From NCBI GenBank assembly GCA_964638475.1, contig CAZXAZ010000001.1, positions 110,640 to 174,639 on the forward strand: a stretch of 64,000 nt of DNA, given 5' to 3'. The DNA comes from an uncultured Alistipes sp. (GTDB lineage: Bacteria; Bacteroidota; Bacteroidia; Bacteroidales; Muribaculaceae). The notes under the pieces are model-generated. The model worked only from the letters and a program-made list of their open reading frames with translations, had not been told where the DNA came from and did not search any database. Of this stretch, positions 1 to 64,000 are shown one piece after another (within the stretch, counting starts at the first letter, position 1; the number at the start of each line of letters is the position of its first letter). Both the position numbers and the translations under genes were made by a program.

Positions 1-89
1 ATAGAAAAAACGTCATAACGCTCACTTTATTATTGTATTTATCCTCTAAATCACCTATATTTGTTGATTGAAAAACAAACTAGAGAATA

Positions 90-851
90 ATGAAGACAAT
101 ATTTATAACCGGAGGTTCAACCGGTATCGGAAAAGCATCAGTCAAGAAATTTTTAGATGAGGGGTGGAATGTCGCCTTTATGGATGTAAACACTGCAGAG
201 GCGGCGAACACCATCGCTGAGTTGAAACAGCCTGATCGTGTGATTTTTCTTAAGGGAGATACGCGTAATCGTCAGGAGGTGGCAGAAGCTGTTAATAAAG
301 CAGTTGAGAAATTTGGCAGTATTCACAGTGTCTTCGCTAATGCCGGAATTCATCGTCGCAATACGATTCTTGACATTACTGATGAAGAACTTGATCTGAT
401 GATTCAGACAAATATTTATGGAACTGTTAACACCCTTCGTGAGACGATTCCCACCTTAATTAAAGCCGGAGGCGGCTCCATTGTGATCAATGCCTCCGAC
501 CAATGGTTTGTCGGCAAGCCTCATAGTTTTGGATATGGTTTGACAAAGGGTGCTTTGGGGCAAATAACTCGAAGCCTTTCAATAGACATGGGGCAATATA
601 ATATTCGAGTAAATGCAGTTTGTGCCGGAACGATCCATACCCCATTGGTTGACAATCTCTTTGCTAAATTCTCAAAGATTGAGAATAAATCAGTTGCTGA
701 ATATTGGGCTGAAGAAAACGCTCTCTATTCTCGCGGTCGTGTCGGTACTCCTGAGGAAGTTGCCGAAATGGTCTACTTCCTTGCGTCAGATAAGTCATCA
801 TTTTGCACCGGTGGTCACTACCTCATCGATGGCGGTTTAGTCGCCGGCTAG
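90..851 (+). CDS. SDR family NAD(P)-dependent oxidoreductase
   Basis: TGGSTGIG Rossmann motif, NAG motif, YGLTK (YxxxK), C-terminal IDGG. Confidence 0.92.
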   Translation: MKTIFITGGSTGIGKASVKKFLDEGWNVAFMDVNTAEAANTIAELKQPDRVIFLKGDTRNRQEVAEAVNKAVEKFGSIHSVFANAGIHRRNTILDITDEELDLMIQTNIYGTVNTLRETIPTLIKAGGGSIVINASDQWFVGKPHSFGYGLTKGALGQITRSLSIDMGQYNIRVNAVCAGTIHTPLVDNLFAKFSKIENKSVAEYWAEENALYSRGRVGTPEEVAEMVYFLASDKSSFCTGGHYLIDGGLVAG

Positions 852-900
852 TTACTCTTTCTGAGTAATTTACATATTTCCTTGCAAAGTTGAGAAATAG

Positions 901-934
901 CGCGAGCCGAAGACGGATTTGTCTTCGGCTCGCG
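901..934. terminator. Hairpin terminator between convergent SDR and dnaJ
   Basis: Perfect 14-bp stem CGCGAGCCGAAGAC/GTCTTCGGCTCGCG with 6-nt loop. Confidence 0.75.
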
Positions 935-969
935 GTGTATACAGTCTGAGTTATGTGAAATCTTTTAGA

Positions 970-2133
970 CTATTCAAAGATGTGTTTCAGCTTTGAAAAG
1001 AGACGATTGCTCGTTGTTGAGTCTGGCTTGATTTCAGGCTTATCGCGCAACGACTCAAATGTAGCTTTTGTTTTGTCATCGAGCTTTTCGGGGATGTAAA
1101 CCATTACGTTGACTAATTCATCGCCGATTGCGCCTCCTTGAGGATTGGGTAAGCCCTTACCGCGAAGACGCAAAACTTTTCCGGGTTGCGTGCCGGCCGG
1201 AATATTTAGGCGAACGCGTCCGGAAATTGTCGGAATTTCTGCAGAGCCGCCAAGTGTTGCTGTAACGATGTCGAGCATCAAGTTGTAGATTACATCGTTA
1301 CCGTCGCGAATCAATTCGGGATGTTTGATTTCTTCAATAACAACGAGAAGGTCGCCATTGATGCCGCCTCGACGAGCTGCGTTGCCTTTCCCCTTGACAG
1401 TGAGAGTCATGCCCTCTGAAACGCCTGCCGGAATGTCAAATGAAACGAGTTCTTCTTTCTTTTCGATACCTTCGCCATGGCAATGCTGACAAAGGTCTGA
1501 GATAATTTTACCTTCGCCTTCACATTGCGGACAGATGCCGATTGCTTCTTGCGGACCGAAAAGTCCGTGAACAACTTGGCGGACAGTGCCGGTCCCGTTA
1601 CAAGTGGGGCAAGTTGATGTTGCTGTACCGTTTTTAGCGCCGGTGCCGTTACATTTGTCGCATTTGATATATGTAGGAATACGGAGAGTTTTCGATGCTC
1701 CTTTTGAGATTTCCTCTAAGGTGAGTTTTACCTTAATGCGCAAATCAGACCCGCGACGTTGAGGCTTTTGTCTGCGTCGGCCGCCGGTTGCTCCGCCAAA
1801 ACCTCCACCGAAATCGAAGTGTCCACCGAAGATATTGCCGAATTGAGCGAAGATATCATCCATTGACATACCGCCTCCGCTAAAGCCTCCTCCGCCGAAA
1901 CCTTGCGGACCCATTGAGTGACCAAACTGGTCATAACGCTGGCGCTTTTCGTCATTGGAAAGCACTTCGTATGCTTCGGCTGCTTCTTTAAACTTATCTT
2001 CAGCAGCTTTATCACCCGGATTTTTGTCAGGGTGATATTTGATAGCTAGTTTGCGGTAGGCTTTCTTTATTTCGTCGGCTGTAGCAGTCTTGGAAACCCC
2101 CAGCACTTCATAATAGTCTCTTTTGTTTTCCAT
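970..2133 (-). CDS. dnaJ: Chaperone DnaJ
   Basis: J-domain with HPD, G/F-rich region, four CxxCxGxG repeats. Confidence 0.98.
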
Positions 2134-2144
2134 ACAACGTTAGC

Positions 2145-2756
2145 TTACTGGGCTACTACAACTTTGGCGTGGCGTAATACTTTGTCATTAATTGTGTATC
2201 CCTTTTGGACAGTGTCTTTGATGTTGCCTGACGGAGTTTCGTCGTCTGCCGGCACCATTGCGACAGCCTCGTGAAAGTCGGGATCGAAGCCGGCGCCGGT
2301 AGATTCCATTGCCTTAACACCGTTGTCTCCGAGATATTTTACGAGTTTGTTGTAAATCAACACCATGCCTTCTTTTACAGCGTCAGCATCAGATGTGTCT
2401 TTGATTGCGTCAAGACCGCGTTCGAAGTCGTCAACGATGGGCAGGATGCCTTGAAGGGCTTTTTCAGATGCGTTTTTGATGAGCTCTGTGCGTTCGCGAA
2501 GAGTGCGTTTGCGGAAGTTGTCAAACTCTGCCATTAAGAATAGATATTCTTTTTTTTCTTTAGCAACTTCTTCTTCTTTCGCGCTCAACTGTTGACGAAG
2601 AGCTTCGATTTCAGAGGGTTCTTCCGGAGTTTCAGTAGCGTCGCTATGAAGTTCAGCGTCGCCGTTTTCGGGGTTGTTGATGTTTAACTCCTTCTGATTT
2701 TGCTCAGAAGGGGTGTTATGTTGGTTTTCAGTAAACTCGTGGGCCTTATTTTTCAT
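2145..2756 (-). CDS. grpE: Nucleotide exchange factor GrpE
   Basis: AEFDNFRKR, FDPDFHEA, KGYTINDKVLRHAKVVV; directly upstream of dnaJ. Confidence 0.97.
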   Translation of the reverse strand: MKNKAHEFTENQHNTPSEQNQKELNINNPENGDAELHSDATETPEEPSEIEALRQQLSAKEEEVAKEKKEYLFLMAEFDNFRKRTLRERTELIKNASEKALQGILPIVDDFERGLDAIKDTSDADAVKEGMVLIYNKLVKYLGDNGVKAMESTGAGFDPDFHEAVAMVPADDETPSGNIKDTVQKGYTINDKVLRHAKVVVAQ

Positions 2757-2826
2757 TATTTTTATATCTTTTTAATAATCAGTTATAGCAAAAACTTTGC
2801 CAAACTTTCACTTTTGAGTAATCAAT

Positions 2827-3654
2827 TTAGGTTAACTCCTTAAGGAGATAACAACAGTCATCTCCGAAGGGTTTATTTTCAGTAAGTTTCGGCATGCTCT
2901 TGAATAAGCCGAATACGGCAGAACCACTACCTGACATTGATGTATATGTCGCGCCTAAATCAATAATTTGTTGCTTTATATCAGCAATACGGGGATACTT
3001 TGCGAAGATAGATGCCTCGAAATCATTCACCAAATTACCTTGCCATTGCTCGATCGGTAGGTTAATTACTTCTAATAACGGCTTGGACGGGATTTTTGGG
3101 GTCAAGCCGGCGTATGCTTCGCGAGTTGGCACAGAAACATCTGGCTTAACGATTAATATCCATAACCCCTTAGGTAAATTCAGAGAAATAGGGGAGAGGG
3201 TAGTGCCGATACCCGTGCATAACATTGGCTTATCGTAGATAAAGAATGGGCAGTCTGCTCCAATGCTAGCGGCGATATCTGCTAATAGTTCAAGCGAACC
3301 GCCGAGGTTAAACAAATCATTTAGAGCGAGCAGGGTGTGAGCCGCGTCAGCAGAGCCACCACCTAGTCCGGCTCCATCAGGTGTTTGTTTGTCTAGGTAG
3401 ATTGTAACCGGCGGAATATCAAAATGCTCTCGTATAGCAGTCAATGCTTTGTATACAAGATTTTTCTCCATCGGACAGTCTACCTTGCGTCCTGAGCAAT
3501 GAAGCGAATCGATTCCGTCCGGAGCTTCTACAATTTCGAGAATATCGTATGACGGAACTGCTATCATTATTGTTTCAAGATTATGATAGCCGTCGGCTCT
3601 TCTTGAAATAACGTTTAGTCCGAGGTTGATTTTTGCGTTTGGAAATCTGAGCAT
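2827..3654 (-). CDS. ispE: 4-diphosphocytidyl-2-C-methyl-D-erythritol kinase
   Basis: PNAKINLGL, GAGLGGGSADAA, MSGSGS; start moved to MLRFPNAK (ATG at 3654). Confidence 0.96.
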   Translation of the reverse strand: MLRFPNAKINLGLNVISRRADGYHNLETIMIAVPSYDILEIVEAPDGIDSLHCSGRKVDCPMEKNLVYKALTAIREHFDIPPVTIYLDKQTPDGAGLGGGSADAAHTLLALNDLFNLGGSLELLADIAASIGADCPFFIYDKPMLCTGIGTTLSPISLNLPKGLWILIVKPDVSVPTREAYAGLTPKIPSKPLLEVINLPIEQWQGNLVNDFEASIFAKYPRIADIKQQIIDLGATYTSMSGSGSAVFGLFKSMPKLTENKPFGDDCCYLLKELT

Positions 3655-3773
3655 TTTGCAGATGTTTAAACGTTTGTAAGAGAAAATCAACGCATTAGCT
3701 TAAATGCGTCATGGCTATTTTTTTTGCAAAGTTAGCCATAATCAGACGGATTCTCTAATTTTTTTAGTTATTT

Positions 3774-3802
3774 TGCAACCAGGCCTCATCTTTTGACGTC
3801 TA
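3774..3802 (+). promoter_or_regulatory. Candidate ECF-sigma promoter (TGCAAC-N17-CGTCTA)
   Basis: Matches the AAC/CGT pattern of SigW/SigM-type ECF promoters; lies upstream of an operon encoding an ECF sigma. Confidence 0.5.
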
Positions 3803-3881
3803 ATTCACAAAAGCCTTCGCAAGAAGGCGATGTGGAGAGAATTCTTCGCGACTTTTGATTAAACTGTATAATACCACTTCT

Positions 3882-4790
3882 ATGAAAAAGATATCCGCTC
3901 TCATCCTTGCTGCCGTATTGGCTTGCTCATCCGTGTTTTCGCAGACGCCTAAATCGAATGCAGATTCAACACCAATCTCTAAGAGTCATACCGTTGTGGC
4001 AAGTATAATCGTAAATTCTGATACGATTTTTCAAACAACGGTTGACACAACAGCGAGATCGGTTGCGTTTTCTTCGTTTACATCTTCCAAAGCTCCCAAA
4101 ATAAGTAAACACGATGGTGAATTAGTGCTTAGTTATGACGGGAATGAGTATGTGTTGGCAGACTTGTCTGAAGATGCAGAACTGTCAAATTCGCTGAATT
4201 CTCTCGACGATTTTGATCTCAATCAAAAGGTGAGTGACAATAACGATTTAGAATTTGTCGCAGTGGTGCTTGCAATTATTTTCGGCTTTCCCTGTGCTAC
4301 GATTATTATAGGGCTGTTTCTCGGTTTGTCATTTGTGCATAAACGTAATCGAGAGCGCAACGAGTTGATTAATAAAGCTATAGAATGTAATTATCAATTA
4401 CCAGAAGCTTTTTATATGGTGCAAAAGAATATCAATGGCGCGCCAACGTCGCCTATGCGAGATTCTCGTAAATTTTACAGGGCAACGACTTTGATGGCCG
4501 TTGGTTTGTCATTGATTATTTTTGCTATTTGGGTTGACGCTGCTTTCTTTGTTGTAGCCGGCGGTATCCCCTTATTAATGGGTATCGGACAATTGATTGG
4601 ATATTTTTGTGTGCCGACACTATCGGACAATCCAACCAATCGTCCGTATTATGGTCCACAGATGGGTAATCAATCACCAATACCTCCCTCTCAACCTCAA
4701 GAGCCGATACATCAGTCGATGTCTAAACAGATGTCAACCAACGAGCCGATGGGTGGTCAGCAAACACCTCCGCCCTACAATCCTTCTTAA
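3882..4790 (+). CDS. DUF6249-like membrane protein with Pro-rich C-terminal tail
   Basis: Signal peptide MKKISALILAAVLACSSVFS, three TM segments, R.ELI.KAIE motif; start set at MKKIS. Confidence 0.7.
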   Translation: MKKISALILAAVLACSSVFSQTPKSNADSTPISKSHTVVASIIVNSDTIFQTTVDTTARSVAFSSFTSSKAPKISKHDGELVLSYDGNEYVLADLSEDAELSNSLNSLDDFDLNQKVSDNNDLEFVAVVLAIIFGFPCATIIIGLFLGLSFVHKRNRERNELINKAIECNYQLPEAFYMVQKNINGAPTSPMRDSRKFYRATTLMAVGLSLIIFAIWVDAAFFVVAGGIPLLMGIGQLIGYFCVPTLSDNPTNRPYYGPQMGNQSPIPPSQPQEPIHQSMSKQMSTNEPMGGQQTPPPYNPS

Positions 4791-4846
4791 CGATTCTTAT
4801 TTTAAGTATACACATATAGATTATACATAAGTTCCCTTTACTAGTA

Positions 4847-5389
4847 ATGGTAAACCGCCGACTTGAAGAAATCAAGCTGCTAGCCCTCTGTATGGCTTCA
4901 GACAATCGCGAGGCTTTTTCGCGACTTGTCGAGATTCATCAGCAGGGCCTGAGGCGGTTTCTCTTAAACCTTACTAATGGGAATGTTGATCTCACCGATG
5001 ATCTTGCCCAAGAAACGTTCATTAAGGCTTGGTTGGCAGTTCGTTCCTTCCGCGGTTTGTCAGGATTCAAAACTTGGCTTTATCGAATAGCGATTAATGA
5101 ATACTCTACATATTGTCGTCAGTTAGCCAGGTATGGCGAGACAGATACCGATATGAGTCAACTTATGCTTGAGGATCACTCATCTACGACTCAGAGCACA
5201 GATGCTAAGATCGATGTCGAATCCGTATTAAAGCATTTGCCCGAAAAAGAGCGATTAGTAACTTTGCTCTATTATCTAGAAGAGCTTTCTGTAAAAGAAA
5301 TTGTGAAAATAACGGGTATGCCAGACGGTACGGTAAAATCGCATTTAAGCCGAGCGCGTGGTCATCTATCCAAGCTCCTTACTGAATAA
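4847..5389 (+). CDS. ECF RNA polymerase sigma factor
   Basis: DDLAQETFIKAW, FKTWLYRIAIN (region 2), GTVKSHLSRAR (region 4). Confidence 0.95.
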   Translation: MVNRRLEEIKLLALCMASDNREAFSRLVEIHQQGLRRFLLNLTNGNVDLTDDLAQETFIKAWLAVRSFRGLSGFKTWLYRIAINEYSTYCRQLARYGETDTDMSQLMLEDHSSTTQSTDAKIDVESVLKHLPEKERLVTLLYYLEELSVKEIVKITGMPDGTVKSHLSRARGHLSKLLTE

Positions 5390-5436
5390 TTATTCGCGAG
5401 ACAAATTCCCTATTAGCCTTAATCTGAAATATAATT

Positions 5437-5796
5437 ATGAGTTTAAAACAGGATAAAAATCAGGAACTTACAATTCGAGAATTGGATGCTCGAATTTCCG
5501 CGCATCTTTCACACAAGTTGCCAAAAGCCAACGAAAATCGTTGGTTTACTCCGAGAGTGATGCACCGCCTTCCCGAACGATCGTATTGGGGGGGAGCCTT
5601 AATTGGGCAGGGGATTTGTTATTTGCTAGGTTTTGTTGCATTTTTAGCTGTAATAGTCGTTTCTTATAATTGGATTCTACATACAGACGTGTCGTTTTTA
5701 ACGATTATGATGATAGCCTTTACGTCGATAATGGTTACGATATGTGTGTGTGTTATGCTTGTCCCGTCGTTAATTAAAATATTGCGAGAACCTTGA
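5437..5796 (+). CDS. Small membrane protein (DUF5056-like), probable anti-sigma factor
   Basis: Follows the ECF sigma; N-terminal soluble segment (FTPRVMHRLP) plus two TM helices. Confidence 0.6.
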   Translation: MSLKQDKNQELTIRELDARISAHLSHKLPKANENRWFTPRVMHRLPERSYWGGALIGQGICYLLGFVAFLAVIVVSYNWILHTDVSFLTIMMIAFTSIMVTICVCVMLVPSLIKILREP

Positions 5797-5825
5797 TGTT
5801 ATTGCAGTTGTTTTCTGACTTGAAA

Positions 5826-5857
5826 TTTGGATAGGAGGGGGGAATTTGGTAATTTTG
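5826..5857 (+). promoter_or_regulatory. Bacteroidetes primary-sigma promoter (TTTG-N20-TAATTTTG)
   Basis: Exact -33/-7 consensus and spacing upstream of the hydrolase-murF-ddl operon. Confidence 0.75.
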
Positions 5858-6015
5858 CGTTGCGAAACGCTAAGAGATAACTTCTTAGAGCATCGTAAGA
5901 GGTCATTGTGTTGACTGCGAGCTATTTAAAGATGCTTAAAAGTTGTCGCTATGACTTTGTTTTATTAAGTGATTTGTCTGCTGTAGGTATTGTCAGACGT
6001 CAATACTCCGTTAAA

Positions 6016-6777
6016 ATGGAAAAGGATTTATTGCTGGATGGCCTTAAGGTTAGAATTGAAGTGACCGGCGAAGGGCGTCCGCTGATTCTGATGCATGGTT
6101 GGGGTTGCAATCATACAACAGTAAAGTCTATTGCTGCCACTGCTGCTCAGACCCATACCGTCTACAATATAGATTTCCCCGGATTCGGAGACTCGCAAGA
6201 GCCGACTGAAGTTTGGGGTGTTGAGCGTTATACGCGTTTGATTGAGGAATTGGTTGCTAAAGAGAGTTTAGAATCACCGGTGTTGATTGGTCACTCTTTT
6301 GGCGGTCGAGTCGCGATATTGTATTCTTCTCGCAATAAGGTTGATAAAGTTATTTTGGTTGATGCAGCCGGCATAAAGCCTAAACGTTCGCTGAAATACT
6401 ATTTGAAGGTCTACTCTTTTAAAGTCGGTAAACGTTTTTGGGAGCTGTTGCTTGGTAAGGAAAGGGCTCAAAAACGTATAGATGAAATGCGAGCTAAGCG
6501 AGGCTCAAGCGACTATGCCGGAGCGTCACCGATGATGCGTCGTATCTTGTCGAAAGTTGTCAATGAAGACTTGACCGAACTATTGTCGATGATTTCTTCT
6601 CCAACGCTATTGATTTGGGGTGAAGATGATACGGCGACCCCTCTTTCCGATGCAAAAAAAATGTCGCGATTGATTCCGGATGCCGGACTTGTTAGCTTTC
6701 CAGGATGTGGTCACTATAGTTTCCTCGATAATCCGATTCAATTCCGCGCCGTTCTCTCTTCATTCCTTAAAAGCTAA
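6016..6777 (+). CDS. Alpha/beta-fold hydrolase (esterase-like)
   Basis: HGWG oxyanion motif, GHSFGG nucleophile elbow, WGEDD acid, GHYSF His; start set at MEKDLL (ATG 6016). Confidence 0.92.
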   Translation: MEKDLLLDGLKVRIEVTGEGRPLILMHGWGCNHTTVKSIAATAAQTHTVYNIDFPGFGDSQEPTEVWGVERYTRLIEELVAKESLESPVLIGHSFGGRVAILYSSRNKVDKVILVDAAGIKPKRSLKYYLKVYSFKVGKRFWELLLGKERAQKRIDEMRAKRGSSDYAGASPMMRRILSKVVNEDLTELLSMISSPTLLIWGEDDTATPLSDAKKMSRLIPDAGLVSFPGCGHYSFLDNPIQFRAVLSSFLKS

Positions 6778-6803
6778 ATTGATAAATACTCGAATATCCA
6801 CTA

Positions 6804-8393
6804 ATGGAAAAGTATCATATTATTTTGCAGATATTGACTGTTATAGTTGCGATTTTAGATCTATATTTCGTCTATTCTCGTGACTTGATGATGCTTCAGC
6901 AAAATTCATATCGCAATGAGCGTTATCTTCGTTGGTTCCATCAAGCTAAAGAAAGCACAACAACCGGCAGAATTGCTTGTATGTTTGCTCTCTTTGTGCT
7001 TCTTGTTGAAACCAAACCGACCTTATTGGCTTGCCTTGTTGTTATCATGTTGCTTGCTTGGCAAGCATACTCCTTGGCGCGACGTAAGTATAAGAAACCA
7101 TTAGTGCGCACGAAGCGTGTTAATCGCATTTTTGCTACGATGGTAGCCGTAACAGTTGTTATTATTGCCTTAAGTTGGTTGTTCTTCGGTCTGGAGGGCT
7201 TTTTCGCGATTTTAGTTGCTTCTCTTTGGGTTTCGCCCATGATTCTTCTTTTCTCTAATTGGTTGCTTAAGCCGGTTGAGAAACATATAAATAAGAAATT
7301 TTATGATGAAGCTGCGTCGATTTTAGCGTCGATGCCCCAACTAAAAGTTGTAGGTATTACCGGCAGTTATGGTAAAACATCAACAAAGCATTACCTTCAT
7401 CGCATACTCTCTGAGCATTTCTCAACAACGATGACTCCCGGAAGTTTCAACACTACTTTGGGCGTTATTCGTACAGTTCGCGAGTATTTGAAACCTTACG
7501 ACGAGGTCTTTATCGTAGAGATGGGCGCAAAACAGCCGGGCGATATTAAGGAGATAGCCGAGCTTGTTAAGCCATCTGCTGCAATAATTACAGCTGTAGG
7601 CGAGCAACATCTTGAGACCTTCAAGACTATTGAGAATGTACAGAAAACGAAGTTTGAACTCGTAGATTCGCTCCCTTCTGACGGATTCGCAGTTCTAAAT
7701 AATGATTTTGAATATGTTGCAAATCGAGAGGTTGGTGATGTCAGAGCTTTGCGCTATGCCGTTTCTAATATAGAAGGCGTAGATTTTAAAGCTGAGGATA
7801 TTAAATATAGCTCTCGTGGCACAACCTTCCGTGTTGTTGGCGGAGATTTGAATGAGCCGCTTGAATTGCATACATCCTTGGTTGGTGAATGTAATGTTTC
7901 TAATCTATTGGCTGCGGTGATTGTCGCTTTGAAATTAGGCGTTCCTGCAGCGAAAATTAAGTATGCCGTTTCTCAAATAGAGCAGGTTGAGCATCGCTTG
8001 AGCGTTAAGCGAGTTCCGGGAGGGTTGACCATTATTGATGACGCGTTTAACTCTAACCCAACCGGCTCTAAAATGGCGGTTGAAGTGCTTGGCTTGATGA
8101 AAGATGAGGGCAAGCGAATCATCATCACGCCCGGGATGATCGAATTGGGCGATCGTCAGTATGATGCTAATCGCGACTTTGGATGTAATATCGCTAAGAA
8201 TGTTGATGCCGCAATTGTTGTCGGTAAATATAATCGAGAGGCAATTCTTAGCGGAATTGAAGATGGCGACATGGCGTTGGAAAATGTCTATGTTGTTGAT
8301 AGTTTCTCCGAAGCGCAACAACAGCTTCATAAGATTGCTGCTCCGGGCGATATTGTTCTCTATGAGAATGATCTCCCTGACACATTCAAGTAA
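6804..8393 (+). CDS. murF: MurF-family ligase with N-terminal multi-TM membrane anchor
   Basis: GITGSYGKTSTK P-loop, EMGA, IIDDAFNSNP; about 150-aa hydrophobic N-terminal extension; adjacent to ddl. Confidence 0.88.
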   Translation: MEKYHIILQILTVIVAILDLYFVYSRDLMMLQQNSYRNERYLRWFHQAKESTTTGRIACMFALFVLLVETKPTLLACLVVIMLLAWQAYSLARRKYKKPLVRTKRVNRIFATMVAVTVVIIALSWLFFGLEGFFAILVASLWVSPMILLFSNWLLKPVEKHINKKFYDEAASILASMPQLKVVGITGSYGKTSTKHYLHRILSEHFSTTMTPGSFNTTLGVIRTVREYLKPYDEVFIVEMGAKQPGDIKEIAELVKPSAAIITAVGEQHLETFKTIENVQKTKFELVDSLPSDGFAVLNNDFEYVANREVGDVRALRYAVSNIEGVDFKAEDIKYSSRGTTFRVVGGDLNEPLELHTSLVGECNVSNLLAAVIVALKLGVPAAKIKYAVSQIEQVEHRLSVKRVPGGLTIIDDAFNSNPTGSKMAVEVLGLMKDEGKRIIITPGMIELGDRQYDANRDFGCNIAKNVDAAIVVGKYNREAILSGIEDGDMALENVYVVDSFSEAQQQLHKIAAPGDIVLYENDLPDTFK

Positions 8394-8430
8394 TAATAAA
8401 TCGAAATAATCCGTAGAGTTACTTAGATAT

Positions 8431-9630
8431 ATGAAAACCAATATCGGTGTTTTCTTCGGCGGCCGTTCGACTGAACATGAAATTTCGGTCATATCCGCCA
8501 ATCAGGCTATTAATGCCATTGATAAATCAAAATATGATGTAACCCCCGTATATGTTTCAAAAGAAGGCCGTTGGTTTACCGGTGATGCTCTTTTGAATTT
8601 GCGCAATTATCGCGATATGAAGGGGCTTGAAAATCTCGTTGAAGAAGTTTATATGCGCCCCGTACATGGCGATTATAATCTCTATTTTCAGAAACCGAAA
8701 GGGTTGTTTGGTAAGAAAGAAATCGCATGTAAACTTGACGTCGTAATACCTGTATTCCATGGCGCTAATGGCGAGGATGGCACGTTCCAAGGAATTCTAC
8801 AGGCTATCGATATCCCTTTCGCCGGATGTGACACTCTTTCGTCGGCTAACGGCATGGATAAGATTACAATGAAGATGATTCTTCGAGAGAATGATATTCC
8901 TGTTGTCGATTATGTTTGGTTTACAGATCGTCAGTGGTTCTCAGACCGCGACAATCTTGTAGAAAAAATCGAGAATAAGATTGGTTATCCGGTAATTGTA
9001 AAACCATCAAATCTAGGATCTTCTATTGGCATCGGCTGTGCTCACAATCGTGAAGAACTGTTCGAAAAGGTTGATGATGCCGGCCGTTACGCATCTCGCA
9101 TTATTGTTGAGCATATGGTTGAGGAATTGCAAGAAATCAATTGCTCTATACTTGGTGATTGTGATGAATATCAAGCCTCTGTCTTAGAAGAACCAATTAA
9201 GACAAAAGAGATTCTTTCGTATACAGATAAGTATATGGGTGGCTCGAAGGGTACTGAAGGAATGCAAGCCTCACAGAAGAAAATTCCGGCTGAGCTTCCT
9301 GAGGATATGACGAAGGAAATTCAACGTTTGGCTGGCGAAACATTCCGAGTGCTCTCTTGTCATGGTGTTTCGAGAGTAGACGTAATCGTCGATAAGGCTA
9401 CACGTAACATTTATGTCAACGAGATTAATACGATTCCCGGTTCGTTGTCATTCTATTTATGGGAAGCTAGCGGCATTAGTTTCTCGTCATTGATGGATCG
9501 TCTTGTTGCTCTCGCCGTGAAACGTAAGACACGCCAGGGCCAGAAGACAACATCTTTCTCTCAGAATATCTTCGCTCTTGGTGGAGGCACAAAGGGTGGT
9601 GTCAAGGGTGCTAAAGGCGTAAAAGCTTAA
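8431..9630 (+). CDS. ddl: D-alanine--D-alanine ligase
   Basis: FGGRSTEHEIS, HGANGEDG, VKPSNLGSSIGI, SYTDKY, NEINTIPG. Confidence 0.95.
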   Translation: MKTNIGVFFGGRSTEHEISVISANQAINAIDKSKYDVTPVYVSKEGRWFTGDALLNLRNYRDMKGLENLVEEVYMRPVHGDYNLYFQKPKGLFGKKEIACKLDVVIPVFHGANGEDGTFQGILQAIDIPFAGCDTLSSANGMDKITMKMILRENDIPVVDYVWFTDRQWFSDRDNLVEKIENKIGYPVIVKPSNLGSSIGIGCAHNREELFEKVDDAGRYASRIIVEHMVEELQEINCSILGDCDEYQASVLEEPIKTKEILSYTDKYMGGSKGTEGMQASQKKIPAELPEDMTKEIQRLAGETFRVLSCHGVSRVDVIVDKATRNIYVNEINTIPGSLSFYLWEASGISFSSLMDRLVALAVKRKTRQGQKTTSFSQNIFALGGGTKGGVKGAKGVKA

Positions 9631-9656
9631 TCTTAAAATTCCCCGGAATCCCCGGT

Positions 9657-9965
9657 ATGGAGATTATTAAAGCTAAAAAATTTCTTGTCCGCTCTCTATT
9701 TGATGGGGAGCGGACTTGTCAATTAATGTTGGTTGATTTAACCGGACCAACGTTAAGCGTGACACCATTTGAAATAGAAACACCCGCTACAATCTTTTTA
9801 GATCAGCGGGTGGTATTGTTTGCTTGTCGGCTTACCGAAATTCCGAACTTTGAGTGTCGTTTGCAAAGCTTTTCGGCAGGCGATTTTTCAGAGGCGGCTT
9901 TTTCTGCTTTTTTGGCATTGCCGGATATTACTCCCTCAGAAGAGGTCGTAGTGGTTGCCTATTGA
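9657..9965 (+). CDS. Hypothetical protein
   Basis: ATG ORF 26 nt after ddl that fills the gap to the convergent gene; no motif recognised. Confidence 0.5.
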   Translation: MEIIKAKKFLVRSLFDGERTCQLMLVDLTGPTLSVTPFEIETPATIFLDQRVVLFACRLTEIPNFECRLQSFSAGDFSEAAFSAFLALPDITPSEEVVVVAY

Positions 9966-9973
9966 AGGTATTG

Positions 9974-11071
9974 TCACTGTTTTTCTCTCTTTTTCATTTT
10001 TTGCATCATCTCATTTCTCTTTCTTAAACTCTCTGCTGCGGCTGAGTTTCCCTTTGCGGTATTGGTGGCAACTTTTGCCGAACTGGGCGTTGATGAGCCT
10101 TGATTTTGATTCGCTTGTGACGGCGCATTTTTTGACGCTTGCGGTTGTCTGTTTGTTGCAGCCGATGATGATGCTTTATTTTGATGAGGGCGTGTTGAGG
10201 CCGAGGAGTTTGCTGGTATTTCTACGGCATTCGATTCAATTTTTGTGTTGTCGTTATCGACTTTGGCAGAGTCTGTCGTTTCTTTTTTAGGCTTTGGTTT
10301 AATGCCATAGTTAAATGGTCTTTGCGAAAAATACTTTTGTGACAGATGTTGACGCATTCTGATGAGTGAAATACTGTCAATTCTGACGATTTCATTTTTA
10401 TCAGGTTGAGTTATGATGTATCCGGCAATTCTAACCGGAGACATTGTCGTATCTACTCGAACCGACACTTCTCCTGTGCCCTTATTTTTGCCGCCGGCGA
10501 GATTGTAGAATGATTTGCCATCGGCATATTCAATAACCATTCTTGCTGTGACAGGATTGGTTGCGGTTGCCATATTAAAGCGCAAAGTGAAGACGTCGTT
10601 ATTGCGCCAATTAGAGTCGGCAGGCACAGTAAATGTAACCAAACGAGTTGCTGCGCGATTAGAAAACTCAAAGTGGGAGCTCATTGGCCATACATTAACT
10701 GAGTCGCCTGCTATAATTATCTGTTCGTTGGTCGCAGATAGTAGTTCTTTTTGTCGGTTTGATAATATATTAATTGTCTTATCATAGACCTCCATATAAT
10801 CTTCAATATGATGGCCATACCAACGATAAGAGGAGTCTACGGCTTCGGTCGTTACTCCATGAGCGGCATAGATGCTCTGCTTTAGGAGCATCCTTGATGA
10901 GTCATCTCCAAATAGATTTTGGTTAAGGTCTACAACAGCCTCGGCAATATGAATGTCTGCCATTAATGATGCCATTTCATCTTTGTCGAGCACTATATTG
11001 TTTTTCTTCCCGCAACTTGCAATTAGTAACGGGATGATTGCCGCAATATATAACAACCGCCTCATTTCCAT
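9974..11071 (-). CDS. DUF4296-like lipoprotein with disordered C-terminal tail
   Basis: Lipobox LIASC; MASLMADIHIAE and SYRWYGHH motifs; usual neighbour of lspA. Confidence 0.8.
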   Translation of the reverse strand: MEMRRLLYIAAIIPLLIASCGKKNNIVLDKDEMASLMADIHIAEAVVDLNQNLFGDDSSRMLLKQSIYAAHGVTTEAVDSSYRWYGHHIEDYMEVYDKTINILSNRQKELLSATNEQIIIAGDSVNVWPMSSHFEFSNRAATRLVTFTVPADSNWRNNDVFTLRFNMATATNPVTARMVIEYADGKSFYNLAGGKNKGTGEVSVRVDTTMSPVRIAGYIITQPDKNEIVRIDSISLIRMRQHLSQKYFSQRPFNYGIKPKPKKETTDSAKVDNDNTKIESNAVEIPANSSASTRPHQNKASSSAATNRQPQASKNAPSQANQNQGSSTPSSAKVATNTAKGNSAAAESLRKRNEMMQKMKKREKQ

Positions 11072-11075
11072 CTGG

Positions 11076-11843
11076 TTATTCTTTTTTGTCTATTTCTTTT
11101 GCGTCTCTATCGGTTTTGCTTGCGTTTTTTGCAAAATATTTGTTATATAGCGGTAGCTCTTTCAGAAATGGCACTTCTGAAATCTGATTTGAGTAAAAGA
11201 TTATCATCCAGATTATTGCAACCGATATTGCTGCATCGGCAAAATTGAAAACCGGCGAGAAGAAAATGAAATATTCTCCACCGACAATGGGAATCCACGT
11301 TGGCCATGTCCAACTCATTAATGGAAAGTAGAGCATGTCGACAACTTTGCCATGAAGGAATGTGCCATAGCCTCCACCTTCTGGGAATAGTTGGGCAACA
11401 TGTGGGGGCATTGGGTTGTCAAAAATCAAGCCATAAAAAGCACAGTCGATGATGTTTCCGGCTGCTCCGGCAATTATTAATGCAAGGCAGACGAGATAGC
11501 CGGTTTTTGCCTCATGCTTGTTGCGCACTCGATATAAGTAATATATCAAGAACCCGACGGTTACGATGCGCAAGAGTGTTAGTAATAGCTTACTTCCAAT
11601 CTCCCATCCAAATGCCATTCCGTTGTTTTGGATAAAAGCAAGATGAAACCAAGAGAAAATCTCGTAACTTTCACCTAAATAGAAATTGGTTTTTACCCAA
11701 ATTTTCATTGCCTGGTCGATAATCAATACAGCCAGGATTATTATAAAAGCCATAAGGCCGCGACTCTTGTTAGAGCCACGGCTGACTATGGTGTCGGATG
11801 TTTTCAGTTCTGACAAAATCAAAAAGAATTTTAGCTCAGTCAA
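11076..11843 (-). CDS. lspA: Lipoprotein signal peptidase II (start codon uncertain)
   Basis: DQAMKIWV, NNGMAFG, GAAGNIID, VFNFADAAI. Confidence 0.95.
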   Translation of the reverse strand: MTELKFFLILSELKTSDTIVSRGSNKSRGLMAFIIILAVLIIDQAMKIWVKTNFYLGESYEIFSWFHLAFIQNNGMAFGWEIGSKLLLTLLRIVTVGFLIYYLYRVRNKHEAKTGYLVCLALIIAGAAGNIIDCAFYGLIFDNPMPPHVAQLFPEGGGYGTFLHGKVVDMLYFPLMSWTWPTWIPIVGGEYFIFFSPVFNFADAAISVAIIWMIIFYSNQISEVPFLKELPLYNKYFAKNASKTDRDAKEIDKKE

Positions 11844-11944
11844 AGCTGACTATTCGCGTTGTTATTCAACAAGGCTAAGGTTGGTAGCTTATGTTACGAC
11901 GATTTATAGTTTGTTTGGCTGAGGTGTGATAATGTTAGTCGCAA

Positions 11945-12313
11945 TTACTTCTTGGAGTCTACCGAGAGGGTTGCGTGGGGTACAGCGCGAAGTCGTTCCT
12001 TGGGAATCAGTTTACCCGTCAAGCGGTCGATGCCGTAAGTCTTATTCTCAATACGAACTAATGCGTTCTGTAGGTGGGTAATGAATCGAGCCTGACGCTG
12101 AGCAAGTCTGCCGGCTTCCTCTTTGCCGAGCGTCGACGCTCCCTCTTCTAAAACTTTGAATGTGGGGGAGGTGTCGGCTGTATCATTGCCATCTGAGTTC
12201 ATCACATCGGCGCGGAGTAGCTCGTATTCTTTGCGAGCTTTCTCTAGCTTTTGAAGAATGAGCGATTTAAACTCCTCAAGTTCTTCATCGGTGTAGCGGG
12301 TTTTATCAGACAT
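11945..12313 (-). CDS. DksA/TraR-family protein lacking zinc-finger cysteines
   Basis: Coiled coil with DTAD tip; ALVRIENKTYG..LTGKLIPKERLRAVPHATL C-terminus. Confidence 0.88.
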   Translation of the reverse strand: MSDKTRYTDEELEEFKSLILQKLEKARKEYELLRADVMNSDGNDTADTSPTFKVLEEGASTLGKEEAGRLAQRQARFITHLQNALVRIENKTYGIDRLTGKLIPKERLRAVPHATLSVDSKK

Positions 12314-12424
12314 TACTTTTCGGTTAAATAGTTTAACGTTTAGTCTATGGGAAAGGAGGAGAGGAAGCTGAGCCTTTTTCCCAGCATATTTGTTTAAACG
12401 TTTAACTAATGATTTTGTTCATTA

Positions 12425-12468
12425 AACAACCGAAGAGGATACCCACTTAGGGTGTCCCTCCGGTTGTT
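12425..12468 (-). terminator. Hairpin after ileS
   Basis: Imperfect long stem AACAACCG..GGATACCC/GGGTGTCC..CGGTTGTT. Confidence 0.6.
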
Positions 12469-12476
12469 AACTAGTT

Positions 12477-15400
12477 TTATGCTTTGGTGATTTTTACTTT
12501 TACTTCCGTTCCGTCGATGTCAAGAATTTCATCTTCAGCAGGATTGCAAATTGTAGCAGTCGTAACAGAAGCAGCGAGCACCTGTGAAGCGATGTAATCT
12601 TTGAAATCGGCAATCGCACCAGCTGTTAAGTCGTTCGATTCAATGACAACATTAATGCGGTCGGTGATATCGTAATCGCGGCTCTTACGGATGTTCTGAA
12701 TGCGGTTTACAAGGTCGCGAGCGACGCCCTCTTTGCGAAGTTCGTCGGTAATTTCAACTTCAAGTGCTACGGTTACGTTACCTTCATTTGCAACGAGCCA
12801 TCCGGGAATATCTTCAGAATGGATGTCAACGTCTTGCAATTCAACCTTGATATCTTCTCCTTCGAGAGAAAGAGTGATTGATTCTTCGCGTTCGAGTTGC
12901 GCAATTTCTTGTTGACTCATTGCTCCAATCAGGGCGGCTACAGCTTTCATCTTCTTTCCGAATTTTGGGCCGAGTTTCTTAAAGTCGGGTTTGATTGACT
13001 TTACGAGTACGCCTTCTTGGTCGTCAACAAGTTTCATCTCTTTAACATTGACTTCTGAGAGAATTAGCGGAGCCATTGCTTCGAGCTGACGGCGACGGTT
13101 GTCGCTGTTTACCGGAATCATTATTGCTTGTAGTGGCTGACGAACCTTAATGTTAACTTTGCGACGCAAAGATAATACGAGCGAGGTTACGACTTGTGCC
13201 AAGTGCATTCTCTCTTCAAGCGCAGGGTCTATCATTGCTTCGTCTGCAACAGGGAAATCTGTTAAGTGGACAGAGGTAACTTCTTTACCTTCAGCTTCGA
13301 GAGCTGGAGCGGTCAAGTCGCGATAGAGGCGATCTGCGAAGAAAGGCGCATAAGGTGCGAGCAATTTCGATATGGTGGTCAGACAGGTATAAAGAGTCTG
13401 ATATGCTGACAATTTATCGGTGTCAAGACCTCCGCCCCAGAAACGTTTGCGGTTTAAGCGGACATACCAGTTAGAAAGGTTGTCATTAACGAAGTCGTTG
13501 ATAAAACGAGTCGCGCGGGTGGGTTCATACTCGTCAAGCGCTTCGGTAACATTCTTAACAAGAGTGTTGAGCAACGAAATAATCCAACGGTCGATTTCAG
13601 GGCGATCAGCGAGTGAAACCTGAGGCTCAGCTCCTGTAAAGCCGTCTACGTTGGCATAAAGAGTCAGGAACGAATAGGTGTTGTAGAGAGTAGAGAAGAG
13701 TTTGCGAGATACTTCCTTTATACCCTCTTCGTTGAACTTTAAGTTATCCCAAGGCGCTGAGTTGGAAATCATATACCAACGAACGGAGTCGCTGCCATAG
13801 GTGTCGATAGTCTTAAACGGATCAACAGCGTTGCCAAGGCGTTTCGACATTTTGTTGCCATCTTTGTCGAGTACGAGACCATTAGAGATAACAGCCTTGT
13901 AAGCTTTCTTGTCGAAGACCATTCCGGCAATAGCGTGAAGGGTATAGAACCAACCGCGGGTTTGGTCAACACCTTCGGCGATGAAGTCGGCAGGGAAACA
14001 AGCGCCTGACTCTACGGCGTCTTTGTTCTCGAATGGGTAGTGGACCTGAGCATAGGGCATTGAACCGGAGTCGAACCAAACGTCGATCAGGTCGGTCTCG
14101 CGAGTCATAGGTTTGCCTGACGGAGATACGAGAATGATGTCATCGACATATGGGCGGTGGAGGTCAATGCGGTCGTAGTTCTCTTTTGAATAGTCTCCGG
14201 GAACAAATCCTTTTGCTTTATACGGATTCTCTTTCATTACGCCGGCTTCAACGGCTTTGTCGATTTCAGCGTAAAGAGTCGCGATTGAGTCGATACAGAT
14301 TTCCTCCTTACCGTCAGCTGTGCGCCAAATTGGTAGAGGAGTACCCCAGTAACGAGAACGAGAGAGGTTCCAATCTTGGAGATTCTCAAGCCATTTGCCG
14401 AAACGTCCGCTGCCGGTTGTTGCAGGTTTCCACTGAATCTCTTCATTCAGTTCCATGAGGCGTTCGCGGCATGCTGTTGTTTTGATAAACCAGCTGTCGA
14501 GGGGGTAATATAAGACGGGTTTGTCTGTTCGCCAACAGTGGGGATAGTTGTGGACATGTTTCTCAATTTTGAACACTTTGTCGTTCTGTTTGAGCCACAT
14601 GCAGATTTCGACGTCGAGAGTTTCGTCGTTTTCGCCCTTTTCGGGGTCGTAAGCGTTTTTAACGAATTTGCCTTGCCAAGGAGTATATGCTTCAATATCT
14701 ACGCGCTCTTTTACAAACTCGGGGTCGAGTTGCTCGAGCAAATAGAAGCGACCGCAGAGGTCTACCATTGGTCTAACGTTTCCGTCGCGGTCAATGAGAG
14801 TCAACGGAGGGACACCGGATTGGCGAGATACTCGTAAGTCGTCTGCACCGAATGTGCCTGCAATATGCACAATACCAGTACCATCTTCAGTTGTTACATA
14901 GTCGCCGGGGATAACACGGAATGCGCCTTCTCCGGGGTTCATCCAAGGAATGAGCTGCTGGTAGTGAAGTCCAATGAGTTCTTTACCTTTCAGTGTTGCG
15001 ACAACTTCGTAGGGGATGAGTTTTGAGCCCTTCTCGTATTCATCGAGTTTGAGCTCGGCGGCTTTTGAGTTGAACATTTGTCCCATCAGCGCAACCGCTA
15101 CGACAACTGTTATCTTCTTTCCGCTATAGGGATTGTATGTTCTTACGATGTTATATTCGATTTCCGGGCCAACAGCCAACGCTGTGTTGGAAGGAAGTGT
15201 CCATGGCGTTGTTGTCCAAGCCAAGAAATAGGGCTCGCCCCAACCTGTCATCGCTTCAGTCGGATCTGTGCAAAGGAACTGAGCTACGCAAGTTGTATCT
15301 TTAACATCGCGATAGCAACCCGGCTGGTTGAGCTCGTGTGAGCTAAGGCCTGTTCCGGCAGCGGGTGAATAGGGTTGGATTGTATAACCTTTATAGAGAT

Positions 15401-15911
15401 AGCCCTTGTCATAGAGTTGTTTAAGCAACCACCAGCAAGATTCAATATAACTATTGTGGTAGGTTACATAAGGATTATCAAGGTCAACCCAATAGCCCAT
15501 TGAGTTGGTCAATGTAGACCATTCTTTTGTATATTTCATGACCTCCTGACGGCAGGCTGCGTTGTATTCGTCGACAGAAATTTTCTTGCCGATATCTTCC
15601 TTGGTTATGCCGAGAGATTTCTCGACGCCCAATTCTACGGGGAGTCCGTGAGTGTCCCAACCAGCTTTACGGTCGACACGGAAGCCTTTCATGGTCTTGT
15701 AACGACAGAATATATCCTTAATCGTACGGGCCATAACGTGATGGATGCCGGGCATGCCATTTGCCGAAGGAGGGCCTTCAAAGAACACGAAGGGCGTTGC
15801 GCCTTCTCTGAGTTCAAGGCTGCGGCGGAACAAATCGTCAGAGTTCCACTGCGCGAGCACCTCCTTGTTGATATTGGAAAGATTGAAATTGTCGTATTCG
15901 TTAAACTTCAT
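12477..15911 (-). CDS. ileS: Isoleucyl-tRNA synthetase (IleRS2-type)
   Basis: GPPSANGMPGIHH, GWDTHGLP, WTTTPWT, EGVDQTRGWF, KMSKR; start set at MKFNEY (15911). Confidence 0.98.
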   Translation of the reverse strand: MKFNEYDNFNLSNINKEVLAQWNSDDLFRRSLELREGATPFVFFEGPPSANGMPGIHHVMARTIKDIFCRYKTMKGFRVDRKAGWDTHGLPVELGVEKSLGITKEDIGKKISVDEYNAACRQEVMKYTKEWSTLTNSMGYWVDLDNPYVTYHNSYIESCWWLLKQLYDKGYLYKGYTIQPYSPAAGTGLSSHELNQPGCYRDVKDTTCVAQFLCTDPTEAMTGWGEPYFLAWTTTPWTLPSNTALAVGPEIEYNIVRTYNPYSGKKITVVVAVALMGQMFNSKAAELKLDEYEKGSKLIPYEVVATLKGKELIGLHYQQLIPWMNPGEGAFRVIPGDYVTTEDGTGIVHIAGTFGADDLRVSRQSGVPPLTLIDRDGNVRPMVDLCGRFYLLEQLDPEFVKERVDIEAYTPWQGKFVKNAYDPEKGENDETLDVEICMWLKQNDKVFKIEKHVHNYPHCWRTDKPVLYYPLDSWFIKTTACRERLMELNEEIQWKPATTGSGRFGKWLENLQDWNLSRSRYWGTPLPIWRTADGKEEICIDSIATLYAEIDKAVEAGVMKENPYKAKGFVPGDYSKENYDRIDLHRPYVDDIILVSPSGKPMTRETDLIDVWFDSGSMPYAQVHYPFENKDAVESGACFPADFIAEGVDQTRGWFYTLHAIAGMVFDKKAYKAVISNGLVLDKDGNKMSKRLGNAVDPFKTIDTYGSDSVRWYMISNSAPWDNLKFNEEGIKEVSRKLFSTLYNTYSFLTLYANVDGFTGAEPQVSLADRPEIDRWIISLLNTLVKNVTEALDEYEPTRATRFINDFVNDNLSNWYVRLNRKRFWGGGLDTDKLSAYQTLYTCLTTISKLLAPYAPFFADRLYRDLTAPALEAEGKEVTSVHLTDFPVADEAMIDPALEERMHLAQVVTSLVLSLRRKVNIKVRQPLQAIMIPVNSDNRRRQLEAMAPLILSEVNVKEMKLVDDQEGVLVKSIKPDFKKLGPKFGKKMKAVAALIGAMSQQEIAQLEREESITLSLEGEDIKVELQDVDIHSEDIPGWLVANEGNVTVALEVEITDELRKEGVARDLVNRIQNIRKSRDYDITDRINVVIESNDLTAGAIADFKDYIASQVLAASVTTATICNPAEDEILDIDGTEVKVKITKA

Positions 15912-15994
15912 CTGGAAGATCGGTTTTTGAATTGTCGATTTGGAAAAATTCAACTGCAAAGATATGATTTTTCATCCACATATACAAATAAAAT

Positions 15995-16029
15995 AGAGGA
16001 GGATAACGCATCCTGCGCTATCCTCCTCT
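15995..16029 (-). terminator. Terminator after dnaB
   Basis: Stem AGAGGAGGATA/TATCCTCCTCT. Confidence 0.7.
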
Positions 16030-16058
16030 TATTCTTTTGAGGGAGTTTTGTTTCGTGA

Positions 16059-17627
16059 TTAAAATGGAGGTGCATCGTTGGATGATGTCAAGTTGGCGCT
16101 ACCTCCTGACAATGGTGAATTTCCTCCATTTATCGGGTCATCTTCGTCGCTGCTTTGGTTGAAGCGAGAAGAGACAACGGTTTGTGTGGTATGATAATCT
16201 TCGTCCCAATTTTGGAATCGAGCGTATTGACTAACAAAACGCATCTTGACATCATCAACTTTACCCGAACGGTGTTTTGCAACGATAAATAGGGCTAAAC
16301 CTCGAATGTCGTTACCTTCGGCGTCTTCGCCGCTATGTAGGTAATATTCGGGGCGGTGGATGAAGCAGACGATGTCGGCGTCTTGCTCGATAGCTCCCGA
16401 TTCACGAAGGTCGCTCAACTGAGGACGTTTCGACTGGCTGTCTGTTCCGCGACTTTCCACCGAACGGTTTAACTGCGACAGGGCTATAATTGGGATGTTC
16501 AGCTCTTTTGCTAACTGTTTGAGGTTTCGTGAAATCATAGAGACCTCCTGTTCGCGAGAACCGAATTTCATTCCGGAGGCGTTCATCAACTGTAAGTAGT
16601 CGATAATTAGAATCTTCACTCCATGTTCGCGCACCAAACGTCGTGCTTTTGTTCTGAGCTCGAAAATAGAAAGAGAGGGTGTGTCATCGATAAAGAGCGG
16701 AGCGTTATAGAGGGGCTTTACGCCTGCCATTAGTTTGTCCCAATCGTTAGGGGTTAGACGTCCGCTCTTGATTTTTTCACCTTCAACTTCGCAAGCGTTT
16801 GAAATCAAACGGTTAACAAGCTGAAGGTTGCTCATTTCAAGTGAGAATATGGCGGTTGGAATGTTTAGGTTTACTGCCATATTTTTTGCCATAGATAAGA
16901 CGAACGCTGTCTTACCCATTGCCGGACGAGCTGCGATAATGATAAGGTCGGAATTTTGCCATCCGGAGGTTAGCTTATCAAGCTCGCGGAATTGAGTTTC
17001 GAGACCAGACAGACCCGACTCGCGGTTTGCGGCTACTTCGATTTGTTCGAGGGCTTGCTTGATAACTGGGTCGATCTGAGTGACATCTTTTTTTACGTTG
17101 CGTTGTGAAATCTCAAACAGGCGTCCTTCAGCTTCTTGTAAAAGGTCATCAACGTCGTTTGATTCGTCAAATGCTTTTTCCTCAATTTGTGCTGAAAAGT
17201 TGATAAGTTCGCGGGCAAGATATTTTTGGGCAACGATGCGAGCGTGGAACTCAACGTGAGCGCCGGACGCAACTCGAGCGGTCAACTCAGATATTGCTGC
17301 CGGGCCGCCTACGAGCTTAATGTCGCCATTTGCACGCAGACGCTGAGTGACGGTCAGCATATCGATAGATTGTTGCGATGCACCGAGTTGTTGTATCGCT
17401 TCGTATATTTTTTGGTGTCCCGGATCGTAGAAACATTCCGGTTTCAGAATATCACAGACCGTTGTGTAAGCATCTTTTTCAAGCATCAATGCGCCAAGCA
17501 CCGCCTCCTCTACTTCGAGATCGCGCGGCGCGATGCGTCCCTCCTTTTCAAGGAGTTGTTGCTGTAAACGCTTTGCGTCGTTATAATTGTTTTTTCGAGG
17601 GTATTTGTCAGATTGTGATTCAGCCAT
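16059..17627 (-). CDS. dnaB: Replicative DNA helicase
   Basis: EEAVLGALM, AARPAMGKT Walker A, IIDYLQLM, LSQLNR, DLRESGAIEQDAD; no intein. Confidence 0.98.
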   Translation of the reverse strand: MAESQSDKYPRKNNYNDAKRLQQQLLEKEGRIAPRDLEVEEAVLGALMLEKDAYTTVCDILKPECFYDPGHQKIYEAIQQLGASQQSIDMLTVTQRLRANGDIKLVGGPAAISELTARVASGAHVEFHARIVAQKYLARELINFSAQIEEKAFDESNDVDDLLQEAEGRLFEISQRNVKKDVTQIDPVIKQALEQIEVAANRESGLSGLETQFRELDKLTSGWQNSDLIIIAARPAMGKTAFVLSMAKNMAVNLNIPTAIFSLEMSNLQLVNRLISNACEVEGEKIKSGRLTPNDWDKLMAGVKPLYNAPLFIDDTPSLSIFELRTKARRLVREHGVKILIIDYLQLMNASGMKFGSREQEVSMISRNLKQLAKELNIPIIALSQLNRSVESRGTDSQSKRPQLSDLRESGAIEQDADIVCFIHRPEYYLHSGEDAEGNDIRGLALFIVAKHRSGKVDDVKMRFVSQYARFQNWDEDYHTTQTVVSSRFNQSSDEDDPINGGNSPLSGGSANLTSSNDAPPF

Positions 17628-17756
17628 GATTGGGTGTTGTAGATATTATTTCCGGACAAAGTTACATAAATTAAGACAAAATTCCGTAACTTCGTAGTCT
17701 AAATCTATCAACAATCTATCAACGTCTTTTCTAGATAAATATCCATAATTATTAAT

Positions 17757-19838
17757 ATGCGCAACGGTTTTTTCAGAGTGGCGGCTTGTGTGCCTCCTGT
17801 TCGTGTGGCTGATGTTAGAGCCAATACTGCGGCCATAATAGACATGCTTCATCAACTCGAGCAAAAAGAGGTTGAGTTAGCCGTGTTTCCCGAACTATGT
17901 GTGACGGGTTATACTTGCGGTGATTTGTTTCATGGCGATTTGCTGATTGATGCTGCCGGAGAGGCTGTTCGTGAAATTGCCGAGGCTACAAAAAATCTTC
18001 GAGTTAATGCCGTTATCGGAGCTCCGATGATGTTTGAAAATCGGCTCTATAACTGTGCGATAGTTGTAGGGCAGGGGATGACAAAGTTAACCGTACCAAA
18101 GACATATCTTCCGAATTATAATGAGTTTTACGAGCGTCGTCTATGGTCGCCTGCAACAAGAAGCAATGATTCTGATGAGTCGCAGATGCCTATTTCCGCT
18201 AATAAACTCTTTCAAGTCAATGCCGTAAAGGTTGGTATCGAAATATGCGAAGATTTATGGGTGCCGATTCCTCCCTCAAGCCATGCCGCGCTTGCCGGAG
18301 CTAAGGTGATTGTAAACCTTTCTGCGTCGCCCGATACAATTGGAAAGTATGACTATCTTCGCGATTTGATCTGTCAACAATCGGCGCGTTGTATCTGTGG
18401 ATATGTCTATGCTGCAGCTGGGTTTGGAGAGTCTTCAACCGATTTGGTCTTTGATGGGAAAGGAATCATTGCCGAGAATGGCAAGATTTTGGCATCAACT
18501 CCTCGTTGGCAAGAGGGCCCTCAGATGGTTATCCGCGATCTCGATATTGAAATGATAACCAGAGACCGCTTGCATGCCGGCACCTTTGCCGATTGTGGTG
18601 AGCGAGAAAATGCCAATCTGTCATATCCGCTTGTTCAACAAATCAACTTTAATTTGAGCGATTTGCTCGACCCCGACAGCTCTGAGAATTTGCGAGAGAA
18701 ACTCGATAAGTTGATGTCGAATGACGAAAATGGCGAGAATAGCGAAAATTCGGCGGCAACACTGATGCGCACAATTAATCCTCATCCTTTTGTGCCATCG
18801 AATGATGATGAAATCGACCGCCGTTGCGATGAAATTGTTAATATACAGGTTGCTGGATTAGCTCAGCGCTTGAAAGCAACCGGTTGTAAAACGATTGTAG
18901 TAGGCATTTCCGGCGGTCTTGATTCGACTCTTGCTTTGCTTATTGCTACTCGTGCTTTCGATCGCCTTAAACTTGACCGCAAGGGCATTATAGGAGTCAC
19001 AATGCCGGGATTCGGTACGACCGGTCGTACTCACTCTAATGCGTTGACATTGATGGAGGCACTTGGCGTTACGTCCCGCGAGATTCCTATCGGGCGCGCT
19101 GTCGAACAGCATTTCTCTGATATTGGTCACGATCCTTCTGTAACAGATGTTACTTATGAGAATTGTCAAGCGCGAGAACGTACGCAGATTCTTATGGATG
19201 TCGCTAACCAAGAGGGCGGAATGGTTCTGGGAACCGGTGACCTCTCGGAATTGGCGTTGGGTTGGGCAACCTATAACGGTGATCATATGTCAATGTATGG
19301 AGTTAATGCTTCTGTGCCGAAAACTCTTGTGAGATATCTTGTTAGATGGTTTGCGCTCCGTTCAGAGAACCCAGATATGGCAGAGGCGCTTGTTGATATT
19401 ATTGACACTCCGGTTTCTCCCGAACTTCTTCCGCCGGATGAGTCTGGAAAAATTGCTCAGAAAACCGAAGATCTTGTTGGACCATACGAACTGCATGATT
19501 TCTTCCTTTACTATACGTTGCGCTATGGATTCCCTCCCTCGAGAGTCTTTTATTTAGCATGCCAGGCATTCTGGGTTCAGCATCGACGCAAGATTTACCA
19601 AGGGAAGGGAGGTATGGAAGTCGGAAAATATGAGCCACGCGTGATACTGCAATGGATGAAGGTGTTCTATAGTCGCTTCTTTAATCAGCAATTCAAACGC
19701 TCTTGTATGCCTGATGGTCCGAAGGTTGGTTCGGTTTGTCTTTCTCCGCGTGGAGATTGGCGAATGCCGTCAGATGCATCTTCTGCTCTTTGGCTTGCTG
19801 CGGTTGATCGCCTTTCAGAATCATTGCCTGAGGAATAA
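17757..19838 (+). CDS. nadE: Glutamine-dependent NAD+ synthetase
   Basis: Nitrilase domain (FPEL, EICEDLW) fused to synthetase (GISGGLDST, GTGDLSE, KRSCMPDGPKV). Confidence 0.97.
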   Translation: MRNGFFRVAACVPPVRVADVRANTAAIIDMLHQLEQKEVELAVFPELCVTGYTCGDLFHGDLLIDAAGEAVREIAEATKNLRVNAVIGAPMMFENRLYNCAIVVGQGMTKLTVPKTYLPNYNEFYERRLWSPATRSNDSDESQMPISANKLFQVNAVKVGIEICEDLWVPIPPSSHAALAGAKVIVNLSASPDTIGKYDYLRDLICQQSARCICGYVYAAAGFGESSTDLVFDGKGIIAENGKILASTPRWQEGPQMVIRDLDIEMITRDRLHAGTFADCGERENANLSYPLVQQINFNLSDLLDPDSSENLREKLDKLMSNDENGENSENSAATLMRTINPHPFVPSNDDEIDRRCDEIVNIQVAGLAQRLKATGCKTIVVGISGGLDSTLALLIATRAFDRLKLDRKGIIGVTMPGFGTTGRTHSNALTLMEALGVTSREIPIGRAVEQHFSDIGHDPSVTDVTYENCQARERTQILMDVANQEGGMVLGTGDLSELALGWATYNGDHMSMYGVNASVPKTLVRYLVRWFALRSENPDMAEALVDIIDTPVSPELLPPDESGKIAQKTEDLVGPYELHDFFLYYTLRYGFPPSRVFYLACQAFWVQHRRKIYQGKGGMEVGKYEPRVILQWMKVFYSRFFNQQFKRSCMPDGPKVGSVCLSPRGDWRMPSDASSALWLAAVDRLSESLPEE

Positions 19839-19867
19839 AATTCGATTTCTCAATTTATTGAAATAAT

Positions 19868-19904
19868 AAAACGGCGTTATCTCAAATCGAGATAACGCCG
19901 TTTT
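19868..19904. terminator. Bidirectional terminator between nadE and the M13 peptidase
   Basis: Perfect 16-bp stem AAAACGGCGTTATCTC/GAGATAACGCCGTTTT. Confidence 0.85.
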
Positions 19905-19922
19905 ATATGCGCTGATATTTGA

Positions 19923-21962
19923 TTACCAAATAATTACTTGTTCTTCGGGAGCGAGGTAAAGTTTATCACCGGGTTTGATGCCGAAGGCTTTCAAGAAGGG
20001 AGTGATGTTACGGAGGGTAACGTTAACACGGTTTTCTGCCAATGAGTGAACATCGCCGATAGTGAGGTTGCGTTTCTCTGCATCGCGACAGTTTGTTGCC
20101 CAAATGTTTGCATAGTTGAGGTAGAAGACCTGTTCGGGTGTAAATCCGTCGATAAGAGCTTCTTCTGATTCAATATCTACGCCTTTTGCTTTCTGAGAAT
20201 CAAGGAAGGCAGTGTGGCTAACGCGAAGACCTCCTTGGTCACCGATGTTTTCGCCGAGAGTGTAAGAGCCGTTTGCCATAAGGCCGGGGAGAATTTCGAT
20301 TTTGTCGAATTGGTCAGCAAGGCCTTTGGTTAGGGTTTGGAAGGCAGCTGCGTCTTCGGGTGTCCACCAATTGGTCATGTTGCCTTTGGCGTCGAAATTA
20401 CAACCCTGATCATCAAAACCATGGCTCATTTCGTGACCGATAACTACACCGATACCGCCGTAGTTCTCAGCGTCAGAAGCTTCGGGGTTGAAGAAAGGCG
20501 CTTGGAGGATAGCTGCGGGGAATACGATTTCATTAGCCAACGGGTTGTAGTAAGCGTTGACAGTTTGAGGTGTCATGCTCCATTCTGTTTTATCAACAGG
20601 TTTGCCCCATTTTTCATATTCTTTCTTAGCATGCCACATTGATGCGTTGTGGATGTTATGATAGTAAGAAAGGGCAGGGTCGATTTCAAGTTCAGAGTAA
20701 TCTTTCCACTGGTCGGGGTAGCCAATCTTAACAGTGAAGCTCATAAGTTTTTCGATAGCTTTGAGCTTGGTTTGTGAAGTCATCCAAGGGAGTTCGATGA
20801 TGTGCTTACCGAGAGCTTGGCGGAGGTTAGCAACGAGCTCAAGCATCTTTTCTTTCGAGCTTTCAGGGAAGAATTTTTCAACGTAAAGCTGACCGATTGC
20901 TTCACCCATATATCCATCGGCAGTGCCAAGCGCACGTTTCCAGCGGGGACGCATTTGCTTAACGCCACTACGAACTTTGCTGAATTCAAAAGATGTTGCT
21001 GTGAATTTGTCGCTCAAATAGGGAGCTGCTTGGGCAACATATTTCCAGAGGTAGTAGTCTTTCTTCTCGCGGTCTGTCAGAGATGCGATAAGATTGTCGG
21101 CTTGTTTAACAGTGTTGATTTCGGTAACGATTACCTGAGCGGGAGTTTCGATACCCATAGTTTCGATGAAGAAACGATCCCAATTGGTGTGGGGGAACAT
21201 CTCTTTGAGCTGTTCGATGGATCGCGGATTGTACATCGCCGGAATATTGCGGCTTTCTTCACGAGTCCAAGTTGAGTCAGCCAATGCAGTCTCAATCTTG
21301 AGTACATTCTTCATAATGCGAGTTGCCGCTTTCTTTGAGTAGCCGGCGTTGCGCATCTGATTAACGATGAGAGTTTTGTATGCTTCGCGAATTTTTGTAT
21401 TCTCTTTGTCGTTGAGAAGGTAGTAGTCGCGGTCGCCAAGGCCGAGACCTCCGGCAGACACATACATCGCGTAGACATTAGAGTCAGCAAGGTCTTCCAT
21501 CGGGCCTGCTCCGAAGAAGGGTGATGCGAAATTGCCATGCATCCAGAGGAAGAGGTCTTCCATTCCTTCTGAGGGAGTATTTTCGATTTTTTTAAGGTCA
21601 GCGAGAATCGGAGTAGCGCCTTCATTATTGCGGCGAACAGAGTCCATCCCTTGAGAATAGAGAGTCCAAACTTTGAAAGCGTTTGAATTCTTTTCGGGGG
21701 CTGATGCTCCGAGGTTCATGACGATTTCTTTTACGCTTTCCTCTGCTTTGTCGTTGAGCACGTTGAACATGCCGTAGCGGGCATATTCATCTGTGAGCTG
21801 ATGAGCTTTCATCCATCCGTTGTTAACGTAATGGTAGAAATCGTCGCCGGGATTAATAGAAGTGTCGATGAGCGACTTGTCAACGCTACCGAGATGTTCG
21901 GCTCCGGCGGTCACTGTTCCTGCGAGGAATAATGCCGCCAAAGATAGTTTCATTATTTTCAT
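19923..21962 (-). CDS. M13 family metallo-endopeptidase (PepO-like)
   Basis: Signal peptide, DDFYHYVN, VNAYY, GHEMSHGFD (HExxH), GENIGD; start set at MKIMKLS (21962). Confidence 0.95.
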   Translation of the reverse strand: MKIMKLSLAALFLAGTVTAGAEHLGSVDKSLIDTSINPGDDFYHYVNNGWMKAHQLTDEYARYGMFNVLNDKAEESVKEIVMNLGASAPEKNSNAFKVWTLYSQGMDSVRRNNEGATPILADLKKIENTPSEGMEDLFLWMHGNFASPFFGAGPMEDLADSNVYAMYVSAGGLGLGDRDYYLLNDKENTKIREAYKTLIVNQMRNAGYSKKAATRIMKNVLKIETALADSTWTREESRNIPAMYNPRSIEQLKEMFPHTNWDRFFIETMGIETPAQVIVTEINTVKQADNLIASLTDREKKDYYLWKYVAQAAPYLSDKFTATSFEFSKVRSGVKQMRPRWKRALGTADGYMGEAIGQLYVEKFFPESSKEKMLELVANLRQALGKHIIELPWMTSQTKLKAIEKLMSFTVKIGYPDQWKDYSELEIDPALSYYHNIHNASMWHAKKEYEKWGKPVDKTEWSMTPQTVNAYYNPLANEIVFPAAILQAPFFNPEASDAENYGGIGVVIGHEMSHGFDDQGCNFDAKGNMTNWWTPEDAAAFQTLTKGLADQFDKIEILPGLMANGSYTLGENIGDQGGLRVSHTAFLDSQKAKGVDIESEEALIDGFTPEQVFYLNYANIWATNCRDAEKRNLTIGDVHSLAENRVNVTLRNITPFLKAFGIKPGDKLYLAPEEQVIIW

Positions 21963-21987
21963 AATACTATTATTGTTGTTTGATTTG

Positions 21988-23091
21988 TCAATTGTTGAAG
22001 AGGAAGTGCATAATGTCGCCATCTTGCACAAGATATTCCTTACCCTCAACACCCATTTTTCCTGCGTCGCGAACAGCGGTTTCGCCTCCGAGGGTTACGA
22101 AATCTTCATATTTGATAACTTGTGCGCGGATGAAGCCTTTCTCGAAATCGGTGTGGATAACTCCGGCGCAACGGGGCGCTTTCCATCCATCAACGAATGT
22201 CCATGCACGCACTTCGTCTGACCCGGCGGTGAAGAAAGTCTTGAGATTGAGTAATGAGTATGCCGCACGAATTAAGCGAGATACGCCAGATTCCTCAAGG
22301 CCGATTTCTTTCAAAAATTCTTGACGTTCTTCGAAAGTGTCGAGTTCGGCAATTTCACTTTCGGTTTGAGCTGCGACAATCATCAAGCCGGCGCCTTCTT
22401 CTTTGATAGCTTCTCTAACCGCTTCTACGTATTTATTACCGTTAACAGCGGATGCATCGTCCACATTGCATACATAGAGAACGGGTTTGTCGGTGAGCAA
22501 GAATAATTCGCGGGCGAATTTCTTTTCGTCGGGTGTTTCAAGAACGACGCTGCGAGCCGGTTTGCCTTGATCGAGAGCTTCTTTAAATTTGCAAAGCACT
22601 TCGTATTGGAATTTAGCTGTTTTGTCGCCGCCTGTTTGGGCTTGTTTTTGAGTTTTGGCGATGCGACTATCTACGGTCTCAAGGTCTTTAAGCTGCAACT
22701 CGTAGTCGATAATTTCTTTATCACGGACGGGGTCAACTGTGCCGTCAACGTGGGTGATATTGTCGTCGTCGAAGCAGCGCAATACGTGGAGGATTGCGTC
22801 TGTTTCGCGAATATTAGCTAAGAATTTGTTGCCCAAGCCTTCGCCACGGCTTGCGCCTTTTACCAAACCTGCGATATCTACGATTTCAACAGTTGCGGGA
22901 ACGATGCTTCGTGGATTACACATCTCAACGAGCTTGTTAAGTCGTTCATCGGGAACGGTTATAACACCGACATTCGGCTCGATTGTGCAGAAAGGGAAGT
23001 TGGCCGATTGGGCCTTTGCATTGGAGAGGCAATTGAACAAGGTTGACTTGCCTACGTTGGGCAGGCCAACGATTCCACATTGTAGTGCCAT
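21988..23091 (-). CDS. ychF: Ribosome-binding ATPase YchF
   Basis: GIVGLPNVGKST, ANFPFCTIEPN, DIAGLV, IHTDFEKGFI. Confidence 0.98.
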   Translation of the reverse strand: MALQCGIVGLPNVGKSTLFNCLSNAKAQSANFPFCTIEPNVGVITVPDERLNKLVEMCNPRSIVPATVEIVDIAGLVKGASRGEGLGNKFLANIRETDAILHVLRCFDDDNITHVDGTVDPVRDKEIIDYELQLKDLETVDSRIAKTQKQAQTGGDKTAKFQYEVLCKFKEALDQGKPARSVVLETPDEKKFARELFLLTDKPVLYVCNVDDASAVNGNKYVEAVREAIKEEGAGLMIVAAQTESEIAELDTFEERQEFLKEIGLEESGVSRLIRAAYSLLNLKTFFTAGSDEVRAWTFVDGWKAPRCAGVIHTDFEKGFIRAQVIKYEDFVTLGGETAVRDAGKMGVEGKEYLVQDGDIMHFLFNN

Positions 23092-23256
23092 GTATGAAGT
23101 TTTTTGTTCATTCTGGCTGTCTGATAGGGGGGCAGACGGCCGTAGTTTTCAATTCGGAAATTACTGATTCTTTAAATTGCAAAGTTACGAAAAATTTTTA
23201 ATATATGTGTAGAAACAAATAGAGCATCGACAGATATAACGTTTTTAGCTCCTACA

Positions 23257-23274
23257 ATACCCAAAAATAGGTGT
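23257..23274. promoter_or_regulatory. Degenerate copy of palindromic operator ATACCTA-N4-TAGGTAT
   Basis: ATACCCAAAAATAGGTGT, 16/18 identical to 47592-47609; between divergent ychF (-7 at 23180-23187) and fumarase (-7 at 23307-23314) promoters. Confidence 0.5.
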
Positions 23275-23363
23275 GTCTTGTTTGGGCTAATTTGGCGGAA
23301 ATTTTGTAACTTTGCGGTATTGATTTAACCTAAAGCATATCAACCTAAAACCATATCTACCCT

Positions 23364-25013
23364 ATGGCAACTAAACCGTTCCATTATCAGGAGATGTTCC
23401 CCCTCGGACCCGATACTACCGAGTATTATCATCTCACCTCCGATTATGTAAAAGTTGAGAATTGGGGAGGCCACGAATTCCTCGTGGTTGATCCTGAGGC
23501 TTTGACCGTTCTTGCTCGTCAGGCGACTCACGATAATGCCTTTATGCTACGTCGCGAGCATAATGAGATGGTGGCTAAGATTCTGCACGATCCTGAAGCT
23601 TCCGACAATGATAAGTTCGTTGCCTTGACAATGCTGCGCAACGCTGAAATCGCAGCAAAAGGTGAGCTGCCGTTCTGCCAAGATACCGGTACGGCTATTT
23701 GCCATGGCGAAAAGGGACAGCGTGTCTTCACCGGTTGTGACGATGAAGAGAAGATTTCTCGCGGTGTTTACGATACTTATACTCAGTGTAACCTCCGCTA
23801 TTCTCAGAACGCGCCTCTCACAATGTATGACGAGGTGAATACCGGATGTAATCTCCCTGCCCAGATTGATATCCACGCTTCAGAAGGCGACGAATATAAG
23901 TTTGTATTCGTTGCAAAAGGTGGCGGTTCGGCCAACAAAACTTACCTTTATCAAGAAACAAAAGCGATCATCAATCCCAAGACTCTCGTTCCATTCTTGG
24001 TTGAAAAGATGAAAACTCTCGGCACTGCTGCTTGTCCGCCTTATCATATTGCGTTTGTAATTGGTGGTACTTCTGCAGAAAAGAATCTCGAAACTGTAAA
24101 GAAGGCGTCAATTAAATATTACGACAACCTTCCGACAACCGGTAATGAATATGGTCGTGCGTTCCGCGATGTAGAGCTCGAAAAAGAACTTCTCGAAGCT
24201 TCTCGCAACATCGGTCTTGGCGCTCAATTTGGTGGCAAATATTTTGCTCATGATATTCGCGTTATCCGCTTGCCTCGCCACGGCGCATCTTGCCCCATTG
24301 GTATGGGCGTAAGTTGTTCGGCTGACCGCAATGTTAAGGCAAAAATCAACAGAGAAGGTCTTTGGATTGAGAAACTCGATACCAACCCCGGTGAACTTAT
24401 CCCCGACGAATTGCGTAACCCCGCTGAAAGCAATGCAGTCAATATCGACCTCAATCGTCCAATGAATGAAGTGTTGGCTGAGCTTGACAAATATCCCGTT
24501 GCTACTCGCCTCAACCTTTCTGGAACTATTATCGTAGGTCGAGACATCGCTCACGCTAAGATTAAAGAACGTCTCGATAATGGTGAACCTATGCCTCAAT
24601 ATCTTAAGGATCACCCGATCTATTATGCCGGTCCTGCAAAAACACCTAAGGGAATGGCTTCAGGTTCATTCGGCCCGACAACAGCCGGACGTATGGACCC
24701 CTATGTAGACCAATTCCAAAAAGCCGGAGGCTCTATGATTATGATTGCTAAGGGTAACCGTTCACAGCAGGTGACCGATGCTTGCCACGCTAATGGCGGT
24801 TTTTATCTTGGCTCGATCGGAGGTCCTGCGGCGATCCTTGCCAATGACTCGATAAAGAAGGTTGAACTCCTTGAATATCCCGAGCTTGGTATGGAGGCAA
24901 TCTGGAAAATCGAAGTAGAAAACTTCCCCGCGTTTATCCTTGTTGATAATAAGGGTAACGACTTCTTCAAGAAAATTCAGGAGAAGTGCACCGGATGTCC
25001 GCTCTCAAAATAA
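23364..25013 (+). CDS. Class I ([4Fe-4S]) fumarate hydratase
   Basis: [34 protein letters not shown]; fused alpha/beta form (fumA/fumB family). Confidence 0.96.
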
Positions 25014-25036
25014 CAATATTTTGAAAATTACAATTT

Positions 25037-25075
25037 AAACTCGCGCCGGATATGAAATTCATTCGGCGCGAGTTT
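25037..25075 (+). terminator. Terminator after fumarase
   Basis: Stem AAACTCGCGCCG/CGGCGCGAGTTT. Confidence 0.75.
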
Positions 25076-25104
25076 CCCACAAGAAACGATTAACATTTAA
25101 ATAA

Positions 25105-26622
25105 ATGGCACATAAAGCTCTTCTCATGATCCTCGATGGATGGGGTATCGGAAACCACACCCATAGCGATGCGATCTTCTCTACTCCGACTCCCTATTGG
25201 GACTCACTTGTTAAAACATATCCTCACTCAGAACTACAGGCTTCAGGCGAAAATGTTGGTTTGCCCGATGGTCAGATGGGTAACTCTGAAGTAGGACACT
25301 TGAATATCGGTGCCGGTCGTGTACTCTATCAAGACCTCGTTAAAATCAATAAGGCAATTGAGTCTGGCTCTATCCTCGATAACCCCGAAATCAAGAACGC
25401 ATTCTCTTACGCTAAAGAGTCAGGCAAGGCTATGCACTTCATGGGCTTGACCTCGACTGGCGGTGTTCACTCTTCATTTGAGCATATCTTCGCTCTTTGC
25501 AATATCGCAAAAGAGTATGGTCTTGAAAAAGTTTATCTCCACTGTTTCATGGATGGCCGTGATACAGATCCCCGTTCAGGTAAGGGCTTCATCGAACAAC
25601 TTACAGAGCATTGCGGTAAGACCGGAGCAGTTATTGCATCTGTAATCGGTCGTTATTATGCAATGGACCGAGACAAGCGTTGGGACCGCGTTAAGGTTGC
25701 TTATGATTTGCTCGTAAACGGCGAGGGTAAGCAGGCTACCGATATGGTTCAGGCTATGCAGGAAAGCTATGATGAAGGAGTTACCGACGAATTTGTTAAG
25801 CCTATCAACAACTCTACGGTTGACGGAACAATCAAAGAGGGTGATGCAGTTATCTTCTTCAACTATCGCAATGACCGCGCAAAGGAAATTACCGTAGCGT
25901 TGACACAAGAAGATATGCCCGAACATGGAATGAAGACAATCCCCGGGTTGCAGTATTATTGCATGACTCCCTATGATGCGTCATTCACCGGTGTTCATAT
26001 CCTCTTCCCGAAGGAAAATGTCGACAATACTATTGGTGAGTATCTTTCTTCTCTTGGAAAGACACAGCTCCATATTGCTGAGACTGAAAAGTATGCTCAT
26101 GTCACATTCTTCTTCAATGGTGGTCGCGAAACACCCTACGAAGGCGAAGATCGTATCCTCGTTCCTTCTCCGAAGGTTGCTACATATGACCTCAAGCCAG
26201 AAATGTCAGCTCCTGAGGTAGCCGATAAATTGACCGATGCAATTAATACATCGAAGTATGACTTTATCGTTGTAAACTTCGCAAACGGAGATATGGTTGG
26301 TCATACCGGCGTTTACTCAGCAATTCAACACGCTGTTGAGGCTGTTGACAAGGCTGTTGAACAAGTTGTTGAAGCGGCGAAGAAAAACGACTACGAGGTT
26401 ATCATTATCGCAGACCATGGAAATGCCGACAACGCAGTTAATGCCGACGGTACACCCAATACGGCTCACTCTTTGAACCCTGTTCCTTGTGTATATGTGA
26501 CAGCTGACGCAAATGCAAAGGTTGGAAATGGTATTCTTGCCGATGTTGCTCCGACATTGCTTCACATCCTCGGACTTCCCCAGCCTAAAGAGATGACCGG
26601 TCATAACCTTATTGAAGGTTAA
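25105..26622 (+). CDS. gpmI: 2,3-bisphosphoglycerate-independent phosphoglycerate mutase
   Basis: [42 protein letters not shown]. Confidence 0.98.
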
Positions 26623-26743
26623 AGGTCGCTATCGCTTAGGAGATTGAAACAAAGAGCAACAGCTCGAAAAATTTTAGATTATTTACTCGGGGAAATTCAA
26701 TAAGGATTTCCCCGGGTTGTTTTTAGAATAAACTCAAGTCATC

Positions 26744-27301
26744 ATGTCAAAATCAAAAGAAGCAGGTCGCATTGATTTGCGGACCGATATTGAACATGCT
26801 AATGAGACGCTTCGTAATCGTCAACTCTGTTTCAGATTGAAACAAACGATGCCGCTAGGAGATGAGTATAACGGTCTTGTCAATGAACTATTCTATGGTA
26901 AGATTGGTAAAGATAGTTATATGATGCCGCCTCTGACGGTTGTTGGTGCTAGTAAGATATCGATTGGCAACAATGTCTTCATCATGGATGGCATTTTGCT
27001 AATGGGGTCCGGAGGCATTACTATAGAAGATAACGCTCAGATTGCCGCCAATGTACAGATTTTGTCGAACAATCATGATTTGCGTGATCGTGAGGTAATA
27101 ACCCTTGCTCCGGTGCGTATTTGTCGAGGAGCGTGGATCGGAGCTGGTGCGACAATTCTCCCGGGAGTCACTATCGGAGAGAATGCCGTAGTTGGAGCCG
27201 CGTCTGTCGTAACACGAGATGTCGCGCCAAACACTATTGTGGCAGGTAATCCTGCAAAAGTATTGCGCACTTTTGATCCCGCTACAGATAACTATTTTTG
27301 A
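26744..27301 (+). CDS. Hexapeptide-repeat sugar O-acetyltransferase (Maa/LacA-like)
   Basis: LbH repeats, NNHD, WIGAGATILPGVTIG, VAGNPAK. Confidence 0.88.
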   Translation: MSKSKEAGRIDLRTDIEHANETLRNRQLCFRLKQTMPLGDEYNGLVNELFYGKIGKDSYMMPPLTVVGASKISIGNNVFIMDGILLMGSGGITIEDNAQIAANVQILSNNHDLRDREVITLAPVRICRGAWIGAGATILPGVTIGENAVVGAASVVTRDVAPNTIVAGNPAKVLRTFDPATDNYF

Positions 27302-27339
27302 TTCTATTCCGTGACTCAAACGAAGTTTGAGAGATACGA

Positions 27340-27387
27340 CAGCCCCCTTCAAAATTTGCTTTCGAGGCAAATAAATGAAGGGGGCTG
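27340..27387. terminator. Hairpin between convergent acetyltransferase and ribBA
   Basis: CAGCCCCCTTC/GAAGGGGGCTG stem. Confidence 0.7.
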
Positions 27388-27405
27388 ACGTATGAATATT
27401 GACTA

Positions 27406-28626
27406 TTAGTCTACGTTGTGAAGATTGTGGTCCATACGATGTTTCTTTGTAGAAAGGTAGAAACGATCGTATTCGTTCGGTGCAATTTCGATAGGCACGT
27501 TTTCAATAACTTCCAACCCGTAACCTTCAAGTCCGATACGTTTTACGGGATTGTTTGAAATCAAGCGCATCTTCTTGATGCCAAGTTCGTGGAGAATTTG
27601 TGCCCCAACTCCGTAATCACGTTCATCGGCTTTATGACCAAGATGTAGGTTTGCGTCAACGGTGTCCATGCCTTCTTCTTGTAGCTTATAAGCTCTGATT
27701 TTATCCATTAAGCCGATGCCGCGCCCCTCTTGCAAGAGGTATATAACCGCGCCACGCTGCTCTTTGTCAATCATTCTGAGAGCTTGGTGGAGTTGTTCAC
27801 CGCAGTCGCATCTTAGTGAACCGAATATATCGCCGGTTGCGCATGATGAATGAACGCGCACCAATACCGGTTCATCAGTGTTTACATCGCCTTTGATGAT
27901 AGCGATATGTTCGAGGCCATTACTTTTTTGTCTGAAAGGAATCAGACGAAAATTACCGTATGCGGTTGGCAAGTTTACTTCTTCGCCCTTTTCAACTAAT
28001 GACTCTTTGCGGAGTCTGTAAGCGATAAGGTCACGAATAGAAATCAATTTCATATTCCATTCGGCAGCGCGTTGGCGTAATTCAGGCAGACGTGCCATAG
28101 AGCCGTCATCGCTCATAATTTCCATAAGGGCGGCTGCCGGCTGAAGACCGGCCAATCGAGCGAGGTCAACCGCAGCTTCTGTGTGACCGCTGCGACGTAA
28201 TACGCCGGCATCTTGTGCGTAAAGAGGGTTAATGTGGCCGGGGCGTCCGAAAGTGGCAGGTGTAGAAGTCGGGTCTGCCAAAGCACGGATAGTTGCGCAA
28301 CGATCTTGAATAGATACGCCTGTAGAACAGCCTTCAAGTTTGTCAACTGTGATGGTGAACGGAGTGCCAAGAACAGAAGTGTTGTCGGTTGTTTGAGGTT
28401 CGAGCCCGAGTTCTTTGCAACGAGAAATCGTTAGAGGTGTGCAAAGCACTCCGCGGGCATTCTTTAGCATAAAGTTAACTTGCTCGGGAGTGATTTTCTC
28501 GGCAGCGACAATTATGTCGCCTTCGTTTTCGCGGTCTTCGTCATCGACCACTATTATCATTTTTCCTTGGCGGAAATCATTGATAGCATCTTCGATTGAG
28601 TCGAGTTTGATTGTTTCAGCATTCAT
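27406..28626 (-). CDS. ribBA: Bifunctional DHBP synthase / GTP cyclohydrolase II
   Basis: [42 protein letters not shown]. Confidence 0.97.
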
Positions 28627-28631
28627 CGCGG

Positions 28632-30458
28632 TCAGTCGATTGTTGTTTGAGAATTCATTATTCCTATAAACAGCTCAATCAATGAGGCTGTAGTTTGTGT
28701 AACTGTCGGTAGCTCGATCGGACTGATTTTATAGGGATAACAATTAAGAAGTTGTATTGCTTTTGGATTTTTAGAGTTTGAAATGAATTCGATTGTTTCA
28801 TTCATGCGATTTTGAAGTTGATCGAATCCTTTATGTCGCAAAATAGTTCGGTAGCCCATACGTTTCCATAAGGGGAGGGTCGCCCATTGTTGCGTGATAT
28901 TTTGACACTCTGTATGCAAAGGCTCAAGACGAAAAAGAGCAGCTTCGGCAGTCACCTCTTCCATCGCATATTCTTTGACCTCGAGTTCGCGTTTTTGTAG
29001 ACGACGTAATCGACGAATAAAGTTTTTATATGCATCGATGTTTAATACGGCTGAGTCTCTCATAGCCTTGTAGGTTAAAAAGACACCCAAGGGAAGGAGT
29101 ACGAACGAGCTAAGCCAAATGCCTTCCCATACGAGTAAACCGCCATCGCGAGCGAGTTTGTAGCCTGTGTTGTCGATAATGTAATAGAATATGAAGAGGA
29201 ATACTGAGATTACCAAAGGTGTGCCGATACCGCCTTTGCGGATGATGGCTCCGAGAGGGGCGCCGATAAAGAAGAAGACCAGACAGGCAAAAGAGAGCGT
29301 AAACTTTTTGTGCATCTCAATGCCGTGACGTCTGATTGTCATACGGTCTTCATCCATTACAAAGCTCTTGAACTCATATTCTTGTCTCACTGAGTTGGCA
29401 CGATTTGAGGCCATTGTTAGATAAGAGCGAGTTTTTGAACTATTCGCTTTATAGAATAAAGAGTCGATATCAAACGGCTTATCCATGGCAACAGCTGGGC
29501 GTTTGACGGTTATAACGCTATCGCCTTGGCGCTCGTTTTTGTATTCAGATATCCTCACATACGTCGAATGGCTTATATCATGAGCATAAATCGCGCCGAT
29601 AGAGTCGACACGATGGCCGACTGAATCGATAGTTGCCATAAGTTCGCTCATATTCTTGCCGACATATTGGTTTCGCATGCCAGACTCATCCATACGGTTG
29701 AAGTTGGCATCGAACGCGAGTAAAATTTCTTTGCGCTGAAATTGCTCGCGACGGTATGGTTGATTTTCTTGTTTGTAGTTGCCTGAGTTTTCGCGTAGAT
29801 TCTCGAATTGTTCGCCGTTATGGAGTTGTAGGAAGAGGTGGATTTTGTCGTCGGCAGACTTTAAATGTCCGGAGTCGGCAAGAATCACACGAGCGTTGTC
29901 GAACCCGCGAGAAACGTCGTAGATCATCATGTCGTAGAGCGATCCGGTTTCTCGGTCTTTTTCAGCTACAAAAAAGTTATAACCGGGAATCTGTGTGTAG
30001 AATACACCTTCCGGAATTTCCAACTCCGGAGATTTCTGACGCATCGAATATAGAAGCGTCCACATCTTGGTTTGCGCAATCGGCAATACGTTATTCTGGA
30101 AAAAGAACGCACCGACTGCGATGAAAGAGATAAGCACAATCAATGGGCTCATCACTTTTAGCAATGAGATGCCTGAAGCTTTCATCGCTGTTAGCTCGAA
30201 TTTTTCACCGAGGTTGCCGAAAATCATCAGCGAAGCCAACAATATCGCCAATGGTAAAGCCATCGGCACCATTGTCAAAGCTGCGTAAAAAAATAGTTCT
30301 CCAATGACATCCATCGTAAGCCCCTTTCCAACAAGGTCGTCAATATAACGCCAAAGGAATTGCATCAAGACGATGAACAGACAAATGAAAAACGTCATCA
30401 ACAGCAGAGGCACATAGCTCTGCAGCATATATCGATATAGACGCTTTATCTTAAACAT
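28632..30458 (-). CDS. LptF/LptG family LPS export permease
   Basis: 3 TM + periplasmic domain + 3 TM; [27 protein letters not shown]. Confidence 0.9.
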
Positions 30459-30666
30459 GCTACAAAGTTACTAAATCTCGGCGGGAACTGAAACAGTTTT
30501 CCCCAATCAACTCTAATTGCGAACCAAAAAATAATTTGACCAATGAAATTTTTTTGAGAAAATTTGAGGTTTCTGTTGTCGGAACGCTCAATTTTCCGGA
30601 AAAATCATTACCTTTGCAGGCAATATAAAACGAACGGAAACTTATTTCTTCACCAAGAGGTTTTAA

Positions 30667-32151
<1,485 letters not shown>

Positions 32152-32271
32152 TGAAATTTAGCCCGACAAAACTATTCTGTCGGTAAATATATTATAAAAG
32201 ATGAAGGACTTGTTAGTCTCGATTACGAGACCGCAAATTCTTCATCTTTTTCTTTTTTTAAAGATTGAGTT

Positions 32272-33612
32272 ATGAAAGAAGATAATCGCCCGAAATTTTC
32301 AACAAAGTTTGGTGTTATAGCCGCAACCGTAGGTTCTGCTGTCGGACTGGGCAATATTTGGCGTTTCCCTTATGAAGCCGGTGAGCATGGAGGCGGAGCA
32401 TTTATGCTTATCTATCTGCTTTGTGTGTTATTAATCGGTATCCCCGTAGTTTGTGCGGAGTTCTTAATGGGTCGTTCGTCTCGTCGCAATATATTTGGAG
32501 CAATGTTTTCGCTGGCTCCACGAGGAGGCCGTTGGTGGCAATGGGCAGGAATTATTGGTGTTATTAGTGGCACATTGATTCTTTCGTTTTACGCCGTTGT
32601 TGCCGGATGGACATTAGAATATCTATTTCAATCCGTTACCGGATATTTGACGGCAGACGGGGTCAGAGATAGCCATGTTGAGTTTAACAACTTTACCTCA
32701 GGTTGGCGTTGCGTCTTCTGGACAGTTGTGTTGTTAGGGCTTAATGCCCTAATCGTTATGCGCGGAGTTCAGAAGGGCATTGAAAAGGCGTCTAATTGGA
32801 TGATGCCCATGTTATTCGTGTTGTTAATTCTAATGGCTGTCAACTCGTTGCTTTTGCCTGGAGCGGAAGCCGGTCTATCATTTCTTTTTTCTCCGGATTT
32901 GCGTCATGTAGATTCTTCTACTTTGCTGTCAGCACTTGGTCAAGCCTTCTTCTCTCTCTCAATTGGCTTGGGAACGTTAACTATCTACGGAAGCTATTTC
33001 CCGGCAGATACACGCATAGTGAAGAGTGCATCTACGATGGCAATTCTAGACACGTTGGTTGCTGTTATTGCCGGAATCATTATCTTCCCGGCAGTCTTTT
33101 CATTCGGGATGGAGCCCACAGCCGGCCCGCAATTAGTTTTTGAGGTGTTACCTGATATATTTCGTCAGATGACCGGAGGTGTAATATGGGCAACTCTTTT
33201 CTTCGTGTTACTCTCACTTGCGGCTATAACCTCTACCATATCAATGACAGAAGTAGGTGTAGCGTTTTGTGTCGAGCAATGGCATATTAGTCGCAACAAA
33301 GCGTTAGCGTTGACCATGAGCGTAGTTACATTTTTCGGCGTATTTAGTGCATTATCATTCGGTCCGATGTCATCTGTAGCTATTTTTGGAATGACTATTT
33401 TCGACTTGTTTGATTTCATTACAAGTAACATCTTCCTCCCTGTCGGCGGAATGTTTATTTCTATCTTTGTCGGTTGGATAATAGATCGTAAAACCGTGGA
33501 CCTAGAATTGCGACCTTCGTCGCATATTCTACGACGTATAATCGTTTTTCTCCTCCGCTATATTTGTCCCCTTGCAATTCTCGCAGTATTCGTCAACAAT
33601 CTCTTTTTCTAA
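32272..33612 (+). CDS. Sodium-dependent transporter (NSS/SNF family)
   Basis: GSAVGLGNIWRFP, GQAFFSLS, about 11-12 TM. Confidence 0.93.
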   Translation: MKEDNRPKFSTKFGVIAATVGSAVGLGNIWRFPYEAGEHGGGAFMLIYLLCVLLIGIPVVCAEFLMGRSSRRNIFGAMFSLAPRGGRWWQWAGIIGVISGTLILSFYAVVAGWTLEYLFQSVTGYLTADGVRDSHVEFNNFTSGWRCVFWTVVLLGLNALIVMRGVQKGIEKASNWMMPMLFVLLILMAVNSLLLPGAEAGLSFLFSPDLRHVDSSTLLSALGQAFFSLSIGLGTLTIYGSYFPADTRIVKSASTMAILDTLVAVIAGIIIFPAVFSFGMEPTAGPQLVFEVLPDIFRQMTGGVIWATLFFVLLSLAAITSTISMTEVGVAFCVEQWHISRNKALALTMSVVTFFGVFSALSFGPMSSVAIFGMTIFDLFDFITSNIFLPVGGMFISIFVGWIIDRKTVDLELRPSSHILRRIIVFLLRYICPLAILAVFVNNLFF

Positions 33613-33644
33613 TTTAAGAAGCAAAAGACTTACTTATTTAAAAT

Positions 33645-33708
33645 AAATCGAGCTGACCTCATTAGGCAATTATTATAGCCAAAGCAATGAGAGTTAGCTC
33701 GATTTGTT
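33645..33708. terminator. Long hairpin between convergent transporter and GH2
   Basis: AAATCGAGCTGAC..CATT / AATG..GTTAGCTCGATTT. Confidence 0.65.
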
Positions 33709-33747
33709 TAGAATAAAAGATGAGCTATTAAGCTATCAGTTAGATTG

Positions 33748-36700
33748 TTAATTGGAAATTGACTCAGGGATGAAGCGAAGAGTGTAGGTTAGTTTGTCGG
33801 CGCCTTGGTTATTTCCGGGATAGGGTGTTTCGTATTGCGGTAAGCAACAATCAGAGAAGCAGCTATTGTTTCCGATGCCTCGGTGCCAATAGTCGAAGTG
33901 GGCAAACAGAGTGTCATGTTTTGTGAGATCTGCCCAATGTAATTTAGTGAAATGTGTTGAATGATTCCATTCTAATTCATTGTAATGAGACAATGAGAAA
34001 GAAACCATCCCTTCTGTTTTGATTCTTAAATTTATACCGATTTGCTTGTTTTTGAGTAATAACTCACGAAGCTCTTGATGGTCACCATAGGTCTGAGGAT
34101 GAGTGTTTTCATCAACCATATCTCGAATCGTTGAGGTATATATGCCCAAGTAAGACCCCGTTTGGCGGTCTTTGTAATTGCTCCATGGGCCTTTGGCATA
34201 ATATTCAACTTCTTCAAATCCGGCTGAAAATTCAAAGCCCAAACCTAATCGACGTAGACCACGGCGTTGAGGCTCAAAAGAGACAATCATATCGACTATA
34301 CCGTTAGGATAGACTTTATATGTTACTTGATAATTGGTCTTACATCCGGTAGCTGCCATAGATAACTCGGCGACATTTCCCGACTTCGTCAGCGGAGAGA
34401 TTATTTCATGTCTTTCAATTCCGGTAGCAGCATAATCATAGCCTCCATGACCGTCGTTAGGGTCGCGTAAGGCTTGCTTACCTTCGTTGTCGTTGTCGAT
34501 ACGTCGGAAATCGTTGTATTCAGGAGACGAAGCAATTAATTCCTTGCCATTATATCGGTAGCTTTTAATTGCTCCATGTTCATTAAATTCGATTGTGAAA
34601 TTCTTGCCGGTAACAATATTTCCACTAACTTTAATTTTTCCCTTAATATCGATGATATCTAAAGGCTTACGATTGGTGAGTAAGAATTGTTCATCGGCCA
34701 GTCGATAGTCTTTGTCTGCCCAAAGTTGCGACTCCTTCAAACAAAGACCGACGATGAGAGAATATTCTTCGTCATCGTTAATCTTCGATTGAAAAGGAAT
34801 CTCAATCCGCTTGTGTTGTAACGCCTTGACATTAACATCGCATTTACCTTGTTCGATCAGTTCTCCGTTTTTCAGAATCTGATACTGTAGATAGAATAAA
34901 TCGTCGAGATTATTAAAAGGATATTTATTTTCGACAACAACACTGTTGCCGTCCCAATCTGAGAATGCAACATGTTGATAGACTTTCTTAACCTCAGTTA
35001 GTTTGGCTGTCCATTTACGGTCAGCAGTAATGATGCCATTGTTTAAGAAATTACCTTGAAACGCTTTATCGTTGTTGACGTGGGTTTTGAACCAAGGATC
35101 GTAATCATATCCGCCGGTTAATGCAAGGAAACCATCTACGTTAACAAGATTGCCATTGTTGATGTTCTCCGGATTAAAGATTGCTTGGTCGACCCAGTCC
35201 CAAATACATGCGCCGACAATGCCGCTACTTTTTTCGATGACTTGCCAATAATCAACCAAGTTTCCCACGGCTTGTCCCATAGCATGGGCATACTCACAGA
35301 TGAAGAATGGTTTGCCGTTGTGACCGCTTTGCTTGTTTTGAGCCGAACCGACACTTGTATACATCTCGGAATACATATCAGTTGCATCTTCTCCATGACA
35401 ATGAATCGGGCGCGGGTCTAATTTTCTGACAGCATCGTAACAATGATACATATTTTCGCCACTACCATTTTCGTTGCCTAACGACCAAAAGATTACGCTT
35501 GGATGATTGCGGTCGCGCATCACCATACGAATGTTACGATCTTCAAATGCCGAACGCCATGTAATATCTCTTGTCAAGCCGTTATTGCCGTGACATTCTA
35601 AATCAGCTTCATCGACAACATATAATCCGAAAGCGTCGAACATCGCATTCATTTTCTCATGGCGCGGATAGTGGCTTGTTCGAATAGTGTTGACATTTGC
35701 TTGTTTCATCAAAGTTATATCTCGCAACATTGTTTCATTATCCATATAGCGACCATATAACGGGTGTGAATCGTGAGCGTTTACTCCCTTAAAGAAAATA
35801 CGCTTGCCGTTTATAGTGAAGTAATGTTCTCCCTGTTCGTTATTTACTTCAGCTATTTTTCTAAAACCATATTTTGTTGCAAAGACCATCTCTTCTTTAT
35901 CGTTAGATAATTGTGATATAATCACATCGTAGAGATATGGATTCTCTGCATTCCATGGGGTTAGGTCAGAAAGTAGAGGAGAAGTAAGATTGACTGTCGT
36001 CTTTGAATCGGATAGTTCTATTTGTTTTTCTACGGATGTTACAACCTTGCCTGTTGCATCGACCAATTCCATTTTTATTAGCTTTGCGCATGATTCTTTA
36101 TCGCGATTGTCGAGTTCGAGCGCTACGTTAAGTATGCCGGAACAGCCGTCTTCACTTTGGTTTATTGTCGTGATATAGTGGTCACGGATATACGTCTTTG
36201 GGGTTGCATAGAGATATACGTCGCGATGGATGCCGCTAAGTCGCCACATATCTTGCCCTTCTAGGTATGAGCCGTCACACCACCGATAGACCCTCACAGA
36301 AAGTTGATTTTCGCCCTGCTTTACAAAATTAGTAAGGTCAAATTCGGCGACATTATTGGCTCCTTGTGAGTAACCGACAAATTTGCCGTTTAACCAAACC
36401 ACACAGCAACTATATACTCCATCAAAATGGATAAATACTCGTTTGTTTATCCAATCTGCCGGCAAATTAAAAGAACGGCGGTAAAAGCCGGTAGCGTTAT
36501 GATCGATGATGCCATGTTCTTCAAAACCGTGACGAGCAAATGGCGGTTCGTTTCGGAAAGGATAGCCGGTATTGTTATATGTCGGAAGATTATATTTCCC
36601 AGTCATTTCCCAGCTCATAGGCACACGAATATTGTCCCAATCGCTGTCATCAAGATTTGCGTCTTGATATTCGCTTGGAGCCGGACCGTCAGGTGTGCCC

Positions 36701-36984
36701 TTAACCCATTTAAATTTCCAAGTTCCATTTAAATCTAACCACATAGCATCGGTTGGAGATAGCCATGGCTCATGGAATCGAACGTCTTTTTTTAGAGAAG
36801 TTTTAGTCGCGTAGGGCATAAATGTTGCGTGCCCTTCTTCTTTGTTGACTGCAAAGATATTTTGATTAGAAATCCAATTGACATCAAATTCAGTTGCTCT
36901 ATTTTCAGATGTAACATCTTTATTCTTTGCGTTAAGATTGAGCGCAAAGAGTAGCGATATTACGATTAATAGATAATTCTTCAT
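33748..36984 (-). CDS. GH2 beta-galactosidase (LacZ-like)
   Basis: Signal peptide; EGQDMWRLSGIHRDV, IRTSHYP, WSLGNE, ICEYAHAMG. Confidence 0.92.
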   Translation of the reverse strand: MKNYLLIVISLLFALNLNAKNKDVTSENRATEFDVNWISNQNIFAVNKEEGHATFMPYATKTSLKKDVRFHEPWLSPTDAMWLDLNGTWKFKWVKGTPDGPAPSEYQDANLDDSDWDNIRVPMSWEMTGKYNLPTYNNTGYPFRNEPPFARHGFEEHGIIDHNATGFYRRSFNLPADWINKRVFIHFDGVYSCCVVWLNGKFVGYSQGANNVAEFDLTNFVKQGENQLSVRVYRWCDGSYLEGQDMWRLSGIHRDVYLYATPKTYIRDHYITTINQSEDGCSGILNVALELDNRDKESCAKLIKMELVDATGKVVTSVEKQIELSDSKTTVNLTSPLLSDLTPWNAENPYLYDVIISQLSNDKEEMVFATKYGFRKIAEVNNEQGEHYFTINGKRIFFKGVNAHDSHPLYGRYMDNETMLRDITLMKQANVNTIRTSHYPRHEKMNAMFDAFGLYVVDEADLECHGNNGLTRDITWRSAFEDRNIRMVMRDRNHPSVIFWSLGNENGSGENMYHCYDAVRKLDPRPIHCHGEDATDMYSEMYTSVGSAQNKQSGHNGKPFFICEYAHAMGQAVGNLVDYWQVIEKSSGIVGACIWDWVDQAIFNPENINNGNLVNVDGFLALTGGYDYDPWFKTHVNNDKAFQGNFLNNGIITADRKWTAKLTEVKKVYQHVAFSDWDGNSVVVENKYPFNNLDDLFYLQYQILKNGELIEQGKCDVNVKALQHKRIEIPFQSKINDDEEYSLIVGLCLKESQLWADKDYRLADEQFLLTNRKPLDIIDIKGKIKVSGNIVTGKNFTIEFNEHGAIKSYRYNGKELIASSPEYNDFRRIDNDNEGKQALRDPNDGHGGYDYAATGIERHEIISPLTKSGNVAELSMAATGCKTNYQVTYKVYPNGIVDMIVSFEPQRRGLRRLGLGFEFSAGFEEVEYYAKGPWSNYKDRQTGSYLGIYTSTIRDMVDENTHPQTYGDHQELRELLLKNKQIGINLRIKTEGMVSFSLSHYNELEWNHSTHFTKLHWADLTKHDTLFAHFDYWHRGIGNNSCFSDCCLPQYETPYPGNNQGADKLTYTLRFIPESISN

Positions 36985-37009
36985 GGTAGTTTATTTTGAA
37001 TTATATTGG

Positions 37010-38263
37010 TTATTTGATGGGTTCAAGAGCAGACATTGCCTCCATTAGCATACATCCGGTTACGTGAGGAGTCAATCCTACCGGCTGATTATCGGCAGGA
37101 GCTTCCCACCATTTGCCGCCATAAAGCATTGTGTTATGGTTGATACCATTCGTTAACATTACGGTTGCTAAATGAGTCAGATAATTGTGGAATTTAAGGC
37201 GGGTATATTTATCTAAACTATCGTCATTGATGAGTTTAACGAAATATCTGAAGAATATACCATGGAATAGCCCTCCGTCTCCGCTCGTCGCGTCAGACAA
37301 AACTCCACGATTGGTTGACATATGGTTGATTACATAGTTTGCTGTATGAATGGCGTCGTCTAAATAGCTCTTCTCTCCGGTGATTTTATAAAGCTCGTGT
37401 GCTGCCCCTAAAAATGTTCCTTGATTGTAGGTGAATATCCAATTACGATTAACACGACCATCTTTCGACATATTATCGGCTACAGCGCCGCTTGTTTCGT
37501 CATAAAGATTTGTTCTCATCCACTGATATATTCGCTTAGCCTCATTGAGATATTCTTTGCGGGCTTTTTCGCCATTGAGTCCGGATTTTTCGTAGAAGTT
37601 ATATATTCGCGCGGCGATAAGGGCGGCAGGCCCGTTTGAACAAGCGTTTTTCGATTTGTCGGTATCGGTTTTCCAAGTAATGCCCCCATACCAAGGCGCT
37701 TCGTCATCAGGGCCCCAAGTAGTCCAAATCCATTGGTCATACATCTGCACTGCCTTTTTGAAATATGACGCATCATTTGAGCTCTCATACATGCGTATTT
37801 GAGTCAAAACAATCCACTCCATATCGTCGACAAAAACATTCCACCAACGGTCTTCTGCTCTGCCGGAGAAATTAAACTTCGGAGCTCCTTCCCACCATAA
37901 TGGATACATATCTAAGTAGCGTTTGTCTTTAGTGCGCATATATGCGTCAATAATGACATCCATAGCGTGGGCTTGAGGCCAATAATGAGATGTTGTCATA
38001 TTAGACAAGTCACTGCCGTAGTTGAAATAATATCGATCTTCGTAGCCGGGGAAACTTGCGCCCCAAAATCGTTCGATGAGCGAATTTACCATTCCGTCTG
38101 CAATTCGACTCCAATAGTTGACATCTTTTACCGAGCTATCAGTTGACAAGCACTGAATAGTCTCACTGCCTGTTGTAGATTTATCCTCAACTTGATGAAT
38201 GGGTTGTGAATTTACAGATATTCCAATAGCAATCAACCCTAAACAAACTATTTTTCTAATCAT
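37010..38263 (-). CDS. GH76 family glycoside hydrolase (alpha-1,6-mannanase-like)
   Basis: Signal peptide; YWPQAH, FVDDMEW catalytic pair, KNACSNGP, FTYNQG, GDGGLFHGIF. Confidence 0.88.
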   Translation of the reverse strand: MIRKIVCLGLIAIGISVNSQPIHQVEDKSTTGSETIQCLSTDSSVKDVNYWSRIADGMVNSLIERFWGASFPGYEDRYYFNYGSDLSNMTTSHYWPQAHAMDVIIDAYMRTKDKRYLDMYPLWWEGAPKFNFSGRAEDRWWNVFVDDMEWIVLTQIRMYESSNDASYFKKAVQMYDQWIWTTWGPDDEAPWYGGITWKTDTDKSKNACSNGPAALIAARIYNFYEKSGLNGEKARKEYLNEAKRIYQWMRTNLYDETSGAVADNMSKDGRVNRNWIFTYNQGTFLGAAHELYKITGEKSYLDDAIHTANYVINHMSTNRGVLSDATSGDGGLFHGIFFRYFVKLINDDSLDKYTRLKFHNYLTHLATVMLTNGINHNTMLYGGKWWEAPADNQPVGLTPHVTGCMLMEAMSALEPIK

Positions 38264-38312
38264 ATTATTGATGTCATTATAACAGAAATGGGGTAACGAT
38301 TTTATTCTTATA

Positions 38313-38320
38313 CAAAGTTA
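38313..38320 (-). promoter_or_regulatory. -7 promoter element (TAACTTTG) for GH76-GH2
   Basis: Consensus element 50 nt upstream of the GH76 start and downstream of a terminator. Confidence 0.65.
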
Positions 38321-38397
38321 TATTTTTTTCTAAAACATAAGAATTATCTGATTACAAGCGATTATTCAATTGATATTACGATTAGGTCAAAAAGATA

Positions 38398-38426
38398 GCC
38401 CGAACTTCGATCAACGAAGTTCGGGC
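38398..38426 (-). terminator. Terminator ending the TonB-receptor/ABC operon
   Basis: Perfect 12-bp stem GCCCGAACTTCG/CGAAGTTCGGGC followed by a U-rich tract on the minus strand. Confidence 0.85.
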
Positions 38427-38449
38427 ATAGGTGTATTGTTGGAGTTGGA

Positions 38450-39061
38450 TTATTGGGGGAGAATTTCGTAGGCGGTTGCTTGGATGTAGTAAGTTGAGAG
38501 GTAAGGCTTGCCTTCGAGGCTGTCGCGTTGAGCGATGCGTGAGCGATAGTCTGCCATTTGTGCTGCGAAGGTCTCAACATCAGCTTGTCCGGCAGCTTTG
38601 CGCTCTGTTTCGCAACCGGTGGGAGCGTTTTTGTAGTTTTCAGCTTCCTCTTGACCCTGTTGTTCGGCGATGCGTTCGATTTGTCCCTGACGGTTTTGTT
38701 CTAGCTCGCGGATAGCTTGTTCGTCAAGACGACTTTCCATAACAACACCGGTTACGCGAAGAGGCTGATGGATTGTTTCTTGAGGGAAAACGTTACCCAT
38801 TTCAGCAGTTGCATCACAGCGAATCATAGCGTTGTCGTCAGAGCCGAGAAGAAACGCTTTACGACCACCATGTTTGCATAGGTGAGAAACTACACCTTCG
38901 ATTGTCACAGTCTGACCGACGAATGCTTCAGGATTAGCGAGGATTGTGTCAACAGTGATGGCTTCAGCCTCGGCGGCTTCGTTTGCTGATTTGCTTGAAC
39001 AGCCGGTAGCAACGAATGCTATAATGGCTGTAATAGCCCAAAGAATAATGTTCTTGTTCAT
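38450..39061 (-). CDS. Lipoprotein with OB-fold-like N-domain and His/Cys motifs
   Basis: Lipobox VATGC; TVDTILANP..VGQTVTIEGVV pattern; SHLCKHG, IRCDA, GCETE. Confidence 0.75.
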   Translation of the reverse strand: MNKNIILWAITAIIAFVATGCSSKSANEAAEAEAITVDTILANPEAFVGQTVTIEGVVSHLCKHGGRKAFLLGSDDNAMIRCDATAEMGNVFPQETIHQPLRVTGVVMESRLDEQAIRELEQNRQGQIERIAEQQGQEEAENYKNAPTGCETERKAAGQADVETFAAQMADYRSRIAQRDSLEGKPYLSTYYIQATAYEILPQ

Positions 39062-39101
39062 TGTAGTATTATTTTTTTGTTATTATGTTTAGTGAGTTGA
39101 T

Positions 39102-40355
39102 TTAGTCGTTGAGTAAGAGGAAGGGAATAAATGAGAACACACCGAAAGACAGTGTAATAGCAGCGCCCAATTTCATAGTCGAATCTTTACGTCGAATGCC
39201 GATGATAAGCAGTGAAAGCGAGAGCAAAATGTTGAGCGGTAATGCATAAAATGACATATATATAACGCGTGGATAAGCGAGAGAGTCGTAGATAGAGGTG
39301 AACGTAAGGGCATAGGGAAATATATAGTTAGCCACCTCTGCTGCTGTTGATTTCTCGCGTATGAAGTCGAGAGAGCCGATAAGCTCAAGACTATCAGCGT
39401 CAAACGAGCGCCAACGAGTGCCTTCCGGCCCGGTAAATCTAAATGTCAAGTTAAATAGATTTCCCATCGCCATAATTGATTCTTTATAGGGATTTATACA
39501 GCCTGCTCCAACTGGAAGTTGTCGAGCGATATGCCCTTCTGTTTCGATGATATAAGGATGTCCGTCACTATCGATTACTAATCCGAGCAGAGCCCTGTTA
39601 GAGCCTTCCCAAATATATGATTTTTCAGCTTTAACACCGTCGGGTAGGGGAATTGCTACGACATATGGGCGTCCGCCTCGTTGTTTGACATGGAATAGTT
39701 TCCCTTTGGAATCAATCATTAAGTAACCTTCGTCATATTGCTTTTGGGCAGTAACGTTAGCCGAAAGGTCGGTAGCTGGGAAACAGAACCCACGAGATTT
39801 CATCGCGTCGGTAAACCTCCGAGAGCGCGTAGCGTTTACGCTGTTGTCGGCAATCTTTACGAATTCGATACCCTCGTTAGAGATACGGAAAGCTTCATCC
39901 GGGTCAGATAGGTCGACACGTACCGGCATAGATTCCATCATCATCCACATTCCGCTGTTTCGCTTGTTTGTTTCGCGAGGCGAGCAGTTAAAAAATAGTT
40001 CGTGAGTGCGGAGAGTATGAACCGTCGTCTCTTTTCCTAAGATAGAATCGGGAAGTTTGTCGTGAGCTGCAAGCTGACGATAGTATAGTTGAGGGGCGAG
40101 CGAGTCGCGCATTGCGATAGTAATTGTTTCACCGTTTAAAGCTTCTTCGGTGGAAGCGAAAGGTTGACAGATTGTGATATGAGTTTTCTCGCCGGGTTTT
40201 GAGCGGCTAACAATCCACTGACCGTTAAGAGGGGAGAGTGAGCAGAACGGGTCATTGCCTGCCGAAGGGGTCAACAAAGCATAGAGCCAGGGGAGAAACC
40301 AGCTCAAAACCGCGATAGCAACGGCGAATAATATGATTTTTGAAAACTTTGACAT
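39102..40355 (-). CDS. DUF4857-like inner-membrane protein
   Basis: N-terminal TM, about 330-aa soluble domain, two C-terminal TMs; start set at MSKFSK (40355; ORF track 40391). Confidence 0.72.
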   Translation of the reverse strand: MSKFSKIILFAVAIAVLSWFLPWLYALLTPSAGNDPFCSLSPLNGQWIVSRSKPGEKTHITICQPFASTEEALNGETITIAMRDSLAPQLYYRQLAAHDKLPDSILGKETTVHTLRTHELFFNCSPRETNKRNSGMWMMMESMPVRVDLSDPDEAFRISNEGIEFVKIADNSVNATRSRRFTDAMKSRGFCFPATDLSANVTAQKQYDEGYLMIDSKGKLFHVKQRGGRPYVVAIPLPDGVKAEKSYIWEGSNRALLGLVIDSDGHPYIIETEGHIARQLPVGAGCINPYKESIMAMGNLFNLTFRFTGPEGTRWRSFDADSLELIGSLDFIREKSTAAEVANYIFPYALTFTSIYDSLAYPRVIYMSFYALPLNILLSLSLLIIGIRRKDSTMKLGAAITLSFGVFSFIPFLLLND

Positions 40356-40383
40356 AATGAGATTGTTGCAAAGATTGAGAATA

Positions 40384-41055
40384 TTAATCAATTTGTCCCT
40401 GCCTAAAGCGGATGATCGACTGGTAGCTTAAAGTTGCGAGTAACAATGTTGCGATTATGGCAAACGGCAAATAGCCATTATATGCTCCCGGAACAGGTTG
40501 CAGGTAATAAAGTGTCGCAAAGCCGACTCCGATTAATGCGAGCAAAATTCGACGTTTCCATCGCCCTTCAAGACAAACGGCTGTAGCGAAGAAGTAAGCC
40601 GTATATCCGGCGATATACCAAGTCAACGAAGTCATTAGCACATGCCACGTCATTTCAGCCACAATTATCCCACTGTAGAAAATCCAAATTGAGACGAATT
40701 GAATTAGAAAAATCAACGTTAGTTCGGTGAACCCAGTTGCGAGCATCGTCATCAAGAGTTTCAACGATGAGCACGGAAGATGTAGCGTAAGTTTCAAACG
40801 ATTTTGTTGCATTTCGGGCATCATTTGCGACAAACCGATGAGTAGCCCGCAAAGCAACGGTATATATTTGATTGAATCGATAAAAGTCTGGTCTTTCATT
40901 AACATAATCAACCAGATATGTTCAACTCCGTGAGTTGTAATCACTCTATTGATTCCCAACATTGCATATACTGTGAAGAATAGCGCTAGGAGAAAGCAGA
41001 CCCAGAAAGCCCTGCGAGTTTTGAGTAATTCCTTTATGATTATAGCTTTTGTCAT
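40384..41055 (-). CDS. ABC-2-like permease (about 6 TM)
   Basis: KAIIIKELLKTR start, PEMQQNRLKLTLHLP coupling-helix-like motif; follows an ABC ATPase. Confidence 0.75.
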   Translation of the reverse strand: MTKAIIIKELLKTRRAFWVCFLLALFFTVYAMLGINRVITTHGVEHIWLIMLMKDQTFIDSIKYIPLLCGLLIGLSQMMPEMQQNRLKLTLHLPCSSLKLLMTMLATGFTELTLIFLIQFVSIWIFYSGIIVAEMTWHVLMTSLTWYIAGYTAYFFATAVCLEGRWKRRILLALIGVGFATLYYLQPVPGAYNGYLPFAIIATLLLATLSYQSIIRFRQGQID

Positions 41056-41081
41056 AGCGTAAGATGATTTTGTTAGAGCGA

Positions 41082-41978
41082 TTAGTAACGTCCGGTCAGT
41101 CCGATAAATGCATCCTCGAGAGAGTCAACGGCAAACGCCTCCAGAGAAGAAGCCTTAATCCCGGCATTCGAGAGTGTTGTTGCAACATGTTCGGGGGTGA
41201 AGAATGAGTAGAATTCAAACTTGTCGTTACTTTGCCATGGGCTGTAAATGCCTTCAATATCTGTTGGTATCATTCTCTGATCGTCGCAACAACGATATTC
41301 ATATCGTTTAAGATTGCTCATCAACTGTTTGACCGGTTGTTGTGTAAGAATCTTGCCGTAATCGAGAATGATGCAATCGTCAACCAGTCTTTCGAGATCT
41401 TGAATAATATGAGATGTCATAAAGACCGTTTTACCTTCAGATTTTACGAAATCGCGGAGATAGTCGACGAATAGTCTACGATATCCGGGGTCGAGACCCA
41501 AAGAGAAATCGTCAAGCACGAGCAAATCGGCGTTTTGTGCTAAAATCAAGCCTAACGCAACTTGTGATCGTTGGCCGTTAGACATTGATGATATCTTTTG
41601 TCCGGGTGAGACATGTAGCTTTTCCATCAAGCCGTAGTAGGCATCGCGATTCCATTTCGGATAGAATTGAGAATAAAATTTCTCAATCTGTGAGATAGTC
41701 ATAAAAGTGTATTGCACATGACCTTCAAGAAGCAACGCAATGCGGCGACGTGTTCTCGGCTTGAGTTTGGTTATATCCTCATCAAAAATGCGACATTCTC
41801 CGCCCTGAGGCTTAAGGAAGCCCATCAGAATGTTAATTGTTGTTGTCTTGCCGGTTCCGTTTTTGCCCAAAAGTCCGAGGATGCTTCCTTGGGGAACATC
41901 AAAACTCAGATTTTCGTAGATGAGTCTGCCACGCCCATAGCGTTGGGTCAGATTCTTTACAGATATTACGCTTTCCAT
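41082..41978 (-). CDS. ABC transporter ATP-binding protein (exporter-type, non-canonical Walker B)
   Basis: GKNGTGKTT, MSNGQ signature, LLVLDDFSLGLD, SHIIQD. Confidence 0.93.
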   Translation of the reverse strand: MESVISVKNLTQRYGRGRLIYENLSFDVPQGSILGLLGKNGTGKTTTINILMGFLKPQGGECRIFDEDITKLKPRTRRRIALLLEGHVQYTFMTISQIEKFYSQFYPKWNRDAYYGLMEKLHVSPGQKISSMSNGQRSQVALGLILAQNADLLVLDDFSLGLDPGYRRLFVDYLRDFVKSEGKTVFMTSHIIQDLERLVDDCIILDYGKILTQQPVKQLMSNLKRYEYRCCDDQRMIPTDIEGIYSPWQSNDKFEFYSFFTPEHVATTLSNAGIKASSLEAFAVDSLEDAFIGLTGRY

Positions 41979-42009
41979 TAGCGATATTGTGGTAATTTAC
42001 GTGTTACAA

Positions 42010-43602
42010 TTAAATGTTGATACCAAACGAAAGTGAAGCATAATTAGCCGAGCCACATTTTTGCGAAAAATCGAGGCGTTGCCAGCTTCCTTTTATATAG
42101 AGAGAAGCAGAGTCAATAATGGGGAACTCTACTTTTGCCATTATCCTATATGTTGTAATGTTAGAAGTCATTACCGAACCATTGCGTTCAACCGCTTGAC
42201 CGATTGCTTCAGACAAATCTAGGCCATTTAGAGAGACTGTTTCGGGAGAGGTAAAACGGTGAGAGATATTGCAATTTATGGTCAAGAGAGCCCCTTTCGA
42301 GAAACGTCTTATCCAATCAATGCCGATCGAAGGCGTAAAATTGAGGGTAGATATTTTGCGGAAAGGTTCATTAATCTTTTCCGTTACAGAAAGATATTTG
42401 CCCCCGACAGCGAGACTCAGCCTATTTAAATGATCGATGCGCCATTCTATTGGTATGGTTAACTGAATATCGTAGATTGTTTTACGATAATTCTCGCGTT
42501 CTCCGATTTTAGGATAATTATTACCGGTAGACGAACCAAGCAGATTCTCTGTGCCGACTTTTTGGTTGTATTTGCCACATAATATAAATCCGTAGCTTAT
42601 ATTTGTCTCACTTTCCCTACCCAAAATCATGGCATATTCGCCACTAAAAGAAGTTGTTGAAGTATTGGTTAATTCGAGATTGTTGAAATCGCGCATATAT
42701 TGGCGCAATTTTATGTTTGAAAACTCAATCAATGAGCTAATCGGTGTTGTCGTTCTTGATTGAGGAAATAGAGAAGCCGAGATATTGAATCCCACTCCGG
42801 AATACGCCGTATTGCGTCCGCTGTTGCCGGAAAATCGAGGATAAAATGAGCCGAGTCCGGTCATGGCGTATGTCGGTATGTCATTCATTGGATTGTAGAA
42901 TTCGATGGCGGCAGTTTGATTGTAGACTCTTACATCGCCGGTTAGTCCAACTGCAAGACTCGAACGTGTCGGACGGAAACTACCTCCCAGCGCGATGTTA
43001 AGGTCTGATACAATTATTTTATCGCGAGGGTCGCGACCGCGATAATCTATTGATGCTCGATAAGAAGCCTCAACACCCCAACTCCAATGAGTCGATTCTC
43101 CCGCATAACCGCCACCAAAGTCATAGCTGCGTCGCGTTAAATCACCGCCAACGGGGTCTCCGATAACGTAAGGACCGACAAGATCGTAATCAGCAGAGTT
43201 GTTCCAAACAACATCTTTAATTGTTCCGGCATGAAATTGTGCATGCCCCCATACGGTTGTTGAGTTACCGATGTGACGATAAGATGAAGCATTAACACTG
43301 CCGACGAGTTCGCCCTTGCCAATTTCTGCCGGAAGAGTTTGCTCCGTTTCCGACAGAGAGCCTTGTAAGTAGAGTGAAGTAAAAGAGAATGGTAGGAATT
43401 CAGTCATAGCGGCAGGGCTTTTGGCTGACGCTAAGCGGCGAAATTGATAGTCGAGAGATTCCGTCGCCCACGATTTATCGATTGCCGTAGTCTGAGTCGT
43501 TTCGACAATAGTATCAGTCACACCGATGCCGGTAGCCCCGTTGACTGAGGCGACCGACATAAGTGTGGCTATTAAAGTGTATGTTGAGTTGTTGATAGAC
43601 AT
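42010..43602 (-). CDS. DUF6850-like outer-membrane beta-barrel protein
   Basis: Signal peptide, alternating beta-strand pattern, C-terminal SLSFGINI; start codon overlaps upstream stop by 1 nt. Confidence 0.75.
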   Translation of the reverse strand: MSINNSTYTLIATLMSVASVNGATGIGVTDTIVETTQTTAIDKSWATESLDYQFRRLASAKSPAAMTEFLPFSFTSLYLQGSLSETEQTLPAEIGKGELVGSVNASSYRHIGNSTTVWGHAQFHAGTIKDVVWNNSADYDLVGPYVIGDPVGGDLTRRSYDFGGGYAGESTHWSWGVEASYRASIDYRGRDPRDKIIVSDLNIALGGSFRPTRSSLAVGLTGDVRVYNQTAAIEFYNPMNDIPTYAMTGLGSFYPRFSGNSGRNTAYSGVGFNISASLFPQSRTTTPISSLIEFSNIKLRQYMRDFNNLELTNTSTTSFSGEYAMILGRESETNISYGFILCGKYNQKVGTENLLGSSTGNNYPKIGERENYRKTIYDIQLTIPIEWRIDHLNRLSLAVGGKYLSVTEKINEPFRKISTLNFTPSIGIDWIRRFSKGALLTINCNISHRFTSPETVSLNGLDLSEAIGQAVERNGSVMTSNITTYRIMAKVEFPIIDSASLYIKGSWQRLDFSQKCGSANYASLSFGINI

Positions 43603-44837
43603 TAATGAGTTGATTTCAGTAGGAAGTCAGCTGCAGAATCGTCAGAATCTTGAAGTATTACACGACCGTCGGGGGTAGTAGTAGCTGTTTTGCGAACGAA
43701 TACTTTGCCGAAACGTTGGGGATCTGAATTCTTTTCAGAGATGCAAGCGAATGAAGCATCTATAGAGGGCGCAAGCGCACCATGAACAAATGTTTCGAGG
43801 TTGCCGAGGTTGACACCGTCTATAATCCAGCTGTTGGGAATACGACAAGCATTTTGCTTGGTCATTTCCATACCTGTTGCGGGGTGGATATATTTGTAAG
43901 AGCCTTTGTATTCAGCGAGATAGCTTTCTACATTCATTCCTTCGGGCATCTTCACCAAAGCGTATGAACGGTTACATTGGTTTGATATAATCCAGATAGA
44001 GTTAGAATAGCTAAACCATTTTTCGAGGTTGGGAACCGAAGGGTTGTCTGTATCCATCGCATGGTCGTCATACCATTCGAAGTCGGCATCTGTCAGATTA
44101 AGAGCCCCTTCAACTTCAGCGCTCCAATCGATAGCTTGGTCAACGATGGTAATGTATTCTCCCGGTTCAACAGCAACATCTTTTCCGCTTCCTGGGATAA
44201 CCCAAACGGTGCCGGCTGTAAAGTTGACGTTGAGGTCGTTTTCGGGCGTGAGAATAGTGTAGTCGTTAGTGCGAGAGTTAACGAAGTCTGATTCACATAT
44301 AGCAAGGCCGTCGGCATATAGGGTTTCGGCTGAGTTGTTATAGATACGGATATATGTGTCTTTCAGCCCATTCTTACCGGTAGCGTTAGGCGAACCGGCA
44401 GCGAAGATTTCGCTGATAACGAAGCCTTCAGAGGGAGTTGACTTAAACCAATTGAGAGTCAAACTTTGAGCCCCGGTGATTGTAACCGAATTGCCGATAG
44501 AGCGAAGTAAGAGCGATTTTTCAGAGCCGTCAGAAAGGGTAGTTGAGTAGTTGATTTCACCGGCGTAGTCATAGATGCCGACCGGCAAGGTTACCGATTC
44601 AACGGCGTTATTGTCGTCAGCGTCAGATGGGAATGAGTAAGTAACACGAGTATTGAGCTCGGTGAAAGAGATTGACGAGTTAATAAACTCAGCATCTTCG
44701 GCATCGAAATCTTCGGGAAAATTGTTGTCGAGAGCGATAGTGAATTTCTGTTCCTCCGGAGTGTCGTTGTCGTCGGAGCAAGAGGAGAATCCTGCGCATA
44801 GAGAAATCGTGGCGAGGATAAAAGCAAACTTTTTCAT
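43602..44837 (-). CDS. DUF4876-like surface lipoprotein
   Basis: Lipobox FSSC + acidic SDDND; FVISEIF..DTYIRIYNN..LYADGLAI (lamin-tail-like) motif. Confidence 0.78.
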   Translation of the reverse strand: MKKFAFILATISLCAGFSSCSDDNDTPEEQKFTIALDNNFPEDFDAEDAEFINSSISFTELNTRVTYSFPSDADDNNAVESVTLPVGIYDYAGEINYSTTLSDGSEKSLLLRSIGNSVTITGAQSLTLNWFKSTPSEGFVISEIFAAGSPNATGKNGLKDTYIRIYNNSAETLYADGLAICESDFVNSRTNDYTILTPENDLNVNFTAGTVWVIPGSGKDVAVEPGEYITIVDQAIDWSAEVEGALNLTDADFEWYDDHAMDTDNPSVPNLEKWFSYSNSIWIISNQCNRSYALVKMPEGMNVESYLAEYKGSYKYIHPATGMEMTKQNACRIPNSWIIDGVNLGNLETFVHGALAPSIDASFACISEKNSDPQRFGKVFVRKTATTTPDGRVILQDSDDSAADFLLKSTH

Positions 44838-44883
44838 TTGGTATTTATGTTTTTATTTGAGTTTTAATTATGGAGGCATGGAA

Positions 44884-47511
44884 TTATAGTTTGAAATTCA
44901 TTTCCATTCCGAAATAAGGAGATGTATAGCGGCGTTGGATAGTGCCATACAACTCATAGTCGGGAGTGATGCTTATCAGTCGGTTGACATATAAGGCAAC
45001 ACCAATTCTGTCGTTCCAAAGTTTCTTGGTAGCTTTGATATTAAACGAAGTGGCTATAGGAATACGACGTTCGTCAAAGGCGCTTTTCGAGTAGTCTCGC
45101 AGCAACTGACCCAGGTAAGGATCAGAGGTGTCAGTTGGGTTCCATTTATGTTCAACACCATCGAGTCCGACATATTTAGTCGGCATTCCCGCTTTTGGCA
45201 GCGTTTGATTAGTTGTGAACCACATATTCTGCACCGACATCGAAATATTTAACTTCAAGCGAGGAATATCAGTGTCAAACGTAAAGTTGGTATTGAAAGA
45301 TTGGTAGACTGTGCCTTCATTGTCGTTATAGTATCCGGCATAGGGGAGTTCTTTGCCATTGACGATAATCGAAGGCTTATACCAAAGACCGGTTGAATTT
45401 GCCATAGTTGTTTTAAACCATGCTCCATTAACCGTTACACGAGTACGAACAATTGGGAAACGTCGAGAAGAGAAAGTAAATTCAACACCCTCTTTGTCGA
45501 TGCGCGACGAATTCGTCGGACGGCTGACCATAGCAATTTTGCTTTCGGTTGTGAAAGGCAGATTGTCAATCTTCGGAGCGCCGTTAATTATCGGGTCATA
45601 AGATGAAGCATCGTATCGGTTGTAGGTGTGGTAACGTACCTCTGATGCCATGCGGAATGCGTCATTCATATTCTCGCGGAAATATGTGACCGAAAGACGA
45701 TTACCCTTATACGAAATGTCACCGCAAACTTCCCATTTTAAGTTACGAGCAGCTTTGATGTCATAGTTGACACGGTCGTCGACGAAGGTCATTACATTCA
45801 TCGTGCGCCATTGCTCATTATCGTGGAAATAGTTAAGCTGCACTTCATCGGTATAAATCATATCGGGATAAAGATATGCAGCAACCGGCATCTTCGTGTG
45901 TAGTCCGGCACCTCCACTTAATGCAAAGATAATCGGTTCGTTATCAACCGATAGATAGGGGAGAGTCCATTTCAGGTTGGCTCGCGGGTCGAAATATGGG
46001 CGACCTGAGAGGTAATATCTACCATCAAGATTGAGCAGCTGCGTTTCGCGAAGACCAATTTGTAGATGCAGAGTATGGTTGCCAAATCTCGCTTCTGACT
46101 CATTCTCGATATAAACCGATAATTGTTGCATAGCCGGAATATCGTTGAACGGGCGCGGACGCGAGTTATTGCCGGCTGTGAGCGGGCGAGTCAAATCGTA
46201 TACCTGCCCTTTACCGAAGTTTTTCGACAAAATCCACTCTGCTCCCGCTTTTAGCCTTCCGGAAAAATTTGAATGACGGTAGCGTAAATTCGATGACAGT
46301 TTTATGAACGTTGAGAAAGGCTTTCCATAGACATCATAGTCTGCGGTATATAGCATCGGGAGATATCCTACATAATTTGAGCCGGGAGTAGTTGAAACCG
46401 GCATTGGGTAGAGACGAGTTGATCCGACGCTTTTTTGTTGGCGTAAACGCTCGTCAGAGTACCTTATGCCGGTTGTTAATCCGAGATTGTTGAAGAAACC
46501 GCTTCGACGTGATACGATAACAAGAGTGTTATTCCAACAAAAATTATTGACATCGTTGGTATAATAATCAATCGTATTATTAACCGTCAAGTCTGGATCG
46601 TTTTTGTCGCGCTCAAAAGTGCCGGTGTAGTTGAGTGAAGTATCCCATGTAAGGTCATTTCCCCAAACAGTGCTTTTAAGGTTGCTACGGAGCGAGAAGG
46701 TTGCGCGTTTATAGTTTTGGCGATTGTCGCGCGGGTCTATACGAGAGTCGAGATAGTCAGCCGAAAGGTTAATAGTCCACCAGTCTCGAGCAGGCATATT
46801 AAACCCTTTTGCAATATGGAAAAGTTGGCTCTGCATATCAGCTTTGAAACGAGCATCAAGACCGGTCGCCCCATTCTTGCGCTTGATTTTTACAAGTCCC
46901 GAAGTCAGTTCGCCATACTCAACTGATGGTATTCCTCTGACGATTTCAACGCTTTCGATATCGTCTGTCGCAATAGATCGCATATCAACTCCTTTACCGG
47001 TCGTCAGTCGTCCGCTGCGCTCCGAGTCGGGGGTAGATTGCATCGCTGCGGAAGTGTTCACCGGAACACCGTCTATAACGAATGACGTGCCTAACGACGA
47101 TGTGTCATATCCATCAGGAGCGGCTTGTGGCGCTTGGCGCAAGTTGATAAGGTTTGCCTTCCCCATGTCGGGGTCTTTCGATACGAATCCGGGCAACAAT
47201 TCAACGAGGTCTGTAAAACTCGATGGTTGAAGATGAGCCATCGCTTGACGATTGATAAGCGATGCCGAAGTAACGCCACGGCTCTCGCGAGCTGTTACAA
47301 CAACTTCACCTAATTCTTTCCCGAGCATTTCTTGTTCGCGACGGTCGAGGTCGGCGAGTAACATCGAATCAATTCGGGCGATAGCGTCAAGCGAATCTTT
47401 TTTGAGAGAAGACACGGTCACTTGGGCATTGTTCTCCTTAACCGAAGATAACATTGCCGAAACGTTTGTCAATAACAACAGCGATATGACCGAAATTTTT
47501 GTAGAACTCAC
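44884..47511 (-). CDS. TonB-dependent receptor
   Basis: GTG start; TonB-box-like LGEVVVTA; plug motifs IDGVP, DIESVEIVRG, YGELTSGLV; C-terminal FGMEMNFKL. Confidence 0.93.
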   Translation of the reverse strand: MSSTKISVISLLLLTNVSAMLSSVKENNAQVTVSSLKKDSLDAIARIDSMLLADLDRREQEMLGKELGEVVVTARESRGVTSASLINRQAMAHLQPSSFTDLVELLPGFVSKDPDMGKANLINLRQAPQAAPDGYDTSSLGTSFVIDGVPVNTSAAMQSTPDSERSGRLTTGKGVDMRSIATDDIESVEIVRGIPSVEYGELTSGLVKIKRKNGATGLDARFKADMQSQLFHIAKGFNMPARDWWTINLSADYLDSRIDPRDNRQNYKRATFSLRSNLKSTVWGNDLTWDTSLNYTGTFERDKNDPDLTVNNTIDYYTNDVNNFCWNNTLVIVSRRSGFFNNLGLTTGIRYSDERLRQQKSVGSTRLYPMPVSTTPGSNYVGYLPMLYTADYDVYGKPFSTFIKLSSNLRYRHSNFSGRLKAGAEWILSKNFGKGQVYDLTRPLTAGNNSRPRPFNDIPAMQQLSVYIENESEARFGNHTLHLQIGLRETQLLNLDGRYYLSGRPYFDPRANLKWTLPYLSVDNEPIIFALSGGAGLHTKMPVAAYLYPDMIYTDEVQLNYFHDNEQWRTMNVMTFVDDRVNYDIKAARNLKWEVCGDISYKGNRLSVTYFRENMNDAFRMASEVRYHTYNRYDASSYDPIINGAPKIDNLPFTTESKIAMVSRPTNSSRIDKEGVEFTFSSRRFPIVRTRVTVNGAWFKTTMANSTGLWYKPSIIVNGKELPYAGYYNDNEGTVYQSFNTNFTFDTDIPRLKLNISMSVQNMWFTTNQTLPKAGMPTKYVGLDGVEHKWNPTDTSDPYLGQLLRDYSKSAFDERRIPIATSFNIKATKKLWNDRIGVALYVNRLISITPDYELYGTIQRRYTSPYFGMEMNFKL

Positions 47512-47534
47512 TTTATTTGCCTTGATTTACAATG

Positions 47535-47542
47535 CAAATTTA
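47535..47542 (-). promoter_or_regulatory. -7 promoter element (TAAATTTG) of the TonB-receptor operon
   Basis: Consensus element 23 nt upstream of the GTG; no clear TTTG at -33. Confidence 0.65.
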
Positions 47543-47591
47543 CTATTAAAAATTGGTTATGTTATTGGTTATATTGCTGATAGATAGTAAA

Positions 47592-47609
47592 ATACCTAAA
47601 AATAGGTAT
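47592..47609. promoter_or_regulatory. Palindromic operator copy 1 (ATACCTA-AAAA-TAGGTAT)
   Basis: Perfect 7-4-7 inverted repeat upstream of the receptor promoter. Confidence 0.7.
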
Positions 47610-47656
47610 CGCGAATCTTTAATATTACTCAATCTGTATATCGTCCGTTATGTATG

Positions 47657-47676
47657 AATACCTAATGTTAGGTATT
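47657..47676. promoter_or_regulatory. Palindromic operator copy 2 (AATACCTAA-TG-TTAGGTATT)
   Basis: Same 7-4-7 core, 66 bp from copy 1. Confidence 0.7.
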
Positions 47677-47774
47677 GCAGAAGTCTGCTTTTCTGTTCAG
47701 AGTATATTTTTCTGTATATCCCCGCCCGTGAGCGAGGGGGCTGTGCTTCTCTGATGTAATGTTTTCCCAAAAAA

Positions 47775-47811
47775 AATCAGGCGATATGTCGCTGTGACAT
47801 ATCGCCTGATT
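47775..47811 (-). terminator. Terminator ending the three-lipoprotein operon
   Basis: Perfect 16-bp stem AATCAGGCGATATGTC/GACATATCGCCTGATT followed by a T-run on the minus strand. Confidence 0.88.
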
Positions 47812-47828
47812 ATTGAGTTAGTATTGGA

Positions 47829-50024
47829 TTACTCGTAGATGAGTTCCATGTCGTCGAGATACATTACCGAAGGACCTCCGGTGAAGTAATCACCCATCTT
47901 CGATGCAGATGCAACGAGGATGATGTTAGAGGGACGAACATCGGTGCGCTTGTAGTCGAGGGGAATTGTTACCTCAATTAAACCCTCACCGGCTGTAGCT
48001 TCTGTGAAGATATGCTCGCCATAAGCAATAACTTGATCGTCATCCTTTTCGAATAGAGATCGTTCGCTAGATTTCGTCTTAACAACGAAAGGCCATGCTT
48101 CATTGTTGTAGCTTGTCTTAGTACCGTCAACAAGAGCGATATAGATAATACCTTTATCCATGTCGCCATTCTTAACGTTATCAGGATTAGACGAAGTTCT
48201 GTCAACAACTGCGGGAGTATATTTAACCCAAAAGCGGAGAGCTGTGGGGCGAGCTGTGAATGGGCGTCCCCAACCGAGCACACCATCGGTGCCGTCTGTT
48301 GCCAAATACTTACCGATGAATACGTTACCTGCTGCGAATTTACCAATTGGACCAAAACCTACAAATTGGCTACTAAGCTTAATAGAAGAGTTCCCGCTAT
48401 GTTTGAGGTCGGTTGCTTGTTCTGTGATGTTTTTGCTCATAGTGATTGAGCCATGGTTACCGCTATCCCAGTAGAAATCGTTAGGGTCGGCACTCGGAAT
48501 TAGAGCTTTATCACTGCCTGTACACCAATCTTCAAAGCTGGCATTGGGGAGTTGAGGCTCGCCTTCTGTGGTAAATTCTTGAATAGAAGTAGACTCGAAG
48601 CTATCACAGTAAGCTGCTACTTGATAGGTTGTGGCTGGTGTAAGACCGGTAAGCTCAATGCTATAATCATTTTCGGTAATGGTCTCTGCCTGAACTTTTG
48701 TCCACTGCTGAGTGCCCTTTACGCGATACATAATACCGGGGTTGGTAGCTTCTTCGCGTAGCACTTTACCTGAGATTACAGCCTTGCGAGAGGTGATAGT
48801 CAGAGCGTTGGGGTCAACATCTTGAATCATAACCTTGGCATTTGTCGGAATGATTCGTAACGAAGCGTTAGCTTTGCGACCATTTGCATCAATTGCGGTT
48901 ACTTTTATTGTGTAATCACCTTCTGTAAGGGTATTGAGGAATGTTTTCTCAAAGTTGAGTTTTACCTCAGAGAAACCGGTGTCGGCATGTGTTGTTTTAT
49001 CAAAGTTGATACCGGCTGTTTCGAGAATACTCTTCACATCATCAGACATACCTAAAAGCTCGAAGTCGTTACCACCGAGTTCGGTAATGAATGAGAAAGC
49101 AGTGCTCTCAACTACAATTTCAGAAAAATCAGTAGCTGCTGCAAGCCAAAGTGAACGGCGAGGCATATCGCCAACCATTCCGGTTACAGGCTCTGTCATA
49201 TCATAGTTGAAACCTGAAATTGTAGGAGCAGAAGTGATTTCGTAAGAATCTTCAACTTCAATTTCGGTTGTGTCAACCTCGATAGTAATCAATGCGCCAC
49301 CGATAGCTTCTTCAGCTTGGTCGTTGTGTTTAACGTTTAAGTGATATTCGGTTGCCCGAGCAACATCAACAATCGTATCGGTGAATGTAAACGGCTGATT
49401 GTTTGATAACAATGTGCCTTTAAGAGTGTAGATTAGGCTCTTAGAACGAGAGTTGGTCATGAAGTAACCTTTTGCTCCTTGCTCTACTTTTTCTTGAGTA
49501 AACTCAAGGGTGCCATTGCGAGTGCCGGTTGATTTGTCGTGACCGACTTCGATTGTAACATCTTTGAGTAGTTCGCTAATCTTGTCGGAATATTCAACAG
49601 ACACGAGGGTGTTTGCAATCTTACAGCATACGTTTACTTGTGTGGCAGAGCCTTTGGTGATATCAAACTCTTCGCTGCCCTTGAAATAGCGGTCTTCCCA
49701 AGAGGCTGACACAGAGTCGCCTGCCCATGCTTCCGCGATATAGTGGCCTGAAAGTAGTTTGATGCCTCCGGCAGGCACTTCGTCAATGCCGTTATATTTA
49801 TGAACAGCACCTTTGGCGTTTGAAATCCAAATAAGAGTGTTTTGTGCGAGCTCGTCGTTAGTCTGTCCGGCGCGAGTCTTTACGACTACATCGGAATTGA
49901 CAGTAGCCTTAAGCATCAGGCGTCCTTCCCCTTCACCCTCTTCGTAGGGGCGGAAGGTGTCGGAGCAGGCAGAAAGCGCTGCGATCGCCAGAAGCGAGGC
50001 ACAATAGTTAATATATTTATTCAT
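47829..50024 (-). CDS. Surface lipoprotein: DUF4493-like + Ig-like + FN3 + PCMD-like domain
   Basis: Lipobox LSAC-SD; KTRAG; GLTPATTYQV FN3; QLPNASFEDW...WDSGN...LYLDD-type C-terminal domain (MYLDDMELIY). Confidence 0.8.
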   Translation of the reverse strand: MNKYINYCASLLAIAALSACSDTFRPYEEGEGEGRLMLKATVNSDVVVKTRAGQTNDELAQNTLIWISNAKGAVHKYNGIDEVPAGGIKLLSGHYIAEAWAGDSVSASWEDRYFKGSEEFDITKGSATQVNVCCKIANTLVSVEYSDKISELLKDVTIEVGHDKSTGTRNGTLEFTQEKVEQGAKGYFMTNSRSKSLIYTLKGTLLSNNQPFTFTDTIVDVARATEYHLNVKHNDQAEEAIGGALITIEVDTTEIEVEDSYEITSAPTISGFNYDMTEPVTGMVGDMPRRSLWLAAATDFSEIVVESTAFSFITELGGNDFELLGMSDDVKSILETAGINFDKTTHADTGFSEVKLNFEKTFLNTLTEGDYTIKVTAIDANGRKANASLRIIPTNAKVMIQDVDPNALTITSRKAVISGKVLREEATNPGIMYRVKGTQQWTKVQAETITENDYSIELTGLTPATTYQVAAYCDSFESTSIQEFTTEGEPQLPNASFEDWCTGSDKALIPSADPNDFYWDSGNHGSITMSKNITEQATDLKHSGNSSIKLSSQFVGFGPIGKFAAGNVFIGKYLATDGTDGVLGWGRPFTARPTALRFWVKYTPAVVDRTSSNPDNVKNGDMDKGIIYIALVDGTKTSYNNEAWPFVVKTKSSERSLFEKDDDQVIAYGEHIFTEATAGEGLIEVTIPLDYKRTDVRPSNIILVASASKMGDYFTGGPSVMYLDDMELIYE

Positions 50025-50036
50025 TGCTTTCTCCTG

Positions 50037-51401
50037 TTATGATTTAATTAATGTAAGGGTCATAGACTTGCTGTGGTTAGCTTTGTCGGTGACGGTGATA
50101 TGGAACTTATGAGTTCCGGCTTCAAAAATCAGTCCCACAAATGGGGTAATATCGAACTCTAATTCGGTAATACCGGCTCCGGTTACTTCCTCTTTAACGG
50201 GGAATCCGAGTCCTTGTAGACCTTCAGTTATGTCTTTCGTTTCTCCATCGATATTTAATACCGGTGGATTAGCAAGGTCGAATTCAGCAGCCAATCCCAC
50301 ACTATTTAAGAACTCGTTAGTCAACATCTGAGATTCGATTCTTACATTTAATCCGGAGAATTCTTTAGTAGATTTAATATTAACGATCGCGTTTTTAACA
50401 CCAACTCCGAAGTCAGCCACATTATTTGTGCCAACGAGGTTGAGAGTTTCGCTTGTGAATTCGATAGCCCAATCTGCAGGTTGATCGGGGGTCGGAGTGT
50501 CGGGCTCGGGATCATCAAAGTCTTCTCCGCCGGGGCGACCGCTATTGTCGAGATTATCCTCAAACCATTCGTAATCACTTTCGATAGGCTCATCCTCAAC
50601 TACGGTAGAGTCGATAGTGATGCCTTGACCATCGTTAGTAATCGTACCAACTTCGTCAGGCGGGAGGTTGGGGTTGTTGGTCAAGTCGAAATAGATTTTG
50701 CGGTGCTGACCTTTGGCAACGTTATCAATCGTTTTGGTGAATGTTTCGGTGTTGCCGAGAATCGACGCAGAGAAGTCGATACGGAGAGTTTCAAGGTTCT
50801 GTAATGCAGCGAAATAACCCGAGCGAGTTTCTGCAGGGGTGAACACCAACGAGTTGCTGCCTTCAGAAGTTACCTTAACGGTTACTTCGTCGGCGTTATC
50901 GAATGCTTTGAGTAATTTTTCAGAAAAGCTTACGGAAACGCGGATGTTGGCGAGTTTGCAAACAACAGTTTCTACCTCTGTAACTTTGTCGGTTACGATA
51001 GTGAAATCTTGTGAACCTTCGTAGTAGGGTGCATTCCATGCTGCAGGCTCAACTTCGTGAGAACGAACGACAACAGAGTAGTCGCCGGCAGGGAATACCG
51101 GCAATTCGGGCATTGTAGTGTATGTCCATTGGTTCACTACATTGCCATTGCGGTTATTTATAGTAACGATAAAGTCTGAGAGGTCGATAATAGCGCGAGA
51201 AGCGGGCGCCTTTGCGGCTTTTGATTTCGCAGCGCTGTTGTCGGTAACGATGGTTTCAGCGCCGTCAACATCTACGCCGATAGATGCGGTGCGGAGTTGA
51301 CCATTACCGCTCACTTCCACTTCCGGATTCCAGTTGTCGCACGCCGAGAACCCGGCCATAGCGGCTGCTGAAAGTAGAATTGAAAATATCTTTGTTTTCA
51401 T
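50037..51401 (-). CDS. Surface lipoprotein: DUF4493-like + Ig-like domain
   Basis: Lipobox FSAC-DN; ASRA; PYYEGSQDF..VCKLANIRVSV shared with neighbours; acidic/Pro linker. Confidence 0.8.
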   Translation of the reverse strand: MKTKIFSILLSAAAMAGFSACDNWNPEVEVSGNGQLRTASIGVDVDGAETIVTDNSAAKSKAAKAPASRAIIDLSDFIVTINNRNGNVVNQWTYTTMPELPVFPAGDYSVVVRSHEVEPAAWNAPYYEGSQDFTIVTDKVTEVETVVCKLANIRVSVSFSEKLLKAFDNADEVTVKVTSEGSNSLVFTPAETRSGYFAALQNLETLRIDFSASILGNTETFTKTIDNVAKGQHRKIYFDLTNNPNLPPDEVGTITNDGQGITIDSTVVEDEPIESDYEWFEDNLDNSGRPGGEDFDDPEPDTPTPDQPADWAIEFTSETLNLVGTNNVADFGVGVKNAIVNIKSTKEFSGLNVRIESQMLTNEFLNSVGLAAEFDLANPPVLNIDGETKDITEGLQGLGFPVKEEVTGAGITELEFDITPFVGLIFEAGTHKFHITVTDKANHSKSMTLTLIKS

Positions 51402-51423
51402 AACTTAGGGTTTGGCGTGTTAA

Positions 51424-53916
51424 TTAATAATTGAGTTTGATATCGTCGATATAGAGTGACGAGCCCGTAAAGCGACCATCTGAGAGGTTCGTAGCGGGAG
51501 GATAGCTTAGCCAATCTGTGGTGTTATTTGTTGCAGCTTCGGGGTTGCCACTTGATTTAAACACAACCTGAATTGAAGCAGCTTGTGCGCAAGGAACTTC
51601 ATATAAATCCGTTAGGCCGATTGTTGCTTTTGTATATTCTGCAACTGCAGCTAACTGCATATCTTTTTCAGCTAAGATATTACCACCGTTATCAAGAACT
51701 TTGATAGAGGCGTAGCCATAGTCTGCATCATTTTTCTTAGAATACTTATACCAGAATTCAAGAGATGCAGGGCGATTTGTGTATGAGTAGCCGTATGTGG
51801 GAGATTGAGTATCCTCGTTGTATGAACCAAGGTATAGTTCTCCTACGGTTATTTTCTTAGGCTTTGAAAAAAGATCGGCGTTATTGTCTTTGCCCCATCC
51901 TATGGTTTCAATAATTGCAGCTGAAGAGCCGGCATGTACGCTTCCGGTTTCTTGGCGAGTGCCGGAAAATGCTGCATAAGCAGTGCCTGAGTGATCACCA
52001 AACCAACTTCTATCGGTTCCGCCTTCAGAAGTAGTAAGGATATTCATAGTACCCCAGATTGCTGCGTCTTTAGACGCTCCGGCATATTCAGTCCACCAGT
52101 ATTTGGTTTGACCATCGGTGCGAGACCAAGTTTCCATATCGGAGTTGGCGAGCTGTGCGCCGGTTTCGGTGGTGAAGGTGTAGATAGAGGAGAGGTTGCC
52201 GTCGCATGTTGCGCGCACTTTGTAGCTTGTGCCTCCGGTTAATCCTTTGATGAGATAACGGTTGGAGGCGAGCTTGGTTGATGTAGCGGCGCCCCATGTT
52301 TTGCCGTTGTCGGCTGAAATCTCAAATGTTACGATCTCGGGCTCTTCGGCTGAACGAGTAGAGGCGTTATATTTGAGGTCGAGAGCGGCTTGCCAACCAT
52401 ATACTCCGTTTTCAACTGCTTCAAGCGAATATGGGCTTGTAGCGTGAGTTACGGTGAAGTTGGTTATTACTGTTCCCAATGAGAGACGCATCTGAAGGTC
52501 TTGATCTGAAGAGGGAACGGTTGCTACTACATGATATTTGTTCTCTGCGCCGGAAACTGCTTCGCATGATGTGATTGCGCAGTTATCCCAAGTGTTGCGG
52601 GGGTTCTTAACTTGTAACTTGATGTCGTTGAGGCTTGAAGCGTTTGTTTCGATATCAAATTCGAGTGTGGTTGCCCATTGATAGATGTTGTTGAGCTCTA
52701 CAACTTCGAGGCTTGTGGTTACAGCTTCAACAGAGAAGCTGATTGCTTGCTCGGCAACGCGAGAGTTGCGGTCAATCACTTGGATGGTGAATGACGTTGA
52801 GTTTTCAGCATCTTCGGTATATTGGATATTTGGCAGGAGGTTGGTGAAATCAATAAGCGCCATCTTGTCGGGACGGTTTGTGCCGACGAGCTTCAAACCG
52901 AGGCCTTGCATAAGGGCGATTTTAGACTGATCGCCGCTTACGAGGTCGATTTCAGTGGGCCAACCGAGCGACTGTAGGTAGGCTGATGTTGTTGTTAGGG
53001 TAATACCACTGATTCCGCCTTGAGCGATAGCTGTTACTTGAATCTTCTGGTTAGAAACTTCGCCTGGCATGATTGACCAATGGTCTCCGTTGTTGAAGCC
53101 TTCGGCGTTGAGGCGAGGAATCGGAGCGTTTAGAATAGCATCGCTGAGGTCGATTTCAACATCCTCAAGGTTTGTCATTTCGTCGTATGTCAAGACGATA
53201 GAGCCGTCGCCGGCTTCGCTACCGTTGATGTCGAATTTCAAGACATAGCTGTGGCGCGCTTCAGCGGTGAAGCTTTTGGGTTGAAGAGTAGCGGTTGTGC
53301 CGTTCTTTTTTGTGATAGTGATTGTTGCGGTAATCTGACCTGGTGAGAGATATACCGAGCGAGTTTCTCCGTCGGGGTAGGCGATTTCGTTGCCGAGTTC
53401 TGAACGGAGAGTTAATGAATAGGCGGTGAAATAGTTGCGGAACATGTCTGACATTTCAACGCGCACCATTGTGTTAGCTAAAGAAGCTGTAACACTGACC
53501 GGAGTGGTTTTGTTTTCTTCGATTGTCAGAGATGAACTGCCATAGTAGTAGGGGCATTCGAAGCCTTCGTTTTCAAGGGCTCCGTAATATGCTTCAAGTG
53601 TGTATTTCCCAACGGGAATCGAAACCGGATCGCTAAATTCAGCGGCAGTAGCCCATTCGCGAGAAAATGAGGCGTACTCAGATGTGAGTTTAAGCGATAG
53701 GTTAGATGCTGAAACCGACTGTGCTTCGGCACGAGAAAGAGGGGCGGTTTGCTTGTTTTGAGTAGAGGTTACGACATCGCTGTCGAGGTCTACAGAAACA
53801 AGGAGCTTCCCATCCATGTCGGTTGTCGGACGGTAGTCGTCGCAAGAAACCAATGAGCTAGTCAGCCCAAGGCCTCCGGCTGCGCTAAGCAGTCCGATCA
53901 GAAGTTGTTTCTTCAT
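51424..53916 (-). CDS. Surface lipoprotein: DUF4493-like + Ig-like + FN3 + PCMD-like domain
   Basis: Lipobox LVSC-DD; LSRA; PYYYGSS..ASLANTMVRV; GLTGGTSYKV; QLANSDMETW; SLYIDDIKLNY. Confidence 0.8.
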   Translation of the reverse strand: MKKQLLIGLLSAAGGLGLTSSLVSCDDYRPTTDMDGKLLVSVDLDSDVVTSTQNKQTAPLSRAEAQSVSASNLSLKLTSEYASFSREWATAAEFSDPVSIPVGKYTLEAYYGALENEGFECPYYYGSSSLTIEENKTTPVSVTASLANTMVRVEMSDMFRNYFTAYSLTLRSELGNEIAYPDGETRSVYLSPGQITATITITKKNGTTATLQPKSFTAEARHSYVLKFDINGSEAGDGSIVLTYDEMTNLEDVEIDLSDAILNAPIPRLNAEGFNNGDHWSIMPGEVSNQKIQVTAIAQGGISGITLTTTSAYLQSLGWPTEIDLVSGDQSKIALMQGLGLKLVGTNRPDKMALIDFTNLLPNIQYTEDAENSTSFTIQVIDRNSRVAEQAISFSVEAVTTSLEVVELNNIYQWATTLEFDIETNASSLNDIKLQVKNPRNTWDNCAITSCEAVSGAENKYHVVATVPSSDQDLQMRLSLGTVITNFTVTHATSPYSLEAVENGVYGWQAALDLKYNASTRSAEEPEIVTFEISADNGKTWGAATSTKLASNRYLIKGLTGGTSYKVRATCDGNLSSIYTFTTETGAQLANSDMETWSRTDGQTKYWWTEYAGASKDAAIWGTMNILTTSEGGTDRSWFGDHSGTAYAAFSGTRQETGSVHAGSSAAIIETIGWGKDNNADLFSKPKKITVGELYLGSYNEDTQSPTYGYSYTNRPASLEFWYKYSKKNDADYGYASIKVLDNGGNILAEKDMQLAAVAEYTKATIGLTDLYEVPCAQAASIQVVFKSSGNPEAATNNTTDWLSYPPATNLSDGRFTGSSLYIDDIKLNY

Positions 53917-54089
53917 ACCTTATTTTTAAAATAAAACTATAAATTGTCAATAGTTAAAATTGTAGTTATACAAATATTGTTCAGTTGAAGTTGTATAAAA
54001 ACCGACAAAATTTCTCTAAATCTTGTCTTATGTAAAGGTGTTATGTGTTCTATTTCAGTGTGGTATTATAGTCCACACCATTTTCGCTA

Positions 54090-54097
54090 CAAATTTA
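54090..54097 (-). promoter_or_regulatory. -7 promoter element (TAAATTTG) for the lipoprotein trio
   Basis: Consensus element about 170 nt upstream of the start; A9 tract in the spacer. Confidence 0.55.
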
Positions 54098-54157
54098 CGA
54101 AAAAAAAAGATAACAATGTTTCAAAATTGTTAAATTATTCGTAAGGGAGAATAAATA

Positions 54158-54191
54158 GCGCCTAACGGACAATCGAAAAGTCGTTAGGCGC
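54158..54191 (-). terminator. Terminator after DEAD-box helicase
   Basis: GCGCCTAACG/CGTTAGGCGC stem. Confidence 0.75.
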
Positions 54192-54226
54192 AATGATGCT
54201 GTGTTCCCTAGATAGGTCTCCGAAGG

Positions 54227-55510
54227 TTATTGGTTTGGGTTGCGCTGATTTTCGCTCTGTTTCGGTTTTGTCGAGTTCTTGCGCTTGTAGCCGTTTCGGT
54301 ATCCGGGTTTGTTGTTATGTTTTGCTTGGTGGGGAGATTGTTGGGTGTTGGCGTTGCGTTTTCGATCTGTTGTTGAACGAGGAGCTGATTTAGGACGGTT
54401 TTCGGCAGCAATTTCGATTTTGAGGGTTGACTCAACGCGCGAAAATGCGCGGTGGTCGCGTGGGCTGACGATTGTTATGGCTTCTCCGTTGGCGTTGGCG
54501 CGAGCAGTGCGGCCGACACGATGGACGTAATCTTCCGGTTCGCGGGGCACGTCATAGTTGACCACGAGCATTACTTCGTCGATGTCGATTCCGCGGGCGA
54601 GGAGGTCTGTCGCAACGATAACTTCAATTCTGCCGCTACGGAATCCGCGAATTGTCTCTTCTCGTTGTTGTTGGTCGAGGTCGGAGTGAATTTCTGCTGC
54701 TTTGATTGCATTTCGGCGTAGGTTGCGACATAGATCTCTGACGCCGTGTTTAGATGCGGCAAAGACGATTACGCGTTCGCCTCTGTGTTGTTTGAGTATT
54801 TCGATTAGCTTGCTCTCTTTTTTATCTTCGTTGCAGAAGATTGCTGACTGTTTGATTTTCTCGACCGGGCGCGATGGGGCGATTTTGATTTCGACGGGAT
54901 TTTTTAGCAATGATTGGGCAAGTTTGCGAATTTTCGGGGGCATTGTTGCTGAGAAGAGTAGGGTTTGGCGCTCTTCGGGAAGCAACTTTGCGATTGCCAT
55001 GATGTCGTCATAAAAGCCCATGTCGAGCATGCGGTCGGCTTCATCGAGAATGAAATATTTTACTTTAGAGAGGTCGATGCCGCCCATTTGAATGAGGGCT
55101 TGTAGGCGTCCGGGGGTGGCGATGACTACGTCGGCGCCTTCTTTCATTCCTTTTTGTTGACGAGCGAAGCCGGCACCGTCTGTGCCGCCATAAACGGCGA
55201 TGCTTGAAATGGGCAGATAATAACTAAATCCGTCCATTTGTCGTTCGATTTGTTGCACTAACTCGCGGGTTGGTGCCATTACGATGCAGTTGACGAAGCC
55301 GTCAGCTTCCGGCAGTTCGGCGAGTAAATCGATTGTCGGAAGTAGATACGCAGCTGTTTTGCCTGTGCCGGTTTGGGCAATGGCTATAAGGTCGTGGCGG
55401 TCAAGCACCACCGGAATTGCTTGTTCCTGAATAGGAGTACATTCCTCGAAGTGCATGGCGTATAGCGCATCGAGGAGGTCATCGCTTAAGTCGAAGTCTT
55501 CAAATAACAT
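54227..55510 (-). CDS. DEAD-box RNA helicase
   Basis: Q motif, AQTGTGKT, PTREL, TPGRL, DEAD, SAT, ARGID, HRVGRTAR; basic C-terminal tail. Confidence 0.97.
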   Translation of the reverse strand: MLFEDFDLSDDLLDALYAMHFEECTPIQEQAIPVVLDRHDLIAIAQTGTGKTAAYLLPTIDLLAELPEADGFVNCIVMAPTRELVQQIERQMDGFSYYLPISSIAVYGGTDGAGFARQQKGMKEGADVVIATPGRLQALIQMGGIDLSKVKYFILDEADRMLDMGFYDDIMAIAKLLPEERQTLLFSATMPPKIRKLAQSLLKNPVEIKIAPSRPVEKIKQSAIFCNEDKKESKLIEILKQHRGERVIVFAASKHGVRDLCRNLRRNAIKAAEIHSDLDQQQREETIRGFRSGRIEVIVATDLLARGIDIDEVMLVVNYDVPREPEDYVHRVGRTARANANGEAITIVSPRDHRAFSRVESTLKIEIAAENRPKSAPRSTTDRKRNANTQQSPHQAKHNNKPGYRNGYKRKNSTKPKQSENQRNPNQ

Positions 55511-55640
55511 AGCGACAAAGTTACAAATATTTAATTGAAAAATCTCTTGATTTTATAATAAATCAGTCATAAGGTCGTTAATCTTGTAGCGCCCTCATGA
55601 AGGGTAGATAAATTTGCATAATTTTATTTATCACTATAAG

Positions 55641-57569
55641 ATGAAAAAAGGACTCATATCGCTGTCAATCCTCTTGGGATCGGCTCTTATGGCCCAAGCG
55701 AAAGGTGCTTCAGACCCCGTGCTGATGACTGTCGGAGGCAAGCCCGTGACTCTCAGTGAATTTGAATATCTTTATCACAAGAACAATGTTCAACAGTCAA
55801 CTCCCCAAGATATTGAGGAGTATCTGAAGTTGTTTATCTCGTATCGTCAGAAGGTTGCTGCAGCCGAAGATTTGGGCCTCGACCAAACCGAGTCATTCCG
55901 AAAAGAGTTTAAGACTTATCGTAACGACTTGTCTGCGCCATATTTGGTAGACAAAGCTGTTGAAGATAGTATTCTTCAAGCTCAATATGAGCGTATGAAG
56001 GAGGATGTTGATGTTAGCCACATTATGGTTTTCTTCCAAGCTCCCGGAAAGTCGCTTGAGCAGAAAAAGGCGTTGATGGATTCTCTTCTGACTTGTCTTA
56101 ACGCGGGTGAGAACTTTGATTCGCTTGCAATCAAATATTCGGGCGATATGGGCTCTGCCTCTAAGGGTGGTCATATGGGCTTCATTAAGGCGAATCGTTA
56201 CCCCGCTGCTTTCGAGGATGCTGCTTATACGGTTGCCGTAGGTAGCTATTCCGGTGTAATCTCAACCCCGATGGGTTATCATATTGTTAAGGTAAATGGT
56301 CGTCGTCCGGCTCGCGGTCAAGTTTTGGTTGAACATATTCTTCGATTGACTCGCGGTAAATCAGCAGAGGAAGCGCAAGCCCAGAAACAATATATCGATT
56401 CTCTCTATTCGCTAGTTACGAATGGCGCAAGTTTCGAAGATGTAGCAACGGCAAATTCGGAAGATCCGGGTTCAGCTTCACAAGGCGGACGTCTTCCGTG
56501 GTTCGGAGTAGGTCAGATGGTGCCTCAGTTTGAGGATGTTGCGTTCTCTTTGGCTGACAATGAGATTTCTGAGCCTTTTGAAACCGCATATGGTTATCAT
56601 ATCATCAAGCGTCTAGAAGGCAAAGGTATCGATTCATTTGAGCAAGCTAAATCTGCGATTACAAGCTTTATTTCTCGCGACGAACGCGGTCAGCTTCCGG
56701 CTAAGCGCAAACTCGCTCAGTTAAAGAATGAATATAAGGCGAAAGTTGAGACCAAGACTCTTGCCAAACTTTCAAAGCAGATTGAAGAAATCGGTGGCGT
56801 TGACTCTGTAATGTTGGCGTCGTTCCAATCATCTGATGTTGTTGTTGCTAAAGTAGGCAAACAGAAGATTGTTTTGTCAGAGGTTATGGCGAAAGAACTT
56901 CCGAATGGTTTTGCCGGAGGTGTTGAGCAGCAGATTGCTCAACTTGAGGGCGCAGTTAATCGTAGCCTTGATGCCGCTGTAATTGCTGCCAAACAAGATA
57001 ATTTGATGGCTGAAGATCCTTCATATCGCAACCTCGTTAATGAGTATCGCGACGGTATGTTGATGTTTGAGGTTCAAGATCGTTTCGTCTGGTCAAAAGC
57101 AAAAGCAGACCAAGAAGGTCTTGAAGCTTATTTCAACGCAAATCGCGGAAAATATACATGGGATTCTCCTAGATTCAAATCTCGTATTATTTTCGCCGAG
57201 TCAGACTCTGTTCTCTCTGATGTTAAGGCTTATTTATCAAAGAATAGTGTAGCCGCAGATTCGTTGATGACAGACTTGCGCAAGCAATTTGGTAAGGCGG
57301 TTAAGGTAGAGCGTGTGCTTGCCGCAAAGGGAGAAAATCAGATTACAGACTATCTCGGTTTCGGTGCTGAAAAGCCTGAAGCTAATGGACGTTGGAAATC
57401 ATATATGGCATATGAGCCTAAATTGATTGATCAACCAGAGGAGGCTGCTGATGTTCGCGGTGTCGTAATCACTGATTACCAAGATTTCCTTCTCGAGCAA
57501 TGGGTAAAAGAACTCGAAGTTAAATACCCTGCTGAAGTAAACAAGAAAGTGCTTTCGAAAGCTAAATGA
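55641..57569 (+). CDS. Periplasmic parvulin-type peptidyl-prolyl isomerase (SurA/PpiC-like)
   Basis: Signal peptide; two rotamase domains (SHIM..GGHMG..GYHI; EHIL..GGRLP..GYHII); start set at MKKGL. Confidence 0.92.
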   Translation: MKKGLISLSILLGSALMAQAKGASDPVLMTVGGKPVTLSEFEYLYHKNNVQQSTPQDIEEYLKLFISYRQKVAAAEDLGLDQTESFRKEFKTYRNDLSAPYLVDKAVEDSILQAQYERMKEDVDVSHIMVFFQAPGKSLEQKKALMDSLLTCLNAGENFDSLAIKYSGDMGSASKGGHMGFIKANRYPAAFEDAAYTVAVGSYSGVISTPMGYHIVKVNGRRPARGQVLVEHILRLTRGKSAEEAQAQKQYIDSLYSLVTNGASFEDVATANSEDPGSASQGGRLPWFGVGQMVPQFEDVAFSLADNEISEPFETAYGYHIIKRLEGKGIDSFEQAKSAITSFISRDERGQLPAKRKLAQLKNEYKAKVETKTLAKLSKQIEEIGGVDSVMLASFQSSDVVVAKVGKQKIVLSEVMAKELPNGFAGGVEQQIAQLEGAVNRSLDAAVIAAKQDNLMAEDPSYRNLVNEYRDGMLMFEVQDRFVWSKAKADQEGLEAYFNANRGKYTWDSPRFKSRIIFAESDSVLSDVKAYLSKNSVAADSLMTDLRKQFGKAVKVERVLAAKGENQITDYLGFGAEKPEANGRWKSYMAYEPKLIDQPEEAADVRGVVITDYQDFLLEQWVKELEVKYPAEVNKKVLSKAK

Positions 57570-57591
57570 TATAGTGAATTTATCATAAATT

Positions 57592-57626
57592 AAATAAGGC
57601 GCCGAGCATTGCTCGGCGCCTTATTT
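57592..57626. terminator. Bidirectional terminator
   Basis: Perfect stem AAATAAGGCGCCGAGC/GCTCGGCGCCTTATTT between convergent genes. Confidence 0.88.
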
Positions 57627-57668
57627 GATTATTGTTGGCTTTTTTTTGTAGGATTTAGTGTCGCCTGA

Positions 57669-58403
57669 TTATGGGCAGGGAGAAGGAATGAAATGGTGGT
57701 GTGACGTGCATTCATGGATAGAATGGTCGACGATGATGTGGCGTGTCGCCATTCCGGAAATGACGCTCATTTCGTGTGAAACAAGTAGAATTGTTGTAGA
57801 CGGAGGTAGAGAGTTGATGAGGTTGTAAAGCTTGTTTTCGAATCTCTTATCGATGTAGCTGAGCGGCTCGTCAAGCACGAGAATTGAGGGGTGTGAGATG
57901 AGCGCTCTGCCGAGCAGGGCTCTTTGAAGCTGTCCGCCCGAGAGGGTGCCGATTGTTTGTCGAGATTGATCTGAAAGGTCAACTAGTTCAAGTATTTCTT
58001 CGACGCGCTTTTTAAGCGCAGAATTGTCGATTCCTTTTTCTGAGAGTAGGCCGGAGGCAATGACTTCCTCAATGGTGATAGGGAAGCGAGAGTCGATCAT
58101 ATTTTTCTGTGGCAGATAGCCGATAGGTAGGCGCTCGGTTGTTTCGCCCATTGGGGAGAGGTATTCGACTTTTCCAGAAGTCGGTTTCAATAATTTCAAT
58201 ATGATTCGAAGCAACGTAGTTTTTCCACCACCGTTCGGACCGGTTATAGCTATGAAGTCGCCGTGGTTAATGGTTAGATTAACGTCAGACAAAATGTTGC
58301 GATGTTCCCACTTCATGCCGATGCCGGAGAGACGTATCGCAGGAGTGCTGATTTCTCTTTTCGGAGCGTTTGATGGGGTGTATATATATGAAGGTTCAGT
58401 CAT
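57669..58403 (-). CDS. Zn/Mn ABC transporter ATPase (ZnuC-like)
   Basis: GPNGGGKTT, GYLPQK, LSGGQLQR, LDEP, C-terminal HECTSHHH. Confidence 0.9.
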   Translation of the reverse strand: MTEPSYIYTPSNAPKREISTPAIRLSGIGMKWEHRNILSDVNLTINHGDFIAITGPNGGGKTTLLRIILKLLKPTSGKVEYLSPMGETTERLPIGYLPQKNMIDSRFPITIEEVIASGLLSEKGIDNSALKKRVEEILELVDLSDQSRQTIGTLSGGQLQRALLGRALISHPSILVLDEPLSYIDKRFENKLYNLINSLPPSTTILLVSHEMSVISGMATRHIIVDHSIHECTSHHHFIPSPCP

Positions 58404-58440
58404 TTCTTTGTGAAATAAATGGTCGAACGATTTCAGCTAA

Positions 58441-59373
58441 TTATTCTTTGATAGTAGCGATTAGGGCGTCGGCGGCTTTGCGCACTGCGTCTTCGACGTT
58501 TGGCGACAAGGGGGCAATTACAATGGGGTTAAGTCCGGTTGCGTCGGTAATAGTTTGTGATTGACGACTGTCGTATTCTTTTTGATAGAAAAACACTAAC
58601 GGTTTGTCTGTCTTTACTTTGTCGAGCCGATTTTTGAGGTCTGTGATAGAAAACTCTTTGTGCTCTTGTCCGACAGCGAGTTGGCGTAGGTCGTAGTCGC
58701 GCGAAAAATAGCTTAGGGATGGATGCCAGACAAGTATTGCTTCACCTTTTAGCGGGGATAGTTTTGCTGAGATTTCGCGGTCGATCGAGTCGAGATGTAT
58801 ATCGATAGAATCGAGTCTCGCTTTGAAATAGTCAGTGTCGTTGGGGAATTGTCCGGCCAATGCGCGAAATGTCGTATGAACCATTATTCGGGCATTGCGG
58901 AGCGATGTCCAGATATGGGGATCGTAATTACTATGATTTTTATGCTCATGCTCGCAATCATGGCTGTGGTGTGTGCCGTGATTGTGTGTCCCTTCTATCA
59001 GATGAATTGAGTCTGAAAGCTCTACGATTCTGATGTTGGGGTTAGATGAGCTGATAGCATTGGTGACTTTTTCTTCGAATGGTAAAAGTCCGACGGTGAA
59101 TAACAATTGAGAATCTGCAGCTTTTCGCAACTGAGCCATAGAGGGCTCAAATGTCTCGGGGTCGGCAGACGCCGGAGCGAGACACTCAACCTTTATTCTG
59201 TCGCCTCCTATGCCTTCTGCAAAATAGGCGAGGGGCGGAATTGAGACCACAACAATTCTTTCGGCGTTGTTGTCGTAGCGGTTGGTAGAGTTAGTGCAAC
59301 TGCCAAGTGACAACGTTAAGCCGAAGATAATAGCTGAAAATGCGTGGAGTTTATGTCTAGAAGAAATTCTCAC
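58441..59373 (-). CDS. Zn/Mn ABC transporter substrate-binding lipoprotein (ZnuA-like)
   Basis: DPETFEP, His-rich loop HNHGTHHSHDCEHEHKNH, DPHIWTS, WHPSLSYF. Confidence 0.92.
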   Translation of the reverse strand: MRISSRHKLHAFSAIIFGLTLSLGSCTNSTNRYDNNAERIVVVSIPPLAYFAEGIGGDRIKVECLAPASADPETFEPSMAQLRKAADSQLLFTVGLLPFEEKVTNAISSSNPNIRIVELSDSIHLIEGTHNHGTHHSHDCEHEHKNHSNYDPHIWTSLRNARIMVHTTFRALAGQFPNDTDYFKARLDSIDIHLDSIDREISAKLSPLKGEAILVWHPSLSYFSRDYDLRQLAVGQEHKEFSITDLKNRLDKVKTDKPLVFFYQKEYDSRQSQTITDATGLNPIVIAPLSPNVEDAVRKAADALIATIKE

Positions 59374-59903
59374 TGGTTGTAAACGACTGTGTGAAGAATC
59401 ATAACAAAACCGGTGGGGTCGGGCAGGGGGCGCGATGTCATTAGCATCAGCGGAAATTCAGACTGACCGGCGCGGTAAGGGGGTTGCCAGTAGGGGAAAT
59501 CTTCCATGGCTGTTAAGCCACAACGCTGATAGAATTTTACGCGTTTTGCGGCTGTCTCAGATTCCTCGGGAAGTTCGACTTCAAGCACCATTGCTTTTTC
59601 GCCGGCAAGTTCAAGCGTTTTCTTGATAACATCCGAACCTAATCCCTTGCCGCGCATGCTGTCGAGTATTGCAAAATGCTCACAGTAAAGCGTTCCGGGA
59701 AGGTTCCAAAGGGTGATAAAACCAACAATTTCTGAATTGTGTTTAATAACATGAAAATTAAAGACCGGGTCTTGTGGATTTACTCTCAAACAAAGCTCTG
59801 ACCAATCGCGGCGTTCACATTCAGGGAATGCGCTATGGTATAATTCTTTGATTTCCAAAGGAATGCTTGCGGGGGAAGTTATTTTTTCAAAAGAGATTTC
59901 CAT
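59370..59903 (-). CDS. GNAT family N-acetyltransferase
   Basis: EHFAI..MRGKGLGS, RVKFYQRCG; 4-bp overlap with the znuA-like start. Confidence 0.88.
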   Translation of the reverse strand: MEISFEKITSPASIPLEIKELYHSAFPECERRDWSELCLRVNPQDPVFNFHVIKHNSEIVGFITLWNLPGTLYCEHFAILDSMRGKGLGSDVIKKTLELAGEKAMVLEVELPEESETAAKRVKFYQRCGLTAMEDFPYWQPPYRAGQSEFPLMLMTSRPLPDPTGFVMILHTVVYNQ

Positions 59904-59997
59904 AAATGTCTTTAAATTTTACAACCACAAATTTAGCCAAAAATTTTCAATACTGATTCATAAATGCAACTTGATGTTAGATTTTAAGCAAAATAAA

Positions 59998-60029
59998 TTT
60001 GTGATTTAAAATGTTTATTCCTAAATTTG
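59998..60029 (+). promoter_or_regulatory. Primary-sigma promoter (TTTG-N20-TAAATTTG) for the Lrp gene
   Basis: Exact -33/-7 consensus and spacing. Confidence 0.7.
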
Positions 60030-60131
60030 TCTCGGAATGAGGTTGAGAGCCTTAAGTAGAAATCTAAATCTACCTTAAAATCAGCCGAAATTTAAACCGA
60101 AAGATAATACTTAACCTAACTGATAATTACC

Positions 60132-60599
60132 ATGGCCCGATTACAAATTGACAAGCTGGATACTAAAATCCTGCAAATGTTGGTAGACAACGGAAGAAAA
60201 CCTTTTCTTGAAATTGCTCGCGAATGTGGCGTAAGTGGAGCTGCAATCCATCAGCGTATCGCCAAGCTTCAAGCAACCAATATTCTTGAAGGTTCACGTG
60301 CATTAATCAAACCAACTACTCTCGGTTACGACACCTGTGCTTTCGTAGGAATCTACCTCAAAGAAGCTGCATCTTTCGACGAAATTGTCGAAAAATTGCA
60401 TATGGTTCCTGAAGTAACCGAAGTACATTTTACTACCGGCCAATATGATATGTTAGTGAAGATATATGCTCGAGATAATGAGCATCTTCTTCATCTTATT
60501 CATGATAAGCTTCAGCCCATGGGTATGCTCCGCACCGAAACAATCGTTTCTTTCCGCGAAGTATTCTCTCGTGCACTTCCCGTTGAGAATAAGGAATAA
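60132..60599 (+). CDS. Lrp/AsnC family transcriptional regulator
   Basis: IDKLDTKIL..NGRKPFLEIA HTH; EVHFTTGQYD RAM domain. Confidence 0.95.
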   Translation: MARLQIDKLDTKILQMLVDNGRKPFLEIARECGVSGAAIHQRIAKLQATNILEGSRALIKPTTLGYDTCAFVGIYLKEAASFDEIVEKLHMVPEVTEVHFTTGQYDMLVKIYARDNEHLLHLIHDKLQPMGMLRTETIVSFREVFSRALPVENKE

Positions 60600-60793
60600 T
60601 ATTAGAGCTTTTTTTCTAGTTTTACCTCGATATATTATAATCTTACATCAACGCCCCGACCATTGCGGTAGGGGCGTTTGATATATAATTATATTGCAAT
60701 TAGTCCTTAATTGGTATATTATTACCATTATATATTACGATAGCAAATTATATAAAAGAAAAAAGTGAGGAAATTTTTCCTCACTTTTCTTTG

Positions 60794-60864
60794 TTGTCTT
60801 GGAGGGATTCGAACCCCCACAGGCGGAACCAGAATCCGACGTGCTACCATTACACCACAAGACA
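60794..60864 (-). tRNA. tRNA-Gln (CTG)
   Basis: 71 nt; acceptor TGTCTTG/CAAGACA, D-arm GTGTAATGGTAGCAC, anticodon loop TTCTGGT, T-loop GGTTCGAATCC; CCA not encoded; TACCTTTG -7 element at 60930-60937. Confidence 0.95.
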
Positions 60865-61257
60865 ATTCGCTTAAATCTTTTTTTAACTCCGCTGAGTTGA
60901 TTTCTGCGGTTGTTGTCGTTTGACGAGTGCAAAGGTATGAACTTTTTTTTAACTGACAAAATATTTTGCTGTTTTTTTTGAAAGTGAACCTGAATTTCTT
61001 TATTAAATATGGTCGAAGAATTTTGTGGTTGGAATACAGCAGACGAATACAGCAATAAGTCTTATGTAAAGAGTAATATTATAATATTAGAGGTTGAATT
61101 TCAGACTTGGTTAATTGGGTTGCAGTTTGATTGATCTCTATTGTTGATTTAAACATTGGCAATATTAAGGTTGTTTAATAGATGTGGGCAATATTTAGGC
61201 CCTAGGTGGGTATAACTTTGCATTATCAAAACAAAACTAACTAAACGAAATTCAACC

Positions 61258-61422
61258 ATGGACTACGATCAGGATTACAGCAGGCTTAACGCAACTGAGA
61301 CCAAATGGTATTGTTTTAATCACGGAGATGGCGCCGAATCAAATGTTGACGCAGGCGAGCAAGGTGTCGTGTGCCCTAATGGAGACCGGATTGTAAAACT
61401 TGATAACGAAGATTTTGATTGA
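61258..61422 (+). CDS. 54-aa acidic Cys/His small protein (not in ORF track)
   Basis: Hand translation MDYDQDYSRLNATETKWYCFNHGDGAESNVDAGEQGVVCPNGDRIVKLDNEDFD; TAACTTTG at 61213-61220 and A-rich 5' UTR. Confidence 0.75.
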   Translation: MDYDQDYSRLNATETKWYCFNHGDGAESNVDAGEQGVVCPNGDRIVKLDNEDFD

Positions 61423-61568
61423 TTTGTTTATGTAGAGGAGTGTCGTCGGTATCTCTCTTAAAAAATATGTGGAAAAATTTGGCGTGAGTTGTTATAAATA
61501 CATATCTTTGCATAACCCAAACAGAAAGTCAGTTTCGGGTTAGATTACTAAGATAAAATTACTCACAA

Positions 61569-62132
61569 ATGATATTTAATTTCCGCATAGTATCTGACGA
61601 AGTCGATAATTTCCGTCGCGAGATACAGATTGATGCAGATGCAACATTCCTTGATCTGAAGAATGCAATCTGCGATGCCGTTGGCTATGATAAAAACCAG
61701 ATGTCTTCTTTTTTCATCTGCGATGACCGTTGGGAGAAAGAGAAGGAGATAACCTTAGAAGATATGGGCTCTGATTCAGCTCAAGAGGTTTATCTGATGG
61801 AAGACAGTGTGTTGTCAGATTTTATAGACGATGAAGGTCAGCGTCTGATTTTCACTTTTGATTATCTTACAGATCGCTCGTTCTTCATAGAAATGAAGGA
61901 GTTGCAGACCGGTCGTTCACTCAAAGATCCCGTATGCTCATTGGCATTGGGTAAAGCTCCCGCTCAAAACATCGATTTTGAGGAGTTTGAAGAAAAGGCA
62001 GCTGCTAAAGCCAAAGCCGCTGCAGCTGCATCAGACGACCTTGGTGAAGATTTCTATGGCTCAGATTCTTACAATGACGATGAGTTTGACGTAGAAGGAT
62101 TTGACGAGATGACGTTTGACGATAAGTTTTGA
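61569..62132 (+). CDS. Conserved Bacteroidales protein (pRiA4b ORF-3 / IS1096 passenger TnpR-like family)
   Basis: F.REIQID..ATFLDL, KEITLEDMG, LIFTFDYL.DRSFFIE; acidic tail; TATCTTTG at 61503-61510. Confidence 0.8.
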   Translation: MIFNFRIVSDEVDNFRREIQIDADATFLDLKNAICDAVGYDKNQMSSFFICDDRWEKEKEITLEDMGSDSAQEVYLMEDSVLSDFIDDEGQRLIFTFDYLTDRSFFIEMKELQTGRSLKDPVCSLALGKAPAQNIDFEEFEEKAAAKAKAAAAASDDLGEDFYGSDSYNDDEFDVEGFDEMTFDDKF

Positions 62133-62223
62133 TGTATTGCTCTCTCATTCTCTTTTGTTCTCTTATTTGAGTTTAGCTCACTAAAACGCTTAAAATCCGA
62201 CGACGTTTAGAGTCGGTAAAAAT

Positions 62224-62252
62224 ATTGCAGCCTCGGATCACTTCCGAGGCTG
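62224..62252 (+). terminator. Hairpin after the 187-aa gene
   Basis: CAGCCTCGGA/TCCGAGGCTG stem. Confidence 0.65.
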
Positions 62253-62437
62253 TTGTTGTATATAATTTGCGCTACGAATAATTCGTTTTCTCACTTTTGC
62301 ACACACTCTCTCTATCTCGCTTTCTCCCTCCCTCTCTCTCTTCCTCCCTCTTACAAAAAAAATGAGCCTCCTCGCATTGAGAAGGCTCTTTGACCGCGGT
62401 TTGATAATATCCGCGTTTAGTTGCAAATCAGACGCTA

Positions 62438-62992
62438 TTATTTCTTACCGAAGTAACGCTCGTAAAGACCGGCGAAGCCGCGACCGTGACGAGCTTCATC
62501 TTTGGCCATTTCGTGAACAGTGTCGTGTATAGCGTCGAGGTTAGCTTTCTTTGCATTAGCAGCGATACGCATCTTGTCGGCATTTGCCCCAGCTTCAGCA
62601 TGCATACGCTTTTCCAAGTTGGTTTTGGTGTCCCATACGCAGTCGCCAAGGAGTTCGGCAAATTTAGCTGCGTGTTCTGCTTCTTCCCATGCGTAGCGCT
62701 TGAAGGCTTCAGCGATTTCAGGGTAGCCTTCGCGGTCGGCTTGGCGTGACATAGCTAAGTACATACCAACTTCAGTACATTCGCCCATGAAGTGAGTATT
62801 GAGGTCTTTGATCATCTCATCACCTGTTCCTTTTGCGATGCCGATTTCATGTTCGGTTACGAATTGGAGGGCGTTTTCTGTGTTGAGTTCTTCAAATTTG
62901 CTTTTAGGTGCGTTGCAGAGGGGGCATTTTTCAGGAGCTTCGTCGCCTTCGTGAATATAGCCACAGACAGCGCAGATAAATTTCTTAGTCAT
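62438..62992 (-). CDS. Reverse rubrerythrin / NADH peroxidase
   Basis: N-terminal rubredoxin CAVC..CPLC; di-iron ECTE..EEAEH..DEARH; TATCTTTG -7 at 63065-63072. Confidence 0.93.
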
Positions 62993-63179
62993 AGCGTAAC
63001 GTAATGTTTTTATGGTCTTGATTAGAATGAAAACCTTAAATGTTTTAGCTAGGTTTTCTTATTGCAAAGATAGAGAAAATATTTTAGTATCCAAATAAAA
63101 GAGGATCATCGCTTCATTATTTTTCGCTCTATATTGTTTTGTATTTCGACGATTATTTCTCTCTAAATTTCGAAAAAAA

Positions 63180-63213
63180 AGCGCCGAAATCGTCGCATTG
63201 ACGTTTCGGCGCT
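63180..63213 (-). terminator. Terminator after the edge gene
   Basis: AGCGCCGAAA/TTTCGGCGCT stem with a T-run on the minus strand. Confidence 0.8.
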
Positions 63214-63248
63214 AGATTTATGTGAGAATTATATCTGTTTTCAGCAGC

Positions 63249-64000
63249 TTATTCCATGCCAATCAACCATTCGGAATCGAGGAATGTAAACTCGCCGGGA
63301 GCGGTTACCTCGTAGTGGCTAACACAAGGCAATGTGCGGTAGTTGCCTGCGGGAGTCAATGCATAAGCATAGAAGTTGATTGTGTAGACAACTTGCAGAC
63401 CGGTAACAGGCTTAGCTTCAGGATATAATTGAGCAAGCACTGCGGGGAAGACTTCTGTGTCGCAACGCTCTTGCATTTTTGCTACAATTTCTTCATCAGT
63501 GTAGTCTTTCCAACCTTCTTCGTATTGAGCACGAGCTGAAGCTGCGCGAAGGTCGATGTTGCTCTGGTAAGAAGATGCTCCGCAATAGTAGTCGTTGTTA
63601 CCATAAGAAGTAACCCAGAACATACCAGATTTAATTGAAGTATCTCCTAGAGGAACACACTTATTCTCGTATACCCAATCAACGCAAGCTTGATAGAATG
63701 GGATAGATGCTGATTGACCCTTACCGGCAGGCAAGTTGATAGTAACGTTGGGGTCGAACATCCACTTGCCTTCTGCGAGAACAAACTGAGAGGTTTCGGT
63801 TTGGACGCCATTGAAGCGGGCCCATTCTGAACCGTTGTAGATATATTCAGCGCAAGCGTAACCTGAATTGTTGTAGAGAACATATTTTACATCGTCAACC
63901 TTAGCGTAGGGGAAGTTAAGCTTCAAGTAGGTAGGGATGTATGCATCGGGGGTAGACATAGAGCCGCTGAGACCCATTTCTGTGTAATCGCCCGGGTTGA
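63249..64000 (-). CDS. C-terminal part of an uncharacterised, probably exported protein (5'-truncated by window edge)
   Basis: Frame stays open upstream of the tracked Met (NPGDYTEMGL..) to the window end; aromatic-rich beta sequence. Confidence 0.7.
   Translation of the reverse strand, partial: NPGDYTEMGLSGSMSTPDAYIPTYLKLNFPYAKVDDVKYVLYNNSGYACAEYIYNGSEWARFNGVQTETSQFVLAEGKWMFDPNVTINLPAGKGQSASIPFYQACVDWVYENKCVPLGDTSIKSGMFWVTSYGNNDYYCGASSYQSNIDLRAASARAQYEEGWKDYTDEEIVAKMQERCDTEVFPAVLAQLYPEAKPVTGLQVVYTINFYAYALTPAGNYRTLPCVSHYEVTAPGEFTFLDSEWLIGME

Follow-up and report, generated by a model that had tools for sequence, protein, structure and literature searches.

How a metal that has passed a TonB-dependent receptor (TBDR) reaches the cytoplasm is poorly understood in Bacteroidota, since solute-binding proteins and importers are often missing from the loci concerned. 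An operon in the window analysed here (a 64,000-nucleotide stretch of contig CAZXAZ010000001.1, from an uncultured Alistipes sp.) raises this question: it links a receptor and its predicted lid to a conserved, unstudied ABC-2/DUF4857 complex and to a widespread family of Cys/His lipoproteins. The seven-gene operon is real and conserved in gut Bacteroidales, and its most likely role is the uptake of iron or some other redox-active metal by a route so far undescribed. Because a counterpart in the genetically tractable Bacteroides thetaiotaomicron ranks among the strongest chelator-induced loci of that species, the question is directly testable; moreover, the system is common in Muribaculaceae, a dominant mouse-gut family, and could therefore bear on metal competition in the gut and on nutritional immunity.

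Operon layout and promoter region

Seven co-oriented minus-strand open reading frames occupy positions 38450-47511 of the window in the ORF list, with the same coordinates and the same tight spacing as a sequence-only reading of this DNA had described. From gene 1 onward the successive gaps measure 46, −1 (a 1-nt overlap), 31 and 26 nt, and 40 nt separate genes 6 and 7. The junction of genes 5 and 6 depends on the start codon: an ATG at 40355 leaves a 28-nt gap, and a TTG at 40391, which gives the longest ORF, produces an 8-nt overlap. The ATG is probably the true start, giving a protein of 417 aa, because the homologues are about 417 aa long and cover 97% of the longer ORF.

Strong terminators flank the unit on both sides: the upstream boundary is set by the terminator of a DUF4493 lipoprotein gene (47775-47811, minus strand; 16-bp stem and T-run), and directly after gene 7 an intrinsic terminator closes the operon (38398-38426, minus strand; 12-bp stem with 8 G-C pairs, 5-nt loop, T-rich tail), in agreement with the perfect terminator reported in the sequence-only reading. 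That reading had also noted the lack of a SusD, a solute-binding protein and a hydrolase, and our Pfam and NCBIfam scans likewise found none of these within the seven-gene unit.

Direct reading of the promoter region revealed two copies of an operator-like perfect palindrome, ATACCTA-N4-TAGGTAT, one proximal (47592-47609) and one distal (47658-47675); no further perfect copy occurs anywhere in the 2.17-Mb genome. With up to two mismatches allowed, 15 of 54 related loci have the motif close to the start of the receptor gene, and the same search gave three matches in about 1 Mb of other sequence from those loci. The palindromes are not recognisable as a Fur or DtxR box. A candidate Bacteroidetes −7 promoter element, TAAATTTG (47535-47542, minus strand), which we take to fit the TAnnTTTG consensus, lies about 24 nt upstream of the GTG start of gene 1. 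A search of positions 38300-47900 against Rfam at a permissive threshold matched no riboswitch.

The outer-membrane genes

Gene 1 (44884-47511, minus strand) encodes a TBDR of 875 aa and of non-SusC type, with a signal peptide, a TonB-box-like GEVVVTA and a Plug domain at residues 81-203 (Pfam, 44.6 bits against a cut-off of 23.9). It has no Pfam match to PF00593, and the roughly 670 residues that follow the plug leave room enough for a barrel. No SusC or siderophore-receptor model in NCBIfam reached its cut-off for gene 1, and neither Pfam nor NCBIfam gave a SusC or a SusD match in any of the seven proteins, the adjoining lipoprotein belonging instead to DUF4876. This lipoprotein, the 411-aa product of gene 2 (43602-44837, minus strand; DUF4876, 140.8 bits against a cut-off of 27.9 in Pfam), carries the acidic export signal C-S-D-D-N-D and is predicted to form the surface lid of the receptor: DUF4876 proteins are TBDT lids according to AlphaFold-Multimer prediction (bioRxiv 10.1101/2023.03.17.533168). 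Many Asp, Glu, Trp and Tyr residues are conserved in its family, and its only PDB relative by sequence is 4q1z, a distant one titled "putative lipoprotein".

Gene 3 (42010-43602, minus strand), whose start overlaps the stop of gene 2 by 1 nt, encodes a 530-aa DUF6850 protein (Pfam, 255.1 bits against a cut-off of 27). It is a probable outer-membrane β-barrel: its homologues match OMP_b-brl as well, and DUF6850 also matches, weakly, the barrel portion of an OmpA-family protein encoded in the same genome. PDB relatives by sequence were found neither for gene 1 nor for gene 3, the latter searched both as a single sequence and as a profile. The sequence-only reading had given the names DUF4876 and DUF6850 correctly. 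It had placed them in the Capnocytophaga transferrin iron-capture locus, a link that found no support: the accessible part of the literature on that system describes a Sus-like SusC/SusD PUL complex.

The inner-membrane complex and the OB-fold lipoprotein

Gene 4 (41082-41978, minus strand) encodes a DrrA/ABCA-like ABC ATPase of 298 aa (ABC_tran, 78.7 bits in Pfam). Its best NCBIfam matches are PmtA, DrrA, GldA and NodI, all well under their cut-offs, and the closest solved nucleotide-binding domains are those of ABCA3/1/7/4. The signature reads MSNGQ; the Walker B motif reads LLVLDD and thus departs from the canonical hhhhDE, with Asp in place of the catalytic Glu. In ABC enzymes such a replacement suggests slow ATP hydrolysis, and because Asp occupies this position in all 19 of the 19 family members compared, drawn from several genome families, the sequence suggests that the gene 4 ATPase is slow as well. 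Gene 5 (40384-41055, minus strand) encodes a 223-aa permease with about six transmembrane helices by hydropathy; its ABC2_membrane_4 match barely exceeds the cut-off (27.3 against 27 bits in Pfam), and it has no solved-structure relative by sequence. A DrrA/ABCA-type ATPase and a 6-TM permease together make a type V, or ABC-2, pair, and none of the seven proteins matched a part of a canonical FhuBCD/ZnuABC-type importer (solute-binding protein, type I/II permease) in Pfam or NCBIfam. An exporter-type pair lacking a solute-binding protein, as had been proposed, is therefore what Pfam, NCBIfam and the nearest solved nucleotide-binding domains indicate.

Gene 6 (39102-40355, minus strand) encodes the 417-aa DUF4857 membrane protein (Pfam, 248.7 bits against a cut-off of 25), in which a first transmembrane helix, a periplasmic domain of about 330 aa and two C-terminal transmembrane helices are predicted. 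The AlphaFold2 model is confident (pLDDT 92, pTM 0.84), and Foldseek returned weak, generic β-propeller matches only; with TM-scores of just 0.2-0.28 we place DUF4857 in no known family. The modelled periplasmic domain is partly propeller-like, with no close fold match in the PDB, and sequence searches gave no solved-structure relative. The DUF4857 alignment contains 28 invariant residues, among them W19, F20 and P22 in the first transmembrane helix, and no conserved Cys or His.

Gene 7 (38450-39061, minus strand) encodes a 203-aa lipoprotein with its lipobox at Cys21, which is probably periplasmic because it lacks the acidic export signal. The protein matches no Pfam family, although its family comprises 1036 clusters at 50% identity; sequence searches found no solved-structure relative, and its AlphaFold2 model (pLDDT 86) retrieves the OB folds of AsnRS/AspRS/RPA in Foldseek with a probability of 1.0. 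H60, C62, C82 and C150 are invariant in the alignment and H64 is also conserved; across the wider family H60 and C62 are conserved in at least 90%, within the motif C-x-H-x-C-x-H-G-G. The conserved Cys residues could have a structural role, either in disulfides or in a Zn site. The gene of one distant family member lies between those for a MacB/FtsX-type permease and Lgt. A histidine kinase with an OB domain (P0365) was set aside, as it lies on a 1.5-kb contig and shows no transmembrane helix between its domains.

Conservation, modules and genomic neighbours

The order of genes 1 to 7 is kept in 52 of the 57 related loci with enough flank, mostly metagenome-assembled genomes of Muribaculaceae, which upholds the proposal that the genes are conserved as a unit. 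ATPase, permease and DUF4857 are the core module: in the phylum, 18 of the sampled genomes carry DUF4857, and all three genes occur together in every one of them. Where a locus extends far enough, a receptor gene adjoins this core in most cases, also in families whose regulators (ECF/FecR) and accessory genes are different. Physical coupling within the inner module is seen in another lineage, where the permease is fused to DUF4857 in proteins of 660-680 aa, and on three contigs, where a six-gene form of the operon has DUF4857 and the OB-lipoprotein joined in one reading frame. In versions from other families, a T9SS-secreted BNR/Ycf48-like propeller protein is encoded between barrel and ATPase.

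The outer (1-2-3) and inner (4-5-6-7) halves are two modules and not one obligate machine, because each occurs alone in some genomes: 4-5-6-7 cassettes stand by themselves, and 1-2-3 is likewise found without the inner half. The inner module is present where DUF6850 gave no match (family f25, G029, G105), and DUF6850 also occurs in genomes that lack DUF4857. Cooperation of the two modules is proposed because their genes are adjacent. Among 14 control genomes, B. thetaiotaomicron alone matches DUF4857, DUF4876 and DUF6850.

Neighbouring genes recur in the relatives. A PepSY_TM_like_2 gene lies directly 3′ of gene 7 homologues in five related loci and also in two unrelated contexts, one of them a TBDR-HMA-P-type ATPase arrangement; elsewhere a Fer4_5/HMA protein and FeoB adjoin the module. 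The present genome encodes FeoB at another site, and a genome-wide search for genes of the PepSY_TM_like_2 type found none. Adjacency to ychF was rejected as a general context of the operon, being seen in one relative only.

Comparison with known systems

In B. thetaiotaomicron, all nine genes of BT3625-3633 are up 37-128-fold in 150 µM dipyridyl, together with known iron genes (PMC10434189). This locus resembles the operon in its TBDR, DUF4876, ABC ATPase, small hypothetical membrane protein and DUF4857 (PMC10434189), and differs in that DUF4876 and PepSY_TM genes are each present twice and a fimbrillin-family lipoprotein is also encoded; its orthology with the operon rests on the published annotation, in which a gene 7-like lipoprotein is not reported. 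Across 519 fitness experiments, no phenotype was recorded for the receptor/lid pair of B. thetaiotaomicron. Another DUF4876/TBDR pair, PG1019/PG1020, responds to iron or haem limitation with induction, and as late as 2026 it was described as uncharacterised. Papers on BT_3630 are limited to the use of its signal peptide as a tool for secretion and were set aside as functional evidence. We found neither a characterisation of the system nor experimental data on any DUF4857 protein in the searchable literature, and the description of the system as uncharacterised stands.

The xenosiderophore system XusABC of Bacteroides (TBDT XusA, lid XusB, PepSY XusC) likewise combines a non-SusC receptor with a surface lipoprotein lid and does without a solute-binding protein or an ABC importer; it is induced by iron limitation and uses a periplasmic reductase, the latter being matched in relatives of our operon. 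However, the lid here is DUF4876 and not DUF4374, and no PepSY_TM_like_2 gene is present in the genome, so that the XusABC-type combination of a DUF4374 lid with a PepSY inner-membrane reductase is absent; beyond XusABC, the operon adds the DUF6850 barrel, the ABC-2/DUF4857 complex and the OB-fold Cys/His lipoprotein. The TonB-dependent copper importer CrtA-CrpH of Bordetella pertussis joins a receptor and a PepSY_TM protein, which overlaps functionally with the CcoG copper reductase, in one metal-starvation operon, and so parallels the PepSY_TM-like and Fer4_5/HMA neighbours of the relatives, but it belongs to an aerobe and serves haem-copper oxidases, and an ABC-2/DUF4857 module, a lid and a second barrel are all lacking from it.

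Like the inner half, GldAFG contains an ABC-2 ATPase, a permease and a membrane protein whose terminal transmembrane helices flank a large periplasmic domain. Gene 4, however, scores 110.5 bits with the GldA model against a cut-off of 402.6, genes 5 and 6 matched neither GldF nor GldG in Pfam or NCBIfam, and the partner is a receptor, not motility genes.

In layout the inner half can be compared with NosDFYL, which delivers copper to nitrous oxide reductase, works on the periplasmic side and moves no substrate through the membrane: both sets comprise an ABC-2 ATPase, a 6-TM permease, a large periplasmic partner and a metal-binding lipoprotein (putative here). The resemblance is one of architecture alone, because DUF4857 is not a NosD homologue and gene 7 is not NosL. 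NosD is a β-helix whereas DUF4857 is partly propeller-like and has no conserved Cys or His, and gene 7 has an OB fold; the seven proteins gave no NosD or NosL match in Pfam or NCBIfam, and the annotated neighbours include no nosZ. Unlike NosDFYL, which serves NosZ, the complex here is partnered with a TBDR.

A proposed two-module model for metal acquisition

We favour, with a probability of roughly 40%, the reading that the operon is a two-module system for the acquisition of a transition metal, with an inner half that is NosDFYL-like; iron would be the most likely metal and copper the main alternative. The identity of the metal, the direction of its transfer and the NosDFYL-like mechanism are points that we infer. 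The outer module, a TBDR under a DUF4876 lid together with the DUF6850 barrel, would bring a metal or metal chelate into the periplasm. The inner module would be a type V complex in which DUF4857 serves the permease as an integral periplasmic domain; instead of acting as a canonical importer, it may be a slow, ATP-switched mechanotransducer that handles its cargo in the periplasm, as NosFY-NosD-NosL does for copper. It could detach the metal from a carrier or exchange it, in either direction, with the Cys/His OB-fold lipoprotein, a release or hand-off step in which a PepSY_TM-like reductase may help in the relatives. Entry of the metal into the cytoplasm would then be left to general transporters, for example the FeoB whose gene lies elsewhere in the genome.

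A role in metal acquisition, which the sequence-only reading had also proposed, fits both the dipyridyl induction of the B. thetaiotaomicron locus and the PepSY_TM-like and HMA/P-type ATPase neighbours. Dipyridyl is not specific for iron, and the Cys/His ligand set and the HMA neighbours point to metals softer than Fe(III). The earlier interpretation survives as to the conserved block, the exporter-type ABC pair, the uncharacterised status and the metal; its suggestion of peptide acquisition found no support, and that of a captor secreted and then re-imported found no specific support, the operon containing no biosynthetic or cargo gene.

A bolder proposal, which we put forward tentatively and hold to be possible though doubtful, is that the ATPase with its Walker-B Asp, the permease and DUF4857 constitute a new class of type V ABC mechanotransducers that partner TBDRs and that, with a Cys/His OB-fold metallochaperone of the periplasm and, in many species, also a PepSY_TM-like reductase, form an ATP-driven engine for metal hand-off in that compartment. 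If true, this would be the uptake counterpart of NosDFYL and would account for the uptake of a metal by many gut Bacteroidales in the absence of any solute-binding protein or canonical importer.

Alternative explanations

We consider it unlikely that the ABC complex is instead an unconventional inner-membrane importer for the cargo of the receptor, a scheme in which DUF4857 would bind the substrate as a membrane-tethered domain and the OB-lipoprotein would shuttle it through the periplasm. Adjacent receptor and ABC genes usually form one import route, and by Pfam and NCBIfam the operon encodes no other inner-membrane transporter; but the periplasmic reductases of the relatives suggest a different path, as periplasmic reduction usually pairs with Feo-type uptake and not with chelate import. 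The permease-DUF4857 fusion recalls importers with fused binding domains, yet DUF4857 lacks conserved metal ligands. Siderophore importers with an exporter fold do exist, IrtAB and YbtPQ among them, but those known are type IV and not ABC-2, and the invariant Walker-B Asp speaks against fast transport cycles.

Less probable again is that the complex exports or recycles, either secreting a metal-capturing molecule or protein (perhaps via the DUF6850 barrel) that the receptor re-imports, or expelling an emptied carrier; PvdRT-OpmQ for pyoverdine and HasDEF for a haemophore would be the models. The ATPase and permease are of exporter type, but a slow ATPase is ill-suited to bulk export; the operon encodes a second predicted outer-membrane barrel, but inner module and DUF6850 each occur without the other, as described above; and although the T9SS-secreted propeller protein of other families would suit such a scheme, we found no biosynthetic genes, obvious cargo or MFP-type periplasmic adaptor, and nothing near the operon in this 2.17-Mb genome suggests siderophore synthesis.

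Least probable of all is that the operon handles no metal and serves another scarce nutrient or an envelope role such as the sorting of its two lipoproteins, the metal-linked expression of the relatives then being indirect: palindromes that resemble no Fur or DtxR box and are essentially unique to this operon in the genome, the distant OB-lipoprotein relative beside Lgt and the lack of a fitness phenotype for the B. thetaiotaomicron pair lean that way, but Rfam showed no cofactor riboswitch upstream, the OB-lipoprotein has a conserved Cys/His motif, the recurrent neighbours include PepSY_TM, FeoB, HMA, Fer4_5 and P-type ATPase genes, and in B. thetaiotaomicron dipyridyl strongly induces every one of the nine genes in the locus alongside known iron genes.

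Operon boundaries and conservation

The operon would be a so far uncharacterised, new form of TonB-dependent metal uptake locus, whose ABC partner is unexplained. Our preferred reading, to which we give a probability of about 40%, is that of a transition-metal acquisition system with a periplasm-facing, ATP-switched inner module. The operon is real, well bounded and widely conserved. The ORF listing places seven co-oriented minus-strand ORFs at 38450–47511, at the coordinates given by the sequence-only reading, whose description of seven tightly spaced, bounded genes proved accurate from both the ORF list and the terminators: intergenic spacings are 46, −1, 31, 26 and 40 nt, with a further gap of 28 nt between genes 5 and 6 if gene 6 begins at ATG 40355; a terminator with a 12-bp stem (38426–38398, minus strand) lies 3′ of gene 7; and one with a 16-bp stem (47811–47775, minus strand) ends the gene preceding the operon. 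GC content is even over the region and thus gives no sign of recent transfer. Directly upstream, on the same strand (47829–53916) and separated from the operon by a strong terminator, are genes for three paralogous DUF4493 proteins, two with C-terminal PCMD domains; directly downstream, past the terminator and again on the same strand (33748–38263), are GH2 beta-galactosidase and GH76 genes, which appear unrelated to the operon.

The gene set is also conserved as a unit. Scanning species-representative genomes gave 80 loci, mainly from Muribaculaceae MAGs, the closest with 74% identity in DUF4857 (gene 6). Flanks were long enough in 57 loci: in 52 of them the order 1-2-3-4-5-6-7 is colinear, and the other five have 4-5-6-7 alone (n = 3), a permuted order (n = 1) or gene 7 fused in frame to gene 6 (n = 1). 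Of 401 genomes sampled from the phylum, 19 carry DUF4857, which is preceded by the ATPase and permease in 18/18 loci outside the host genome; the receptor gene adjoins ATPase-permease-DUF4857 in most of these 18, and elsewhere there is a contig end or other genes. DUF6850 (gene 3) scores above cut-off in 30 of the 401 genomes, often where DUF4857 is absent, and DUF4857 also occurs in genomes of this sample without any DUF6850 match. This separate occurrence, together with the 4-5-6-7-only loci, points to two modules, an outer (genes 1–3) and an inner (genes 4–7), that usually travel together.

The outer module

Gene identities were assigned by Pfam and NCBIfam profile searches. Gene 1 (44884–47511) encodes a TonB-dependent receptor whose sole match is the Plug domain and which is not SusC; the host genome has 21 Plug-domain genes. 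Gene 2 (43602–44837) encodes a DUF4876 lipoprotein with an acidic surface-export signal following the lipobox Cys, and DUF4876 proteins have been predicted to be receptor lids (preprint, bioRxiv 10.1101/2023.03.17.533168). The DUF6850 product of gene 3 (42010–43602) is a probable outer-membrane barrel: its homologues also match OMP_b-brl, and DUF6850 weakly matches the barrel portion of another protein of the same genome, from the OmpA family.

The inner module

Gene 4 (41082–41978) encodes a DrrA/ABCA-like ABC ATPase, the closest solved domains being ABCA NBDs. Its Walker B motif reads LLVLDD (ATPase residues 152–157), with Asp instead of the catalytic Glu; the same Asp stands in each of the 19 family members that were compared (ILDD[F/Y]S), which have the signature MS[C/N]GQ in common, and, judged from these sequences, is a family hallmark and not a local mutation. 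Gene 5 (40384–41055) encodes an ABC-2 permease matching ABC2_membrane_4 at 27.3 bits (cut-off 27).

Gene 6 (39102–40355) matches DUF4857 at 248.7 bits. Its longest ORF runs from a TTG at 40391; the 120 homologues listed measure ~417 aa and span 97% of that ORF, so the start is best placed at ATG 40355 (417 aa). The predicted structure (pLDDT 92) has an N-terminal TM helix, a periplasmic domain of ~330 residues and two C-terminal TM helices; TM1 carries invariant W19/F20/P22 inside the motif SWFLPWLY. The second half of the modelled periplasmic domain resembles about three propeller blades, and Foldseek returned propeller matches only, all weak (TM 0.2–0.28). In one lineage permease and DUF4857 form a single protein of 660–680 aa. 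DUF4857 could also be read as a tethered binding domain, which would make the system an unconventional importer; the family alignment contains no conserved Cys or His in gene 6, and we consider this reading unlikely.

Gene 7 (38450–39061) encodes a 203-aa lipoprotein with no family match in Pfam or NCBIfam and a predicted OB fold plus helical hairpin (pLDDT 86). It has no acidic residues right after the lipobox Cys and would therefore face the periplasm. H60, C62, C82 and C150 are invariant in close relatives; across the broader family, which has no Pfam model and comprises 1036 clusters at 50% identity, H60 and C62 are at least 90% conserved, within the motif C-x-H-x-C-x-H-G-G. A PepSY_TM_like_2 gene directly follows the gene 7 homologue in five related loci, and the two relocate jointly in the permuted locus; a search of the host genome found no PepSY_TM_like_2. 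Among four genomic contexts looked up for distant family members, one has the gene 7 member, then PepSY_TM_like_2, adjoining cytochrome c biogenesis genes; another has a TBDR, an HMA protein, an HMA-P-type ATPase, the OB-lipoprotein and PepSY_TM_like_2 in order; the remaining two were uninformative. The OB-lipoprotein/PepSY_TM_like_2 pair thus recurs outside the operon context (L134:9159–10353 and L141:6001–7149), once in a TBDR-HMA-P-type ATPase cluster, and may by itself be a module that handles metal. In the fused protein P0244 (relative's contig L131:10001–11758) of one Bacteroidales lineage, a single 585-aa frame encodes both DUF4857 and the OB-lipoprotein; the junction keeps the lipoprotein signal peptide, which there would act as a third TM helix. 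Three contigs show this arrangement.

Function

The B. thetaiotaomicron counterpart, BT3625-3633, comprises DUF4857, a hypothetical protein, an ABC ATPase, two PepSY_TM proteins, a fimbrillin-family lipoprotein, two DUF4876 proteins and a TBDR, and is up 37-128-fold in BHI with 150 µM dipyridyl, in a study whose authors took it for a putative fimbrillin locus (PMC10434189); orthology was drawn from the published annotation and from the families that the control genome matches. Iron or haem limitation induces PG1019/PG1020, a DUF4876/TBDR pair of P. gingivalis that in March 2026 was still placed among 'uncharacterized transport systems'. In full-text literature searches DUF4857 appeared in one paper and DUF4876 in five; no functional work on the inner module came up. 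PepSY_TM proteins act in periplasmic reduction of ferric siderophores, and one, CrpH, supports copper supply beside a TonB-dependent copper importer. In one genome the ABC/DUF4857 module has a Fer4_5/HMA membrane protein upstream, and in others it has FeoB nearby; the host genome has FeoB as well.

The sequence-only interpretation is partly supported: its metal-acquisition part fits the expression of homologues, the Cys/His site and the neighbouring HMA genes, and its secreted captor stays a rival only. Some distant versions of the locus do combine receptor-DUF4876-DUF6850 with a T9SS-secreted BNR protein, followed by the ABC genes, and are controlled by ECF/FecR, but a system that exports or recycles a captor seems to us rather improbable. 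A non-metal role is less probable still, set between the induction by dipyridyl on one side and, on the other, the absence of a BT3632/3633 phenotype across 519 fitness experiments (bioRxiv 10.1101/2023.03.17.533168).

For the preferred transition-metal acquisition system, the expression data of homologues favour iron, and the Cys/His site and HMA neighbours would still allow copper or another soft metal. A slow ATPase would drive the permease-DUF4857 complex, which would free the metal or pass it to or from the OB-fold lipoprotein. NosFY-NosD-NosL carries out a comparable release or hand-over for copper. The likeness of the inner module to NosDFYL would be one of architecture alone; membership was rejected, as none of the seven proteins matches a Nos family and the predicted folds differ. 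The metal-uptake question is testable in a model organism.

Promoter region

The region upstream of gene 1 spans 264 nt and carries a candidate −7 element, TAAATTTG, ~24 nt ahead of the GTG start. Upstream of this element, a perfect palindrome, ATACCTA-N4-TAGGTAT, occurs twice, 66 bp apart (47592–47609 and 47658–47675), and these are the sole perfect copies in the genome (2.17 Mb searched). Of 54 related loci, 15 carry the motif close to the receptor start, against 3 matches in ~1 Mb of other locus sequence; by this comparison the operator-like palindrome is conserved among related loci. Its position would suit an activator or dedicated regulator. The operon itself contains no regulator gene, and Rfam at a permissive threshold found no riboswitch ahead of it (38300–47900). 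A weaker, putative operator copy with 2 mismatches (23257–23274) lies between ychF (21988–23091, minus strand) and a 549-aa gene (23364–25013, plus strand) earlier noted as fumarase; the operon directly follows ychF in a single relative (locus L116/L131).

Follow-up and report, generated by a model that had tools for sequence, protein, structure and literature searches.

The question raised by this locus is which factor recognises two perfect palindromes in front of a TonB-dependent receptor operon of an uncultured Muribaculaceae species, and in which direction it acts on that operon. The original prediction, made on the 64,000-nt stretch of DNA that is referred to here as the window, had described two 7-4-7 palindromes (ATACCTA-N4-TAGGTAT) located 50-135 bp upstream of a -7 element and had proposed them as an operator for an unassigned regulator. 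Both were found exactly as described, 66 bp apart from start to start: the proximal box P (ATACCTAAAAATAGGTAT) at 47592-47609 and the distal box D (ATACCTAATGTTAGGTAT) at 47658-47675, with no strand assigned to either. The Bacteroidota-type -7 box TAAATTTG is located on the minus strand at 47542-47535, and the transcription start is predicted a few nucleotides downstream of it. Counted upstream from the -7 box, box P ends at a distance of 49 nt and box D at 115 nt, in agreement with the range originally given, and the centre of box D lies approximately 124 nt upstream.

Both boxes are located in the 317 nt that separate the upstream gene's terminator from the minus-strand open reading frame of the receptor. 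Within this gap, TAAATTTG is the sole exact match to TAnnTTTG, and no -33 TTTG was found for the promoter when the 317 nt were read; neither is a -7 box hidden 22 nt downstream of box D or box P in the window. The terminator-like hairpin with its T-run at 47777-47812 (minus strand) forms the end of the upstream lipoprotein operon and shields the boxes from read-through. A G+C-rich imperfect hairpin (CCCCGCCCGTGAGCGAGGGGG, 47721-47741), which is unique in the genome, was observed between this terminator and box D. Between box P and the -7 box, ATAACCAAT occurs in two direct copies on the minus strand (47572-47564 and 47560-47552), and a single block of it is kept in the same-genus relatives L037, L043 and L044. 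Owing to the extra copy, a 12-nt tandem duplication, the spacer between box P and the -7 box is 12 nt longer here.

At up to two mismatches, the window holds three matches to the motif as opposed to 0.11 expected, and none of 100 shuffles gave three. In a genome-wide scan, which had been suggested together with the original prediction, the 2.17-Mb assembly (97.6% complete) contained no perfect copies other than D and P, whereas copies with two mismatches were no commoner than the control (nine matches as opposed to 11 with the reversed pattern), so that only near-perfect copies are meaningful. The third copy in the window, ATACCCAAAAATAGGTGT at 23257-23274, agrees in 16 of 18 positions and lies before a class I fumarase gene, 32 nt from a -7 box. 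It was rejected as a regulon member, as its 16.6 bits lie below the best reversed-genome control of 19.1 bits and nothing similar was found upstream of fumarase in the five closest relatives; it is probably a chance match. A two-mismatch match at C4:82012 was rejected as a site because of its location inside a coding region.

The operon downstream of the boxes comprises seven genes, all on the minus strand. The first encodes the TonB-dependent receptor (44884-47511), a protein of 875 aa with a GTG start at 47511, a signal-peptide-like N-terminus and a Pfam Plug domain. It is followed by the genes for a DUF4876 surface lipoprotein (43602-44837), a DUF6850 barrel (42010-43602), an ABC ATPase (41082-41978), an ABC-2 permease (40384-41055), a DUF4857 protein (39102-40391) and, in last place, a 203-aa ORF (38450-39061). 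Judged by domain content, none of the seven genes encodes a regulator, as had been stated. DUF4876 proteins have been proposed to be the lids of non-SusC TonB-dependent transporters (bioRxiv 10.1101/2023.03.17.533168). The ABC ATPase is closest to exporter-type (DrrA/PmtA-like) ATPases and has the ABC-2 permease as its partner, which is odd for an uptake operon. The gene content of the operon matches that of BT3625-33 from Bacteroides thetaiotaomicron, and the core of DUF4876 protein and receptor is shared with PG1019-22 from Porphyromonas gingivalis (loci according to PMC10434189). These two loci are among those most strongly induced by iron starvation, with 37-128-fold induction of BT3625-33 and 20-215-fold induction of PG1019-22 upon iron depletion, and the regulatory mechanism is described by the authors as poorly known (PMC10434189). 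By its gene content, the operon in the window is the orthologue of a CdhR-dependent, iron-starvation-induced operon, the dependence being that reported in the literature for P. gingivalis and the induction that reported for P. gingivalis and B. thetaiotaomicron.

Conservation, promoter spacing and helical phasing

Receptor orthologues adjoin DUF4876 genes in 14 of the 41 relatives searched (this genome included), all of them belonging to the same genus. In addition, 80 orthologous loci were fetched from public genomes. The box search covered 68 loci and used a position weight matrix derived from the sites of the genus, with a cut-off of at least 13 bits. This phylogenetic footprinting, also proposed as a check on the original prediction, revealed that the box is kept upstream of orthologous receptors, with a box above the cut-off in 40 of the 68 loci. 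The box-bearing loci are distributed across the Muribaculaceae, including Duncaniella muris, and are also found in Prevotella sp. oral taxon 376, Segatella and Odoribacter laneus. The consensus reads WTACC(T/A)A-N4-T(A/G)GGTATT, the promoter-side arm being the most conserved part, and many of the orthologous boxes are imperfect or consist of the promoter-side arm alone. Distal boxes are present at matching positions in the orthologous promoters.

In 22 of 47 boxes, the spacer from the last T to TAnnTTTG measures exactly 22 nt, and its letters are not conserved. In the Bacteroides promoter model, the -7 box spans -10 to -3, and if this is adopted, the centre of a box at 22-nt spacing falls near -41.5. 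The 22-nt box occupies the position of a class II activator, in place of the absent -33 element. In class II activation by regulators of the LuxR/TraR and CRP/FNR types, the site is centred at about -41.5 to -42.5, and in most relatives the box likewise covers part of the -35-equivalent region, its distance from the core promoter element being fixed. The locus described here differs from these systems in having a Bacteroidota -33/-7 promoter, a site approximately 1.5-2.5 helical turns further upstream in the window, and a second, phased site. The distance from the P-equivalent box to the -7 box is 22 nt in most other Muribaculaceae, 37-38 nt in the same-genus relatives and 49 nt here. The spacing of the window and the genus (37-49 nt) deviates by 1.5 helical turns from the class II-like position, which makes the recruitment geometry at this promoter less certain. 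A scan of this genome for GTAT-N21-23-TAnnTTTG gave 14 matches that do not form a coherent regulon, because this genus uses another spacing.

Outside the genus, the spacing can be used as a search pattern. TAC-N10-GTAT-N22-TAnnTTTG gave about 170 matches in 121 Muribaculaceae genomes as opposed to about 22 with the reversed control. In a set of 151 Bacteroidales genomes from 148 families, the pattern was found in 79 genomes, with about 140 matches as opposed to about 50 in the control after one genome with a repeated element had been set aside; many of the matches are perfect TACCTA-N4-TAGGTA boxes. In the genome set aside (G255, from another Bacteroidales family; 28 places), an identical 47-nt stretch including a -7 box is repeated about 26 times. 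It resembles a promoter carried on a mobile or repeated element, and it raised the pattern count of that genome.

Where a distal and a proximal box are paired, their centre-to-centre distances are 43-44, 54-56, 64-66, 76 and 87 bp and increase in steps of approximately 11 bp. The vector strength of these distances amounts to 0.92-0.93 at a period of 10.5-11 bp, for a set that consists of the receptor promoters of several genera and one small-RNA promoter. The spacing of 66 bp in the window corresponds to six helical turns. Since insertions and deletions have repeatedly shifted the boxes by whole turns, the phasing argues for two protein dimers that would be bound on one face of the helix.

These regularities bear on the question of whether, instead of protein sites, the palindromes could be copies of a small repeated element or RNA or DNA hairpins that serve weak termination, processing or attenuation. 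Each palindrome does fold into an 8-bp stem with about -8 kcal/mol and a z-score of about -5, the proximal one is followed by TTTT, and both arms sometimes change together in relatives, for example to ATACTCA...TGAGTAT. However, the stems are A+T-rich, unlike those of an intrinsic terminator or a structured RNA, and the boxes are probably untranscribed, because they are located upstream of the sole -7 box and downstream of a strong terminator. Moreover, orthologous copies are often imperfect or mere half-sites, and neither the fixed 22-nt promoter spacing nor the 11-bp phasing has an explanation at the RNA level. A dispersed repeat of the REP or MITE kind does not fit either, since in 2.17 Mb only two copies are perfect and three matches exceed the control maximum. 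Hairpins or repeats are consequently regarded as highly improbable, and the reading as protein-binding sites, already favoured in the original prediction, is corroborated by the conservation upstream of orthologues, the fixed spacing to the -7 box and the helical phase of paired boxes.

The box among known regulator sites and its candidate regulator

Palindromic boxes that control iron uptake genes are also known for Fur, DtxR/IdeR and Irr. The Fur box is an AT-rich 7-1-7 or 9-1-9 (19 bp) palindrome, GATAATGATAATCATTATC, whereas both boxes in the window have ATACCTA arms and a 4-nt centre and lack a GATAAT core. The DtxR/IdeR box TWAGGTWAGSCTWACCTWA carries TAGGT in its 5' arm, ACCTA in its 3' arm and a 1-nt centre, whereas the order of the arms is reversed here (ACCTA...TAGGT) and the centre measures 4 nt. 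The ICE box of Irr has a 7-3-7 structure with TTTAGAA. Fur, DtxR/IdeR and Irr repress when metal or haem is bound, in contrast to the system described here, which appears to activate at low iron. The differences in arm letters, arm order and centre agree with the earlier view that the motif is neither a Fur nor a DtxR box, and its separation from Rex and NrdR boxes was upheld as well. The half-sites of CRP and FNR are TGTGA-N6-TCACA and TTGAT-N4-ATCAA, centred at -41.5. For these class II regulators, the position fits in the relatives and Crp-family proteins are present, but the half-site letters do not fit the known consensus; another specificity within the Crp family is possible.

The sites of NarL and NarP consist of inverted heptamers with a specified span of 16 bases, to which a dimeric GerE helix-turn-helix (HTH) binds, and the box is built likewise, with the same kind of binding proposed here. 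The generally given heptamer consensus of NarL is TACYYMT, in the 7-2-7 arrangement TACYYMT-NN-AKRRGTA. The half-site TACCTA fits this consensus, and boxes can be read in the 7-2-7 form as TACCTAT-TT-TTAGGTA and TACCTAA-CA-TTAGGTA; the column counts of the aligned boxes give TACC(T/A)A ... T(A/G)(G/A)GTA.

A regulator next to the operon was not found: when all ORFs up to 5 kb upstream of the 68 orthologous loci were clustered, no conserved neighbouring transcription factor appeared. Two box-preceded genes in other genomes (L136 and L160), however, encode proteins of 316-320 aa with a hemerythrin domain and a GerE/LuxR HTH. This genome has one orthologue, a 337-aa protein with PF01814 and PF00196 encoded on another contig (G000:C27:16446-17459), which is the sole GerE-domain protein found in the 97.6%-complete assembly; its gene lies among housekeeping genes and is not itself preceded by a box. 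The genome also encodes two proteins of the Fur family and two of the Crp/Fnr family (HTH_Crp_2). In an alignment of 26 orthologous sequences, the residues H88, H133, E137, H166, H209 and E213 are invariant, and they were conserved to 100% in a separate run with 30 sequences. These six His and Glu residues correspond to the ligand pattern of the di-iron site of Escherichia coli YtfE. A comparison of the sensor domain with the PDB by sequence alone gave only a weak YtfE match (E about 0.1), and the placement needed a comparison of folds. The AlphaFold model of the protein has a pLDDT of 86, and its first 235 residues match YtfE (5fny, 5fnn) and ScdA of Staphylococcus aureus (9j47, TM 0.77). The C-terminal domain of the model superimposes on the DNA-binding domains of LiaR, VraR and NarL with an rmsd of 1.1-1.5 Å, and sequence matches to these domains were also found. 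NarL, LiaR and VraR have a phosphorylatable receiver and a kinase, whereas the 337-aa protein has neither and carries a di-iron domain as its input; their regulons serve nitrate respiration or cell-envelope stress, in contrast to the iron uptake genes behind the box.

Box and regulator gene are connected at several loci. Either fused or split into two adjacent genes, hemerythrin-LuxR is present in 113 of 121 Muribaculaceae genomes and in 92 of the 151 Bacteroidales genomes (148 families). The exact pattern adjoins the regulator gene in 13 genomes, nine times directly upstream on the same strand and four times divergently, as opposed to about 0.03 expected by chance, and it was likewise seen before a split hemerythrin gene of another family (L204). 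A box before the regulator gene places this gene in the regulon but does not show that the gene product is what binds there. Among the 151 Bacteroidales genomes from 148 families, the association between pattern and sensor is moderate, with an odds ratio of 2.5-3.8 and p values of 0.002-0.008, and seven of these genomes have good boxes and no sensor match at an E-value of 1e-8.

A second, related class of boxes, given as TACCAnAnnTGTGGTATT or TACCAnAnnTGTGGTA, precedes cysK, likewise with 22-nt spacing. A gene for a 215-aa protein with a pseudo-receiver and a GerE domain follows cysK in four of the five cysK loci, so that GerE factors and TACC-N8-GGTA boxes go together in Bacteroidales. The cysK-linked GerE protein may be a paralogous LuxR-type activator for sulphur metabolism. 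In these other Bacteroidales genomes (L148:1124-1771, L165:866-1519, L134, L203), the TACCAnAnnTGTGGTATT class was observed 22 nt before the -7 box not only of cysK but also of an O-acetylhomoserine sulfhydrylase gene and a pstB-like gene.

The closest described counterpart is found in P. gingivalis, where the hemerythrin-like PG1236 and the LuxR-family regulator PG1237/CdhR are co-transcribed and deletion of either cdhR or PG1236 lowers the expression of PG1019, hmuYR and PG1178-81 (PMC11018363). These mutant effects could be indirect. Iron depletion also induces the hemerythrin-CdhR pair itself, with 7-fold induction in P. gingivalis as compared with 16-20-fold in B. thetaiotaomicron; in Prevotella intermedia, the pair occurs as a fusion (PIN17_RS10465) (PMC10434189). 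The 337-aa protein shares its two modules, the RIC/hemerythrin di-iron domain and the GerE HTH, with PG1236 and PG1237/CdhR, with BT0519-BT0520 and with PIN17_RS10465, and the target operon of PG1236/CdhR (DUF4876 protein and TonB receptor, PG1019-22) is of the same type as that in the window. It differs from CdhR, which contains a pseudo-receiver domain, in that the sensor is fused straight to the HTH with no pseudo-receiver in between. That CdhR binds the hmuY promoter was not reproduced in one study (PMC11018363), and both the mechanism of DNA binding and the binding of iron by CdhR are still to be defined according to the authors (PMC11018363; PMC10434189). No DNA motif for CdhR was found in the literature searched, which included these two papers; older work on CdhR may hold a partial site.

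Taken as a whole, these data make it probable that the boxes are sites of a CdhR-type dimeric LuxR/NarL factor, composed of a di-iron sensor and a GerE HTH, that activates the iron-uptake operon. We infer that the 337-aa protein binds this box, that it is active in its apo form and that its effect comes about through recruitment. Regulators of the Fur, DtxR and Rrf2 families, which had been put forward as possible binders, are probably the wrong ones, and the best candidate is the single LuxR/GerE protein of the genome with its RIC/hemerythrin di-iron sensor.

The boxes could instead be bound by another dimeric factor, such as either of the two Crp/Fnr-family proteins or either of the two from the Fur family, with the hemerythrin-LuxR gene as a mere member of the regulon. 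The class II layout of Crp/Fnr regulators also consists of a 16-18-bp palindrome near -41.5, the box can be read as TACCT-N6-AGGTA, and two HTH_Crp_2 and two FUR proteins are available in the genome. Furthermore, the iron regulation of the hemerythrin-CdhR operon could be explained by any master regulator, and the association of pattern and sensor across families is no more than moderate. Against this, the box is unlike the Fur (7-1-7), FNR and CRP half-sites in their generally given consensus and fits heptamers of the NarL type, the hemerythrin fusion is the sole protein of the genome with a GerE domain, and the class TACCAnAnnTGTGGTA before cysK operons with a GerE gene of their own (four of five loci) ties GerE factors to such boxes. 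Together with the lowered expression of the orthologous operon after loss of CdhR or PG1236 in P. gingivalis (PMC11018363), these points make a different binding factor unlikely.

The direction of control was weighed separately. The term operator used in the original prediction stands insofar as the boxes are sites of a regulator, whereas its sense of repression is probably wrong, as both the geometry and the genetics of P. gingivalis point to an activator. It is conceivable that hemerythrin-LuxR binds the boxes but functions in this genus as an iron-replete repressor or anti-activator, with phased dimers that loop or occlude the promoter and whose release induces the operon. The distance of the proximal box from the -7 box in the genus, 37-49 nt and not the class II-like 22 nt, would be in line with this, a phased pair of sites 66 bp apart is typical of looping repressors, and the pair had originally been called an operator. 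However, D and P are located entirely upstream of both the -7 box and any -33 position, help is probably needed at this promoter because it has no -33 TTTG, and a spacing kept strictly at 22 nt, as seen elsewhere, is characteristic of activators. In addition, mutants in cdhR and PG1236 lose rather than gain expression of the orthologous operon (PMC11018363). Repression by the same protein is therefore considered quite improbable, less so than hairpins or repeats, and activation by the hemerythrin-LuxR protein is retained as the preferred explanation.

For the promoter in the window, the following course of events is proposed. If iron is scarce or nitric oxide damages the centre, the di-iron site would be empty and the 337-aa protein would become active. 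Two dimers would then bind cooperatively at D and P, separated by six helical turns and thus on one face of the DNA, and would recruit RNA polymerase to a promoter with a -7 box and no -33 TTTG. This recruitment would switch on the operon of receptor, DUF4876, DUF6850 and ABC genes.

Extent of the regulon and iron sensing in Bacteroidales

In other genomes, the genes downstream of the box include feoA-feoB fusions, TonB receptors, a porin followed by an imelysin, and a lipoprotein flavodoxin, and further RND efflux parts, secreted proteins of unknown function and the hemerythrin-LuxR gene. The set is as would be expected for an iron-starvation regulon. In this genome, no box was found upstream of feoAB. 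The porin-imelysin operon has a weaker box (ATAATCAAAAGTGAGTAT, G000:C35:3650-3667) located 41 nt before TATTTTTG, and the same operon in another Muribaculaceae genome (L152) has a strong box at 22 nt.

Besides D and P, one match in the genome lies above the control maximum, namely ATACTTAAAATTAAGTAT at G000:C9:87777. It is the distal box of a promoter that is kept in four close relatives (G000:C9:87777-88050; locus L007:1511-1775) and in which a proximal half-site (..TTGTAGGTAA) is located exactly 38 nt before the -7 box TACCTTTG. The -7 box is followed by a non-coding stretch of about 120 nt with a terminator at its end, for which Rfam gave only a weak match to the Bacteroides sRNA BTnc231 (E 0.02). 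This stretch looks like a candidate iron-starvation small RNA of the same regulon.

The box, the spacing rules and the spread across the order are new from this analysis, while the system itself has already been described in part. For the window itself, the gain is modest, as it adds the orthologous promoter from an uncultured Muribaculaceae species to a system already described in part. With regard to the order as a whole, we tentatively suggest, at a confidence falling somewhat short of even, that iron acquisition in Bacteroidales is mainly under the control of a Fur-independent one- or two-component activator with a RIC/YtfE-type di-iron sensor. Its apo form, resulting from iron starvation or damage by nitric oxide, would bind TACCTA-N4-TAGGTA boxes at a fixed promoter position and in phased pairs, and would switch on feoAB, TonB receptors, porin-imelysin, flavodoxin and at least one small RNA. 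If this were true, the small RNA could play an iron-sparing role similar to that of RyhB, and the window would contain one of the cleanest two-site promoters of the regulon.

Iron sensing in Bacteroidales is an admitted gap, and the box would provide the CdhR-type regulator with its missing DNA motif and geometry. A defined box, together with the 22-nt spacing and the 11-bp phasing, would allow the regulon to be predicted in any Bacteroidales genome. This is of relevance for gut commensals that compete for iron in inflammation as well as for oral pathogens with CdhR-dependent haem uptake.
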